Assembly (NCBI GenBank): GCA_041612005.1
Contig: JBFILW010000001.1
Location: 1-47,276 of the forward strand
Length of the DNA stretch: 47,276 bases
Source of the DNA: Gemmatimonadota bacterium
Lineage (GTDB): Bacteria > Gemmatimonadota > Gemmatimonadetes > Palauibacterales > Palauibacteraceae
Reading direction: 5' to 3'
The translations under genes were made by a program, and so were the position numbers. Positions 1 through 47,276 of the stretch are shown here, piece by piece; the stretch's first letter is position 1; each line of letters starts with the position of its first letter. The notes beneath the pieces were generated by a model. That model had not been told where the DNA came from and ran no database searches. It saw only the letters and a program-made list of their open reading frames with translations.

Positions 1-20
1 CGGCCCCTCGCATGGGTACC

Positions 21-43
21 GCGGAGGAGAGACACTCCTCCGC
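21..43 (-). terminator. possible stem-loop downstream of the DUF5989-like ORF
   Basis: Perfect 8-bp stem gcggagga/tcctccgc (21-28 with 36-43) and a 7-nt loop, 5 nt beyond the stop at 49-51. No U-tract follows on the minus strand. Confidence 0.25.
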
Positions 44-48
44 GTGCA

Positions 49-204
49 TCAGAAGATCGTGTAGATGAAAGGGGCCAGCGCAGATCCCTGAGCAAAGATC
101 AGCAGCGATCCCACCATGAACAGCACCAGGACGATCGGCATCAGCCACCACTTCTTCCGAACCCTCATGAAGTCCCACAGCTCTTTACCGAGACTTTTGC
201 TCAT
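49..204 (-). CDS. small membrane protein, DUF5989-like (51 aa)
   Basis: Hand translation of the minus strand gives MSKSLGKELWDFMRVRKKWWLMPIVLVLFMVGSLLIFAQGSALAPFIYTIF, with ATG at 204-202 and TGA at 51-49. It is below the ORF-track length cut-off. The basic RKKWW stretch followed by one TM helix, and the position after an SxtJ-like gene and a carbamoyltransferase, fit the known conserved trio. Confidence 0.7.
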   Translation of the reverse strand: MSKSLGKELWDFMRVRKKWWLMPIVLVLFMVGSLLIFAQGSALAPFIYTIF

Positions 205-240
205 ATGTCCCCTGTCTTGCTCGTCGTCAGACGTTCAATG

Positions 241-660
241 TCAGAATTGGCGAGTGATGTCGCCGCGTCCATTGCCTTCGCGGGAAACCCAGTAACCCGA
301 TTCCGTACGCTGCTGATGCAGTGGGTTGCGGGCGACCAGGCGCCTGATCACGCCGGAGGGCGTGATCACGAGAAAATACACGATGCTCATGAAGACCGGC
401 GTCGTGACCTTCGATATTGCATGCGCCATCCCCATCCAGGCCGAGTGCACCGGTCCCAGCCGACCCGGAATCGCCAGGCCTGCGAGAATCAACAGGGCGC
501 TGATCCCCGCCAGCACCATCGGCACCATCTCGTGTCCCCGCCACCATGAAATGGAAGCGATGACGAGGAAGGCGATCCCGACTGTGAGGCCGAATTTACG
601 GCCTTCGGCCGGGGTCAGTCGAGCTCGAACTCGTCTCTCCAATCCCCCTCCTCTTTCCAT
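241..660 (-). CDS. SxtJ-like small membrane protein
   Basis: Track ORF 241-807 trimmed to the internal ATG at 660 (MERGGGLERRVRARLTPAEGRKFGLTVG...). There are two or three hydrophobic helices. An alternative TTG at 642 follows GAGGAGG. The upstream part of the ORF overlaps the carbamoyltransferase 3' end. Confidence 0.6.
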   Translation of the reverse strand: MERGGGLERRVRARLTPAEGRKFGLTVGIAFLVIASISWWRGHEMVPMVLAGISALLILAGLAIPGRLGPVHSAWMGMAHAISKVTTPVFMSIVYFLVITPSGVIRRLVARNPLHQQRTESGYWVSREGNGRGDITRQF

Positions 661-2492
661 TCCGGCTGCTCCCGCTTGTCGAGCAGGAACGGCCACAAAA
701 CGAGGTAATCCATGTTCGTCCGCATGAAACACTGATAGGCGTCTTGGGGCGTACAGACGATCGGTTCGCCACGAACATTGAACGAAGTGTTGACCACCAG
801 GCCGCATCCGCTCCGGCGCTCGAAGGCGCTGAGCAGCGCGTGATAGTGCGGGCTCTGTTCGGCGTCCACGGTCTGTACGCGCGCCGAGTAGTCCACGTGC
901 GTGATCGCCGGTATGTCCGAGCGAGGCACGTTGAGCTGCTCGATCCCGAACAGCCTGCGCTGCTCATCGCTCATCGGGATTTGGCGCTCCTTTTTCACCG
1001 GTGCAACCAGCAGCATGTAGGGCGAGTCCGAGTCGAGCTCGAAGTAATCGCTGACTCGCTCACGTAGCACGCTTGGCGCGAAGGGCCGGAAGCTCTCCCG
1101 GAACTTGATCTTCAAGTTCATCTGTTCCTGCATCTTCGGGCTTCGCGGGTCACCGAGGATGCTGCGGGCCCCGAGCGCACGCGGACCGAACTCCATGCGT
1201 CCGTCGAACCAGCCGACGACATTCTCGGTGTCGAGCAGCTCGGCCGCGCGCTCGACCAGGTCGCCTGCTTCCAGACACTCATACGGTGCGCCGACCGATT
1301 CGAGGAAGGCTCGGATCTGGTCTGGCGAGTAACCCGGACCCAGGTATGCGCCCCTCATCGAGTCCATGCCCGAAGTTACGGTGCGAGGCTGCTCACAATG
1401 GCGGTGCCAGATGAGCTGGGCGACACCCAGGGCGCCACCCGCGTCGCCGGCGGCAGGTTGAATCCAGATGTTCTCAAAGGGACCTTCGCGCAGGATGCGG
1501 CCGTTGCCCACACAGTTGAGCGCCACGCCGCCAGCCAAACAGAGGTTTGGCGAGCCGGTCAGCTCCCGGGCGGTACGCGCCATGCGGAGCATGACCTCCT
1601 CGCATACCACCTGCACCGAGCGGGCGAGGTCCATCTCCCGCTGGGTGATCAACGACTCGGGCTTACGAGGCGGACCGCCCATCAGCTTGTCGAACGCCCC
1701 GTTCGTCATCGTGAGCCCGGTCAGGTAGTTGAAATACTTCTGGTTGAGGCGGAACGAGCCGTCCGCCTCCAACTCCATGAGCTCGCTGAGGATCAGGTCG
1801 ACGTATTTCGGCTCCCCGTACGGAGCGAGGCCCATCACTTTGTACTCGCCGGAGTTGACCTTGAATCCGGTGTAATAGGTGAACGCGGAATACAGCAGCC
1901 CCAGCGAGTCGGGCCAATGGAGCTCCCGCAGGATCTCGATATCGTTGCCCGACCCCTTCCCGATCGAAGCCGTGGCCCACTCTCCGACGCCGTCCATGGT
2001 CAGGATGGCGGCCTCTTCGAAAGGCGACGGGAAGAAGGCGCTGGCAGCGTGGGACTCGTGGTGCTCTGCGTACAAGATCTCGCCCTCATAGCCCAACGCT
2101 TCCCGCAGCTGGCGGTCCATGTAGAGCTTGTCCTTGATCCACAGCGGACCCGCCATCAGGAAGGAGCGCAGCCCACGCGGCGCGACGCCGAGATACGTCT
2201 CGAGGATGCGCTCGAACTTGAGCAGCGGCTTGTCGTAAAAGCCAACATAGGTCAGCTGGTCGGCCGTGATCCCTACCTCGTCGAGGCAGAACTGGACGGC
2301 ACGGGCCGGATAGCTGGCATCGCCCTTCTTGCGCGTGAAGCGTTCCTCCTGCGCGGCGGCGACGATCTCACCGTCGCGCAGCAGACAGGCGGCGCTGTCA
2401 TGGTAGAAGGCCGATATTCCCAGTATGTAGTTGCTCTTGTCCACGTCGCTGCGTCTGTCAGGTGCGTATGAGTCGAAGCCGTCCGTATGCAA
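615..2492 (-). CDS. carbamoyltransferase, NodU/CmcH family
   Basis: 625 aa. The N-terminus ILGISAFYHDSAACLLRDGEIVAAAQEERFTRKK and the overall length are typical of the family. Confidence 0.9.
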   Translation of the reverse strand: MHTDGFDSYAPDRRSDVDKSNYILGISAFYHDSAACLLRDGEIVAAAQEERFTRKKGDASYPARAVQFCLDEVGITADQLTYVGFYDKPLLKFERILETYLGVAPRGLRSFLMAGPLWIKDKLYMDRQLREALGYEGEILYAEHHESHAASAFFPSPFEEAAILTMDGVGEWATASIGKGSGNDIEILRELHWPDSLGLLYSAFTYYTGFKVNSGEYKVMGLAPYGEPKYVDLILSELMELEADGSFRLNQKYFNYLTGLTMTNGAFDKLMGGPPRKPESLITQREMDLARSVQVVCEEVMLRMARTARELTGSPNLCLAGGVALNCVGNGRILREGPFENIWIQPAAGDAGGALGVAQLIWHRHCEQPRTVTSGMDSMRGAYLGPGYSPDQIRAFLESVGAPYECLEAGDLVERAAELLDTENVVGWFDGRMEFGPRALGARSILGDPRSPKMQEQMNLKIKFRESFRPFAPSVLRERVSDYFELDSDSPYMLLVAPVKKERQIPMSDEQRRLFGIEQLNVPRSDIPAITHVDYSARVQTVDAEQSPHYHALLSAFERRSGCGLVVNTSFNVRGEPIVCTPQDAYQCFMRTNMDYLVLWPFLLDKREQPEWKEEGDWRDEFELD

Positions 2493-2583
2493 CCCGGCCC
2501 ACGTCGGCGCTACTTCAGATCGCGTCGCGAGGTTGCAATTGCAAGAGGCAAGCCGCTCCTCAGCTCCGGTCGTTGCCCGTTCT

Positions 2584-2600
2584 CAGGCCGTTTAGGCCTG
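2584..2600 (-). terminator. weak hairpin between the SGNH gene stop and the carbamoyltransferase start
   Basis: caggcc-gttta-ggcctg, a 6-bp stem. No clear U-tract on the minus strand. Confidence 0.2.
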
Positions 2601-2679
2601 TTCTTGAGGGGCGCCCTGACTGGCTCCACCTCTCGATGCGGAACGAGGCCGGCCGTATATGTGGCAAGGATGCGGCAGC

Positions 2680-3690
2680 TCAGGTCGTGTCGCCGGCGGG
2701 CTCCGCTACCCGCGCCACCCGCGCCACGAGAAAGGCGTGCAAAGCGTCCGCGACGATTCGGTGTCCCTCCGCAGCATAGTGCGAGTTGGCCGGCAGGTAG
2801 GCCATATCCGGATCCGCGGATTGAATTGGATCCGTCAGGTCCACAACCGCCGCACCGTGCTCTTGGGCGATCCGGATCACCCAGTCCCGACGCCGCTGTT
2901 GAGCGGGCGCGGTCCACGGTCCCGGCACATAGGCGTACACGGGAACGGCGCCGTGGGCCTCGACGAGTGCGACCAGGCTGTCCTGGATCGCCTCGTTGAG
3001 CTCCCACTCGGCCTGGCTCAGCGGGGCACTCCTGGCGTTCCCGCCCTTGAGGGCGAGCAGCAGCCCGTTGTAGAGGTAGGAGCGCTCCCACGGCTTCGGC
3101 TTCGGGTAGTCCACGGCCACCAGACCTCCATCCCGGAGCTCGAGGCGCGGAATCGCGTAGCCGAGGCCGGAGTAACGGGGGCGCACGCGACGAAAGTCAT
3201 CAAAGGACGGGGCCACGACCACCACGTCCGGTCGGGCCACGGGCAGTACGGCTTCAAGCGCGAGTAGCATCAGGTCGGGGCCGTATCCCGGGATCGCGAT
3301 GTTGTCGATGCGCCATCCCGGCTCCAACTCCTGCAGGTAGTCCGTGAACCGCTCGCCCTCCTGCACACCCTCGCCAAACGTATACGAGTCTCCAAGGAAG
3401 AGGACGCGGATTCGCTCGTCTCGCTCCGAGATGTCGTGCGCGTTCCGGAAACCGTGCGCGTCCGAGTGCACGGTGATCGTGCGGGGTGCGGCAGGCGGGT
3501 ATTCGTACGTCGCGGTCCTGTTCGGTCGGAGTGCGTACCCGTACCCTGGCTTCGCCTCATACAACTCGGGCTGCCTCGATTGAGGCGGGTAATCGGGTGG
3601 CCGATACTTACCGGACACCCGCAGGGCAAGCTCGGCGCCTCCGACCGCCAGCATGATTGCGACCAAAAGCAGGAGAAGGTTGGTCCTCAC
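2680..3690 (-). CDS. SGNH/GDSL-type hydrolase with N-terminal signal/anchor
   Basis: 336 aa with a hydrophobic N-terminus (LLLLLVAIMLAVGGA) and a block I motif LFLGDSYTFGEG. The GTG start overlaps the lipB stop (GTGA at 3687-3690). Confidence 0.6.
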   Translation of the reverse strand: MRTNLLLLLVAIMLAVGGAELALRVSGKYRPPDYPPQSRQPELYEAKPGYGYALRPNRTATYEYPPAAPRTITVHSDAHGFRNAHDISERDERIRVLFLGDSYTFGEGVQEGERFTDYLQELEPGWRIDNIAIPGYGPDLMLLALEAVLPVARPDVVVVAPSFDDFRRVRPRYSGLGYAIPRLELRDGGLVAVDYPKPKPWERSYLYNGLLLALKGGNARSAPLSQAEWELNEAIQDSLVALVEAHGAVPVYAYVPGPWTAPAQQRRRDWVIRIAQEHGAAVVDLTDPIQSADPDMAYLPANSHYAAEGHRIVADALHAFLVARVARVAEPAGDTT

Positions 3691-4481
3691 CGAACACCAG
3701 GATTCGTCGGACGGGAAGCGCCGGTCTCCTGAGCCGCGGGGCTCACGGCCAGCGCGGCGTGAAGCGCTTGCGGCAACATTTCCTCCGCTTCGGCCGCGAA
3801 CGCCGCCTCGAACCCATGGCGAACAGCACCAGTCACTGCGTCCATTCCGAGCTCGACGCCTTCCCCGGAGAGGCAGGTCATTTGAACGCCCTCGATCCCG
3901 CAGGGGACGATGAGCCGGAAGTTCTCCAGGGGTTCGGGGCTGACGTTGAGCGCGAAACCGTGCCAGGTGACCCAGCGGCTCACGTGCACTCCGATGGAAG
4001 CGATCTTGCGGGCTGCGCCGCCCGCGACCCTGATCGGCAGCGAGTCGAGGTCACCGTCTTCGCCGACCCACACACCGGTGAAGCCGGGAGCCCGGAAAGC
4101 GCTCAGGCCGAGCTCGGCCATGGCGACGATCAGCGCCTCTTCGAGACGCCGGACGTACCAGTGGAGGTCCCTTCGATACCGCTTGAGATCCAGGATCGGA
4201 TAGCCGACGAGCTGTCCGGGACCGTGGTACGTCACGTCTCCGCCGCGCTCGATCTCGACGACATCTATGCCCCGTGCCGCCATAAGCATCGGGGAGGCAA
4301 CGAGATTCTGCTCGCTCGATCCCCTCCCCAGGGTGACGACCGGCTCATGTTCGAGCAGGAGAAGAAGATCGTCTTCCAGCTCTCCGCCGATTCGATGGCG
4401 AGCCAAACGCCGCTGCCAATCCAGGGCTTCTCGATAAGGGACTCTGCCAGGGAGCCGGCAGATCAGAATCGGCTGCCGCAT
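3687..4481 (-). CDS. lipB: lipoyl(octanoyl) transferase
   Basis: 264 aa. Motifs: LLLLEHEPVVTLGR, RGGDVTYHGPGQLVGYP, KIASIGV. Confidence 0.9.
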   Translation of the reverse strand: MRQPILICRLPGRVPYREALDWQRRLARHRIGGELEDDLLLLLEHEPVVTLGRGSSEQNLVASPMLMAARGIDVVEIERGGDVTYHGPGQLVGYPILDLKRYRRDLHWYVRRLEEALIVAMAELGLSAFRAPGFTGVWVGEDGDLDSLPIRVAGGAARKIASIGVHVSRWVTWHGFALNVSPEPLENFRLIVPCGIEGVQMTCLSGEGVELGMDAVTGAVRHGFEAAFAAEAEEMLPQALHAALAVSPAAQETGASRPTNPGVR

Positions 4482-4485
4482 GTGA

Positions 4486-5895
4486 TTAGATGTCGATCGC
4501 TCGACCGAGCGCCGCCATCGCCGCCTGCATGATGCCCTCGGACATGGTCGGATGGGCGTGGGGGAAGCCGGCGATCTCGTCCAGCGTCACCTCGAGCATG
4601 CGTCCCAGGCCTGCTTCGTCGATCAACTCGCTCACGTTGTGACCGATCATCTGGCAACCCAGCACCTCGCCGTACCTGGCGTCGGCGACGATCTTGACGA
4701 AGCCCTCGTTGCTGGCGGCCGTGATCGCGCGGCCGTGCGAGGTAAGCGGGTACTTGCCTATCAGTACCTCGTGCCCCGCTTCGATCGCCTGCGCCTCGGT
4801 CATTCCGATCGTGGCGATCTCAGGGTGGCAATACCCGACACTCGGAATGTTGTCGTATTTCATCGGGTGCTCGGCCACGCCCGCGATGTGCTCGGCGGCG
4901 ACCAGCCCCTCGTGCGACCCTTTGTGCGCAAGCATCGGCGGTCCGGCCACATCTCCGATCGCGTATACCCAGGCGGCGGTCGTGCGGCACCATTCGTCGA
5001 TCTTGATGAACCCATCCTCGACGGTCACGCCGGCTTCTTCCAGCCCCAGACCGCTCGTTACCGGCTGACGGCCGATGGCCATGAGAACGACATCGGTCTC
5101 GATCTCTTCCGGGCCCTTCTTCCCTTCCACCGTGAGCAGCATCGGGCTCACGTCGCGGTTCAGGCTTACCACGCGGGTTTCCGTCATGACCGCGATTCCA
5201 CGCTTCTTGTAGGAGCGCGCGAGGGCTTTGCCGATCTCAGCGTCCTCGAGAGGCACCAGAGTCGGAAGCGCTTCGACAACTGTCACCTCCACCCCGAAGG
5301 CGGCGAACACATCCGCGAACTCGACACCGACGTAACCGGCTCCGACCACGACCATTCTCTGGGGCAGAACGCGGAGCCCGAGCGCCTCGCGGCTCCCGAT
5401 TACCTTCTCGCCGTCGATCTCGAAGCCGGGGAACGACTTCATTACCGACCCGGTCGCGACCACCGCGTGTCGGGTTTCCAGGACACGCGTCTGCCCATCG
5501 GCGTCGTCGACAGCGACTTTTCCTTCGCCTGCCAGCCGCCCGCTCCCGATGATCGAATCGACCTCGTTCTTTTTGAGCAGGTACTTGACGCCGCCGGACA
5601 GCTTCTCGCTGATCGCCCGACTGCGATTCACCGCGGCGCCCATGTCCAGCTCGATACCCGCAGCGCGCACGCCCATCTCTTCGCCATGGCTGCCGAGATT
5701 CTGAGCGAGCGCGGCGCTCTCGAGCAGCGCCTTGGCCGGAATGCAGCCCCAATTGAGGCATGTCCCGCCCATGCCGCCCTCGTAGGAGTTGTTCTCGACG
5801 CAGGCCGCTCGCAGCCCGAGCTGGCTGGCCCGGATCGCGCACCAGTAGCCGGCCGGCCCCGAGCCGAGGACGACGACGTCGTAGATTTCGGACAT
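4486..5895 (-). CDS. lpdA: dihydrolipoyl dehydrogenase (E3)
   Basis: 469 aa. FAD-binding motif VVVLGSGPAGY and redox-active disulfide GGTCLNWGCIPAK. Located in the PDH operon. Confidence 0.9.
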   Translation of the reverse strand: MSEIYDVVVLGSGPAGYWCAIRASQLGLRAACVENNSYEGGMGGTCLNWGCIPAKALLESAALAQNLGSHGEEMGVRAAGIELDMGAAVNRSRAISEKLSGGVKYLLKKNEVDSIIGSGRLAGEGKVAVDDADGQTRVLETRHAVVATGSVMKSFPGFEIDGEKVIGSREALGLRVLPQRMVVVGAGYVGVEFADVFAAFGVEVTVVEALPTLVPLEDAEIGKALARSYKKRGIAVMTETRVVSLNRDVSPMLLTVEGKKGPEEIETDVVLMAIGRQPVTSGLGLEEAGVTVEDGFIKIDEWCRTTAAWVYAIGDVAGPPMLAHKGSHEGLVAAEHIAGVAEHPMKYDNIPSVGYCHPEIATIGMTEAQAIEAGHEVLIGKYPLTSHGRAITAASNEGFVKIVADARYGEVLGCQMIGHNVSELIDEAGLGRMLEVTLDEIAGFPHAHPTMSEGIMQAAMAALGRAIDI

Positions 5896-5958
5896 GGATT
5901 CGCTCCGCTTGGGTGGAGTTTGCGCCTTTGCGGGCGCTGAATCAGCGACCCGCCAGGG

Positions 5959-7254
5959 TCAGAGGACCATGACGAGCGGATTCTCCAGCATCGCCTTGAA
6001 TGTCTCCAGGAAGCGCGCGCCCACCGCGCCGTCGATCACCCGGTGATCGCACGACATGGTGACGCGCATTCGCTTCTGAGCTTTGATCTCCCCCTCGACG
6101 ACGACGGCTTTCTCCTCGGTGCGCCCGACGGCGAGGATTGCCGCTTCGGGCGGATTGATGACCGCCGTGAACTCATCGATGTCGAACATTCCGAGATTGC
6201 TGATCGTGAAGGTGGCACCCATGTACTCTTCCGGCATGAGTCGGCGGTTGCGGGCGCGCTCGATCAGATCCCGCGACTCGACCGAGATCGTCTCCAGACC
6301 CTTCCGGTCCACGGCCCGGAGCACAGGCGTGATCAATCCGTCTTCGAGCGCCACCGCCATCCCCAGATCCACGCGGCCGTGGCGACGGATCGCGGCATCC
6401 TCCCAGGAGGCATTCACCTCCGGATGGCGCACGAGCGCTTCCGCGGCGGCTTTGAGCAGCAGGTCGTTGACTCCGATCTTTCCAGCTTCGAGTCCCGCGT
6501 TCAGTTCTGCCCGCATCGCGAGGGCGCGACCCATATCGATCTCGGTGGTGAGGAAGAAGTGAGGAACGGGACCGATGGACTCAACGAGGCGGCGGGCGAT
6601 CGTCTTCCGCATCTGGCTGTGCTCGATCGCTTGCTCCACTAGCCTCGGGGCGCCGGAAGTGGCCGGAGTCGGAAGAGGCGCAGTTGTGGTTCCAGCCCCT
6701 GGCGCCGCCGCGGGCGCGGCGCCAGCCCGCAGCGCGTCCTCTACGTCGCGCTTCACGATCCGACCCGCCGGGCCGGAGCCGGGAATCGCCGCCAGCTCGA
6801 TCCCGGCCTGTTGGGCCATGCGGCGCGCCACGGGAGAGGCCCTCAGCCGTCCGTCGCCGTCGGCCGCGATCGGCTGGCTGGCGATAGGCTGCGGGGCAGG
6901 TTTCGGAGGCGCGGCCACCGCGGCGGGAGGCGGCTCGGCGGTCGGCGCAGCGGTGGATCCAGCCGAGGCGGCGGCCTCCGCGCGTGCTTTCGCCAGCAGG
7001 GCGTCGATGTCCTCGCCGGGATCCGCAATCACACCGATCAGCGTTCCCACCGGCGCCGTGGTGCCGGCCGGAACAAGGATCGCCCTCAGAACGCCGCCGC
7101 CCATCGCCTCCACATCCATGTTGGCCTTGTCGGTCTCGATCTCGGCCAGAATGTCACCCGCTCGGACTTCGGCGCCCTCCTCGACTTTCCATTCGATCAG
7201 CTTGCCCTCTTCCATCGTCGGGCTCAGCTGAGCCATTACCACCTTCGTCGCCAT
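5959..7254 (-). CDS. pdhC: dihydrolipoamide acetyltransferase (E2), single lipoyl domain
   Basis: 431 aa. Lipoyl-lysine motif EIETDKANMDVEA, an Ala/Pro linker, an E3-binding segment, and catalytic DHRVIDGA near the C-terminus. Confidence 0.9.
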   Translation of the reverse strand: MATKVVMAQLSPTMEEGKLIEWKVEEGAEVRAGDILAEIETDKANMDVEAMGGGVLRAILVPAGTTAPVGTLIGVIADPGEDIDALLAKARAEAAASAGSTAAPTAEPPPAAVAAPPKPAPQPIASQPIAADGDGRLRASPVARRMAQQAGIELAAIPGSGPAGRIVKRDVEDALRAGAAPAAAPGAGTTTAPLPTPATSGAPRLVEQAIEHSQMRKTIARRLVESIGPVPHFFLTTEIDMGRALAMRAELNAGLEAGKIGVNDLLLKAAAEALVRHPEVNASWEDAAIRRHGRVDLGMAVALEDGLITPVLRAVDRKGLETISVESRDLIERARNRRLMPEEYMGATFTISNLGMFDIDEFTAVINPPEAAILAVGRTEEKAVVVEGEIKAQKRMRVTMSCDHRVIDGAVGARFLETFKAMLENPLVMVL

Positions 7255-7262
7255 CGGCCAGC

Positions 7263-8261
7263 TTACTCCACCACCGAATGGTTTCGGTAGCAGACGTGCC
7301 TGACCGCGTCGACGACGAACTCGGGCTGTGGAAAGACCAGCTTCTCGAGGTTGCGGGCATACGGCATTGGGACGTCGAGACCTGACACTCGCGCAATCGG
7401 GGCATCCAGGTAATCGAACGCCTCGCGCTGGATGTCATCGACCACCTGGGCACCGACGGCGGCGAACGGGGTGGCTTCCTCGACTACGACGACCCTATTC
7501 GTCTTGCGCACGGAATCGAGCACCGTGTCCACATCCAGCGGTCGGATTGTACGGAGATCGATCACTTCGACTTCGATTCCGTCTTCTACAGCCAGTGTCT
7601 CGGCCGCGCTGATCGAGGTGTGCACCATCTTCGAGTAGGTGACGATGGTGACGTCGTCTCCGGCACGCGCTACATCCGCGACCCCGATCGGCGTCACGTG
7701 ATCACCGTCAGGCACCTCACCCTTCATGTTGTACAGCCGCTCGCCTTCCACGAAGATCACCGGATCGTTGTCCCGGATCGCGCTCTTGAGCAGGCCCTTG
7801 GCATCGGCCGGCGTGGCCGGCGAGCAGACCTTGAGCCCGGGCACGTTGGCGTACCACTGCTCGGGCGCCTGCGAGTGCTGTGCCGCCAGCTGGAGCGCCG
7901 CGCCGCCCGGTCCGCGAAATACGATCGGGATGTTGAACTGCCCCCCGGACATCTCGTAGAGCTTGGCGGCGTGATTGACGATCTGATCGAAGGCCAGGTG
8001 GGCGAAGTTCCACGTCATGATCTCGACCACGGGGCGAAGTCCCACCATTGCCGCGCCCACGCCCATACCCGAGAATCCGTGCTCGGCGATCGGCGTGTCG
8101 CGCACTCTCCACTCACCGAAGTCCTCCAGGAGTCCCTTCGACACCTTGTATGCGCCGTCGTAGACGCCGACCTCCTCTCCGATGAGAAAGACGCGATCGT
8201 CCCGGTCCATTTCCTCGCGCAGCGCCTGGTTGAGCGCCTCGCGGTAGGTGATCACCGCCAT
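7263..8261 (-). CDS. pdhB: pyruvate dehydrogenase E1 beta subunit
   Basis: 332 aa. Transketolase-like pyrimidine-binding and C-terminal domains (ITYREALNQALREEM..., RVRDTPIAE). Confidence 0.9.
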   Translation of the reverse strand: MAVITYREALNQALREEMDRDDRVFLIGEEVGVYDGAYKVSKGLLEDFGEWRVRDTPIAEHGFSGMGVGAAMVGLRPVVEIMTWNFAHLAFDQIVNHAAKLYEMSGGQFNIPIVFRGPGGAALQLAAQHSQAPEQWYANVPGLKVCSPATPADAKGLLKSAIRDNDPVIFVEGERLYNMKGEVPDGDHVTPIGVADVARAGDDVTIVTYSKMVHTSISAAETLAVEDGIEVEVIDLRTIRPLDVDTVLDSVRKTNRVVVVEEATPFAAVGAQVVDDIQREAFDYLDAPIARVSGLDVPMPYARNLEKLVFPQPEFVVDAVRHVCYRNHSVVE

Positions 8262-9313
8262 GCGTCTCTCCGGTCGATTCCGTTTCGGTATTCGTCCGCA
8301 TAGACGAAATCGTACATCTCCGACGCGTCCGGGAGCGGGCTGTTGTCAGCGAATTCGGCCGCCGCTTCCGCTGTGTCGATCGCCGCCTGATCGATTTCGT
8401 CGTACTCCTCTGCACTCAGGACGCCGGCATCGATTAGGCGCCGCCGAAACGAGATGATCGGGTCGTTCTCGCGCTCGGCCTCGACTTCCTCTCGCGTCCG
8501 GTAGACGCCATGCGAGGGATCAGCGATCGAATGACCGACGTAGCGGTAGGTGTTGACCTCCAGGAACGTGGGTTCCTTCTTGTCGCGGGCAATTGCGACC
8601 GCTCGCTCCATGGCGTCACGGACCGCCATCACGTCCATGCCGTCCACCTGTTCCGAGTGCATCCCGTCGTACGTACATGCGCGCTGCACGATGCGCTCGG
8701 CGGCGGTGACACGATCGATCGCCGTTCCCATGCCATACATGTTGTTCTCGCACAAGTACACTACGGGCAGCTTCCAACGGGCGGCCATGTTGAACGACTC
8801 GTGGAAAGCGCCGATGTTGACCGCCGCTTCGCCGAACGTGCACAGGCAGACCTGATCCCCGTCACGATACCGGATGGCGTAACCGACGCCGGCGGCGATC
8901 GGAAGGTGGCTTCCGACGATGCCGTGGCCGCCGAGGAAGTTGAGGTCTTTCGCGAACAGGTGCATGGAGCCGCCGTGACCGCCCGACACTCCATCCGCCC
9001 GCCCGTACAACTCTGCCATCACGCGTCCCGGGTCCATGCCCCGAATCAGCGCGTGCGCGTGTGAACGGTACGAGGCGATCATGTAGTCGTCGTCGCGGAG
9101 GGCGCTGATCGCGCCCACGGCAACCGCCTCCTGGCCGATGTAGAGATGGCAGAAGCCGCCGATCTTGCCCATCTGGTAGGACTCGGCTGCCTTCTCCTCG
9201 AAGCGCCGCGCGACCTCCATCTCGCGCAGGAGCTCTTTCAGCTCAGCGTCCGATAGGCCGAGAAATTGGTTTTCGTCGCCCACTTCCGTGACCTCCCGCT
9301 CGCTCGTCGCCAT
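8252..9313 (-). CDS. pdhA: pyruvate dehydrogenase E1 alpha subunit (TPP-binding)
   Basis: Track ORF 8252-9430 trimmed to ATG 9313-9311 (MATSEREV...), which overlaps the lipA stop by 1 nt (TAATG). Family motifs: GFCHLYIGQEA and the TPP motif GEAAVNIGAFHESFNMA...ENNMYGMGT. Confidence 0.88.
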   Translation of the reverse strand: MATSEREVTEVGDENQFLGLSDAELKELLREMEVARRFEEKAAESYQMGKIGGFCHLYIGQEAVAVGAISALRDDDYMIASYRSHAHALIRGMDPGRVMAELYGRADGVSGGHGGSMHLFAKDLNFLGGHGIVGSHLPIAAGVGYAIRYRDGDQVCLCTFGEAAVNIGAFHESFNMAARWKLPVVYLCENNMYGMGTAIDRVTAAERIVQRACTYDGMHSEQVDGMDVMAVRDAMERAVAIARDKKEPTFLEVNTYRYVGHSIADPSHGVYRTREEVEAERENDPIISFRRRLIDAGVLSAEEYDEIDQAAIDTAEAAAEFADNSPLPDASEMYDFVYADEYRNGIDRRDAWR

Positions 9314-10266
9314 TACACCGCCTCGGCGGCGCCCAGCTCGAGTACCTGCTCGCGGGCGTGGTAACTGCTGCGGACGAGGGGACCGCTCTCCACGTGGCGA
9401 AAGCCGATCCGCTCCCCGTAGCGCTTCCACTCGTCAAACTCCTCGGGGGACACGTACCGGTCAATCGGCAGGTGGTCGAGGGAAGGCCTCAGATACTGCC
9501 CGATGGTAAGGATGTGAACACCGGCGGCACGGGCGTCGTGCATGAACTCACGGACGTCGTCCGCCTGCTCTCCCAGGCCCAGCATGATACCGGTCTTGAT
9601 GAGCACTTCCGCGTCGAGCTCCCCGCCCAGCCGGAGCACGTCGAGCGATCGCTTGTAGCGCCCCCCAGGGCGCGCGGTGCGGTGGAGCCGCCGGACGGTC
9701 TCCATGTTGTGGTTGAAGATGTCCGGCCTCGCCTCGATCACCGTGGCAACCGCCTCCACATCGCCACGAAAGTCGGGGGTTAGCACCTCGATTGAGCAGT
9801 CTGGCCGACGGTTGCGCACCTCGGTGATCGTGTCGGCGAAGATCTTCGCCCCTCCATCCGGGAGGTCGTCGCGGTCGACGGAGGTGATCACGACATGTGA
9901 GAGGGCGAGCTTCTCGATCGCCTCAGCGACCCGGCGCGGCTCGTCTTCATCCAGCTCCTCCGGGCGGCCGTGGGCGATCGCGCAGTAGGGGCAGTTGCGG
10001 GTACAGACGTCCCCCATGATCAGAAAGGTGGCCGTGCCGGAGTCCCAGCATTCGCCGATGTTGGGACAGTGTGCTTCCTCGCACACGGAGTGGAGGCCCA
10101 TTTCTCGCATCAACACCTTCAGGCGGCGGTAGTTGCCGCCGCCCGGCGCACGCACCTTGAGCCAGCGCGGCTTCCGGTCTGGCCACGGAGTGGCTGTCGA
10201 ACCGCACGCGCCGTTCACTGGCGTCGGTTGCCCGTTCGAGTGCAGGATCGTGAGTTGTCGCATCAT
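9313..10266 (-). CDS. lipA: lipoyl synthase (radical SAM)
   Basis: 317 aa. CEEAHCPNIGEC auxiliary-cluster motif and CTRNCPYC radical-SAM motif. Confidence 0.92.
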   Translation of the reverse strand: MMRQLTILHSNGQPTPVNGACGSTATPWPDRKPRWLKVRAPGGGNYRRLKVLMREMGLHSVCEEAHCPNIGECWDSGTATFLIMGDVCTRNCPYCAIAHGRPEELDEDEPRRVAEAIEKLALSHVVITSVDRDDLPDGGAKIFADTITEVRNRRPDCSIEVLTPDFRGDVEAVATVIEARPDIFNHNMETVRRLHRTARPGGRYKRSLDVLRLGGELDAEVLIKTGIMLGLGEQADDVREFMHDARAAGVHILTIGQYLRPSLDHLPIDRYVSPEEFDEWKRYGERIGFRHVESGPLVRSSYHAREQVLELGAAEAV

Positions 10267-10478
10267 CCTAGCAGGTCGCTGAAGAACCCCGGGAGTGCCG
10301 CAAACCGGTCTGGCCGCAAGCTTTAAAACATACCGGGTGCTTCATCGCGAGTCCATAACGCGGGGCCCGCAATCTCGTTGCCGGCGACGAAGGGCAGGCT
10401 TATCTTTTGCACTCGTCTACACTTGAAGTTCTCTGGCACACAGGAACACAGAGCACAGCGAGGGAGTAACGATCCCAT

Positions 10479-10727
10479 ATGCCGTACATCATCGCGCAAC
10501 CCTGCATCGACACCAAGGACGCATCTTGCGTGGACGTGTGTCCTGTTGACTGCATTTACGAGGGCGAGGACCAGTACTACATCCATCCGGAGGAGTGCAT
10601 CGACTGCGGGGCTTGCGTGCCTGAGTGCCCGGTAGAGGCGATTTTCCCGGACGACGAAGTGCCGGATGCTTGGAAAGAGTACATTGCCAAGAACTACGAG
10701 CGCTTCGAAGTGCCCCTCCCCTCCTGA
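10479..10727 (+). CDS. fdxA: 7Fe-type ferredoxin (3Fe-4S + 4Fe-4S)
   Basis: 82 aa. [26 protein letters not shown] and [12 protein letters not shown] cysteine motifs. Confidence 0.85.
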
Positions 10728-10750
10728 GCCAGCGGCGGTCGGAGGAGCTG

Positions 10751-11008
10751 TTGGAACGAATCATCGACATCGACGGCTCGGAATGGTGCGTGCGCGCGGT
10801 GGGCGTCGACGCGAGGCACGAGGGCGCCGACCTCTGGCACCTGGCCCGCGTTCGTTTCGAGCCCCGAGGAGCGCTCGGCGCGGCCCGCGAGACATGGCTG
10901 CGGATGGAGGAAGACGTGCCGGCTATCGACGTCCTGGACCAGTACTTAGACGCGCAGCTGCTGGAGGCCTACCTGATCGCGGAGGAAGTGTTGGAGGAGG
11001 GGCCATAG
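10751..11008 (+). CDS. hypothetical acidic small protein (start uncertain)
   Basis: This is the 3' portion of track ORF 10625-11008 that lies beyond the ferredoxin stop. A TTG at 10751 follows GGAGGAG (10741-10747), but the spacer is only 3 nt. A GTG at 10790 is the alternative start. No recognisable motifs. Confidence 0.3.
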   Translation: MERIIDIDGSEWCVRAVGVDARHEGADLWHLARVRFEPRGALGAARETWLRMEEDVPAIDVLDQYLDAQLLEAYLIAEEVLEEGP

Positions 11009-11159
11009 GCGGGAGGGACAGGCGGTTCCGGTGGATAACATCGGACTTTCCCACGCCTGGACCGGGCGGCTCTCCGGTTTTCCACACTTGAAGCCCGAAT
11101 AAAAACCGTATACCTGACGGACTTCACGGCAATCTGAGCACGCGAGAGGACATAGAGAC

Positions 11160-12413
11160 ATGCATAGGAATTCAGGACTCGGGGGTGGGGCCGGACTAAC
11201 TCTAACAGCGTTCATGGCGCTGATCGCGGGAGCCCTTGCGGTGCCGCCGGGCGCAACGGCTCAGGAACGCGATGCCGCAGCTCTGGCGGCGCCGGAGCTT
11301 CCCTTCGGCAGCACCGCCTTCGTCTCGGTCGAGGACAACGGATCGGAGGACTACTTCGAGGTGGTGGTCGGTCCGGTCGCGCTCCCCGAAGGTGGGGCGC
11401 ATGTGCGCCTGCCGATCCAGATGATCGACATCCCCGTGGACGGCTGGTTGCACGGATTCGAGATCGTCATGACGGACGGCGAGGGCAACGAACTTCCGTC
11501 CCGTCTGCTCCACCACATCAATTTCATCGATCCCAACCACCGCGAGCTCTTCGCTTCGATCCCCCGGCGGATCATGGCGGCCGGACAGGAGACGAGCAGC
11601 GAATCCATGCCCTGGTTTCTCGGCTACCCGGTGGACGCGGACCAGCCGATCATCGTGAGCGCCATGTTCGGCAACGAGTTTGCCGCCGACTACCCGGAGG
11701 TCTACGCCCGGGTGCGCTTCGACTACAGTCAGGAGGGTGAAGGCCTGTTCGATCCATGGTTCGACGTCTACCCGTTCTACATGGATGTGATGGGACCCGT
11801 CGGGCTGAAGGACTTCCCCCTGCCTCCCGGCAAATCGAAGCAGTCATGGGAGGGCGCTCCGGCGGTCGACGGAAGAATGCTGGCCGTGGGCGGGCACGTG
11901 CACGATTACGCGGACGAGATCCGCCTGGAGGACGTGACGACCGGCAAAGTCGTGTGGCGGGCGGAACCAATCGTCAGCGAGAGCGGACAGACAGTCGGAT
12001 TGCCCGTTTCCAAGATGTGGTGGAAGCTTGGCGTCAAGCTGCAGGCGGACCACACGTACCGGATCGTGGTCGAGTACACGAACCCGACCGGCGAGACGAT
12101 CGCCGGTGGCGGGATGGGCGCGATCGGCGGCGTCGCGTGGGTCTCACGCAAAACCGAATGGCCGGCTCTGGACAAAACGAATGCGGAATACGTAGCGGAT
12201 CTCACCAACACGCTCGAGGCGCCGGTGAAGCTGGCGCATGGGCACGGGCACGGCGGAGATGACGCGACAATGAAGATGGACGGGATGGACATGGGCGAGC
12301 CCTTGGGTGCGGCAGAGACCGCCGCCGATGAACACGGTGATCATAGCGAGCACATGAGCCCGGCCAGCGATAAGGCCGAGACGTCCAGCGCGCACGAGCA
12401 CTCGAGCTCGTAG
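11160..12413 (+). CDS. secreted protein with His/Met/Asp-rich C-terminal tail; possible copper-binding beta-sandwich protein
   Basis: 417 aa. Signal-like N-terminus LTAFMALIAGALAVPPGATAQE. Internal LLHHINF and GGHVHDY motifs. Tail: KLAHGHGHGGDDATMKMDGMDMGE...DEHGDHSEHM...SAHEHSSS. Confidence 0.7.
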   Translation: MHRNSGLGGGAGLTLTAFMALIAGALAVPPGATAQERDAAALAAPELPFGSTAFVSVEDNGSEDYFEVVVGPVALPEGGAHVRLPIQMIDIPVDGWLHGFEIVMTDGEGNELPSRLLHHINFIDPNHRELFASIPRRIMAAGQETSSESMPWFLGYPVDADQPIIVSAMFGNEFAADYPEVYARVRFDYSQEGEGLFDPWFDVYPFYMDVMGPVGLKDFPLPPGKSKQSWEGAPAVDGRMLAVGGHVHDYADEIRLEDVTTGKVVWRAEPIVSESGQTVGLPVSKMWWKLGVKLQADHTYRIVVEYTNPTGETIAGGGMGAIGGVAWVSRKTEWPALDKTNAEYVADLTNTLEAPVKLAHGHGHGGDDATMKMDGMDMGEPLGAAETAADEHGDHSEHMSPASDKAETSSAHEHSSS

Positions 12414-12471
12414 CGTCCCTACAAGCTGATCGGAGTCACGGCGGCCTGCGGGGAACCAGCCGGGCCGCCAC

Positions 12472-13347
12472 GTGACCTGGCTGATCCTCGCCGCCGGATC
12501 AGCGTTCTTCTACGCCCTCCAGGGGGTGTGGACTAAGCGAATTTCGGAGCGGGTGCCGCTCATCGCGGCCACCTGGGCCATTTTCCTTTTCTCCTTCCCG
12601 CTCATCGGGGTCGCCATGCTGGTGGAGGGCGTCCCGGCCGTGGGTCCGCGGTTCCTGCCAGCTGTGCTGACCACCACGGTGCTGTCGGTGGTCTCCTTCT
12701 CCCTTTATGTCTCGGCCATTCACCGTAGCGACATCGGACTCACATACCCGCTGCTTGCACTCACCCCCGTGCTACTTGTGCCGGTTGAGTGGGTGTTGCT
12801 CGGCGACGTGCCGGGATGGGGCGGGCTGGCTGGTATCGCACTGGCCGTCGTCGGCGTGTATCTGCTCAATTACGGCCGCCGGGAAGGCGGCCTACTGGAG
12901 CCCCTGCGAGCGATCGCGCGGGACTCCGGTGCGCGGCGGATGCTGGCCGTGGCCATGCTGTGGGGGGTCGGCGCGGCGCTCGACCGGGTAGCGGTCCTCG
13001 ACTCATCGCCGCTCTTCTACGGGACCGTGCTCACGGGGCTGACCAGCCTCGCGTTCCTTCCGATCGTGCTGCTGCGAGGCGATGGGTTGGCGGCTGCGCT
13101 ACGACCCGGTATCCGGTGGGCGCTCGCGGTTCAGGGAGGCCTTTTTGCGGCCATGTTCGTGTTCCAGATGGCGGCGATCGACCTCACCCTCGCCTCTTAC
13201 GTGGTCTCCGTGAAGCGGAGCGGCGCGATCATCACCGTGATCTTGGGGGCACTTCTGTTTCAAGAGAAGGGCACGCGATACCGGCTGGCCGGCACGGGGG
13301 TGATCCTGCTCGGCGTGTTCCTGATCGCGCTCAGTTCGGGAAGCTGA
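12472..13347 (+). CDS. EamA/DMT-family transporter
   Basis: 291 aa with a GTG start and about 10 hydrophobic helices in two halves. N-terminus ILAAGSAFFYALQGVWTK is typical of the EamA family. Confidence 0.8.
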   Translation: MTWLILAAGSAFFYALQGVWTKRISERVPLIAATWAIFLFSFPLIGVAMLVEGVPAVGPRFLPAVLTTTVLSVVSFSLYVSAIHRSDIGLTYPLLALTPVLLVPVEWVLLGDVPGWGGLAGIALAVVGVYLLNYGRREGGLLEPLRAIARDSGARRMLAVAMLWGVGAALDRVAVLDSSPLFYGTVLTGLTSLAFLPIVLLRGDGLAAALRPGIRWALAVQGGLFAAMFVFQMAAIDLTLASYVVSVKRSGAIITVILGALLFQEKGTRYRLAGTGVILLGVFLIALSSGS

Positions 13348-13353
13348 CGTTGG

Positions 13354-14022
13354 TTAGGACGGCCAACGCGTCTGGAAGCCGGCCATGAGCGCCTCCGGAT
13401 CCTTTCCGCGCCGGCGCAGCGGCTCGAGCGCTTCTTCCGCTCCGGCATCGTCTCCACGCTCTCTCCGCACAGTCGCGAGCAGGAGGCGGGCGGGCAGGTA
13501 GCCGGAGTGCAGCGCCAGGGCGCGCTCTGCCTCGGATTCAGCTCTCGGAGCGTCACCGGCGAGGCGCGCGGTCATGGCGAGACCATAGTGGGCCTGCACG
13601 TATCCCGGATCGACCGCGAGGGCCTGCTCGAAGCGTTCCCGCGCCGTCTCGAGGTCCGTCCCTCCACCGCTCGGCGAAGTGAGCTCCGCGACGCCGAGAT
13701 TGCTGAGTGCCGCGGCCCGGTACGGGTAACGCTTTCCGAGGTTGAAGAGCGGCTGGATGCGGTCGAAGCGCTCAGCTTCCTTGATACCGTCGAGAAACGC
13801 CTCGAGTTCTGCAGTGCCAGCAGACAAGTCGCCGCGCTGAATCGCGCGCACACCTTTGCGAAAGCGGCGCGTGCGCCATCTCCACCACCGACCCGGCGCG
13901 AAAAGGAGCGCGACCACACCGATCACGATAAGCGGACCGGGACGCAGGAGCGCGAAGAGCAGCACGAGGCCGACCGCGCCGAGTATGAGAAGAGCCCCGA
14001 CGGGAAGCGGGGCCCACTTCAT
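13354..14022 (-). CDS. membrane-anchored TPR-repeat protein
   Basis: 222 aa. Two N-terminal TM helices, then TPR-like repeats (ARERFEQALAVDPGYVQAHYGLAM..., AESEAERALALHSGYLPARLLLA). Confidence 0.7.
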   Translation of the reverse strand: MKWAPLPVGALLILGAVGLVLLFALLRPGPLIVIGVVALLFAPGRWWRWRTRRFRKGVRAIQRGDLSAGTAELEAFLDGIKEAERFDRIQPLFNLGKRYPYRAAALSNLGVAELTSPSGGGTDLETARERFEQALAVDPGYVQAHYGLAMTARLAGDAPRAESEAERALALHSGYLPARLLLATVRRERGDDAGAEEALEPLRRRGKDPEALMAGFQTRWPS

Positions 14023-14046
14023 GCGGCGGCCGATGTCAGCAGGCGG

Positions 14047-15645
14047 TCACCCGGAGCGTCCCGTGTTGAGGACGTTGATCTGATTGAAGCGCGCCACCGG
14101 ACACCCGTGTGATACGGGGTTTGACTGTCCGGGCTGGCCCTTACCGTCGTAGAAGCTGCCGTACGTCATGTAGGTCGAGGGTCCGCCGATCATGTCCATC
14201 GAATTCCAGAAATCCTCGGTGGTCGCCTGATAGGCGACGTCACGCAGCATTCTGGTCTTCCTGCCGCCCTTCACTTCCCACACGACCTGTCCGCTGAACT
14301 GGAAGTTGTAGCGCTGCTGGTCGATCGAGTACGAGCTGCGGCCCTCCATGTAGAGCCCGTCGTCGGTGGCGGCGATCACGTCGTCCACCGAGAGATCCTC
14401 CTCGCCGGGGAGCAGGTTCATGTTCGGCATGCGCTGGAATGGGATGCTGGACCAGCTGTCCGAGTGCGCACAGCCGTGGCTGTGCTTCACTCCTGTGTAC
14501 TCGGAAATCCAGTCGACCTGTTCGCGCGTCGTCTGGTAGTCCACGAAGATCCCGTCCTTGATCATCATCCACTCGTCGGCCTTCACGCCTTCGGCGTCCC
14601 AGCCCACGGAGGCCAGTCCGCCGGGCGCCGTCCGCTCGGCTTCGAGCTGCATGAAATCGGGTCCGTAGCGGAATTGGTTGAGCACCTTCGAGGGTGGGGC
14701 GAGGAAACTGGTGCCTGCATAGTTGGCCTCATACCCCTCGGCCCGGTCCAGCTCGGTCGGGTGGCCGATCGATTCGTGAATCGTGAGCCACAGGTGCGTC
14801 GGGTGAAGAATCAGATTGTGCTTGCCGGGCTCGACGCCGGCGGCGCTGAGCTTCTGGGCCGCTTCCGCCGCCCACTGCTCCACCTTCTCCGGGGTGATCT
14901 CTTGCAGCACGTACTCGTAGCCACGCGCGGCCGGGTAGGTGACCCAGTTTCGTGACTGGAAATCGCTCCGATCGTCGGAGATCGCGGTGATCGACATGCC
15001 CGGGTTGTTCCGGATCAGCGTCTGCGTGGCCACCGTCCCATCGGTGGTGGCGATCGTCTTCTCGACTTTCACGAAGTGGTGGCTCGAGGAGACGAAGCGG
15101 ACGTGGTCCGCCTCCATCGCGATGCGGTTCATCTCCAGCATCCGATCGACCTTCTCGCCGATGGGGACGTCCCACGGATCGATCTCGTAGTCGCTCGTCC
15201 AGGTGACATCGCCGTACGACTCGACCGGCGCCAACCGGACGGCGGATCGCTCGACAGCCGCGTTGGCCTTGCCGATCGCGGCTGCCTCTCGGCCCGCGCG
15301 CGCGGCGGCTTCTTTGGTGAGCTCGGGAGTGGCGGCGAAGCCCCAGCTTCCGTTCACGAGCGCCCGGACGCCGAGGCCCAGCGACGAGCTCTCATCGACG
15401 TTGGTGATCTGCTGCTCGCGCGTCCCGATTCTCTGGTTGCGGTAAAGTCCGACCTTGCCGTCGGCATACTGCGCTCCGGCCGCGCTGGCCGCGTCGAGCG
15501 CTTCCAGCAGAAGCTCCTTGGCGGAGGCGTCAATCTCGGGTGGGGACGCAAGCCTGGAGCCCAAGGAGCGGCCCACGATCGGCCGCGCGATCGCCACGCC
15601 TCCGGCCGCCAGGGCCGTGCTCTTCACGAATTCACGCCGTTCCAT
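14047..15645 (-). CDS. tldD: TldD-family metallopeptidase with twin-arginine signal
   Basis: 532 aa. N-terminal MERREFVKSTALAAGGVAIA (Tat-like RREFVK) and the TldD zinc motif HESIGHPTELDR (HExxxH). Confidence 0.85.
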   Translation of the reverse strand: MERREFVKSTALAAGGVAIARPIVGRSLGSRLASPPEIDASAKELLLEALDAASAAGAQYADGKVGLYRNQRIGTREQQITNVDESSSLGLGVRALVNGSWGFAATPELTKEAAARAGREAAAIGKANAAVERSAVRLAPVESYGDVTWTSDYEIDPWDVPIGEKVDRMLEMNRIAMEADHVRFVSSSHHFVKVEKTIATTDGTVATQTLIRNNPGMSITAISDDRSDFQSRNWVTYPAARGYEYVLQEITPEKVEQWAAEAAQKLSAAGVEPGKHNLILHPTHLWLTIHESIGHPTELDRAEGYEANYAGTSFLAPPSKVLNQFRYGPDFMQLEAERTAPGGLASVGWDAEGVKADEWMMIKDGIFVDYQTTREQVDWISEYTGVKHSHGCAHSDSWSSIPFQRMPNMNLLPGEEDLSVDDVIAATDDGLYMEGRSSYSIDQQRYNFQFSGQVVWEVKGGRKTRMLRDVAYQATTEDFWNSMDMIGGPSTYMTYGSFYDGKGQPGQSNPVSHGCPVARFNQINVLNTGRSG

Positions 15646-15646
15646 G

Positions 15647-17026
15647 TTAGACCGCCTCCGAAACGCTGCTGAAGGTGAACTCCGACACCCGGACCGCCGG
15701 GACCTCGCGGTCGGTCCGCACGCGCACCGGCCGGCTCATCGCCTCGAGCTTCGAGAGGGCGAACAGGGGGGAGTCGTTCCAGCGGAAGTTGTTGACCGGA
15801 TGCGCGATGCGTCCGTCCTCGATCAGGAAGTTGCCGTCGCGCGTCAGTCCCGTGTACAGGATGGTCCGCGGGTCGATCGAACGGATGTACCACAGCCGTG
15901 TGACCAGCACGCCCCTGCGGGTGCCTCTGATCAAGTCTTCGAGCGAGTTTTCCTCGCCACTCATGCGGAGCGAGCCCGGGAAACCGGTCGGTTGCGCGCC
16001 CTGCTTTTCGGCCCAGAAGCGGGTGTAGTAGAGGTTCTTGAGCACACCGCCCTCGACCCAGGTGATCGGCTCCAGGGGCATCCCGTCACCCGCCCACGGC
16101 GCCGAGCCCAATCCCTGTGGATCACTGCGCAGGGTGATGCGCGGGTCGATGATCTGCTCGCCGACCCGGGTGCCTCCGCCCTGTGCCGAGAAGGCGCTTC
16201 GACCCTCATCCGCCCGGCGGGCGTCGAGCGATCCCGCCAGCAATCCGATCAGATCGGCCACGGCCGCCGGCTCGAGCACCACCGTGTAGGTGCCGGGGTC
16301 CAACGGGCGCGGGTCTCGGGACATGGTGGACTTGTCGACGGCCGTGCGGTTGAGCGCCTCGTAATCGACCGTACTCCAGTCCCGTGCGCCCCGAGCAGCC
16401 CAGCCGGACCCGGTTCCGTCGTCCGTCCGCACCGTGAGCGAATAGTCGAGGCTCGTGGCAGGCTCGTATGCGAACAGGCCGGAGCTGTTGGCGAGAGCGG
16501 AGGAACCGGCCGAGCACTGGAGGAAGCCGGCCGCTTTGAGGGCACCGGTATCCTTGGCGAGCCGGATTGCCGACGCCGCGACCTCGCCTCGGAGGGCGGC
16601 GTCGAGGTCCGCGGTGGAATCGTAGTAGCCTTCGCTCGGCATGTACTCCTGGGGACCGAGGAGTGGCATGAGCTCCGGGTCCTCGGGCGCCAGACGCGCG
16701 AGCTCCGCGGCGCCGGCGACTGCCTCGGCCAACGAGGCATCATCGAGGCGATTCGTGGTGGCCGACGCCGACTGTCTTCCGAAACGGGCCGTGACCGTCG
16801 CGGATACGTTGTCCAATGTACCGGCCGTTGTAATGCGGTTGACCGCGAAACGCGTGTTGCCCCTCCAGCCGCTTCCGATGCTTACGAGCGTTTCGTCCGC
16901 GGCACTCATCTCGAGGATGTGCGCCGAAAGCGCTTCCGCCTCCTCGCGCGAGAGTCCCTTCGGGCTGGCTGTCGGGGGGCCGTGTCTGCCGGGAGTAAGG
17001 GTCTGGAACAGCTCTCTCCGTTTCAC
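15647..17026 (-). CDS. pmbA: PmbA/TldE-family protein with Tat-like N-terminus
   Basis: 459 aa. Begins MKRRELFQTL. Its stop lies 1 nt before the tldD start. Family-typical NRITTAG..., GLFAYE..., and FLIEDG near the C-terminus. Confidence 0.85.
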   Translation of the reverse strand: MKRRELFQTLTPGRHGPPTASPKGLSREEAEALSAHILEMSAADETLVSIGSGWRGNTRFAVNRITTAGTLDNVSATVTARFGRQSASATTNRLDDASLAEAVAGAAELARLAPEDPELMPLLGPQEYMPSEGYYDSTADLDAALRGEVAASAIRLAKDTGALKAAGFLQCSAGSSALANSSGLFAYEPATSLDYSLTVRTDDGTGSGWAARGARDWSTVDYEALNRTAVDKSTMSRDPRPLDPGTYTVVLEPAAVADLIGLLAGSLDARRADEGRSAFSAQGGGTRVGEQIIDPRITLRSDPQGLGSAPWAGDGMPLEPITWVEGGVLKNLYYTRFWAEKQGAQPTGFPGSLRMSGEENSLEDLIRGTRRGVLVTRLWYIRSIDPRTILYTGLTRDGNFLIEDGRIAHPVNNFRWNDSPLFALSKLEAMSRPVRVRTDREVPAVRVSEFTFSSVSEAV

Positions 17027-17174
17027 GCCTCGTTCCTCGGTGCGAAGGTGTGGTGCAGGGCAAAGCCGGTTGGCCGAAACTCGGCGATCCTTGGCGGCCG
17101 CGCAAACGGATCGCGAGCTCCAGGGTCCGCTCGCGGACTGTCTGGCGCGCTCACGGACCCATAACGTGTCGCGC

Positions 17175-17477
17175 GTGATTAAATTTCACTATCACACCGC
17201 GGTCCGCGACGTCCCCCGCATGGGCGTGCTCAAAGGCGATCCGTTGTGCCACGTGTACAGTGACACGTCGATCGACGAACTGATCGAGTGGGGACGGGCA
17301 CAGGGCCTCAGGCCCGAGTGGATCGACCGCAAGCACGTTCTTCCGCACTACGATGCTCACGACGAGTGGCTGGAAGCGTGCGGCGAGGGAGTGACTCGAT
17401 CCGAGCTGGTGGCGGACATCCGCGCCTGGCGCGATCGCGGCAAGCGACGAGAGCAGCCGGACCGGGAGTCCGCCTAG
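17175..17477 (+). CDS. DUF4031-family protein (start uncertain)
   Basis: 3' part of track ORF 16641-17477, whose 5' part is antisense to pmbA. CHVYSDTSIDELIEWGRAQGLRPEWI...PHYDAHDEWLEACGEG resembles the DUF4031 pattern (W.HL.SD..EL..FA..LGL....HYD). Candidate starts are GTG 17166, GTG 17175 and ATG 17220. Confidence 0.6.
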   Translation: MIKFHYHTAVRDVPRMGVLKGDPLCHVYSDTSIDELIEWGRAQGLRPEWIDRKHVLPHYDAHDEWLEACGEGVTRSELVADIRAWRDRGKRREQPDRESA

Positions 17478-17486
17478 ATGCAAAGA

Positions 17487-17508
17487 AGGGGCGGCCAAGG
17501 CCGCCCCT
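17487..17508. terminator. GC-rich hairpin between convergent genes (probable intrinsic terminator)
   Basis: aggggcggcc-aa-ggccgcccct, a 9-10 bp stem. On the minus strand it is followed by tctttg, giving a U-rich tail for the 17545-18339 gene. It lies 10 nt after the DUF4031 stop. Confidence 0.5.
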
Positions 17509-17544
17509 CCATCGAATGCAGAACGGGATCTTGCCGGCTTACGG

Positions 17545-18339
17545 CTACTCGCCGCCCGCTGCCATCTCCATCCGCGGGTACGACAGGTCAGGCCTCACGT
17601 AACCCGTCATCGTCTCCATGGCTCGCGAGGCGGCCATGGCCTGGCCGTAGAGCGCCTTCGCCTCGTCGCCCATCATATCCTGGGCTTTCGCCTCCATCAT
17701 GAAGTGCTCGTGCTCGTTCGCCGCCGACTCCACCACCAGGTAAGCGGGCAGGTCGCTTCCCGTCATGTACTGGTAAAAGCGCCAGCCCCGCTCGATGCCG
17801 TGCTTTCCGTACAGCTCCTTGAACTGCCGGGCGACTTCCTCCATCGCCATCTCCTGGCCCGGAAGCACCTTGAGCAGCGTGTAGTGGCGCATTGGCTTGG
17901 CGGGATCGAACCCGACCATCTCCGGCTTGTACGAGAGGTCGGAACGCAGCGTCAGATAGTACATTTCCTGACGTTCGACAGACTTCATGGCGGTCGACAT
18001 GATGCCCATGAACTTCTCGGGGCCGACGGTGCCGACAGCTTCCTGCCAGGTGGCGTACATGTCGCTGTGGTCATCTGGACCCATGTCGGCTACCGCATAC
18101 GCGTAACCGAGCTCGGGGCCCGAAATCGTCACCCACTGCATGTCCTGCACGCCGGCAGCCGTGAAGGCATCGACAACCTTGCTCATGTTGGCCTCGTACT
18201 CCATGGCCATGGCGGGCTTCACGTGATCGGTGAAGACCGTGAACCACATCATCTCCGGCATCTGGTCCTGGGCCTGCGCCGTCACGGGCAGCGCCAGGCA
18301 GGCCGATGCCATTAGGGCAGTCAGTACGCCTCGCTTCAT
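17545..18339 (-). CDS. secreted Met-rich protein with internal domain duplication
   Basis: 264 aa. Signal peptide MKRGVLTALMASACLALPVTAQAQ. Two ~110-aa halves each contain (A/E)MAME(Y/E)(E/V) and end in R(S/P)DLSY..EM. Confidence 0.7.
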   Translation of the reverse strand: MKRGVLTALMASACLALPVTAQAQDQMPEMMWFTVFTDHVKPAMAMEYEANMSKVVDAFTAAGVQDMQWVTISGPELGYAYAVADMGPDDHSDMYATWQEAVGTVGPEKFMGIMSTAMKSVERQEMYYLTLRSDLSYKPEMVGFDPAKPMRHYTLLKVLPGQEMAMEEVARQFKELYGKHGIERGWRFYQYMTGSDLPAYLVVESAANEHEHFMMEAKAQDMMGDEAKALYGQAMAASRAMETMTGYVRPDLSYPRMEMAAGGE

Positions 18340-18395
18340 GGTACTTCCTCCTGATGGATGGGACGGGACAACGGAACTCTATCGGTGCAATCTAC

Positions 18396-20528
18396 TCAGT
18401 AGGCGCGCAACTCCGCGATTGCTTCCGCGATGCCCGGAACCTGGGGCAGGATCGCGTTCTCCAGCGAGGGCGCATAACCGACCAGGGTGTCGGTGGAGCT
18501 CACCCGGCGCACGGGGCCATCCAGCCACTCGAACACCCGGTCCGCTATGCGGGCGGAGATCTCGGCCCCGATCCCCCAGGACCCGGCGTCTTCGTATGCC
18601 ACCAGCACCTTGTTGGTCTTCTGGACCGAGGCGGTGATCGTCTCCATGTCGAGCGGGCTCAGCGACCGAAGATCGATGAGCTCGACGTCGACCGGCCGAC
18701 CCTCCTTCTCGAGCAGCTTGATCGCTTTCCGCGTCCGCTCGACCAGAGCGCCGTACGTGACCACGGTGAGGTCGCGGCCTTCCTGTACGACGTTGGCGCG
18801 ACCAAAGGGGATCATGTAGTCCGGACCCGGATACTGGGCCTTGTTATAGGTCTGCCGGTAGAGGTGCTTGTGCTCGAGGAACAGCACGGGGTCGTCGCAC
18901 CGAATCGCTGTGCGCAGCAGCCCGTTCGCATCGAGCGCGTTCGAGGGGCAGATCACATGCATCCCCGGGGTGTGTGCGAAGATCGAGGCGCCTGTTTGCG
19001 AGTGGTATACGGCGCCTCCGGACAGATAGCCGCCGTACGTAGTCCGGACGACCACCGGGCACTTGAAGGCGCCGTTGGAGCGCCAGCGCATGGTCGTGAT
19101 CTCGTTTCGGAGCTGGTGAAATGCCGGCCAGATGTAGTCAAAGAACTGGATCTCGCATACCGGCTTCAGGCCACGCGTGGCCATGCCGATCGCCCGACCC
19201 ACGATGTTGGCCTCGGCGAGCGGCGAGTTGAAGACGCGGTCGGACCCGAACCGGCGCTGAAGGCCGGCTGTCACCTTGAACACGCCGCCCTTGCCCTTCA
19301 CCTCGTCCAGGTACTGATCGCGGCTGACATCGGCCACGTCTTCACCGAACACTACGATGCGCGGGTCCCGCTCCATCTCATCCCGCAGACAGGCGTTGAT
19401 GAGATCGACCATCGTGGTCTCGTTCCCGTCCGGTTGGGGCTCAGTCGCGAAGGCGTCGGAGGTCGCGTCCACGTCGGGAGAGAACAGGTTCACGAACACC
19501 GACTCGGGACCGGGCTGCGGCTGCTGCATGGCCCGATCGGCGGCCTCCGCCACGGAGGCGTCCACTTCTTCGCGAATCCGCTCCAGCTGGGCCTCGTCCG
19601 CGATCCCCGCCCGGGTCAGAGTGGCCGCGAAGTTGGGGATCGGATCGTTCTGCTCTTCCTCCTCCTGCTCGACCGCCGGCTTGTAGGCTCGCTCATCATC
19701 GGACATCGAGTGGCTGTAGGGCCGGGTCACGGCGGCGCGCACCAGCGCCGGACCCCGTCGCTCGCGGCAGTATTCGACCGCTTCCTGCATCGCCGCATAG
19801 CTGGCGAGGGGGTCGGTGCCGTCGACCTCGAGAATCAGGAGATCGGGGAACCCGGACACGACGCGGGCGATATTGCCACCGGGGGTGTTGACCTCGACTG
19901 GCACGGAGATCGCGTAGCCGTTGTCCTCGATCAGGTAGACGACCGGAAGCTTCAGGTTGGACGCCGAGCTCAGGGACTCCCAGAACTCGCCTTCGGACGT
20001 CGTTCCGTCCCCGGAGGTCACGAGCGTGACCTCATCCTCCTTGTACGAAAGGACGTTTTGGGCCAGACCCATCCGGGACGCTCGCGTTGCGGCTTCCGCG
20101 CAGCCGACGCTCTGAAGGAACTGCGTGCCGGTCGGGCTGGAAGCGCTGACCAGGTTGTAGGCCTTGTGCCCCCAGTGCGACGGCATCTGCCGGCCGCCGC
20201 TGGCAGGATCGGATGCCGCACCGACAGCCTCGAGGAACATCTCGTACGGTGTGACCCCGAGCTGCAGGCAGAGCGCCCGGTCCCGATAGTAGGTGTAGAA
20301 CCAGTCGTACGCGGGACGGAAGGCCAGCCCGGCCGCAACCAGCACCGCCTCGTGTCCGGCGCCGCTGATCTGGAAGAAGATCTTGTTCTGCCGCTTGAGC
20401 GCGATCTCACGGTCGTCGATCGCCCGGGACGTGTACATGGTGCGGTAGATGTCGATCAACTGCTCGCGTGTCAGCCCGTGGGTCTCGAGGGGTGCTCTTC
20501 CCTCGACCTGTTCGACTGGCGTGGCCAT
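18396..20528 (-). CDS. fused E1 alpha-beta 2-oxoacid dehydrogenase (TPP-dependent)
   Basis: 710 aa. The N-terminal half is E1-alpha-like ([18 protein letters not shown]...[11 protein letters not shown]). The C-terminal half is E1-beta-like ([10 protein letters not shown]..., RVFNSPLAE, transketolase C-terminal domain). Confidence 0.9.
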
Positions 20529-20676
20529 GGACTCCTTCGTCTATGCAATCGCGTTGGGTTTCGTTCAGCCGTAGCCGTGAAAAATACACGACCGCGCGGC
20601 CCCTCACCACCAGTCTTGACGACCCGTACCGGTATTACGTAGCTTCCGAGAACTATATTTAGCCTAGACTAAAAAT

Positions 20677-21492
20677 ATGTTAGACAACATACGCAGTCTC
20701 GGCTTCATCGGCATTTTGGCCGCGCTCGGGATACCGTCCAGCGCCTACGCGCAGGTAGCGTCGGATAGCGAGGCGGCCGCCTGGGATCAGCGGGACGCAC
20801 TCGTAACGGACCGGCCCGATTTCACCGAGAGCGCCCTGACGGTGTACCCCTGGCATGTCCAGGTCGAGATGGGATATACGGCGACCCGCGTCGACGGGAA
20901 CACCGAACACTCGGTCGGTGAAGTTCTGATACGCGTCGGCCTGGCCGATCGTGTCGAAGCCCGCATCGGGCTCAACTCGTTCGCCTGGGTCGCCACCGAA
21001 GGCAACGATCCAGAGGGACTCGAGGACGTTTCGCTCGGCGTGAAGATCAAGTTTGTCGAGGCGAAGCCGGGGACGGCGGTCCCGGACGTCGGGCTCCTCC
21101 TGGGCGCGTCGTTTCCCACCGGTGCGGACGAGCTGGGCCAGGGAACTCATGTGCTGCCCGTGGTTGTGCTCGCTGCCGGGCTGGACGTGACAGATTGGAT
21201 GTCGGCTGGCGCCAATGTGGGCTGGGGGTACCTGGACGATGGCGCCGGGCGGTACAGCCAGTTTGCCGGCAGCATCGCGCTCGGGTTCTCCCTCACGAAC
21301 TGGCTCGGGGCCTATGCGGAATACTTCGGGCTCTTCCCCGAATTCGACGATGGACCCGGCAGCGATTTCTTTAACGGCGGCTTCACGGTCCTCATCTCGC
21401 GCGATCTCCAGCTCGACATCCGCGCCGGGTTCTCCCTCGGCGATGCCGAGGTCGACTCCTTCGCCGGAGCCGGGCTCGCGTTCCGCATCTGA
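20677..21492 (+). CDS. outer-membrane beta-barrel, MetA-pathway/'transporter' family
   Basis: 271 aa. Signal peptide ending SSAYAQ, the family-typical TDRPDFTES motif, alternating beta-strand pattern, and C-terminal aromatic end GLAFRI. Confidence 0.75.
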   Translation: MLDNIRSLGFIGILAALGIPSSAYAQVASDSEAAAWDQRDALVTDRPDFTESALTVYPWHVQVEMGYTATRVDGNTEHSVGEVLIRVGLADRVEARIGLNSFAWVATEGNDPEGLEDVSLGVKIKFVEAKPGTAVPDVGLLLGASFPTGADELGQGTHVLPVVVLAAGLDVTDWMSAGANVGWGYLDDGAGRYSQFAGSIALGFSLTNWLGAYAEYFGLFPEFDDGPGSDFFNGGFTVLISRDLQLDIRAGFSLGDAEVDSFAGAGLAFRI

Positions 21493-21508
21493 CCAAAACC
21501 GGACTCGC

Positions 21509-22135
21509 GTGAACACCGCCACCGGAGAGACCGCCTACCGCGTTGCTTTCGCGTTGATCCTGTTCTCGTGCCTCGGAGTCTCGGCGACGTATCGGCTCCG
21601 GGCTCGACGCGAGGCCGGCGCGATCCCGCGGCGTAATGAGGGCACGGAACTCATTCTCGGGCGTCTTCTGTTCGGACTTCCGCTCGCGTTCGCCCTTCTT
21701 GCGTACCCGATCCGACCGGATTGGCTGGCGTGGTCGCGGCTCGATCTTCCCGGCTGGCTTCGGATGTCGGGAATCGTCATGGGGGCAGCGCTGATTCCGG
21801 CCCTGGTGTGGATGTTCCGGAGCATCGGAAACAACATCAGCGAGACCGTACTCACGCGCGACGAACACAAACTGGTCACGCACGGCCCCTACCGCTGGGT
21901 GCGCCATCCCCTCTATACGCTGGGCAGCCTGCTGATTCTGTCGCTGGGACTGATCTCCGCCAGTGGGTTCATTCTGGCGTTCGCCGTCGTAATCCCGGCC
22001 GGCATGGCCCTGGTCGTGGTCCCCCAGGAGGAGGCGCACCTGGTCGGGGCCTTCGGGGATGAGTACCGCTCCTACATGACGCGGACGGGTCGGTTTGTTC
22101 CGAAGCTCGGCCGCGGTTCGGGGCCGACGACGTAA
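21509..22135 (+). CDS. isoprenylcysteine carboxyl methyltransferase (ICMT/PEMT)-family membrane methyltransferase
   Basis: Track ORF 21215-22135 trimmed to GTG 21509, just after the upstream stop. Motifs: LVTHGPYRWVRHPLYTLGSL and EEAHLVGAFGDEYRSYMTRTGRFVP. Confidence 0.75.
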   Translation: MNTATGETAYRVAFALILFSCLGVSATYRLRARREAGAIPRRNEGTELILGRLLFGLPLAFALLAYPIRPDWLAWSRLDLPGWLRMSGIVMGAALIPALVWMFRSIGNNISETVLTRDEHKLVTHGPYRWVRHPLYTLGSLLILSLGLISASGFILAFAVVIPAGMALVVVPQEEAHLVGAFGDEYRSYMTRTGRFVPKLGRGSGPTT

Positions 22136-22160
22136 GGCGGCGGCAGACAGGAAGCGGGCG

Positions 22161-23681
22161 TTAGCGGACGGCCGCCAGCATCGCCTTGAGGAACTTCTTC
22201 GCCCCCCAGCTCAGCCGGCCCTTGTTGTAGAGGTCTCCGACCTGACGAATCGCCTCCGCCTGCGTCGGGTACGGATGGATCACGTTGGCCAGTTTCTTGA
22301 GCCCCACACCGGCGGTCATGGCCAGGGTCAGCTCGCTGATCATGTCGCCCGCATCACGCGCGACGATCGTGGCGCCGACGATTCTGTCGGTGCCTTTCTT
22401 GACGTGGACCTTCACGAAGCCCTCGTTGTCGCCGTCCAACACGGCCCGATCCACATCACGCAACTCGCGGACGTACGACCGCACTCTTACACCCTTTGCG
22501 GCTGCCCGCTTCTCCGTGAGCCCGACGTGCGCCACTTCCGGATCGGTGTACGTGCACCAGGGCACTGTGAGAGCGCTAAGCTTCCGCCGCCCCTTGAAAA
22601 GCGCGTTCTGGACTACGATCCGGGCGGCGAAGTCGGCCATGTGCGTGAACTTGTGATCGAGGGCGACGTCGCCGGCGGCGTAGATGTTCGCGTTCGTGGT
22701 CTGCAGCCTGTCGTTGACCCGAACGCCGAGACGGTCGAACTCCACATCGGCCGCCTCCAGCCCGATTCCCTCGATGTTGGGGACGCGGCCCGTCGCGACC
22801 AGGATCTCGCCGACCGCAGCCTGCCCCTCGCTCCCGCGCATCTTGTACGCGAGCACCTTCTGGCCGTCGCTTCGCTGCTCGACCGATGTGACGTTGCATT
22901 CGAGGTAGAGTTCCACGCCATCCCGCTCGAGCGCATTCTGGACTACCTGCGCGGCATCCTCTTCATCATGGCTCAGCAGGTGGCTGCCGGTGTGGAAGAG
23001 CATCACCGGGCAGCCGAGCCGGCGGAAGGCCTGCGCCATCTCCGTCCCGACTGGTCCGCCACCGACCACCGCCAGAGACGCGGGACGATCCGTGAGCGAA
23101 AACACGCTCTCATTGGTGAGAAAGCCCAGTTCGCCGAGGCCGTCGATACGGGGCATGGCCGGACGGGTACCCGTCGCGATGCAGGCACGCTTGAAGCGCA
23201 GCTCGACCCCATCGACCGCCAGCGTATCCGGACCGGTGAACTGGCCGCGTCCGATGAACACGTCCACGCCCAGCTCCTTGAAGCGACGAGCCGAGTCGTT
23301 GTAGCTGATCTGTGCCCGCAGGCGACGCATGCGTTGCATGACGGCGCCGAAGTCCACCGCCATGCCGTCCGGCAGATACACGCCCAGTTCTTCGGCCCGC
23401 CGGATGTCCGCCACCTCTCGCGCCGATCGAATCAGCGCCTTGGAGGGAACGCAACCGGTGTTCAGGCAGTCGCCGCCCATGAGGTGCCGTTCGACGAGTG
23501 CTACGCGCGCCCCGAGGCCCGCTGCCACGGCCGCCGTCACGAGTCCGGCCGTGCCGGCGCCGAGCACCACCATGTGATACCACTCCGCGGGCTCGGGATT
23601 CTGCCACGTGGGTGGGTGGACATTGGTGAGCAACTCGGAGTTGAATTCGTCCGGAGGGTGCAGGCTCGGAACGTGGGTCAT
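22161..23681 (-). CDS. class I pyridine nucleotide-disulfide oxidoreductase (FAD, CxxxxC)
   Basis: Track ORF 22161-23801 trimmed to ATG 23681-23679, which is preceded by AGGAGG with a 6-nt spacer. Motifs: VVLGAGTAGL and GGDCLNTGCVPSK. No NmerA domain and no mer genes nearby, so it is not called merA. Confidence 0.85.
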   Translation of the reverse strand: MTHVPSLHPPDEFNSELLTNVHPPTWQNPEPAEWYHMVVLGAGTAGLVTAAVAAGLGARVALVERHLMGGDCLNTGCVPSKALIRSAREVADIRRAEELGVYLPDGMAVDFGAVMQRMRRLRAQISYNDSARRFKELGVDVFIGRGQFTGPDTLAVDGVELRFKRACIATGTRPAMPRIDGLGELGFLTNESVFSLTDRPASLAVVGGGPVGTEMAQAFRRLGCPVMLFHTGSHLLSHDEEDAAQVVQNALERDGVELYLECNVTSVEQRSDGQKVLAYKMRGSEGQAAVGEILVATGRVPNIEGIGLEAADVEFDRLGVRVNDRLQTTNANIYAAGDVALDHKFTHMADFAARIVVQNALFKGRRKLSALTVPWCTYTDPEVAHVGLTEKRAAAKGVRVRSYVRELRDVDRAVLDGDNEGFVKVHVKKGTDRIVGATIVARDAGDMISELTLAMTAGVGLKKLANVIHPYPTQAEAIRQVGDLYNKGRLSWGAKKFLKAMLAAVR

Positions 23682-23842
23682 CGCGGGCCTCCTCGTCCCG
23701 CCGTCCAACAGCGGGTGTCCGGGACCGGCCTGGCGGCCGGCATCCGGTGCGACCGCCCCCGTCTCGGGGCCGATCGTCGTGGTGTACGGAGGATCAGGCA
23801 CATGGGAGGGACCGCCTGACTGGTCAAATGGTCACGTGCCCT

Positions 23843-24448
23843 TCAGTCCAGTGAGCGCGTAATGATGTAGTCGTGCCCCTTTACGTGGCAGGTGAGGCAC
23901 GTGGGCACACCGAGGCCGGCTTCGGCCGGATCTTCGGGGATCATGTAATCGCCGGAGGCCGTCTTGCCGGACTCCTGATCGGACTGCACCTGATACCAGT
24001 ACCAGCCGCGACCGTGGTTACTGGATGCATGCGCCTTCACGGCCACGGCCCAACCCCACGGAAGTCCGTTCTCGTCCGACATCTCCAGCACCGCCGCCGC
24101 TCCCTGGTGGTGGACCGGGTTGCGAGCCTGGACCGACCGGGCCAGCGACGGGCTCAGGAAGACTTGCGCCTGGTCTCCGTGCGGATCGACTGCCGCGTGC
24201 GCTGCCGTTTGATGCGGCCAGGTCTTGTAGGCACCGGTAGCCAGGAACGCGCGCAACTCTTGCGGGTCGGTCGGGACGGGAAGCGTGTCGGGCTGGAGTC
24301 CGGCCTCCAACGAAGCTTGTGTGGCGATCGCTTTGACGTCGCCGGCGTTCCCATCGTCAGCAAACGGCATGCTGACCCAACGGGCGGAGAGCAAGCCGGG
24401 TATCAGCACGATGAGCGAGAGTACGACAAAGGTTCGAGTGCTCGGCAT
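23843..24448 (-). CDS. cytochrome P460-like periplasmic haem protein
   Basis: Track ORF trimmed to ATG 24448 (MPSTRTFVVLSLIVLIPGLL signal/anchor). A single CLTCH haem motif (23885-23899) is followed by KGHDYIITRS at the extreme C-terminus, as in P460-family proteins. Confidence 0.5.
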   Translation of the reverse strand: MPSTRTFVVLSLIVLIPGLLSARWVSMPFADDGNAGDVKAIATQASLEAGLQPDTLPVPTDPQELRAFLATGAYKTWPHQTAAHAAVDPHGDQAQVFLSPSLARSVQARNPVHHQGAAAVLEMSDENGLPWGWAVAVKAHASSNHGRGWYWYQVQSDQESGKTASGDYMIPEDPAEAGLGVPTCLTCHVKGHDYIITRSLD

Positions 24449-24538
24449 GCAACAATCTACGATTTGAGCGGTACACTGGCACCGGGACGGTGCCGCTCGC
24501 ATCATGTCGCACCTCGCGGGATGGTCCGTGAGGCCTTT

Positions 24539-24611
24539 GGGGCCGTAGCTCAGTCGGGAGAGCGCCTGCTTTGCAAGCAGGAGGTCACCGGTTCGATCCC
24601 GGTCGGCTCCA
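24539..24611 (+). tRNA. tRNA-Ala (anticodon TGC)
   Basis: GGGGCCGTAGCTCAGTCGGGAGAGCGCCTGCTTTGCAAGCAGGAGGTCACCGGTTCGATCCCGGTCGGCTCCA. Cloverleaf with a 7-bp acceptor stem including the Ala identity pair G3:U70, anticodon TGC at 24572-24574, and a GGTTCGATCC T-arm. CCA is not encoded. Confidence 0.95.
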
Positions 24612-24821
24612 TTCTTCTATCCCCGCTTTTCTCCGGAAGGCAATCGTGTCGGTTAGTCCGGACTATCCCTTCCGTCGGCTGACACCAGAGGTATCGCCCC
24701 ACACCTCATTGAGGACTTTCCCCGACAGACAGTCGGAGTTGGGAGGGTTAGCATACGGGTCTGAGTTAACGGACTGGGAAGGACCTCGTGGCCAATCTCG
24801 GTAATAGTGAGGGCTAGAGTC

Positions 24822-25031
24822 ATGCAGAAGTCGATGATCAAGAAGATGCGCCGAATGCCCATGTTCCCCTTGATGCCGATTGTCCCTCTGACGGCAATGA
24901 TAACCGTGGTATCTCTATCTGTGCTGAACTATCGCGGCTTGAGGAAGTTGGAGGAGAAGGTTGATGAGCTGGGCCGATCAGGGTCGAGATCAGAAGATCC
25001 GGCGGCCAGTGAGCAAGGCATGGTAGCGTAA
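24822..25031 (+). CDS. hypothetical 69-aa single-TM protein
   Basis: MQKSMIKKMRRMPMFPLMPIVPLTAMITVVSLSVLNYRGLRKLEEKVDELGRSGSRSEDPAASEQGMVA. Basic N-terminus, one TM helix, charged tail. It lies in the lower-GC stretch after the tRNA. An in-frame GTG at 24807 is also possible. Confidence 0.4.
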   Translation: MQKSMIKKMRRMPMFPLMPIVPLTAMITVVSLSVLNYRGLRKLEEKVDELGRSGSRSEDPAASEQGMVA

Positions 25032-25123
25032 GATTCGGCGCCTGAGCGGCATCTTGTTATAGAGACCGAAACCGGTGTGATTTTGAATTGTACCGGAAAT
25101 CTGGAAGCTCTTCCAAGATCGCC

Positions 25124-26887
25124 ATGAAAGCCCAACACACTGAGGCTCCTGCCGGCGTCCGCCACACGCTTCCCTCGTTTCGCCAGCTTACCATCGTCGC
25201 TCAGGATCCGAGCATCGAGGGGCACGACGGGAACGTCCTGCGCTCGAAGGTCGTCGTGCCTGCCGAGGAAATGCGCTCGGGGCCGTGGGGTTATCGGACC
25301 CAGGTAGTCGACTACGATGCGACGCGCGGGAAATCGTACCGGAAAGCGACCCTCTCGGACGTCGATGATCCCCTTGCCGAGGTGGAAAACCGGGAGGCGC
25401 TGCTCCGCGATCCAACGCTCCATGCCGTCAACTGCTACGGCCTCGTCATGCGGACGCTCTCGAGGTTCGAGCGCGCGCTGGGCAGGCACGTCTGCTGGGG
25501 CTTCTACGGGCACCACCTGAACGTCGTGCCGCACGCCTTCGCCGAGGCCAACGCCTACTACTCGCGTGACGATCACGCGCTGCTATTTGGCTACTTCACT
25601 CCGAAGAGCGACCCGGCGGGACGCGTGTTCACCTGTCTGTCGCACGACATCGTCGTGCACGAGACGACGCATGCGGTGCTCGATGGTCTGCGGCCTCGCC
25701 TGATGGCGCCCTCGTCCCCGGACCAGGCCGCGTTTCACGAAGGCTTCGCCGACGTCGTGGCGTTGTTGTCGGTATTCAGCCTGCCGGGCGTCGTCGAGAC
25801 GGTGCTGCGTCACGCCCTGGGAGGGCCAGCCCAGACGCTCGAGCCAACACTCGTTACCAGGGAGAAACTCAAAGAGAGCGGCCTTTTGGGGCTGGCCGAA
25901 GAGTTCGGCCGCGAGCTTCGCGGCATCCGGGGTGACGCCCTCCGTCGCTCGGTAAAGCTGGAGCCGAAACCCGACTACTACCAGGCGACCACGGGTCCGT
26001 GGGTCGAGCCCCATCGACGCGGCGAGATCCTGGTCGCTGCCGTTTTGAACACTTTCGTAGACGCATGGCTGCATGCGGTGGGACGAGTCGCCGACGTCCG
26101 GCGGGTGCCCCGGGCGACGATTGCCGCCGAGGGCGCTCGCGTCGCCGATGTCCTGCTGACGATGGTGATGCGCGCGATCGACTACACGCCGCCTGTACAC
26201 CTGAATTTCAGGGACTTCCTGAGCGCGCTGCTGACAATCGACACCGAGCTGTGGCCGGATGACGAGGGGAGCAAGTATCGTCTGCGGCATTATCTCAAAG
26301 CCAACTTCAGCGGCTTCGGTATCGAGCCGGTCACGAGTCTCGCGACCCATGGCGGCTGCTGGCGCCATCCCAGCCAGGATCTTCGGTATGAGCGTAATCG
26401 CTACGAGCAGATGCGCGCGGAGCCCGATGAGGTCTTTCGCTTCATCTGGGAAAACCGGAAGGCACTCCGACTGAACGAGCAGGCATACAGCCGGGTGCTC
26501 TCGGTGCGGCCGGTGGTTCGCGTAGGCACCGATGGATTTGTCCTGCGTGAGGTCGTTGTGGAACACCTCGAAACGCTGAAGGTCGCCGCGAAGGACCTCT
26601 CCACGGTTCACCATCCCGACAAGAAGGGACACATCGAGAAGCCCGAGGGAATGCCCGACGGGCTGGAGATCAAGCTGCATGGCGGCGGAACGTTGATCTT
26701 CAACGATTTTGGCCTGCTCAAGTACCACATCAGCAACGGCGTCGGCGAACCCGAGCGACAGAGCCGGCGACTCGAGCACCTGTGGAGACGCGGTCACCGA
26801 TTCGGACGGCCGGAGCGTTCGAACTTCGACGAGCTTCACAGGGCGCGAGCCCAGGGCGCCGTCGACAATCCCGGGGAGGTCTGGTAG
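25124..26887 (+). CDS. signal-less thermolysin-like (gluzincin HExxH...E) metalloprotease with unknown C-terminal domain
   Basis: 587 aa from ATG 25124; the track starts at TTG 25088. HETTH is at 25658-25672, and HEGFAD at 25736-25753 has its Glu 23 residues after the second His. NAYYSRDDHALLFGYF lies upstream. No signal peptide or propeptide is visible. Confidence 0.8.
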   Translation: MKAQHTEAPAGVRHTLPSFRQLTIVAQDPSIEGHDGNVLRSKVVVPAEEMRSGPWGYRTQVVDYDATRGKSYRKATLSDVDDPLAEVENREALLRDPTLHAVNCYGLVMRTLSRFERALGRHVCWGFYGHHLNVVPHAFAEANAYYSRDDHALLFGYFTPKSDPAGRVFTCLSHDIVVHETTHAVLDGLRPRLMAPSSPDQAAFHEGFADVVALLSVFSLPGVVETVLRHALGGPAQTLEPTLVTREKLKESGLLGLAEEFGRELRGIRGDALRRSVKLEPKPDYYQATTGPWVEPHRRGEILVAAVLNTFVDAWLHAVGRVADVRRVPRATIAAEGARVADVLLTMVMRAIDYTPPVHLNFRDFLSALLTIDTELWPDDEGSKYRLRHYLKANFSGFGIEPVTSLATHGGCWRHPSQDLRYERNRYEQMRAEPDEVFRFIWENRKALRLNEQAYSRVLSVRPVVRVGTDGFVLREVVVEHLETLKVAAKDLSTVHHPDKKGHIEKPEGMPDGLEIKLHGGGTLIFNDFGLLKYHISNGVGEPERQSRRLEHLWRRGHRFGRPERSNFDELHRARAQGAVDNPGEVW

Positions 26888-26889
26888 CC

Positions 26890-28203
26890 ATGGCTGCGCC
26901 GCGGGAGGTTCGGGTCCGTTCCTATCAGGTGGGCTTCGGCGACTGTTTTCTACTGTCCTTCATCTACAAGACGGTCGAGAGGCACGTGCTGATCGATTTC
27001 GGCAGCACCGGCAAACCGCGCCACCCGGCCGAGCTCGACGGCTCGCTCAAGAGCCACTTGCAGAGGGTCGCGGATCACATCGCCACCACCTGTGACGGCA
27101 AGCTCGATGCGGTGGTTGCGACGCATCGGCACAAGGATCACATCAGCGGCTTCGACACCAAGAGCGGTCCGGGTGCCACCATCCGCAGCCTCAATCCCGA
27201 CGTCGTGATCCAGCCGTGGACGGAGCACCCGGATGCGGCGATCGATGCCGAGATGGCTCCGGGAATCACGACCGACGACCTCGCATTCGCCAAAGGACTG
27301 CAGCAGCTGGATGCGATCGCCGAATCTGCCGTGGCCCTGGCAGCGACTCTCAGGCGACGCCCGGCCCTCCGCACCCGTTACGGATCTGCACTCATCGACG
27401 AGCTCGGTTTCCTCGGTGAAACGAACCTCGCCAACAAGAGCGCGGTCGAGAATCTCATGACCATGGGGACCTCGCGCCGCTACCTCTCATACGGTCAGAA
27501 TTCTGGCCTCTCCCTGTCGGGCGTCAGGGTCCACGTTCTGGGCCCGCCCACCCTGGCACAGTTCAAAGAGATCCGGACGCAGCGGACCGAGGACCAGGAG
27601 GAGTTCTGGATGCTTCAGGCGGTCGAGCAACAGACCAGCCCGAGTCCGGGTGAGAGCACCCTGTTCGAGGAATACGAGCTCGGCCGGCACGACCCGGCCT
27701 CGGTCTGGCTGCGTCAGCGTCTGCAGCGGGCCAACATCGAACAGCGCCTGAAGATCGTGCGGCGGCTCGACAGTGCGCTCAACAACACCAGTGTCATTCT
27801 GCTGTTCGAGGTCGGCGGGCACCGACTGCTATTTCCGGGCGATGCGCAGATCGAGAACTGGGAGTGGGCCTTGAAGCGGGCGCCCGACAAGCAACAGAAC
27901 CTCACCCTCCTGCGAGGCGTCACGGTATACAAGTGCGGCCATCACGGAAGCCGCAACGCGACGCCCAAGACTCTCTGGAACAATTTCGACGAGCGGAATA
28001 CGGATTCCGCAGCCGAGCGGCTGAGGGTTTTCGTCTCGACCGCCGAGGGCAAACACGGCCATGAAGAGAACAACAGCGAAGTGCCGCGGGAAACCCTAAT
28101 GAACAGCTTCCGGCAACAGACCGAGCTGTTCACAACCGAGACGGTGGACCCCAATCTGGATGAGCCGTTCGTCGAGCACGTGCTGCAGATCCAGAACAGT
28201 TAG
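26890..28203 (+). CDS. free-standing ComEC/Rec2-type metallo-beta-lactamase-fold hydrolase (putative nuclease)
   Basis: 437 aa from ATG 26890, 2 nt after the upstream TAG, with GGGGAGG upstream. Motifs: VGFGDCFLL, ATHRHKDHISG (HxHxDH, 27124-27141), LLFPGDAQIE, CGHHGSRNA (27937-27951). Confidence 0.85.
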   Translation: MAAPREVRVRSYQVGFGDCFLLSFIYKTVERHVLIDFGSTGKPRHPAELDGSLKSHLQRVADHIATTCDGKLDAVVATHRHKDHISGFDTKSGPGATIRSLNPDVVIQPWTEHPDAAIDAEMAPGITTDDLAFAKGLQQLDAIAESAVALAATLRRRPALRTRYGSALIDELGFLGETNLANKSAVENLMTMGTSRRYLSYGQNSGLSLSGVRVHVLGPPTLAQFKEIRTQRTEDQEEFWMLQAVEQQTSPSPGESTLFEEYELGRHDPASVWLRQRLQRANIEQRLKIVRRLDSALNNTSVILLFEVGGHRLLFPGDAQIENWEWALKRAPDKQQNLTLLRGVTVYKCGHHGSRNATPKTLWNNFDERNTDSAAERLRVFVSTAEGKHGHEENNSEVPRETLMNSFRQQTELFTTETVDPNLDEPFVEHVLQIQNS

Positions 28204-28215
28204 GGGCAGACGCGT

Positions 28216-29481
28216 TTACTCGATCGTGATCTCGAGGCAGGCGTGCGCCTCCCGAAGTGCGCGTTCGACCGCTTTCGGGCCGTCGGGTGAACGGGCGAAG
28301 ATAAACCCCAGGTAGCGGTTCCCCTCGGGCAACGGGACGACCTCCTGGCCTGGACGGAGGCTGATCACGACATCCTCGATCCCCGGCACGGCGAGCGCCG
28401 CATCCGTGCCCTCGACGGAAACCAGGCTGCCGGCTCGCGGAATCGGGATCATCATGGCTCCTGACGCGTCTGTGGGAGTGTTGATCAAGTCGATCGGGGC
28501 TCCGGTCGCGTGCAGCAGGATCAGTTCTTCGAGCGTCAGACCGGTTCGAAAGCGAAACAGGCGCGAGCAGAGTCCGCCGATCGGGCGGGGGGCCATCTCG
28601 AGCGGCCAAATTCCGGCTTCGTTGACTCTCATCTCGGCGTGCACGGGACCGTGGCAGAGGCCAATCACGCGAGCCACCGCTGCCGCTGTATCCGCAATCG
28701 CTTTCTGCGTCTCCACCGGATGCCGCGAGGGAGTGACGAATAGAGTTTCTTCGAAATAGGGGCCATCGAGCGGGTCCGGTTTGTCGAGCACGGCGAGGGT
28801 TCGCAGCTCACCATCAACGAGAAGGCCCTCGAGCGCCACTTCCGAACCGGGCAGGAACTCCTCGACGATAATCCGGCCCGTATCGTCGGGTGGATCGGCA
28901 CCGGGGTTCCGCTGTGCGCTTGCCTCCGCGGCGATGCGGACCACGCGACGAAATGCGGCCGCCAGCTCCGCCTCATCATCGGCGCGAATCACCCCGCGGC
29001 TCGCGGCGAGCGAGACCGGTTTCACGACACACGGAAAACCGATCCGGCCGGCCGCGCGGCCGGTGATTGAACCCGGGTCTTCGCCCACGCCGAACGCCTC
29101 GAACCGGGGCGCCGGAAGCCCCGCGTCGCGGATCGCCTCCCGGAACAAGTCCTTGCGCCTGGCCGTGCGCACGGCCTCGATCGGATTGTGCGGCAGACCC
29201 AGAGCCGTCGCGGCTGCCGAGGCGAGGACAGTACCCTCATCCTCGGCCGCTACGATCGCGGAGAGCGGGTAGTCGGGGTGAAAATTGGAGATCACGGACA
29301 CCGCGCGGTCAGGATCGTTGAAATCGACCGATAGGTTCGCGCCCGGGGTGACGTCGCTGAGCGCCGCTTCGTGGTCGGAGGCGACCGTGACCGCGACGCC
29401 GAGCCGCTCGGCCGCCGACAGGAAGTCCTCCGCCTTGTAGCTACTCGAGGTGACGAGAAGAAGGACCCGACTGGCGCTCAC
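28216..29481 (-). CDS. ATP-grasp domain protein (carboxylate-amine ligase type)
   Basis: 421 aa. The GTG start abuts the nfuA-like stop. Pre-ATP-grasp N-terminal domain, then KDLFREAIRDAGLPAP..., FPCVVKPVSLAASRGVIRA, and EEFLPGSEVALEGL. Confidence 0.8.
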   Translation of the reverse strand: MSASRVLLLVTSSSYKAEDFLSAAERLGVAVTVASDHEAALSDVTPGANLSVDFNDPDRAVSVISNFHPDYPLSAIVAAEDEGTVLASAAATALGLPHNPIEAVRTARRKDLFREAIRDAGLPAPRFEAFGVGEDPGSITGRAAGRIGFPCVVKPVSLAASRGVIRADDEAELAAAFRRVVRIAAEASAQRNPGADPPDDTGRIIVEEFLPGSEVALEGLLVDGELRTLAVLDKPDPLDGPYFEETLFVTPSRHPVETQKAIADTAAAVARVIGLCHGPVHAEMRVNEAGIWPLEMAPRPIGGLCSRLFRFRTGLTLEELILLHATGAPIDLINTPTDASGAMMIPIPRAGSLVSVEGTDAALAVPGIEDVVISLRPGQEVVPLPEGNRYLGFIFARSPDGPKAVERALREAHACLEITIE

Positions 29482-30075
29482 TTACTTCTGAGGAGAGAAA
29501 TACGGGTCCGTGCCGGCCGCATGGTCCGTCACGTCCTGGATGTCCACGATCTCGGGCACCATCTGCATGAAAACCTGCTTGATGCCCTGGGTGAGCGTCA
29601 CCGAGGCCATCCCGCAACCCTGGCACCCGCCGCCCATCTGGACATAGGCCACGTTGTCGCGGATGTCCACGAGCCGGATGGCGCCGCCGTGGGTCGCGAC
29701 ACCCGGGTTGATGTGCTCATCGATCACGCGCTGCACTCGCTCGACAAGCGGTCCCTCCAGCGGCTCCGCGCCAAGCGGCTTGATGTTCGGATTCTCGAAC
29801 TTGAAGCCGCTCCCCTGGATCGAATCGACCCAGTCGATCCGCGAGCCCTGCAGGATCCGGGCGCTCTCCGCATCGGCCACCATGTCGATCCCATCGACGG
29901 AGAAGCGTTCGTCGCTCTCCTCGATCTCGTGGGCCTCGATGAGCGACATCTCGTACCCCGGCGCCAGCGGACTGGGGCTGGTGACGCTCACCCTCACCGC
30001 GAGGCCGGAACCATCCTCTTCTTCGGCGAAGAAGGCGAGCATGCGCTGCCTGGCCGCTTCCGTGAACTCGATCAT
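29482..30075 (-). CDS. nfuA: NfuA-type Fe-S cluster carrier (degenerate HesB/IscA-like N-domain + Nfu C-domain)
   Basis: Track ORF trimmed to ATG 30075 (MIEFTEAARQRM...), with GGGAGA upstream. C-terminal Nfu motif GGGCQGCGMASVTL. Confidence 0.85.
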   Translation of the reverse strand: MIEFTEAARQRMLAFFAEEEDGSGLAVRVSVTSPSPLAPGYEMSLIEAHEIEESDERFSVDGIDMVADAESARILQGSRIDWVDSIQGSGFKFENPNIKPLGAEPLEGPLVERVQRVIDEHINPGVATHGGAIRLVDIRDNVAYVQMGGGCQGCGMASVTLTQGIKQVFMQMVPEIVDIQDVTDHAAGTDPYFSPQK

Positions 30076-30152
30076 TTTGAATTCTCCCTGAAACCGCGCA
30101 TTCGAGCACATAATCTAGCATATTCCGGCTCCATGACCGAGATACCGCCTTC

Positions 30153-30683
30153 ATGACCAGGGAACACCGCGACCGCCGCCGGCCAAGCCGGGCCGAATAC
30201 GACGATTTCTACGACGGCTACGTGGGGCTCGTCCCCGATGGCGACATCATCGACATACTCGGTGAGCAAGGGGCCGCGCTGCGGGAGCTGATCGCCTCGA
30301 TCCCGGAAGAGAAAGCCGACCTTCGCTACGCGCCGGGCAAGTGGACGACGCGTGAGGTCGTCGGGCATGTGATCGATGCGGAGTGGGTGTTCGTCTCCCG
30401 CGCGCTCTGGTTCGCACGTGCCGTTCCGACCCCGCTGCCGGGCATGGACCAGGACGAGTTCATGGCGGGGGCGAACTTCTCAGACCGGACCTTGGCCCGG
30501 CTCGCTGAGGAGCACCACAGCCTCCGCTCGGCCGCCATCGTGTTGTTCGAAAGCTTCGACGAGGACATCATGGATCGCGTCGGCGTCGCGTCCGGGTGCG
30601 AGTTTACGGTTCGCGCCATCCCTCACATCATCGCCGGCCACGCGTTTCACCACATGGGCGTGCTCGAGGAACGCTACCTGTAG
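30153..30683 (+). CDS. DinB-family (DinB_2) metal-dependent four-helix-bundle protein
   Basis: 176 aa. YAPGKWTTREVVGHVIDAEWVF and IIAGHAFHHMGVLEERY carry the His triad typical of the family. Confidence 0.8.
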   Translation: MTREHRDRRRPSRAEYDDFYDGYVGLVPDGDIIDILGEQGAALRELIASIPEEKADLRYAPGKWTTREVVGHVIDAEWVFVSRALWFARAVPTPLPGMDQDEFMAGANFSDRTLARLAEEHHSLRSAAIVLFESFDEDIMDRVGVASGCEFTVRAIPHIIAGHAFHHMGVLEERYL

Positions 30684-30698
30684 AAAGAGGAGAAGACG

Positions 30699-31079
30699 AT
30701 GACGGACGCAGCCGAATCGATCGGTCCCAGCACCCTCCCATCCGCGGAAGCGCGCAAGTGGGCAATGATCTGCCACCTCGTCGCGCTCGTCGGACTGCTC
30801 GGCAACGGCATCGGATTCGTGCTCGGGCCGCTCGTCGTGTGGCTGCTCAAGAAGGACGAGGACCCGTTCATCGATGAGCAGGGCAAGGAGTCCGTGAACT
30901 TCCAGATCACGATGATGATCGCCGCTCTCGTCAGCCTAGCCTTGATGCTCATCCTGATTGGGTTCCTGCTGATCACGATCGTCGTCGCGATGATGATCAT
31001 TTTCCCGATCATCGGCGCCATGAAGGCGAACGAGGGTGAGCACTACCGCTATCCGCTTACGATTCGGTTCATCAAGTGA
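30699..31079 (+). CDS. DUF4870-family membrane protein
   Basis: 126 aa. WAMICHLVALVG..., GPLVVWLLKKDEDPFIDEQGKESVNFQIT, and C-terminal AMKANEGEHYRYPLTIRFI match the family pattern. Confidence 0.8.
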   Translation: MTDAAESIGPSTLPSAEARKWAMICHLVALVGLLGNGIGFVLGPLVVWLLKKDEDPFIDEQGKESVNFQITMMIAALVSLALMLILIGFLLITIVVAMMIIFPIIGAMKANEGEHYRYPLTIRFIK

Positions 31080-31840
31080 GACGCCGCTTTTTTTCGAGGC
31101 TCCAAGGGCGGACCGCGGGCGTGTCGCTCGCGGCCCTCCTGGCACTCGTTGCGGCCGCTTGTTCGGGCGACCACGGGAGTGGCACCGAGGCGGACCAGGG
31201 CGAGCTAGAGCAGACGCTGCGCGCCTACTTCGACGCCATCATGACGCAGAACGCGCGCAGCCTCGACACCCTGACCACGGAGGAATTCGTTCTCGTCCAA
31301 AACGGACACCGCATCGACCGCGACCGGTTCGTCGAGACGTGGGTGGAGGGCCAGCCGCTGCAGACCCGGTACCGCCAGGAGGGTGTGGAGATCGCGGTTC
31401 ACGAAGCGAACGCCATCGCCGAGCTCGAATTGGGGTGGTACGAGGGCCGCTCGGCCGTGCAGCGCGAAGCGATTGTGGGCCTGTTTCATCGGGATGGCGA
31501 CCGCTGGAGGGTCCATCGCATGCACTCCGTCACGCTGCCCCTCGGCCAGCCGGCCGACACGTCCTCCCTCGACGACTACGTGGGGACCTATTCGGTTCAG
31601 GACTATGCGGTCGAGGTGGAGCGGCGCGGAGGGCAGCTCGTGACGTCTCGACCGGGACAGGCGAAGTGGATCGGCGGGCTCACGGAGGCCGAGCTGCTTC
31701 CCGGCAGCGTCGACCAGTTTTACCTGGAGGTGACCAACTCGCTGGTCGAGTTCGAGCGGGACGAGGATGGCGCCGTGGTCCGTCTCTACCTCTACGAGCC
31801 GTTTTCCAACCGCGGCTTCCCGCTGGAAAAAAGCCGCTAG
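31076..31840 (+). CDS. lipoprotein with NTF2/SnoaL-like (DUF4440-type) N-domain and an extra C-domain
   Basis: 254 aa. The GTG start overlaps the upstream TGA. Lipobox LVAAAC. The segment LEQTLRAYFDAIMTQNARSLDTL...EFVLVQNG is NTF2-like. Confidence 0.65.
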   Translation: MRRRFFSRLQGRTAGVSLAALLALVAAACSGDHGSGTEADQGELEQTLRAYFDAIMTQNARSLDTLTTEEFVLVQNGHRIDRDRFVETWVEGQPLQTRYRQEGVEIAVHEANAIAELELGWYEGRSAVQREAIVGLFHRDGDRWRVHRMHSVTLPLGQPADTSSLDDYVGTYSVQDYAVEVERRGGQLVTSRPGQAKWIGGLTEAELLPGSVDQFYLEVTNSLVEFERDEDGAVVRLYLYEPFSNRGFPLEKSR

Positions 31841-32676
31841 CTCAGCCAGTCACCGTAGAGCTCGGGGCGCCGGTCGCGCATGAAGAGCGTGCGGCCGTGC
31901 GATGTCGCGACGGTCGCGAGGTCGAGGTCTGCCGTGAGAATCTCTTCGGTCCCCTGTCCGGCTCGGGCGATCACGACGCCGGACGGGTCGCACACGAACG
32001 ATTCGCCGGCGAAACTGAGCTCCCCTTCCGCCCCGACCCGGTTGCAGAGGGCCGCGTAATAGCCGTTCTGGAAGGCCGCCACCTGCAGCTCCGCCTCGTA
32101 CAGGCCAGCCGGCCATTCACCGATAGCGCCGGCCTGCGGCACGACGACCAACTCCGCTCCACCGAGGGCCAAGGCGCGCATGTACTCGGGGTAGTGGCGG
32201 TCGTAGCAGATGGCGACCCCGATGCGGCCAACCGCAGTGTCGTACACGGGCGCCGCGTGGTCGCCCGGCGTGTAGTAGCCCTGTTCGTGAAACCAGGTGT
32301 AGTCGGTGATGTGGACCATGCGTGTGGTGCCCAGCAGTGATCCGTCGGCATCGATTACGGGCGATGTGTCGAACGTGCGATCGCCGTCCCGTTCGAAAAG
32401 GTTGAGCACCAGCACGACTCCGAGCTCCCGGGCAAGGGCGCCAAAACGCTCCGTGGTCGGCCCCGGGATTGGCTCCGCCAGGCTCAGCGTCTCTACGGTG
32501 GCGTGGTGTTGGGGGTAGAAGAGATCGAAGCCTAGCTCGGCAAAGACTATGAGTCCGGCGCCATCGGCGGCCGCGCGACGTACGGCTTCCTCGCCGCGGC
32601 GGCGATTTGCCTCGCGGTCTTCCGTCGCCTCCTGCTGGATCAGGGCGATTCGAGTTGGAGGTGCCATCCATTTCAC
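31837..32676 (-). CDS. carbon-nitrogen hydrolase (nitrilase superfamily amidase)
   Basis: 279 aa. RIALIQQE..., LIVFAELGF (catalytic Glu region), and GVAICYDRHYPE (catalytic Cys). Confidence 0.85.
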   Translation of the reverse strand: MKWMAPPTRIALIQQEATEDREANRRRGEEAVRRAAADGAGLIVFAELGFDLFYPQHHATVETLSLAEPIPGPTTERFGALARELGVVLVLNLFERDGDRTFDTSPVIDADGSLLGTTRMVHITDYTWFHEQGYYTPGDHAAPVYDTAVGRIGVAICYDRHYPEYMRALALGGAELVVVPQAGAIGEWPAGLYEAELQVAAFQNGYYAALCNRVGAEGELSFAGESFVCDPSGVVIARAGQGTEEILTADLDLATVATSHGRTLFMRDRRPELYGDWLS

Positions 32677-32769
32677 TCCGGCAGTGTGGCCGCGCTGAAT
32701 CCGACCCGTGCCAAGGCCCCCACGTTACGGATCACCGAACCAACGGGCGAGCCGCGTGTAGCAGCGCCC

Positions 32770-33753
32770 ATGTCCATCCGCCGGCTGTGCACCGGTTGCC
32801 TCGGAGGTCTCGCGCTGCTGGGGTGTGAGGCCTCGCCTCCTACCTCCATCTCCGCGACCGACGACGGGGCGCTCTCGATCACGGTCCAGGAGCTCGGCGC
32901 GGTGGTCGAGGCGCTGGCCCACGATTCCACGCTTGGTCGCGCCTCGGCGAGCCCCGAGCTCGAGAAGGCCGCCAGATACGTCGCGGCGCATTTCGGGGCC
33001 GCGGGACTGGAGGCGGGCGGTACCGACGGCTACCTGCAGCCCTTCCCGTTCAGCTTCGGGGACCAGTCCTTCAACACGATCGGCTTGCTGCGCGGCTCGG
33101 ATCCGGAGCTGCAGAACGAGTACGTCGTGTTCTCCGCCCATCTTGATCACCTCGGCGTAGCACACGGGAGGGGGGGAGATTCGATATTCAACGGCGCGGA
33201 CGACAATGCGTCGGGTATCGCCGCTATGCTGGAAATAGCGGAGGCGTTCGGCAGCCTCGACATGGAGCCGCCACGCACGATCGTCTTCATCGCCTTCGCG
33301 GGTGAGGAGAGCGGCTTGCTAGGCTCGAGCTACTTCACGAGCCACCCGACCTTCCCGCTCGAAAGCACGATCGGCCTGCTCAACATCGACATGGTCGGAC
33401 GAAGCGCAAATAACGGCGTTCAGGATCCACGCAACAGCGTCGCCGCGATCGGCAAGGAGCGCTCCTTCCTAGGTGCTCTCGCGGAGCGGGTGACCGCCGC
33501 GCACCCTGAGCTCGAGATCGACCTGCTGGATGATCCGTGGCCCGAGGAAGGGCTATTCGGACGCTCCGATCACCTCCTGTTCTTCCGCCAGGGCATCCCG
33601 GTCCTTTTTTTCACCACGGGACTGCACCAGGACTACCACCGGCCGTCGGATGAGGCACATCTCATCGACTACGACAAGGCGATGCGGATCGCCCGACTCC
33701 TGTTTCACATTGGGCTCGAGCTGGCAGCCGTCGAGGACGTTCCGGTCGACTAG
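32770..33753 (+). CDS. M28-family aminopeptidase lipoprotein
   Basis: Track ORF trimmed to ATG 32770 (MSIRRLCTGCLGGLALLGC, lipobox). Zinc-ligand motifs: VVFSAHLDHLG, GADDNASGIAAMLE, FAGEESGLLGS. Confidence 0.85.
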   Translation: MSIRRLCTGCLGGLALLGCEASPPTSISATDDGALSITVQELGAVVEALAHDSTLGRASASPELEKAARYVAAHFGAAGLEAGGTDGYLQPFPFSFGDQSFNTIGLLRGSDPELQNEYVVFSAHLDHLGVAHGRGGDSIFNGADDNASGIAAMLEIAEAFGSLDMEPPRTIVFIAFAGEESGLLGSSYFTSHPTFPLESTIGLLNIDMVGRSANNGVQDPRNSVAAIGKERSFLGALAERVTAAHPELEIDLLDDPWPEEGLFGRSDHLLFFRQGIPVLFFTTGLHQDYHRPSDEAHLIDYDKAMRIARLLFHIGLELAAVEDVPVD

Positions 33754-33758
33754 TTCCC

Positions 33759-35750
33759 TCAGATCAGCTCGGCATCGGCGACGATCTCGACCATGCTCGG
33801 CCCTTCGAACTCGAGCGCGTTGGTGAGCGCTTCATCGAGCTCGGTGGCATCCGTCACCCGAATTCCGTACGCGCCGCAGACTTCCGCATACTTCGAGAAG
33901 TCCGGATTGTGCAGCGATGTCTGCCACACGTCCCAGTTTCCGGCCCGCTGCTCCTTGGAGATCTTGCCCAGCTCGCTGTTGTTGATGAGAACGAGCGTGA
34001 TGTTCATCCGGTATTTCACCGCCGTAGTCAGCTCGCCCATGTACTGGCCGAACCCACCGTCGCCCGCGACAGCGATGACCGGACGGCCCGCGAAGCGGGG
34101 GTCTTCCTCCTGCGTCGCGGCCCAGGCTCCCATGGCGGCCGGATAGGCGAAGCCGATCGAGCCCAGGTAGCCAGACATCAGGACCGCCTGCCGGCGGCAT
34201 TCGAAATAGCGGCCGAACGAGTACGTGTTGTTCCCGACATCAACCGCGATGATCGCGTCCTCCGGCACACGGCGGTTCATGGCCGCGAAGACTGCCGCCG
34301 AGTGAACTCCGCGCCCCCGGTGCTCCTCCTCGCGCCGAACCTTCTCTGCACGCCAGATCGCCCAGCGCTCCGCGATCTCCGGACGCTGATCGACCATCTC
34401 GGTGCCTTCCAGCTCGCGTTTGAGAACCTCGACTGTCGCCCCGATCTCGCCCCACACCGGCACCTGCACCGAGTGAAACTTGCCGAGGATCATCGGATCG
34501 TAGTCGACCTGAACGATCGGGCGCTTGGGGGTGATCCCGGTGTGGTTCGAGAAGCTGGCGCCGAGCACGAGAAGGCTGTCGGACTCATTCATGAAGTAGC
34601 TGGCGATCGGGGTGCCACTGCGGCCCAGAACGCCGCAGCCCAGCGGATGGTCGTCGGAAATCAGTCCCTTGCCCTTGAAGGTGGTCAGGACCGGACTGTT
34701 CAGCATCTCCGCCAGTTCGACGATGGCGGGCATGTGGAACCGCGCTCCGTGTCCGACGATGATCACTGGGCGCTCCGACCCCCCGATCAGCGCCACTGCC
34801 TCTTCCATCGTCTCTCGCGCGGGCGTGATCTCGCGGTTTGTGACCCGCCCCTCCGGATGGCCCGATCTCGCGCCCTCGGGCGCGTCGAGGTTCTGCACCT
34901 CGTCCGGGAAGATGAGGTGAGAGACTCCGCGATTGAGGATGGCGCTCTTCAAGGCGAGGTTTATCAGTTCGGCGTGCCGACTGGTGGGAAGGACCAGCTG
35001 TGTCCACTGGGCCACTTTGCCGTACGCGGCCTGCAGGTCGATCTCCTGAAATGCTCCCGGACCCAGCACCTGCGTATCCACCTGGCCGGTGAGCGCGAGT
35101 ACGGGCGAGCGATCAACGTTGGCGTCCCAGAGGCCGGTCAGCAGGTTCGTGGCGCCGGGACCGGCGATCGCCAGGCAGGCGGCTGGACGCCCCGTGAGCT
35201 TCCCGTACGCCGATGCGGCAAACGAGGCTGCGCCTTCGTGCCGAATTCCGTAATAGGTCATCCTGCCGGACTCGGTTTGACGCCGGATGGCGTCGGCCAG
35301 ACCCAGATTGGAATGCCCGACCATCCCCCACACGTGTCGGATTCCCCAGTTGGCCATCGTGTCGGCCATGACGTCCGAGACGGTGCTTGCGTGAGGCGCC
35401 TCCTCTTCGAACCCGACATAGATCCCGTCTTCTCGGACGTCGACGGCGTAAGTAGAGACCCCGTCGTCGAATCCGGGCGCCTTTCCCGTCAGGGGATCGT
35501 AATCCCAGCCGTGCCAGGGACAGCGCAGGAGGCCGTTCTCGATCGAGCCCTCACCGAGGGGCCCGCCCTGATGCGGACACCGGTTGTCCAGCGCGCCGTA
35601 CCGCCCCTTGAAGTGCGTCATGCACACCGTCTGGTGCGCACAGGTGACGGGCTTGACTCGTCCATCCGGAAGCTCGTCGGGCTCCAACACCTTGAACCAC
35701 TGGATCCCCACTCCCGCGGCGTTGCCTGAGCCGTGAGTCGGGTCATTCAT
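33759..35750 (-). CDS. Rieske [2Fe-2S] domain fused to a TPP-dependent enzyme (pyruvate oxidase/acetolactate synthase family)
   Basis: Track ORF trimmed to ATG 35750, with AGGAGAG upstream. Rieske motifs CPHQGGPL and CPWHGWDY lie within residues 58-80. They are followed by TPP N-, central and C-terminal domains (GIRHEGAASFAASAY, GYLGSIGFAYPAAMG, AGDGGFGQYMGEL...NNSELG). Confidence 0.85.
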   Translation of the reverse strand: MNDPTHGSGNAAGVGIQWFKVLEPDELPDGRVKPVTCAHQTVCMTHFKGRYGALDNRCPHQGGPLGEGSIENGLLRCPWHGWDYDPLTGKAPGFDDGVSTYAVDVREDGIYVGFEEEAPHASTVSDVMADTMANWGIRHVWGMVGHSNLGLADAIRRQTESGRMTYYGIRHEGAASFAASAYGKLTGRPAACLAIAGPGATNLLTGLWDANVDRSPVLALTGQVDTQVLGPGAFQEIDLQAAYGKVAQWTQLVLPTSRHAELINLALKSAILNRGVSHLIFPDEVQNLDAPEGARSGHPEGRVTNREITPARETMEEAVALIGGSERPVIIVGHGARFHMPAIVELAEMLNSPVLTTFKGKGLISDDHPLGCGVLGRSGTPIASYFMNESDSLLVLGASFSNHTGITPKRPIVQVDYDPMILGKFHSVQVPVWGEIGATVEVLKRELEGTEMVDQRPEIAERWAIWRAEKVRREEEHRGRGVHSAAVFAAMNRRVPEDAIIAVDVGNNTYSFGRYFECRRQAVLMSGYLGSIGFAYPAAMGAWAATQEEDPRFAGRPVIAVAGDGGFGQYMGELTTAVKYRMNITLVLINNSELGKISKEQRAGNWDVWQTSLHNPDFSKYAEVCGAYGIRVTDATELDEALTNALEFEGPSMVEIVADAELI

Positions 35751-35859
35751 GGACGGTCTCTCCTGAGGGGGAGCGAAGATGCCGACCGCGAGGCACTCGC
35801 GATCGCTCGCGAGAGACGAATGTAGCGGAATGTGGAAGGTGGGAAAGCCGGGTCTGACG

Positions 35860-36816
35860 TTACATGCCGCCGACTGTTCGGAGGAAGTCCACCACGATCT
35901 CGCTGGCCCTGACCGGGCTGCCCGGATCGAGGGCGCCGAACCACTTGTGCCCGCCTCCCTCGACGACGTCGATCTGTACTTGCGTGCCATCGGCACAGCG
36001 ATCGTACAAGCTTCGACGAATCCGAATGGACTGGGTGCTGGGATTCACCGCCGGGAAGGTCACGTTCGCTTCGCCCCGGCATTCGTTCAGCTGCGCGAGC
36101 ACGCTGGCCGCCTGATCGACCGAGAGAATGCCTTCGCCCCCGCCCGCCGGCACGCTGTTGTCTTGATCACCATGCATGAGCAGCACGGGTATCGGGGCGG
36201 GAGCCAGGCGACCGGGCAGGGTGCACACTGTGCCGACCGCCGTCGCCATTGTCGCCCCGACCGTGGCGATCGCCCTGACCGGCGTATCGATCTGACAAGC
36301 CATGAACTGGATGAAGAATCCACCCCGCGAGAAGCCGGTCGCGAACGCCGCTTCGGGAATGATGGCGTAGCTCTCAGCCAGATTCCGAATCAGCGTTCGC
36401 GTGAAGCCTACATCCTCGACGCCCTGGCGTTCGGCGGGGTTGCCGTTTCGGACCCCGGCCCAGAAGCCGGCGACCGCGTCGGGGTACACAACCGCGAAGT
36501 CGTGCATGTCGGCCAGGGAGTCGAGGCCGGTGGCCAACTGCATGGTCTCGCCGTCCTCGCCAGCTCCGTGGTAGACGATCAGCAGGGGAATCGAGGCGCG
36601 CCGCTCGTGCTCGTAATTCTCGGGCAGATGGACGCGGTAGCGGCGAAGAACGCCGTCGACGGTCAGCGTATCCGCGAAGTCGCGGACGCCATCGAAACTG
36701 GGGAGGTCAGGCAGACGGGGTGCGGTCGGTCCTCCGTCGTCCGCGCAGGCGACGGAAAACGTCGCCATGAGCAGGCACAAGACAACGCTGCTCGTCGGGC
36801 CGATTGAACTCTGCAC
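35860..36816 (-). CDS. PHB-depolymerase/LpqC-type esterase lipoprotein
   Basis: Track ORF trimmed to GTG 36816, with GGGAGG 8 nt upstream. Signal with lipobox FSVAC. IPLLIVYHGAGEDGE, the nucleophile elbow GFSRGG, and LLMHGDQDNSVP. Confidence 0.7.
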   Translation of the reverse strand: MQSSIGPTSSVVLCLLMATFSVACADDGGPTAPRLPDLPSFDGVRDFADTLTVDGVLRRYRVHLPENYEHERRASIPLLIVYHGAGEDGETMQLATGLDSLADMHDFAVVYPDAVAGFWAGVRNGNPAERQGVEDVGFTRTLIRNLAESYAIIPEAAFATGFSRGGFFIQFMACQIDTPVRAIATVGATMATAVGTVCTLPGRLAPAPIPVLLMHGDQDNSVPAGGGEGILSVDQAASVLAQLNECRGEANVTFPAVNPSTQSIRIRRSLYDRCADGTQVQIDVVEGGGHKWFGALDPGSPVRASEIVVDFLRTVGGM

Positions 36817-37040
36817 GTGCCCTTCCTCCCGAATGGCTTGCCAGCTGGTGCGCTCTGAACGGGGCGACTTCTGTCGTTCGTTCAACACCCGCACCGGGGG
36901 ATGGATCCCGAGGCTCGCTCTGGTGGGAACGTTCAGGGGTGGTCAGATTCTCATCCGGCGTGCCAGGGTAGCCGGAGATCACCAGCCGAGGTCGTCTCGG
37001 TCACCTCGAAACGGTTGCACAGGATGTCGCGGGCCATGAC

Positions 37041-38267
37041 ATGATCGCCATACTCCAGCTCTTGGCCATCCTCGGACTCGGGTACCTGGGCACTCACTAC
37101 TTCGCCGAGCGGATCCGGGCTCGCTTCCACGTGACGACCGGCATCGAGTTTGTCGTTCTCGGCGTCCTCGTGGGACCGCACGTGACCTACGTGGTCACGC
37201 CGGAGGTCCTGTCGCAGTTGGGTCCCGTGATCAGCCTGGCGATTGGTGCGGTAGGCCTCATCCTTGGACTCGAGTGTCGATTCGCCGAGCTCCGGGACAC
37301 GCAGCGCCAGGGTCTGGTCTTGTCCTCCTTTGGTGGAACGAGCACCACGGTCGTCGTGGGAGGCCTGGCCGCCGCATTCCTGTGGTACATGCTCCCGCCA
37401 GCCGCGTTTTGGGTTGCGCTGCCGGCCGGCCTTGCCCTCGGCGCGATTTCTGCCGTCTCGACTCCCGAGCCCGCCGGAACTGTCGACGCCGAGATGGAGG
37501 GCCACACTCGGCTCGCCTCCATTCTTCAGTCATCCGCCAAATTCGATCGCTTGATTGCCACCTTGCTCTTCGGGCTCGTGTTCTGTCTGTTCCATGTCGG
37601 AGAGCCGGCCGGTGTCCGACCGCTTACCGCAACCGAGTGGGTGGTCGTCAGCGTTGGGATCGGCGTCGTGCTCGGAGCGCTCTTCTTCCTGTTCCTCGGC
37701 CGCGAGCAGGACCCCGACCGCCTCCTGCTGGCGCTCATGGGAATCATTCTTTTCTCGAGCGGCGCGGCGTACTACCTCAATCTATCTCCCCTGTTCGTCA
37801 ACCTCGTACTCGGAGCGATGCTGGCGAATACGTCGCGCCATGCGGTTGCCCTGCGAGAAGTGATGGGCTCGATCGAGAGACCCCTCAAAGTCGTCATACT
37901 GCTTCTCGCCGGCGCCTCGTGGAATCTCGGTGCCCTCGTGAGTCCGATCGTGCTCGGTCTCCTCGCCATCTGTCTGCTTGGCCGGCCACTCGGCAAGATC
38001 CTCGGCGGGGCGCTGACATTCCGTTATGGCGAGCGGAGGCCTTACCTGACCCCATGGATAGGGATGGGTACTCTGGCCCACGGCAGCCTCGCCGTGGCGA
38101 TGGCTGTGAACTTCCAGGAAGTCTATTCGGGGGTGGCAGCCGACGGGCTGTTCTCGGCAGTGCTGGTCTCGGTCCTGGTATGGGAGCTCCTCGCACCCGC
38201 CAGGATCCGCCGCGCCCTCATCGATTCGGAGCCGGCGCTTGCGCCCCGGGCGACGACAACCGCCTGA
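37041..38267 (+). CDS. cation/proton antiporter (CPA, Na_H_Exchanger family) membrane protein, no regulatory domain
   Basis: 408 aa and polytopic. GIEFVVLGVLVGPHV and ISLAIGAVGLILGLECRF resemble the conserved TM1 and TM4 regions of CPA2-type exchangers. Confidence 0.8.
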   Translation: MIAILQLLAILGLGYLGTHYFAERIRARFHVTTGIEFVVLGVLVGPHVTYVVTPEVLSQLGPVISLAIGAVGLILGLECRFAELRDTQRQGLVLSSFGGTSTTVVVGGLAAAFLWYMLPPAAFWVALPAGLALGAISAVSTPEPAGTVDAEMEGHTRLASILQSSAKFDRLIATLLFGLVFCLFHVGEPAGVRPLTATEWVVVSVGIGVVLGALFFLFLGREQDPDRLLLALMGIILFSSGAAYYLNLSPLFVNLVLGAMLANTSRHAVALREVMGSIERPLKVVILLLAGASWNLGALVSPIVLGLLAICLLGRPLGKILGGALTFRYGERRPYLTPWIGMGTLAHGSLAVAMAVNFQEVYSGVAADGLFSAVLVSVLVWELLAPARIRRALIDSEPALAPRATTTA

Positions 38268-38305
38268 TCTTGCACAACTCGATTCTGGACGAATAGGAGA
38301 CGTCG

Positions 38306-41300
38306 ATGCGGCGCTTTGTAGTGCTGGCTCTGCTGCTCGGCCTGATGACCCTGTTACAGGCGCTGCAGGCCGTCACCGACGCCCCTTTTCACCCGCTTTC
38401 GCTCGGAACCTTCGGCTTTGTGCTGCTGGCCGCGTACACGCTCGGCGAAGTAGCCGCCAACCTCCGTCTTCCCAAGATCACGGGCTACATCGTCACCGGG
38501 CTCGTGTTTGGTCCGCAGGTCCTGAACATCTTTTCCAGCGCCGTGGAGGCGGACCTCAGGGTGGTCAACGAGCTGGCCATCGGGCTGATCGCCCTGAGCG
38601 CCGGCGCCGAGATGCATCTCGCCGGACTCAAGCGGATTGCGCGGAGTCTGCTCTGGATCGTCGTCATCAAGGGTCTGCTCATTCTGGCAGCCGTCATGGC
38701 GGCCGTGGTCGCGCTCGCCTCCTTCATGCCGTTTCTCTCCGGCCAGCCGATCGGGCTCGTGCTCTCGGTCGGGATGATTCTCGGAGTCTTGGCCATCGGG
38801 ACGTCGCCCGCTGCGACTATCGCCGTGATCAACGAAACCCGGGCGAAGGGACGGCTCGCCGATACCACCCTCGGCGTGGCAGTCGCCAAAGACATCGTGA
38901 TGGTCGTGCTGCTGGCACTGGCGATCGCCCTCGCCCGAACCTTCTCCCCGGACAGTCACGGCTTCGAGATCGGCATCCTCGGCGAGCTCGCGCTCCATCT
39001 GTTCTTGAGCCTCCTGGCGGGCGGCATTCTGGGCGGGCTGATCATCGGCTACATGCGCTACGTTGGCGCCGAGCTCTGGCTGTTCGTCGTCGGCATCATC
39101 TTCGCGATGACCGCGATCGCGCATCAGTTCCACTTGGAGGCACTTCTTGTCTTCATCGTGGCTGGATTCGTCGTTCAGAATATCTCGGACCTCGGAGACG
39201 ACTTCGTTCACCTGGTAGAGAAGCTGGCGCTGCCGATCTATGTGGTGTTCTTCTCGGTGGCGGGAGCCGGACTCGACCTCAGCGCTCTCCAAATGGTCCT
39301 GCTGGTCGTTCTAGCGCTTGTAACGGTGCGCATCGTGGCGATCTTCGTCGGAACGGCCGTGGCGACGCGTATCGCCGGCGAACCCGAACCGATCCGGCGC
39401 AATGCCTGGCTTTCATTCGTTTCGCAGGCGGGCGTGGTGATCGGCCTCTCCATCATCGTCGAGAACAATCTGCCGGGACTCGGTACGGAGATCCGTACGC
39501 TGGTGATGGGCACCGTGGCGATCAATCTCCTCGTCGGACCCGTCCTCTTCAAGTTGGCGCTGTCACGCACCGGTGAGGCCAAGGGCTCGGAGGTTTCGGG
39601 CGAGGCGCTCGGCGCGGTGGAGGGAGACGTCGACGTGATGGACGTCGGGACCCTGCCGCGGGAACTGGCGGAAGTGTCGGCGGCGCTCGAGGACGCGGTC
39701 ACAGAGGCGCTTGGGGATTTGGCGCGGGTGGTCCAGTCAGGGCCGCTCCAGATCGCGGACGACGCCAGGCGTGGGCAGGCTCCCGCCGCAGCCCACACGA
39801 ATGCTGATGTGGCCTGGTCGAGAGATATGACCGCCGCCGTTGATCGGTTTTGGGGCGCTGTGCACGAGGCGGCACTCGCCGTTCCCGTGCAGCTGACTGT
39901 TCCGCTCGAGGCGCGCTGGTTCGACAGCGCCGAGAATGACACCGCGGCCGAACGCTGGATGAAGCGGCTGAGGAGATTTCGGCGAGCTCTGAGGCGCATG
40001 TCCGGCACGGACCCGCGCCTGCGCCGGCGAGTGCTCGCCCGGGATCTGGCCCTCTACCACATCGACAATGCTCTCGCAGAGGATCTGGAGCCGGCATTGA
40101 TCCGTCTGGCCGCTCAGCCCGCCTTCGCGGCGCGCGAAGTGCTGAGGGCGCGCCGGCCGTCTGAGAACGGCTCCGCGGCAGGGGACGGCTCGGCCGACGT
40201 GGAGACCTTCCGAGGAGAGGCGATCGACGTCATGGTGCCCGTTGTCGAGGCGCGGTTTGAGACTCTCCGTCGTGAGCTGGCCGAGATTGGCACGATCGCT
40301 CTTTCTTCCAGAGGCCGCCGACCGTCCCAGCTGCACGAGAACGCGGAACGGATTCGAAGTCGTATCGGCGAGACCATCGTGGAGTGGGATGAGCTGGCGA
40401 AAGCCGTGGTCGAGCACGACCTGCGGCGAGATGCCGTCGACGCTCTGCGAAGAGACCTGAAGGCCGATACGGACTCGTTCGAGACCGAGTTCAGGGTCCG
40501 CTTCGACGAGATGATCGTGCAGCCACTTCAGCGAGCCCGGCACGTCGTGGAAGAGGCGCTCAAGGGGATCGGGTCGATGAACGGGACGGACAACACGGCC
40601 ATCGAGCGCTCGCTGCTCGACTTCAGCGAGTCGCTGTCTCTTGGATTGCGAAGAGAAGCGCTCGCCGGTCTGCGACGAAGCTTGGAGACGCGACCACTCG
40701 TCGCCCTGGTCAACCGGTTCGATGACCAGGTAGAGGAACGTCTGGAGGAGCTGCCCGAGGCCTTCCGGGTCGTTGACCCCGATGACCTGCCCGACCCACT
40801 CAGCCCCCCGCGGTCCTATCCCGAAACTGCTAGCCACGAGTTGCGGCTCATTGCCACCGGCGCCGTCGAGCGGACGCTGCGGCCCACCCTGGCCCGCCTG
40901 AAGGAGCGGAGCGCAGAAGCGGCCGCTGAAGCGGCACGGTCCGTCCAGGAGATACGCGAGAATCTCGAGCTCCGCTTCGACGCCGCGCTGGATGCGGCGA
41001 TGGACGAAAGCCGCAGTGCGACGGAAGCGGGCGCCGAAGAGACCGAATCCAGGAAGTCCCTCCAGATAGCAGCCAACGCGCTCGACAATGCCGCGGCGGC
41101 TCTCGATGCCGCGCACGCAGCGGTCGAAGCGGTCGAGAAAGAGGCCATCCAGGCCGTTCACGGAGACCTCGAGGCGATGATCGACCGCCTCGGTACCCAG
41201 CTCGCGAGCGCCCGGCCTCTGGAGGCCCGGCTGCAGGCAGAGCGCGCCCGAGTCGAGCTCAGGGGAACCGCGGTCCTGAGGCTCGTCGCGGGCCGGATCC

Positions 41301-42220
41301 GGCGCCGAGTGAGGAACTTCCTGGTGCGGATCGGACTCCGCCACCCGGCCCACAAACAGGCCGACGGCGCGCCGAGCGGCGGGCTCGTCCGTCTCAGTCC
41401 GGGCGGGCGCGAGGGGTCGGATCGTGCCGTGCTCTTCCATATTCTGTTCGACGAAACAACCCTGGCCGGAAAGATCTTCGACGCATGTCTGATCCTGACG
41501 ATCCTGGCCAGCATCCTCGTCTTGATGCTCGAATCAGTGGAGCCGATCCGGCTCCAGCACGGTACGACGTTGGCCGTGCTGGAGTGGCTGTTTACGCTGT
41601 TGTTCACCCTGGAGTACGCAGCCAGGCTGTGGGCCGTTGATCGGCCGGCCCGATACGCTCTGAGCTTCTTCGGAATCATCGATTTTCTGGCGGTCATTCC
41701 CTCTTACCTCAGCCTCCTGATCCCGGGGGGACAGTTCGTCATGGTGATCCGGATCCTCCGCGTGGCACGAGCATTCAGGGTCTTGAAGCTGGCCCGGTTC
41801 GTGGGAGAGGCGCAGGTCTTGGTCGAGGCGATGAAGGCGAGTCGATATAAGATCACGGTGTTTCTCGTATACGTTGTGAGCGTCGCCGTTATCGTCGGCT
41901 CCGCCATGTACCTCATCGAGGGTCCGGGAGCGGGCTTCACCAGTATCCCGAGAGGCGTGTACTGGGCCATCGTCACTCTGACTACGGTAGGGTTTGGGGA
42001 CATCACGCCTCTGTCGCCATTGGGGCAGACGCTCGCCGCGATCCTCATGATTCTCGGCTACGGGATCATTGCGGTGCCCACGGGGATCGTGACCGCCGAG
42101 ATCGCTTCGAGACCCACCCGGAGGCCATCGGCCCAGACGTGTGCGAAGTGCGGCCACGAGGAGGAGAATCCAGCGGCGGCCTACTGCCTGGTTTGCGGGG
42201 CCAGCCTCGACCCTCGATAG
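38306..42220 (+). CDS. multidomain fusion: CPA antiporter domain + long helical spacer + 6TM voltage-gated K+ channel + C-terminal zinc ribbon
   Basis: 1304 aa with AGGAGA 6 nt upstream of the ATG. CPA motifs: GYIVTGLVFGPQVLNI, LIALSAGAEMHL, GTSPAATIAVINE. S4 segment VIRILRVARAFRVLKLARF (about 41738-41800). Selectivity filter TTVGFGD (41981-42001). Zinc ribbon CAKC...CLVC (42140-42196). Confidence 0.85.
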   Translation: MRRFVVLALLLGLMTLLQALQAVTDAPFHPLSLGTFGFVLLAAYTLGEVAANLRLPKITGYIVTGLVFGPQVLNIFSSAVEADLRVVNELAIGLIALSAGAEMHLAGLKRIARSLLWIVVIKGLLILAAVMAAVVALASFMPFLSGQPIGLVLSVGMILGVLAIGTSPAATIAVINETRAKGRLADTTLGVAVAKDIVMVVLLALAIALARTFSPDSHGFEIGILGELALHLFLSLLAGGILGGLIIGYMRYVGAELWLFVVGIIFAMTAIAHQFHLEALLVFIVAGFVVQNISDLGDDFVHLVEKLALPIYVVFFSVAGAGLDLSALQMVLLVVLALVTVRIVAIFVGTAVATRIAGEPEPIRRNAWLSFVSQAGVVIGLSIIVENNLPGLGTEIRTLVMGTVAINLLVGPVLFKLALSRTGEAKGSEVSGEALGAVEGDVDVMDVGTLPRELAEVSAALEDAVTEALGDLARVVQSGPLQIADDARRGQAPAAAHTNADVAWSRDMTAAVDRFWGAVHEAALAVPVQLTVPLEARWFDSAENDTAAERWMKRLRRFRRALRRMSGTDPRLRRRVLARDLALYHIDNALAEDLEPALIRLAAQPAFAAREVLRARRPSENGSAAGDGSADVETFRGEAIDVMVPVVEARFETLRRELAEIGTIALSSRGRRPSQLHENAERIRSRIGETIVEWDELAKAVVEHDLRRDAVDALRRDLKADTDSFETEFRVRFDEMIVQPLQRARHVVEEALKGIGSMNGTDNTAIERSLLDFSESLSLGLRREALAGLRRSLETRPLVALVNRFDDQVEERLEELPEAFRVVDPDDLPDPLSPPRSYPETASHELRLIATGAVERTLRPTLARLKERSAEAAAEAARSVQEIRENLELRFDAALDAAMDESRSATEAGAEETESRKSLQIAANALDNAAAALDAAHAAVEAVEKEAIQAVHGDLEAMIDRLGTQLASARPLEARLQAERARVELRGTAVLRLVAGRIRRRVRNFLVRIGLRHPAHKQADGAPSGGLVRLSPGGREGSDRAVLFHILFDETTLAGKIFDACLILTILASILVLMLESVEPIRLQHGTTLAVLEWLFTLLFTLEYAARLWAVDRPARYALSFFGIIDFLAVIPSYLSLLIPGGQFVMVIRILRVARAFRVLKLARFVGEAQVLVEAMKASRYKITVFLVYVVSVAVIVGSAMYLIEGPGAGFTSIPRGVYWAIVTLTTVGFGDITPLSPLGQTLAAILMILGYGIIAVPTGIVTAEIASRPTRRPSAQTCAKCGHEEENPAAAYCLVCGASLDPR

Positions 42221-42261
42221 CCGGGCTTCGGACGGAGCCACCACAGCGAAGGAGCTGAATA

Positions 42262-42915
42262 GTGCGCACACGCATGCTGTCCCTGGCAATCGCCGCCGGA
42301 CTCACGTGCCTGCCCGTCGGGCTCGTCGCCCAGGTAACGGATCGAGATCATGCGTCGCGGTTCGTCGTGCTGATCGGCACCGACACGCTGGCCGTGGAGG
42401 ACTTCGTGTGGGGCGACGGGAAGCTCGAGAGCGAGCTCCGCTTGCTCACGGCCAACGTGAGATTTCGCCTCACGGTCGGATTTGGCGACGACCTCGTGCC
42501 TCTGTCTTTCGACGCCGACATGTGGCAGCCGGCGGACGATCCCGAGGCCGCTCCGACAATCACGTCGAGCATGGAGTTCGTCGACGACAGCGTATTCGCG
42601 GAGGTCATCGGGGCGCCAACGCCCGAGTTCCAGCGGATCGCCTCGCAACGGAGTGCCGTTCCGTTCATTAACCTGTCGTTCGCCCTCGTCGAGCACGCCG
42701 TGCGCATGCGCCGTCTCGCGGGCGGTAGCGGCGAGGTCCCGTTTTTTCTCTGGGCTAACGGCCAGACACTCAGCGCTCGGCTCGCGTTCGGGGAAGACGA
42801 TTCAGCGACCCTGACGCTTGGCGATGTCGTGCTGGAGCTGACCGCCGATGCCAGTGGTCGGGTGCTGGGAGGCGCGGTCCCTTCACAGAATCTGACCGTT
42901 GTCCGCGTACATTGA
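42262..42915 (+). CDS. hypothetical secreted protein
   Basis: 217 aa. GTG start with AAGGAG upstream. Signal-like LSLAIAAGLTCLPVGLVAQ. No recognisable motifs. Confidence 0.6.
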   Translation: MRTRMLSLAIAAGLTCLPVGLVAQVTDRDHASRFVVLIGTDTLAVEDFVWGDGKLESELRLLTANVRFRLTVGFGDDLVPLSFDADMWQPADDPEAAPTITSSMEFVDDSVFAEVIGAPTPEFQRIASQRSAVPFINLSFALVEHAVRMRRLAGGSGEVPFFLWANGQTLSARLAFGEDDSATLTLGDVVLELTADASGRVLGGAVPSQNLTVVRVH

Positions 42916-43021
42916 CCGGGCGCAGCAGCTTCGTCGCTTCCCTGCTCTCTGTTACATTGCATCCTTACGCCGTCGACCGGGGCGCGCGCCTCGGTGCTCC
43001 CCAAGCCAAAGGAGACACCTC

Positions 43022-43489
43022 ATGAGACGTCTCACCTGTTTCGCGGCCGTCGCTCTCGCGGTGGGCTGCGCCGACTATCAGGAGACCGAAGCGGTCGTGA
43101 CTGCAGTCGACGTCTCGGCTGAGATCAGGGCAGCGAACGAGAGGTTCGTGGCAGCGAATAACGCCGGAGATGCCGCTGCAGTGGCAGCCATGTACACAGA
43201 CGACGCGATTCTGTACCCGCCCAACGGCGAGCCCCTCGCCGGCGGTCCGGAAGAGATCGCAACCTTCTTCCAGGGTGCCTTTGACGCAGGCATCGAGAGG
43301 GTGATCCTGGAGACAATCGAAGCCGTGGGTATGGGAGATGCGGCTGTCGAAGTCGGCCGGCTCACGCTGCTGAGCGCGGATGGCGCCACGATCGACCGCG
43401 GTTCGTACATGGTGCTATGGAAGAAGACCGACGCCGGCTGGAAGCTGCACCGCGACATCTGGAACAGCGACCTCGCGTTGGCTCCCTAG
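43022..43489 (+). CDS. SnoaL/DUF4440-like (NTF2-fold) lipoprotein
   Basis: Track ORF trimmed to ATG 43022, with AGGAGA upstream. Lipobox LAVGC. IRAANERFVAANNAGDAAAVAAMYTDDAILYPPNGEP and WKKTDAGWKLHRDIWN are typical of the fold. Confidence 0.7.
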   Translation: MRRLTCFAAVALAVGCADYQETEAVVTAVDVSAEIRAANERFVAANNAGDAAAVAAMYTDDAILYPPNGEPLAGGPEEIATFFQGAFDAGIERVILETIEAVGMGDAAVEVGRLTLLSADGATIDRGSYMVLWKKTDAGWKLHRDIWNSDLALAP

Positions 43490-43519
43490 CCGGTAACGAG
43501 CTGAACCGGAGCAGCCGAC

Positions 43520-44221
43520 GTGTCGCAAGAGCGGGTTTTGGTCGCAGACGATGAGCCGGACGTTCTAGGCCTCGTCACCTACCAGTTGAGCCGGGAGGGC
43601 TTTCGGGTCGACACCGCCATCAACGGTCGTGCTGCGATCGAGGCGGCGACGGCCGACGTTCCGGATCTGATCGTGCTCGACCTCATGATGCCCGAGCTGG
43701 ACGGGTACGAGACGCTTCGTCTGCTGAGGGACAACCCCAGGACCTCGAAGATTCCGGTCATTCTCCTCACTGCCCGCGACGAAGACGAACAGAGGATACG
43801 GGGCCTCGAGCTCGGGGCGGACGACTATGTCACCAAACCGTTCAACGCGAGGGAGCTGGTCCTCCGTGTACAGGCCGTTCTGCGGCGGACGAGGGCCGAG
43901 CCGGTTGTCTCGAGGCGCATTGTCGGAGTCGGCCCGATCGAGATCGACCAGGACGCGCTGAGGGTAAGCGTCGAGGGGCGCGCGGTGGACCTGACACTTC
44001 TCGAGTACCGTCTGCTCGAGACGCTCGTGGAGCGGCGCGGACGCGTACAATCGCGTCAGCAGCTGCTGGAGGCGGCCTGGGATACGAATGCGAAGATCGA
44101 GACCCGGACCGTGGACATGCACGTGGCGCGGCTGCGGTCCAAGCTCGGAGATGCCGGCGAGATGATCGAAACCGTGCGCGGCGTCGGCTACCGGTGTCGT
44201 GCCGACGGCGGGAACAACTAG
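43520..44221 (+). CDS. phoB: OmpR/PhoB-family response regulator
   Basis: 233 aa with a GTG start. Receiver domain (VLVADDEPD..., DLIVLDLMMPELDG, phospho-acceptor Asp, KP) plus a winged-helix domain (LTLLEYRLLETL..., VDMHVARLRSKL, IETVRGVGYR). The symbol is assigned only from context next to a PhoR-like kinase and a phosphate porin. Confidence 0.85.
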   Translation: MSQERVLVADDEPDVLGLVTYQLSREGFRVDTAINGRAAIEAATADVPDLIVLDLMMPELDGYETLRLLRDNPRTSKIPVILLTARDEDEQRIRGLELGADDYVTKPFNARELVLRVQAVLRRTRAEPVVSRRIVGVGPIEIDQDALRVSVEGRAVDLTLLEYRLLETLVERRGRVQSRQQLLEAAWDTNAKIETRTVDMHVARLRSKLGDAGEMIETVRGVGYRCRADGGNN

Positions 44222-44224
44222 TCG

Positions 44225-45925
44225 ATGAAGTTCAGGACGCGACTGTTCCTCGGCATCCTGGGCGTGCTGCTGGTGGGGCTCGTCGTCCTCGTGTGGCTTG
44301 CGCAAGTGGAGTTGCGCGCCCAGCTCGAGGAGCAATACCGCGATGAGCTGTCGAGAACGGCGGCGTTGGCGGCGGCGGCGCTGCATGATCGCGCGCTCAC
44401 CGACGCCCTCGCGGACTCCCTGGGGGCAGCGAGCGGCCTGAGAGTCTCCTTTATCTCACCGGATGGCGCCGTGATCGGAGACTCGGAGATCGACGAAGCC
44501 GCGCTGCAGAGAGTAGATAGCCATCGCGACCGGCCGGAGGTCGGCGCGGCGCTCGGTGGCAAGACCGGGGTCGCCACCCGGGCAAGCGAGACCGTCTCGC
44601 GCCGTCTTCTCTACGTTGCGGTTCCGCACCCTGCGGGCGTCGTCCGCGTAGCCAGACCGATCGATGACGTGCGGTCGGCCGTGACGCGATCGCGGCGTCT
44701 GCTGCTTGCGGGTAGCGGACTGGCCCTGCTCACGGCTGCCGCGCTCAGCCTGCTGCTCGTCCGGTACCTTCCCCGGCCGTTCGGCCAGGTCCGGGAGACG
44801 GCCCGCGCGATCGCCGGCGGCGACCTTTCAAGACGGGTCCGGGCTCGAGGCAGTGACGATGTCGCAAACCTGGGTCGGGCAGTCGACGAGATGGCCGAGC
44901 AGCTCGAGCGCACTGTCATCGACCTCAGCCGAGAGAAGAGCGATCTGACGGCCCTGTTCGATGGGTTGGAGGATGGCGTCGCCGTGGTCGATGGGGCGAG
45001 CGTGGTCGTGCGCGCTAACCGCGCCTTCGAGCGCTGGGCCGGCCGAACGGGCCTCAAGGGCGTGCGATTCGGGACGCTGTTTCGCGATCCGAGAATCGGC
45101 GAGACGGTTTCGATGGCGACAGAGGGAAAGGCGGGCTCATATGAGATCACTGCCGGAGGTCGGACACTCCTGATGTCTGCGCAACCCTACGGCGGTGGGG
45201 CCGTCGTGCTGATGCGCGATCTGACTCAGCTCCGCCAGCTTGAGGGCGTACGGCGGGATTTCGTGGCCAACGTGTCACACGAGCTCAAGACTCCGCTGAC
45301 AGGGATCCTCGGATTCGCCGAGCCGCTCGCCGAGGGAGACCTCCCGCCGGACCAGACACGCCTCTTCGCCCAGCGCATCGAGGCGAACGCGCGACGCATG
45401 CGAGATCTGCTCAACGACCTGCTGGATCTGGCGCGGGTCGAGTCGGGACACTGGGAGCCGGCGCGCGAGGCCGTGCGGCTGGATCAGATCGCTCGCTCTG
45501 CCTGGTCCGACCTGGAGCCGATTCCGGGGGATCGCGGCGTCCTGCTCAAGGTCGACGAGTCGGCCAGGGTGGCGGTGGACGCGGATCCCGGCTCTCTTCA
45601 CCAAATGCTGCACAATCTGTTCGACAACGCTCTCCGATACTCGCCCGCAGGCAGCGAGATCGAAGTCCACGCATTGCCGGTTGACGGTAACACGCTGGTC
45701 GAGATCCGGGATCAGGGACCCGGGATCGCGCGCCAGCATCGGGAGCGCGTTTTCGAGCGCTTCTATCGGGTTAACGCCGCCCGCGACCGGGACTCGGGGG
45801 GCACCGGGCTCGGCCTCTCGATCGTCAAACACCTGGTCGTGGCGCACGGCGGAAATGTCGGAGTGCGCAGCGAGCTGGGAGAGGGCGCGACGTTCTGGTT
45901 TACGCTTCCGGCATCTTCCGCCTGA
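44225..45925 (+). CDS. phoR: PhoR-like sensor histidine kinase (TM-periplasmic-TM-HAMP-PAS-HisKA-HATPase)
   Basis: 566 aa. H-box [15 protein letters not shown]-box [10 protein letters not shown]-boxes DQGPGI and [10 protein letters not shown]. The symbol is tentative and rests on context. Confidence 0.85.
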
Positions 45926-45998
45926 CCGAGTTTTTGAGAAGTCCTTTCGGGCCGTCGCAAGCCTCGCGCTCCGACCTCCGCGCACGACGCCGACCTCC

Positions 45999-46060
45999 GT
46001 TACATGATCGTTACGATCACGCTACACGCCGCTCACACGTCGGGTTCACGTTGTCGCTAC
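45999..46060 (+). promoter_or_regulatory. array of phased Pho-box-like direct repeats upstream of the porin gene
   Basis: gTTACAT (46000), gTTACGA (46011), gCTACAC (46022), cTCACAC (46033), gTTCACg (46045), gCTAC (46057). Successive spacings are 11, 11, 11, 12 and 12 bp. The array ends 62 nt before ATG 46122. Confidence 0.35.
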
Positions 46061-46121
46061 GACTCGCTTCAGTCTCCGTGCCAAAGACGAAGCCGACCCC
46101 AAACTTTGGAGTGGCTACCCC

Positions 46122-47276
46122 ATGAAAAAGTGGTTGTCTGGATGCGTCGGTCTCGCGATCGCGGCAATCCTGCTGGCTCCGGAACCCGGCGTCGCGCAGG
46201 ATGTCGAGATCAGTTCCAAAGCGCTGAAAATCAACATCGGCGGGCGGGTTCAAATGCAGGCTCGGCGCAGCTCTTGCTCCGCCTTTCCGGTCGAGGCGCC
46301 GTGCACGGAGGAAGTGCGAAACGTCAACTGGTTCATCCGGCGGGCCAGGATCGAGTTCTCGGTGAAGTTCAGCGACTTCATCGAAGGCAAGTTCGCGCCC
46401 GAATTCGCGCCGGCGTCTGAAGAACTGGACGCCACCAACCTCACGGACGCGTACGGTCAGCTCAACTTCAGTGATGCCGCCAAGCTGCGGTTCGGACACT
46501 TCAAGCGGCCGTTCGACGGCTTCCAGCTGGCGAGCTCGACGCAGATCCTGACCATCGAGCGCGACCTGGACATTCCTGGCGTGCCGGGCATCGAGTCTCT
46601 GTCTCTCGACGAGCTCACCGAGAGGTTCAAGCTCTCGAACCGAAACGTCGGAATCGGTCTCAACGGCACAGTCTCCAACGGCTTCTTCGAGTACTGGGTC
46701 GGTGTGTTCAACGGCAACTCGGGTTCGGACAACGAGGGCGACACGGACGGCAAGCAGTTCATGGCCCGCGCCCAAATCTCAGTCGAGGCGGGTAGTCTGC
46801 CGCTCGAGATCGCCGTGGCGGGCGCCGTGACGGAGCAGCCGTTCGACCGCCCCCTGACAGGGCAGCTGGCGGGCAAGGACTACTCGAACTTCGAGCTCTG
46901 GGCGCAGCTTGGCGGGTACCCCAGCGCGGTCGTCAAGAAAGTCGAAAAGAACGAATCGGTGTCGATCGCCGAGCAGCTGGTCGTGCAGGGCGAGTTGTTC
47001 TTCGGGCAGAATCCGCTCCTCAACAAAGCGGGACTTCCGATCGATCTCGCGGCGGGCGACGAGTTCGCGAACGCCTGGGCCTTCCAGGTAGTCGGCGGCT
47101 GGACTTTCCCGGTGCGTGGGAATGATTTCTTTCGGGCCATCCAACCGATCTTCCGGGCCACCTACGCGGACGCCAACACGAGCGTAAACCCCACCAGCGT
47201 TGACCCAGAGGCCAACTGGGGTCTCACGCCCGGCGTGCAGATCTTCTTCGCGCAACGCCAGAAGCTGGCGCTCAAC
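46122..47276 (+). CDS. phosphate-selective porin O/P family (OprO/OprP-like), 3'-truncated by the window edge
   Basis: Hand translation from ATG 46122 stays open for 385 codons to the window end. Signal peptide MKKWLSGCVGLAIAAILLAPEPGVAQ. Family pattern: NWFIRRARIEFSVKF...LTDAYGQLNF...LRFGHFKRPFDGFQLASSTQILTIER. It is absent from the ORF track because it has no stop in the window. Confidence 0.75.
   Translation, partial: MKKWLSGCVGLAIAAILLAPEPGVAQDVEISSKALKINIGGRVQMQARRSSCSAFPVEAPCTEEVRNVNWFIRRARIEFSVKFSDFIEGKFAPEFAPASEELDATNLTDAYGQLNFSDAAKLRFGHFKRPFDGFQLASSTQILTIERDLDIPGVPGIESLSLDELTERFKLSNRNVGIGLNGTVSNGFFEYWVGVFNGNSGSDNEGDTDGKQFMARAQISVEAGSLPLEIAVAGAVTEQPFDRPLTGQLAGKDYSNFELWAQLGGYPSAVVKKVEKNESVSIAEQLVVQGELFFGQNPLLNKAGLPIDLAAGDEFANAWAFQVVGGWTFPVRGNDFFRAIQPIFRATYADANTSVNPTSVDPEANWGLTPGVQIFFAQRQKLALN

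Follow-up and report, generated by a model that had tools for sequence, protein, structure and literature searches.

Why would a gene for a thermolysin-like protease without an export signal be coupled to one for a free-standing relative of the ComEC hydrolase? This question is raised by two adjacent genes, ORF1 and ORF2, in a 47,276-nucleotide stretch of DNA from a Gemmatimonadota bacterium (hereafter the window). The original prediction, made from the sequence alone, read them as a conflict module in which a protease acts together with a nuclease. Here we follow that reading through the anatomy of the two genes, their distribution, and their relation to recently described immune systems.

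A divergent gluzincin coupled to a ComEC-like hydrolase

ORF1 encodes 587 amino acids, running from an ATG at 25124 to a TAG at 26885–26887 (a TTG at 25088 offers a longer alternative start), and ORF2 encodes 437 amino acids from an ATG at 26890. The junction reads TAG-CC-ATG, placing the ORF2 start 2 nt past the ORF1 stop. On translation, the predicted ORF coordinates, the 2-nt junction, the Shine-Dalgarno sequence and all quoted motifs each fell where they had been placed (Table 1). The proposed tRNA-flanking islet fared less well: the tRNA-Ala(TGC) gene is indeed present 512 nt upstream, but the locus shows no GC anomaly in the window and no att-like direct repeat, the tRNA-Ala 3' end having no downstream copy. 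An upstream ORF of 69/74 amino acids has homologues only on near-identical contigs.

Table 1. Features of the ORF1/ORF2 locus (positions counted from the first letter of the window)
Feature	Position	Strand	Remarks
tRNA-Ala(TGC)	24538-24612	+	Marks the upstream limit of the two-gene insert; not part of the module
ORF1	25124-26887	+	N-terminal beta domain, zincin core, conserved C-terminal alpha+beta domain, disordered tail
NAYYSRDDHALLFGYF	25550-25597	+	Candidate substrate-binding edge strand, thermolysin NAFW-like; aligns with aureolysin NAAW region
HETTH (H179, E180, H183)	25658-25672	+	Zinc-binding and catalytic motif by homology
HEGFAD	25736-25753	+	Glu helix; E206 third zinc ligand by homology, plus D210; equivalent of thermolysin NEAISD
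PHRRGE (H297/G300/E301)	26009-26026	+	H297, G300, E301 invariant in 71/71 homologous pairs
ORF1 C-terminal alpha+beta domain, residues 427-556	26402-26791	+	High pLDDT, many invariant residues
ORF1 C-terminal tail	26798-26884	+	Low confidence; ends in conserved E-E/V-W
GGGGAGG, Shine-Dalgarno of ORF2	26873-26879	+	Within ORF1 3' end, 10 nt 5' of ORF2 ATG
ORF2, ComEC-like MBL-fold hydrolase	26890-28203	+	PADLOC, NCBIfam and Foldseek matches
GFGDCFLL (MBL motif I, D18)	26932-26955	+	D18 invariant
THRHKDHISG (MBL motif II, HxHxDH)	27121-27150	+	T78, H79, D83, H84, G87 common to PflHamM and KaeCanC
ORF2 insertion 1 variable core, residues 115-172	27232-27405	+	Low conservation; ends in conserved L172-x-F174-L-G176
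VLGPP core strand between the two insertions	27535-27549	+	G218, P219 invariant, also in PflHamM and KaeCanC
ORF2 insertion 2 disordered part, residues 233-264	27586-27681	+	pLDDT <50; conserved L258-F259-(P)
NNTS...LLFPGDA (MBL motif IV region, D318)	27781-27846	+	N298, S301, D318 invariant, also in HamM and CanC
LLFPGDA	27826-27846	+	Quoted motif translates at this position
CGHHGS (MBL motif V, H351/H352)	27934-27951	+	H352 invariant; H351 in 70/71

ORF1 belongs to a large and unnamed family. No Pfam, PADLOC or PHROG family matched it above threshold, and the window protein had no match at E ≤ 1 in either Pfam or PADLOC-DB v2.0.0, a release that holds no model for it. Full-length homologues number more than 5000 when counted as clusters at 90% identity, every one annotated as hypothetical and none with a Pfam domain; 3217 representative clusters are related at E ≤ 1e-3, and there are at least 594 matches among GTDB species representatives. 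Across 71 diverse homologous pairs, residues N143, A144, Y146, H179, E180, H183, H205, E206 and D210 are 100% invariant.

The predicted thermolysin/M4 signature holds at the level of the active site and of sequence profiles. Peptidase_M4 is the recurrent best Pfam family, below threshold, in 32 of 34 family members (best E 1.6e-4), and hhalign of the family against thermolysin gave E 1.7e-5 over the active site with HELTH...NEAISD aligned. HEGFAD likewise aligns with NESFSD of aureolysin. With thermolysin and aureolysin (M4) and fungalysin (M36), ORF1 shares HExxH, a Glu in an (N/H)ExxxD helix, and the NAxY/W edge-strand motif; Glu206 follows His183 by 23 residues, whereas the M4 spacing is 20. 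By analogy with thermolysin His231, the PHRRGE histidine is a candidate transition-state-stabilising residue.

Membership of M4 itself was rejected. All Pfam scores fall below the gathering threshold, Peptidase_M4_C found no match in the 34 relatives tested, and the AF2 model (pLDDT 79, pTM 0.85) showed no significant structural similarity to thermolysin or to entries of the PDB and BFVD; Foldseek returned no PDB match at E ≤ 1e-3 and no M4 entry among the top 50, and the family profile matched no PDB sequence. Unlike M4 enzymes, ORF1 lacks a signal peptide and an FTP/PepSY propeptide, is cytoplasmic, and carries extra N- and C-terminal domains. The absence of export features, as originally proposed, extends beyond the window: the ORF1 N-terminus is not hydrophobic, Pfam detects neither a propeptide nor a signal-type domain, no aligned family member has a signal peptide, and N-termini are hydrophilic family-wide. 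No serine or cysteine protease domain was found in ORF1. Judging from its motifs, ORF1 is a putative cytoplasmic M4-like gluzincin, remotely related to thermolysin and presumably active as a protease.

Two C-terminal elements of ORF1 may have a regulatory role. The alpha+beta domain, for which a Foldseek search had been suggested, gave weak NTF2-like matches only; it is missing from a STAND-fused variant and from many plasmid variants, and is a candidate sensor or regulatory domain. The tail that follows it (pLDDT <50 for residues 559–587) has W or F as its last residue in 43 of the 49 family sequences that reach the end.

ORF2 proved to be the ComEC-type metallo-beta-lactamase (MBL) fold protein that had been predicted. 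Its closest solved structure is 9ic4, the ComEC MBL domain (Foldseek E 6.6e-9, TM 0.65 on target), with weaker matches to RNase J, CPSF and RNase Z. As the prediction also held, the domain is free of any competence channel: ORF2 consists of the MBL domain only, with no Pfam Competence domain, and differs from ComEC/Rec2 in lacking the membrane channel and OB domain and in carrying ~140 extra residues in two insertions. TIGR00361 aligns over profile positions 561–620 only, at 19.7 bits with a cut-off of 190.

The closest sequence models to ORF2 are instead MBLs of defence systems, namely Avs1a, LmuA-MBL, 6A-MBL and RTasMBL. PADLOC matches were LmuA(MBL) (2.5e-19), RTasMBL (3.5e-9) and Avs1a (1e-8), as well as PDC-M48B; NCBIfam matches were Avs1a (1e-13), 6A-MBL (4e-10) and ComEC (2e-4), all below cut-offs. 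With every score under its family cut-off, ORF2 is by sequence a relative, not an equivalog, of characterised defence MBLs. In PADLOC-DB v2.0.0 ORF2 matched only MBL components of other systems and no system's core gene set was complete, in line with the original view that the pair is not a named defence system.

The catalytic centre of ORF2 is intact. D18, D83, H84, D318 and H352 are invariant in 71/71 sequences, and H79, H81 and H351 are present in 70/71. Because catalytic residues of both proteins are invariant or nearly so in 71 diverse pairs, the motifs of ORF1 and ORF2 are not chance occurrences, and both active sites are under selection.

Flanking the VLGPP strand are insertions of 131 aa (between HxHxDH and VLGP) and 78 aa. 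KaeCanC, an MBL discussed below, has insertions of 87 and 64 aa at the same topological positions. The core of insertion 1 is predicted to be helical with moderate pLDDT, rather than disordered, and is a candidate gating segment and first cleavage region; the KaeCanC cut-site G104 aligns with ORF2 G173, in a region where the alignment is unreliable. The disordered part of insertion 2, a candidate second cleavage region, retains F259 in 90%, L258 in 73% and P260 in 70% of 71 sequences.

An obligate pair that moves between genomes

ORF1 and ORF2 are a fixed unit of obligate neighbours. An ORF2 homologue lies next to the ORF1 homologue on the same strand in 83 of 83 related loci with room downstream, bearing out the expectation that the two families would recur together. 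From stop codon to start codon the median gap over 70 loci is 1 nt, with 59 of them falling between −17 and +10. The two proteins also co-vary: their between-locus distances are correlated (r 0.63, Mantel p 0.001), and both have the same nearest neighbour in 42 of 71 pairs.

The pair is distributed patchily over more than 10 phyla at 42–55% identity, is also found on plasmids, including conjugative ones, and has flanks that differ even between relatives 76–78% identical. Together these features indicate that the pair is horizontally mobile.

The defence setting that had been anticipated is present at some loci, among them defence islands on plasmids and chromosomes. Some copies adjoin CBASS, Hachiman, Gabija or SIR2 genes; one locus lies between CBASS and Hachiman, and others neighbour AbiEii and PD-(D/E)XK/UvrD, SIR2 (twice) or DUF4238. 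In a descriptive count, 137 neighbours included SAVED effectors, HamA, GajB, PtuA and a DRT helicase. Many loci, the window's among them, instead have housekeeping surroundings and lack any further defence gene within 5 kb. Phospholipase genes are operonic with the pair at some loci, patatin in 15 and DUF2235/Tle1-like in 8. Toxin-antitoxin (TA) modules are inserted inside or next to some pair loci.

The ORF1-like domain also occurs in other architectures. With HExxH kept, it is fused to S8 proteases encoded directly before MBL genes: in an S8 protein of Methylorubrum pCMU01 it occupies residues 429–964 (E 1e-60), and the next gene encodes an MBL 29% identical to ORF2. It is also fused, again with HExxH, to an nSTAND1 NTPase. 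Both fusions are typical immune architectures. One protein (P0153) is a natural single-polypeptide fusion of the ORF1-like and MBL proteins, and one tandem variant of ORF1 includes an inactive-looking pseudo-protease copy with HQxxH.

Relation to protease-gated MBL systems

Three papers from 2025 show that members of the defence MBL clade to which ORF2 belongs are pro-nucleases switched on by a neighbouring protease (PMC12799240; bioRxiv 10.1101/2025.11.14.688446; bioRxiv 10.1101/2025.09.03.673762). PflHamM and KaeCanC are protease-activated DNases by experiment (PMC12799240), as is VcMBL (10.1101/2025.11.14.688446). Modules of this type are defined by site-specific cutting that turns the MBL into a Zn-dependent DNase and by a need for both activities in defence against phage. 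The conflict logic first proposed for ORF1/ORF2, a protease acting with a nuclease, has thus since been demonstrated for homologous MBLs partnered with trypsin and caspase proteases (PMC12799240; bioRxiv 10.1101/2025.11.14.688446). By hhalign, the ORF2 family matches KaeCanC with 90% probability (E 1.6e-6) and PflHamM with 66%.

ORF2 belongs to the same ComEC-like MBL superfamily as the trypsin-MBL modules (Hachiman HamM with protease-HamA, AVAST Avs1a and Avs2/Avs4-MBL, Lamassu, DRT). Both share the metal-binding core, the two insertions flanking the VLGP strand and an adjacent co-evolving protease gene, and the same activation logic is expected. Several features set the pair apart. ORF1 is a stand-alone M4-like zinc metalloprotease gene placed before the MBL gene, whereas trypsin systems have the MBL upstream and a serine protease of trypsin type that is joined to a sensor enzyme in one protein; the ORF1/ORF2 locus has no recognisable sensor such as STAND, HamB or Lmu. 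ORF2 has canonical HxHxDH where HamM and CanC have HxDxDH, its insertions are longer, and it shows no evident counterpart of the conserved Ile cut-site motifs.

Canu (KaeCanABC, PMC12799240) resembles the pair in having a stand-alone protease gene upstream of a gated MBL and in its small, poorly annotated loci. It differs in using a caspase/MALT1-like cysteine protease that cuts at conserved glycines, together with an accessory CanB; ORF1/ORF2 has a zincin and no third conserved gene. The nearest relatives of the pair are probably the subtilase (S8)-associated MBLs ('Clade 3' of Evans et al.; the 'subtilase' clade of Tuck et al.), to which the Methylorubrum pCMU01 locus would belong. That clade has an S8 domain, whereas the window ORF1 has none. 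The two published surveys of MBL partner proteases list trypsin-like, caspase/CHAT-like and subtilase classes only and do not mention a metalloprotease domain. Protease gating is no longer new as a concept, and a metalloprotease partner appears to be undescribed.

A proposed protease-licensed pro-nuclease and its alternatives

Of the observations that would have refuted the original prediction, none was made. Combining these results, we propose that the pair probably represents a metalloprotease version, widespread and so far undescribed, of a protease-switched, suicide-type immune module. In its specific form, the proposal that ORF1/ORF2 is a self-contained abortive-infection module, most likely anti-phage, in which a metalloprotease licenses a pro-nuclease, has in our judgement somewhat better than even chances of being right. 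ORF2 would be a latent ComEC-like zinc-dependent DNA nuclease, held in check by the two large insertions beside the VLGPP strand. ORF1 would be a zinc endopeptidase made in fixed stoichiometry with it through translational coupling. An infection or stress signal, sensed by the non-catalytic domains of ORF1 or by a partner, would lead ORF1 to cut ORF2 inside the insertions. The unmasked nuclease would then degrade DNA, sacrificing the cell to halt replication of the phage. At related loci, the ORF1-type protease may also license the operonic patatin and Tle1-like phospholipases.

A different division of labour, which we think unlikely, would make the ORF1 zincin-like domain mainly a sensor, scaffold or decoy substrate, with the MBL licensed by another protease (a fused S8, host or phage enzyme) or by a conformational change on binding. 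The S8-fused relatives do hold a bona fide serine protease besides the ORF1-like domain, published surveys take extra protease-associated domains as sensors, ORF1 lacks a significant fold match to known proteases, and the HQxxH tandem copy shows that an inactive-looking form exists. Yet HExxH, E206 and D210 are invariant in 71/71 stand-alone proteins and kept in the S8 and STAND fusions, and no second protease is encoded in the operon of the window pair or of thousands of similar pairs.

We give similarly little weight to the idea that the pair is a selfish addiction (TA-like) or generic stress-suicide module, one that persists through horizontal transfer and has no specific role against phages. 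Its patchy distribution and plasmid carriage, the many solitary copies in housekeeping contexts, and the TA modules at some loci would all fit. Against it, the pair has no small labile antitoxin-like partner, at some loci it lies between CBASS and Hachiman or next to SIR2 and Abi genes, and an anti-phage effector function has been demonstrated for homologous MBLs (PMC12799240; 10.1101/2025.11.14.688446).

It is very improbable that the pair is a housekeeping DNA- or RNA-processing hydrolase (serving competence, repair or the maturation of RNA) together with a protease dedicated to its maturation. The structural matches, ComEC first and RNA-processing enzymes after it, and the housekeeping flanks in the window point that way, but ORF2 has neither the channel nor the OB domain of ComEC, its nearest sequence models are defence MBLs, and the spread is sporadic and HGT-like rather than lineage-wide, with positions that vary among close relatives. 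Least credible of all is a role as antibacterial effectors that are secreted or contact-dependent: Tle1-like or patatin genes are operonic in 23 loci, but patatins are also commonplace as intracellular effectors of defence systems (CBASS CapV, for example), signal peptides are absent from the aligned family, and no T6SS, PAAR, VgrG or immunity gene was seen at the loci annotated.

Returning to the licensed pro-nuclease, the comparisons above can be joined into a broader reading that we offer only tentatively. The ORF1 family, as a divergent cytoplasmic M4-like zincin, might constitute a fourth, so far unrecognised protease class that licenses gated MBL pro-nucleases, and might be the overlooked domain that constantly accompanies the MBL in the published subtilase-MBL clade as well. 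In the two-gene minimal form the zincin would combine sensing with activation, perhaps by way of its conserved C-terminal domain and tail; in longer operons it would serve as a hub, activating patatin and Tle1-like phospholipase zymogens too.

As of 2025, protease-licensed death effectors are a common logic of bacterial immunity, to which this pair would add a metalloprotease partner. The variety of phospholipases encoded in these operons hints that a single protease may govern effectors of several kinds. If the proposal is true, it would add a class of activator with a different mechanism, one of zinc proteases that differ in specificity and inhibitors, and would give a name and function to two large families of hypothetical proteins. 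It would also provide a minimal two-gene system for asking how a protease with no recognisable sensor detects infection.

Architecture of the locus and cohesion of the pair

ORF1, which encodes a thermolysin-like zinc protease (zincin), and ORF2, which encodes a metallo-beta-lactamase (MBL) hydrolase, have the boundaries given by the original prediction, and translation places NAYYSRDDHALLFGYF, HETTH, HEGFAD, GFGDCFLL, THRHKDHISG, LLFPGDA and CGHHGS where they had been read by eye. The junction between the genes is TAG-CC-ATG, with GGGGAGG at 26873-26879, and homologue alignments favour the listed ATG as the ORF2 start. Two overlapping frames, one antisense inside ORF1 and one a GTG-extended version of ORF2, appear to be spurious, owing to the 64% GC content.

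Features of the window, and of homologous loci (L-numbers) collected for comparison
Feature	Position	Strand	Remarks
ORF1	25124 (ATG) to 26885-26887 (TAG)	+	587 aa; alternative TTG start 25088
ORF1 tail	26798-26884	+	residues 559-587
ORF2	26890 (ATG) to 28203	+	437 aa
tRNA-Ala(TGC)	24538-24612		single tRNA found
Small upstream ORF	24807-25031	+	74 aa (69 aa from first ATG); hydrophobic segment; between tRNA-Ala and ORF1
Antisense ORF	25583-26839	-	418 aa; inside ORF1
GTG-extended ORF2 version	start 26782	+	473 aa; overlaps ORF1 3' end
ORF beside tRNA	23843-24505	-	220 aa; CxxCH motif (CLTCH) near C-terminus
Patatin-like or Tle1-like/DUF2235 genes	L011:13033-14229, L017:1555-2745, L012:13003-14121, L014:12999-14135, L087:12999-14132, L091:4839-5981	same as pair	overlapping or within a few nt
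Astacin-like (M12A) metallopeptidase gene	L093:667-1686, L008:9080-9967		immediately upstream of zincin gene
TNT-domain toxin gene and PIN/VapB toxin-antitoxin pair	L095:2379-8181		between zincin gene and 726-aa MBL gene

The window pair stands alone, with no other defence partner genes adjoining; tRNA-Ala and redox or E1-dehydrogenase genes flank it on one side, and ATP-grasp ligase, NifU-like and DinB genes on the other. It had been placed in a tRNA-flanking islet. The tRNA is indeed beside the pair, but no att-like direct repeats of its 3' end occur within about 24300-28700 and the locus has no GC or skew anomaly, so a tRNA-targeted island could not be demonstrated and was set aside. Rfam, promoter and terminator scans found the tRNA alone and otherwise nothing interpretable.

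The small upstream ORF was considered as a third component and rejected. It has no family match in Pfam, PHROGs, NCBIfam or PADLOC, is seen only in near-identical contigs and is absent from all non-identical loci, the closest relatives having other genes in its place. It falls outside the module as conserved and is possibly no gene at all. Of the accessory genes that accompany some relatives (astacin-like, DUF7379), no trace was seen in the region upstream of the window pair. The ORF on the far side of the tRNA, which has no Pfam match at E<=1e-4, may to judge from its motif encode an unannotated c-type cytochrome.

Homologous loci were gathered by exact look-up and by a scan of GTDB species-representative genomes, the scan giving at least 594 confirmed matches, with 80 loci retained. 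In every locus that extends past the ORF1 homologue (83/83), the latter is followed by an ORF2 homologue in the same orientation, and the three exceptional loci stop at a contig edge; the recurrence that the original prediction had proposed to check is thus borne out. Across 70 loci, the ORF1 stop and the ORF2 start are separated by a median of 1 nt, and 59 of these loci fall in the range -17 to +10. Pairwise distances of both proteins are correlated (r 0.63, Mantel p 0.001), and both have the same nearest neighbour in 42 of 71 pairs. Of three look-ups begun from ORF2 homologues, two led to an unannotated gene of 568-570 aa lying 2-5 nt upstream, and the third to a locus where TNT-toxin and PIN/VapB genes stand between the partners. 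The partners at L095, with toxin genes of these kinds between them, appear to have been separated by insertions. P0153 (1271 aa), a representative from the ORF1 cluster search, combines in one chain a zincin like ORF1 (about residues 231-808) and an MBL like ORF2 (starting near residue 850), and is either a natural partner fusion or a read-through gene call.

A divergent zincin and a ComEC-type MBL

ORF1 belongs to a large family without a name. Full-length homologues, about 570 aa long, number more than 5000; all are labelled hypothetical and carry no precomputed Pfam domain, and a search of representative clusters returned 3217 at E<=1e-3. ORF1 itself has no family match in Pfam, PADLOC or PHROGs, and NCBIfam gave noise only. 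HExxH, the NAxY strand, PHxxGE and the HEGFAD helix with Glu206 and Asp210 are invariant both in a first alignment of 34 members and in a larger one of 71 from independent loci. The Pfam search suggested by the original prediction, which left the window protein unmatched, returned Peptidase_M4 as the recurrent best family in 32 of 34 members scanned singly (best E 1.6e-4) and M36 in three, all below threshold. With hhalign, the family profile aligned with a provisional thermolysin sequence over the HExxH...NExxSD region (E 1.7e-5, probability 79%), a comparison only as reliable as that sequence. Against PDB sequences, phmmer aligned aureolysin to this region with E about 1, and the family profile had no match.

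The AF2 model of ORF1 (pLDDT 79, pTM 0.85) matched nothing in PDB and BFVD at E<=1e-3 when searched full-length with Foldseek, and its C-terminal sheet drew only weak NTF2-like matches, so we make no fold-level assignment. Taken with the lack of a significant Foldseek match, the M4-like active site identifies ORF1, on sequence grounds, as a divergent cytoplasmic gluzincin; it is not in family M4 and lacks an M4_C domain. The thermolysin/M4 signature first read in ORF1 therefore stands for the active site but not as family membership. Beyond the protease, a C-terminal alpha+beta domain (residues about 427-556) is conserved. The tail is predicted to be disordered and ends in an acidic-acidic-Trp motif conserved across the family, with Trp as the usual last residue; it may serve as an autoinhibitory plug or for interactions.

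The ORF1-like domain, with HExxH kept, is found in several other architectures. It forms the C-terminal part of a 1032-aa S8 subtilase protein of Methylorubrum pCMU01 (E 1e-60 against ORF1 residues 17-490), which is followed by a gene for an MBL 29% identical to ORF2. Two further representatives carry it C-terminal to an nSTAND1 NTPase (P0221, 843 aa, ORF1 C-terminal domain absent) and to a Zn-dependent phospholipase-C-like domain (P0132, 935 aa). P0187 (1194 aa) has tandem zincin-like domains, the first with HQLTH, its catalytic Glu lost, and the second with HEITH, a sequence arrangement that suggests a pseudo-protease/protease pair. Because similarity in many plasmid variants is confined to ORF1 residues about 17-420, the C-terminal domain seems exchangeable and is possibly a sensing part. 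We give little weight to a reading in which the zincin domain itself acts as sensor or scaffold and not as activator.

Pfam offers ORF2 weak Lactamase_B matches only, and the MBL components of defence systems match it much better: LmuA(MBL) at 2.5e-19, PDC-M48B at 1e-11, RTasMBL at 3.5e-9 and Avs1a at 1e-8 in PADLOC, and Avs1a at 1e-13, 6A-MBL at 4e-10 and ComEC at 2e-4 in NCBIfam, these last all under equivalog cut-offs. The ORF2 model (pLDDT 73, pTM 0.80) has the ComEC beta-lactamase-like domain 9ic4 as its best Foldseek match (E 6.6e-9), which upholds the ComEC-type identity first proposed for it; Pce phosphorylcholine esterase and beta-CASP/RNase J enzymes come next. The MBL metal ligands are all invariant or nearly so across the family.

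Two insertions of 131 and 78 aa, split by an invariant VLGPP strand, lie between HxHxDH and the NNTS/GDA block of ORF2. In the first, which closes with a conserved LxFLG, the model is helical at moderate confidence; the second is predicted to be disordered at residues 233-264, with a conserved Leu-Phe-(Pro). The published protease-activated MBL DNases PflHamM (Hachiman-associated) and KaeCanC (Canu) have the same two-insertion layout and invariant core residues. An hhalign comparison of the ORF2 family with HamM and CanC reached no further than the C-terminal core. Published cut sites were therefore placed on ORF2 with a MAFFT alignment, which is unreliable inside the insertions.

Mobility and genomic neighbourhood

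Among the matches listed, hosts include Acidobacteriota, Gemmatimonadota, Alpha-, Beta- and Gammaproteobacteria (for example Pseudomonas putida, Mesorhizobium and Cupriavidus), Myxococcota, Actinomycetota (Mycobacterium, Kribbella), Planctomycetota, Chloroflexota, Bacteroidota, Verrucomicrobiota and Nitrospirota, with only 42-55% identity to the window protein throughout. By either protein the window's nearest relatives belong to different phyla, and relatives at 76-78% identity have unrelated flanks. Together these observations indicate horizontal transfer of the pair. We counted 81 plasmids with the pair or a variant of it; phage records have hardly any. A selfish addiction-type module is another reading of the pair, and in our judgement an improbable one.

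Annotated plasmid loci have defence-island surroundings. Agrobacterium vitis pAvCG78b has AbiEii, PD-(D/E)XK/UvrD, DUF2235 and a DEAD helicase around the pair, Methylorubrum pCMU01 has two SIR2 genes and an ATPase/exonuclease set, and Rhizobium leguminosarum pRle248a has, in order, a CBASS cyclase, a patatin-zincin-MBL operon and Hachiman DUF1837/helicase. A Deinococcus locus holds DUF4238, integrase and patatin genes, and a Hymenobacter locus an SMC-like AAA ATPase immediately upstream. De novo gene calls at 41 chromosomal loci gave 137 genes at most two positions from the pair, among them SAVED effectors, HamA, GajB, PtuA, a DRT helicase and a HEPN protein, which lend qualitative support to a defence role, and ordinary metabolic genes too. 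We consider it very unlikely that the pair serves housekeeping nucleic-acid processing.

Accessory genes recur on the same strand, often overlapping: patatin-like in 15 loci, Tle1-like/DUF2235 in 8 and astacin-like in 5. The astacin-like gene lies immediately upstream of the zincin gene in those five loci and in the closest relative (78% identity), and a DUF7379 lipase-like gene takes the accessory position in one close relative.

Relation to known protease-MBL systems and proposed mechanism

Defence-associated ComEC-like MBLs have been shown experimentally to be pro-nucleases, in which an associated protease cuts two sites in gating insertions and DNA is then degraded; the partner proteases listed in each study come from exactly three families, trypsin-like, caspase/CHAT and subtilase (Tuck et al. 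PMC12799240; Evans et al. 10.1101/2025.11.14.688446). A trypsin-MBL module was studied by Huang et al. (10.1101/2025.09.03.673762). Metalloproteases are unmentioned in the main text and supplements of Tuck et al. and in the main text of Evans et al., and no mention was found in the accessible part of Huang et al. Literature searches of incomplete coverage found no description of a zincin-MBL pair, which is absence of evidence only. By inference, the window module shares the working logic of the published class, but its partner is a metalloprotease and in this one descriptive feature it departs from that class. The pair is probably sister to the 'subtilase' MBL clade, and the one 'subtilase'-type member examined also carries a zincin domain. 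The concept of a protease-licensed MBL dates from 2025, but neither the metalloprotease partner nor either of the protein families appears to have been described.

The original reading of a protease-plus-nuclease conflict module is supported by anatomy, homology, coupling, co-variation, mobility and, in part, defence context. Membership of a secreted antibacterial effector set is the least credible reading; ORF1, as first reported, has neither signal peptide nor propeptide. We think it reasonably likely that the coupled zincin licenses a latent MBL nuclease by cleavage and so brings about abortive infection, a scheme in which we infer the cleavage, cut sites, DNase activity, trigger and phenotype. 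The translationally coupled zincin and latent nuclease would be kept inactive until a trigger, whereupon the zincin would cut both ORF2 insertions. Cut ORF2 would be released as a Zn-dependent DNase, and the infection would be aborted. In the extended operons, the patatin-like and Tle1-like phospholipases may be extra protease-licensed effectors, licensed in the same way.

Follow-up and report, generated by a model that had tools for sequence, protein, structure and literature searches.

Transporters and channels are usually separate proteins, and the locus considered here raises the question of whether one gene can encode both, and what the joined protein would do. The gene lies in a 47,276-nt stretch of DNA from a member of the Gemmatimonadota, a phylum abundant in soil and sediment; this whole stretch is referred to as the window. 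An earlier note, made from the sequence alone, described a single reading frame joining a CPA antiporter domain to a voltage-gated K+ channel through a helical spacer of ~620 aa.

38295..38300, + strand: Shine–Dalgarno sequence AGGAGA, 5 nt before the ATG of the fusion gene
38306..42220, + strand: complete fusion ORF, 1304 aa (reading frame, Pfam and codon-position GC)

A genuine, conserved three-module membrane protein

ORF analysis returned a single uninterrupted 1304-codon frame, stop codon included, and the frame, the 5-nt spacing of its Shine–Dalgarno sequence and codon-position GC agree with the earlier reading. GC3 stayed at 0.73–0.87 and GC2 was the lowest codon position in all 100-codon windows, and this uniform pattern indicates that one frame is coding throughout, linker included. 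Pfam profiles placed Na_H_Exchanger at aa 45–416, Ion_trans at aa 1056–1267 and Ion_trans_2 at aa 1192–1263; the same profile search detected no RCK/KTN domain (no TrkA_N/RCK match), as the earlier note had stated. A survey of domain architecture recovered the same combination (PF00999 plus PF00520) in 10 other full-length proteins (1299–1314 aa, 55–73% identity), drawn from NCBI, ENA, JGI and Logan assemblies independent of one another, and one of these is encoded on a 4.67-Mb chromosome at 76x coverage. Nearly all of the fusions come from Longimicrobiales/Gemmatimonadota.

That two genes were joined by a missed frameshift or an assembly chimera, a caveat already raised in the earlier note, is vanishingly improbable, because the architecture is common to more than ten independent assemblies, among them a long complete chromosome, and because the codon-position GC signal is unbroken along the ORF; recurrence rules out chance or chimera, and together with the continuous GC signal it refutes the artefact reading. 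Only one copy with an intact frame seems ‘split’, and there an IS transposase breaks the gene; another interrupted copy carries a frameshift in a MAG of 2.9x coverage, and no naturally split intact version was found among the fusions, although these have diverged to 55% identity. Topology is self-consistent, with 13 TM and the C-terminus inside, followed by a cytoplasmic domain and an S1 entering from inside. The gene thus encodes a genuine conserved membrane protein of three modules: a CPA domain, a helical domain and a Kv channel with a zinc ribbon.

The CPA domain and its ion site

38306..38380, + strand: N-terminal hydrophobic helix, aa 1–25 (hydropathy, AF2)
38381..39565, + strand: CPA (NhaA-fold) domain, aa 26–420, 13 TM (Pfam, AF2, Foldseek, hhalign)
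38888..38893, + strand: K195-D196, at the position of the ND/DD/QD ion-binding motif (hhalign, conservation)
39329..39331, + strand: R342, equivalent of KefC K307 at CPA motif position 8 (hhalign)

Assignment of the N-terminal domain to the CPA superfamily, first made from the sequence alone, was upheld by profile and structure alike. PF00999 scored 82.8 bits (cut-off 26.2), and the AF2 model (pLDDT 83.4, pTM 0.81) predicts a 13-TM fold with two discontinuous, crossing helices broken at aa 165–167 (GTSP, within the motif GTSPAAT at aa 165–171) and aa 372–376 (SQAG). Foldseek matched this model to NapA (E=1.4e-10, target-normalised TM-score 0.75–0.79), to SLC9C1 (E~1e-8) and to NhaP, NHA2 and KefC, and hhalign aligned the domain with KefC at 92% probability. 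AF2 places a helix at residues 2–19 followed by a low-confidence loop, and KefC TM1 aligns to aa 33–51; on this modelling, the helix at aa 1–25 would be a signal peptide, or else an additional TM0 preceding the 13-TM fold.

The ion site retains two elements expected of the superfamily, D196 (paired with KefC D156) and the basic R342 (paired with KefC K307), but K195, which pairs with KefC Q155, takes motif position 6, for which the cited sections of PMC6181914 give no residues other than D, N and Q (as in the DD, ND and QD motifs). K195 and D196 are each kept in 54 of 55 family members and R342 in all 55. No acidic residue aligned to KefC E337 (compare the cited sections of PMC11150392 and PMC6181914). 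With K195, R342 and no E337 counterpart, the site should be more positive than that of KefC, and cation/H+ antiport is thus not assured. Judged by sequence, the ion site is unusual and non-canonical.

Neither CPA1 nor the Kef-type CPA2 group accommodates the domain. CPA1 proteins are marked, in the cited sections of PMC6181914, by a Glu in motif position 5 that pairs with an Arg in position 8; the fusion has V191 at position 5 (in TTLGVAVAKD), with R342 present. KefC and KefB, glutathione-gated K+/H+ exchangers composed of CPA2 plus RCK, resemble the fusion in having a CPA2-type fold of 13 TM with a cytoplasmic regulatory domain behind it, in the aligned pairs D196/D156 and R342/K307 and in the TS-type helix break; the fusion differs in having KD for QD, no RCK/KTN domain, no E337 counterpart and a channel as C-terminal module, and its TIGR00932 score is 34 bits against a cut-off of 238.3.

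Helical domain and channel module

39566..39658, + strand: tether 1, aa 421–451, acidic, variable and low-confidence
39659..41335, + strand: folded cytoplasmic helical domain, aa 452–1010 (AF2, BLASTP)
41336..41404, + strand: tether 2 and fusion junction, aa 1011–1033, varying in length and sequence
41405..42115, + strand: 6TM Kv channel module, aa 1034–1270 (Pfam Ion_trans, Kv1.3 alignment)
41750..41797, + strand: S4 helix, a basic residue at every third position, six in all (motif check)
41981..42001, + strand: K+ selectivity filter TTVGFGD, aa 1226–1232 (motif check)
42140..42196, + strand: C-terminal zinc ribbon CxxC-x11-CxxC (conserved Cys)

What had been taken for a ~620-aa helical ‘spacer’ is better described as a folded, family-specific domain between two tethers. 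AF2 modelled the region between the tethers with a pLDDT of 85.1 and a pTM of 0.74, with helices of up to 84 residues and a few short strands, and the conserved motifs RRPSxLH (671–677), LAGLRR (786–791) and VVDPxxLPDP (822–831) lie within it. No PDB fold matched at E<=1e-3, and the linker alone as query gave only 6 matches among 1.84 billion representatives. As modelled, then, the ~560-aa helical domain is folded, specific to its family and unmatched in fold. Tether 1 (27% mean identity among fusions, pLDDT <50 at model residues 9–29) and tether 2 (21% identity, pLDDT <50 at model residues 600–617) are both poorly conserved and low-confidence, which argues against simple rigid coupling.

The complete 6TM channel proposed in the earlier note, with its six S4 charges and TTVGFGD filter, was likewise recovered. 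Ion_trans (PF00520) scored 114.6 bits against a cut-off of 25, spanning S1–S6, and the module aligned with Kv1.3 (E=2.4e-23) and KvAP (E~3e-13). Its parts are a pre-S1 motif (GSDRAVLF), an S1–S4 sensor, a pore and an S6 with AVPTG. S4 reads RILRVARAFRVLKLAR at 1149–1164 (R1149, R1152, R1155, R1158, K1161 and R1164), and the charge-transfer residues F1100-x-x-E1103 (S2) and D1126 (S3) align to Kv1.3 and are invariant among the fusions. The filter, invariant in the fusions except for F/Y at position 1230, conforms to the K+ signature T-x-G-[YF]-G-D; the features of both a voltage sensor and a K+ pore are present. Identity among fusions is 80% for the Kv module and ~80% for the CPA module, a level of conservation that points to purifying selection on both.

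The zinc-ribbon motifs named in the earlier note are present (CAKC at 1279–1282, CLVC at 1294–1297), although the pairs are spaced x11 and not x13, and all four Cys are invariant in 11 fusions. Thousands of stand-alone channel homologues of ~277 aa carry the same ribbon (family Zn_ribbon_3/DUF7575), so it belongs to the channel module. These bacterial channels, relatives of KvAP and MVP and many of them from Gemmatimonadota, share 58–65% identity over 99% of the module, pre-S1 helix and zinc ribbon included; in the fusion, by contrast, the channel makes up only the last third of a chain of 1304 aa.

Parent family, partner gene and possible coupling

37041..38267, + strand: partner gene, lying 38 nt upstream of the fusion gene and encoding a divergent CPA-like membrane protein of 408 aa

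On sequence grounds, the fusion falls within a larger, uncharacterised family whose proteins run CPA, helical domain, AAA+ ATPase. It has the family’s TSP/KD/R/Q CPA signature, homologous helical domain and upstream partner gene; it lacks the C-terminal AAA+ module and the downstream MscS-like gene, and has the Kv channel and zinc ribbon instead. The AAA-type relatives (~1400–1500 aa; KSB1, Acidobacteriota, Myxococcota and Rhodothermales) are annotated merely as ‘cation:proton antiporter’ or ‘KefB’, and have at their C-terminus an ORC/Cdc6-like AAA+ module that probably includes a winged helix, the AAA domain lying at about aa 1165–1300. Between phyla the CPA core is ~60% identical, making it the most conserved part of the family, compared with ~20% for the helical domain. 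The earlier note overlooked the K-D ion-site motif, the partner gene and the existence of a parent family of AAA+ type.

A partner homologue lies upstream of the large gene in 10/10 related loci examined (72–78% identity in Kv-type loci, 28–45% in AAA-type loci); its orthologues carry PF00999, and in two loci (L007 and L019) its stop codon overlaps the start codon of the large gene. In AAA-type loci an MscS-like channel gene follows immediately in 5/5, and trkA-trkH immediately precede in 3/5; in the window, no MscS-like or trk gene adjoins the fusion gene, and locus L001 has no MscS-like gene beside its fusion gene.

Homology to the AAA-type ends near the junction: by BLASTP the match between the fusion and the AAA-type protein P0015 stops at aa 1009, and alignment with the stand-alone channels begins at about aa 1033. 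An NJ tree built on the CPA domain places the Kv-type proteins as a monophyletic group within the AAA-type. On these alignments and this tree, the fusion arose once, when a stand-alone Kv–zinc-ribbon channel took the place of the C-terminal ATPase in one nested clade.

This origin bears on whether the modules work together at all. They might act independently, an antiporter-family protein and a Kv channel joined only to secure co-expression, and the flexible-looking tethers and the nearly unchanged Kv module would suit such a neutral fusion; we consider it very unlikely, because the fusion is retained down to 55% identity, broken only by the IS insertion and the low-coverage frameshift, and because the channel took the place of one particular module, at a defined junction, in a family with existing links to channel and K+-uptake genes. 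Another alternative is that the CPA-like domain and its partner transport nothing, and serve as a membrane ion/pH sensor or anchor regulating the Kv pore and, in relatives, the AAA+ and MscS-like parts, much as RCK domains regulate Kef and K+ channels. K195 beside the ion-binding Asp, the invariant R342 and the missing E337-equivalent charge could together supply the cation site with a positive charge of its own, and the C-terminal output module is interchangeable, with the CPA and helical domains constant. We nonetheless hold this to be unlikely, since conservation is highest in the CPA core and the NhaA-fold site elements (both helix breaks, D196 and the basic position 8) are kept, a pattern that fits an active site equally well.

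The reading to which we give most weight, with confidence evenly poised between acceptance and doubt, is a K+/H+ homeostasis complex in which a voltage-gated route for K+ is connected to a CPA pair. Four fusion chains would assemble through the Kv tetramer, and each fused CPA domain would pair with the co-translated partner or with another fused domain, giving the dimeric state required by CPA transporters. The assembly would make a local K+ circuit, in which the Kv pore offers a voltage-gated, electrophoretic K+ path and the CPA pair swaps K+ (or Na+) for H+, so that membrane potential could drive H+/K+ movement in a controlled way, in the service of pH, K+ and osmotic homeostasis. In the cytoplasm, the helical domain may act as a scaffold or a platform for regulation. 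Given the flexible look of both tethers, coupling is expected to come from fixed 1:1 stoichiometry and proximity and not from a rigid shared gate, and allosteric control between modules would be weak at most. The MscS-like, trkAH and partner genes around family members lend support to a K+/channel theme; the non-canonical CPA site, the poorly conserved tethers and the presence of trkAH in just 3/5 AAA-type loci count against a homeostasis complex.

The protein may use reciprocal gating, or one module as a sensor for the other, as the earlier note suggested from sequence. In its strongest form, which we doubt, the protein would be an obligatorily coupled machine in which CPA-type dimers (fused plus partner) and the Kv tetramer control each other through a helical transduction domain of a kind not seen before, the K-D site having non-canonical chemistry, such as a tethered-charge H+ pathway or a sensor; it would then be the first naturally occurring instance of a secondary-transporter fold and a complete voltage-gated channel that operate as a single allosteric unit, and the most accessible member of a widespread but unstudied system for ion homeostasis, partner/giant-CPA/channel, with or without TrkAH.

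The nearest known counterpart is SLC9C1, a eukaryotic Na+/H+ exchanger specific to sperm and gated by voltage and cAMP. Its voltage sensor comes without a pore, and it has a CNBD and a dimeric structure (PMC10620092, PMC10620091); its structure paper calls it the sole known transporter under the control of a voltage-sensing domain (PMC10620092). Both place a CPA exchanger N-terminal to an S4-type sensor in one polypeptide, with a cytoplasmic region between or after. However, SLC9C1 has a CPA1 exchanger with an ND motif and forms a dimer, whereas the fusion is bacterial, CPA2-like and KD-bearing, without the CPA1 marker; it has a complete pore with a K+ filter and the 560-aa helical domain of unmatched fold, its Kv part implies a tetramer, and no cNMP_binding domain (CNBD) was detected. 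Since SLC9C1 provides a precedent for gating of a CPA exchanger by an S4-type sensor within the same chain (PMC10620092, PMC6052114), and since the six S4 charges and the charge-transfer centre are intact here, the Kv module might be mainly a voltage sensor that switches the CPA transporter via the helical domain, with K+ conduction secondary. This seems to us decidedly unlikely, because the pore helix, TTVGFGD filter and S6 hinge are conserved to the same degree as the sensor, the module copies a common stand-alone channel without modification, and it is attached by its N-terminus through a variable ~23-aa tether and not through S4.

The earlier note was aware of no characterised example, and the literature searched likewise yielded no CPA domain, or other transporter, joined to a complete channel, though SLC9C1 is a precedent for voltage-sensing coupling without a pore; nor did that search find a description of the K-D/R ion site, the new helical domain or the interchangeable C-terminal modules that mark this family across several phyla. 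A bacterial protein combining a CPA fold with a complete Kv pore would be tractable for cryo-EM and electrophysiology, and could reveal how the activities of carrier and channel are coordinated, and how dimeric CPA units fit with a tetrameric channel. K+/pH homeostasis in Gemmatimonadota would also be better understood.

The logic of the proposed homeostasis complex, a voltage-gated channel feeding an antiporter, has a parallel in alkaliphilic Bacillus, where, in the cited part of PMC4225499, Nav channels of alkaliphiles supply Na+ to cation/H+ antiporters for pH homeostasis; there Na+ is the ion and each protein stands alone, whereas here the modules are joined and the filter is of the K+ type.

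Integrity and distribution of the fusion gene

The fusion ORF (38306..42220, + strand) comprises 1304 codons from an ATG start preceded 5 nt upstream by AGGAGA, and its codon-position GC is uniform along its length, the 'spacer' included (GC3 0.73-0.87, GC2 always lowest), which argues for a single coding frame throughout, without trace of a hidden frameshift. The uninterrupted frame with a Shine-Dalgarno sequence described in the earlier note is thus borne out, and both terminal domains have HMM support: Pfam assigns Na_H_Exchanger to aa 45-416 (82.8 bits versus a cut-off of 26.2) and Ion_trans to aa 1056-1267 (114.6 bits versus 25), with Ion_trans_2 at aa 1192-1263, and detects no RCK/KTN domain in the window protein, also as claimed. 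The motifs that the note quoted are all present where it placed them; its one error concerns the spacing of the zinc-ribbon cysteine pairs, which is 11 residues (CAKC-GHEEENPAAAY-CLVC) and not 13. A promoter and terminator scan was uninformative, terminator-like matches being at the level expected from shuffled sequence.

A search of 5.8 billion proteins revealed ten more full-length homologues (1299-1314 aa, 55-73% identity over 100% of the query), all with PF00999, PF00520 and PF07885. They stem from independent assemblies (NCBI, ENA, JGI and Logan), one of them a 4.67-Mb chromosome with 76x coverage. These full-length fusions run against the alternative that orthologous loci always encode separate genes, and the independent orthologues together with the codon-position GC profile exclude an artefact, whether assembly chimera or frameshift. 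Counting one genome per GTDB species, about ten genomes contain the gene; almost all carry a Longimicrobiales or Gemmatimonadota label, and two are assigned to Acidobacteria. The fusion architecture (hereafter Kv-type) is conserved but rare, and we regard the possibility that the fusion is functionally neutral as distinctly unlikely.

Two candidate natural splits were rejected. P0012, a 1117-aa homologue that lacks the CPA domain, is a copy of the fusion gene broken by an IS transposase (DDE_Tnp_1), and the copy at locus L019, represented by 513-aa and 832-aa ORFs, was read as a frameshift in a MAG of 2.9x coverage. The IS-disrupted gene is located as follows:

L002/L009, about 6279..11354: Kv-type orthologue disrupted by DDE_Tnp_1, in a Longimicrobiales MAG (1.38-Mb contig)

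Conservation among the eleven fusions differs by region, and all four zinc-ribbon cysteines are invariant in them.

Mean identity to the window protein by region, among the eleven fusions
CPA domain: 81%
Tether 1: 27%
Helical domain: 49%
Tether 2: 21%
Kv module: 80%
Zinc-ribbon tail: 54%

Predicted folds of the CPA, helical and channel modules

An AlphaFold2 model of aa 1-440 (pLDDT 83.4, pTM 0.81) shows two helices with breaks, one at aa 165-167 (GTSP) and the other at aa 372-376 (SQAG), and matches NapA in Foldseek (E=1.4e-10, target-normalised TM-score 0.75-0.79), with further matches to MjNhaP1, PaNhaP, NHA2, SOS1, SLC9C1 and KefC; the N-terminal module is therefore modelled as a 13-TM NhaA-fold domain, with an additional hydrophobic helix, a signal peptide or TM0, ahead of it at aa 1-25. 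In sequence terms the domain is remote from the solved CPAs: PDB CPA structures were matched neither by phmmer nor by the family profile, and its relationship to known structures was seen solely through hhalign to KefC and Foldseek on the AlphaFold2 model.

The hhalign profile comparison with E. coli KefC (92% probability) equates D196 with D156, the essential ion-binding Asp, K195 with Q155, R342 with K307, and T166-S167-P168 with the TM5a-b break, and offers no acidic counterpart of KefC E337 in the window protein; the second helix break holds Q374, which is invariant. In a set of 55 family members, 54 keep K195, 54 keep D196, and every one has both R342 and Q374. The CPA motif's position 5 is V191, which means that the CPA1 signature is missing. 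KefC Q155 and D156 bind K+ directly (PMC11150392), and PMC6181914 treats D, N and Q as the residues of motif position 6. Given Lys at position 6, Arg at position 8 and the lack of an E337-like charge, the ion site should, judging from the alignment, carry more positive charge than that of any characterised CPA. This predicted charge is the main uncertainty over the role of the CPA domain; we consider it unlikely that the domain is a non-transporting sensor that regulates the pore.

The stretch of about 620 aa that the earlier note called a helical spacer carries no Pfam or NCBIfam domain, but proved to be more than a passive link in the AlphaFold2 model of aa 417-1060 (pLDDT 85.1, pTM 0.74), which is built of very long helices (up to 84 residues) with a few short strands between them or beside them. 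Confidence falls below 50 internally at model residues 9-29, 208-215 and 600-617, the first and last of which are the two junction segments, and also at the C-terminal end (residues 634-644), where the construct was cut. The tethers measure about 30 aa to the CPA domain and about 23 aa to the channel. Foldseek found no PDB fold match at E<=1e-3, weak matches to dynamin stalk, ZorA tail, apolipoprotein and designed bundles being treated as generic helical similarity, and a phmmer search of 1.84 billion representative proteins with the linker alone matched six proteins, all of the same family. The confident model and the same-family matches argue that the linker is a folded, family-specific domain.

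The C-terminal module matches Kv1.3, Kv4, Kv1.2 and KvAP (best E=2.4e-23); S2 F1100-x-x-E1103 and S3 D1126 align with the Kv charge-transfer centre, and the six S4 charges, the TTVGFGD filter and the S6 AVPTG hinge are invariant or nearly so. Residues 1032-1304 alone gave at least 8000 protein matches, all at E<=1e-10, the best being stand-alone 'voltage-gated potassium channel' proteins of about 277 aa, many from Gemmatimonadota; their identity is 58-65%, and the alignment takes in 99-100% of the module and with it the zinc ribbon. The ribbon therefore belongs to the channel module, which is an ordinary bacterial Kv channel.

AAA-type relatives and gene neighbourhood

Most whole-protein relatives are 1400-1500-aa proteins of KSB1, Acidobacteriota/Blastocatellia, Rhodothermales and Myxococcota, whose annotation goes no further than 'cation:proton antiporter' or 'KefB'. 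They have the CPA domain in common with the query, their BLASTP alignment extends to query residue 1009, and their C-terminal end is an AAA+ P-loop module (about aa 1165-1300) that resembles Clp and Cdc6/ORC ATPases and is probably followed by a winged helix. In a neighbour-joining tree of the CPA domain, the Kv-type forms one clade nested among these AAA-type proteins; the simplest history is a single swap of the AAA+ module for a stand-alone Kv–zinc-ribbon channel, with the junction around aa 1010-1032. One AAA-type lineage is naturally split mid-linker, which indicates that the helical domain can be divided between two chains:

L027 6001..10550: split AAA-type protein, with products of 763 aa (CPA and half of the helical domain) and 733 aa (the remainder and AAA_16)

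The gene upstream of the fusion is a second CPA-like gene:

37041..38267: partner gene, 408-aa divergent CPA-like protein, stop codon 38 nt before the fusion gene

In 10 of 10 loci examined, Kv-type and AAA-type alike, the large gene has a partner homologue upstream of it, and the partner stop and large-gene start codons overlap in L007 and L019. By size and divergence, Myxococcus xanthus Q1D5P4 (432 aa, 14 TMS), which constitutes its own CPA2 subfamily, TC 2.A.37.6.1 (PMC3924187), may be a partner homologue. An MscS-like channel gene follows directly downstream in 5/5 AAA-type loci, where stop and start codons often overlap, and trkA-trkH lies directly upstream in 3/5. The AAA-type operon of L023, L025/L026, L027, L028 and L029 (in KSB1, Acidobacteriota, Myxococcota and Rhodothermales) thus combines the small CPA-like partner, trkA-trkH at some loci, a ~1500-aa CPA–helical-domain–AAA+ protein and the MscS-like channel; it is widespread and uncharacterised. 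These neighbours tie the system repeatedly to K+ uptake and channels. Kv-type loci keep the partner gene, and no AAA+ module, trkAH or adjacent MscS-like gene was found there; in the Kv-type, the channel became part of the protein.

Proposed K+ circuit and comparison with known systems

The topology is coherent: 13 TM helices with the C-terminus inside, a cytoplasmic domain, S1 entering from the inside and a cytoplasmic zinc ribbon. A K+ filter needs four Kv modules, so that four CPA and four helical domains would be brought together. CPA transporters function as dimers, and the tight linkage of the partner gene suggests CPA–partner heterodimers, the alternative being two homodimers. As the likeliest reading we propose that such an assembly forms a local K+ circuit in which the pore would provide a voltage-gated, electrophoretic route for K+ while the CPA pair would swap K+ (or Na+) for H+, so that membrane potential would drive regulated H+/K+ movement in pH, K+ and osmotic homeostasis. 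The proposed circuit parallels the trkAH genes adjoining AAA-type relatives, as well as alkaliphile Nav channels, which feed cation/H+ antiporters (PMC4225499). Because both tethers are variable and modelled at low confidence, we expect coupling mainly through stoichiometry and proximity, with allosteric control weak at most.

SLC9C1, a CPA1 exchanger joined to a voltage sensor and a CNBD, is the closest characterised system and is described in its structure paper as the only known transporter under voltage-sensing-domain control (PMC10620092). The window protein differs in having a complete pore of the conducting type, a KD motif in a CPA2-like domain, a helical domain whose fold has no match and an implied tetrameric state, and in lacking a CNBD; we consider it distinctly unlikely that its Kv module is used as a sensor in the manner of SLC9C1. 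Unlike Kef proteins, it has neither QD nor RCK, and its TIGR00932 score (34 bits versus a cut-off of 238) places it outside that group, although it is recognised as a generic CPA fold and as a Kv channel. No description of a CPA–Kv fusion or of the AAA-type family was found in the literature searched. The fusion is a chimera of a transporter and a channel-type module within an uncharacterised wider system.

Other genes in the window were also noted:

43520..45925 (+): OmpR/PhoB-type response regulator and PhoR-like histidine kinase, from translations only
4486..7254 (-): E2 and E3 genes of a 2-oxoacid dehydrogenase complex
33759..35996 (-): 744-aa ORF with Rieske and thiamine-pyrophosphate enzyme domains

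The regulator/kinase pair, 1.3 kb downstream of the fusion gene, is not kept beside the L001, L002 and L030 orthologues. The dehydrogenase genes lie about 31 kb upstream of the fusion gene, and on the Longimicrobiales chromosome L001 the E1 alpha, E1 beta and E2 genes of this complex (L001 1..2448) are found 5.5-8 kb upstream of the orthologue, a loose synteny that supports the same lineage. The 744-aa ORF seems to be an unusual fusion, with a Rieske [2Fe-2S] domain at aa 98-172 and, at aa 204-737, a complete thiamine-pyrophosphate enzyme made up of TPP_enzyme_N, M and C.
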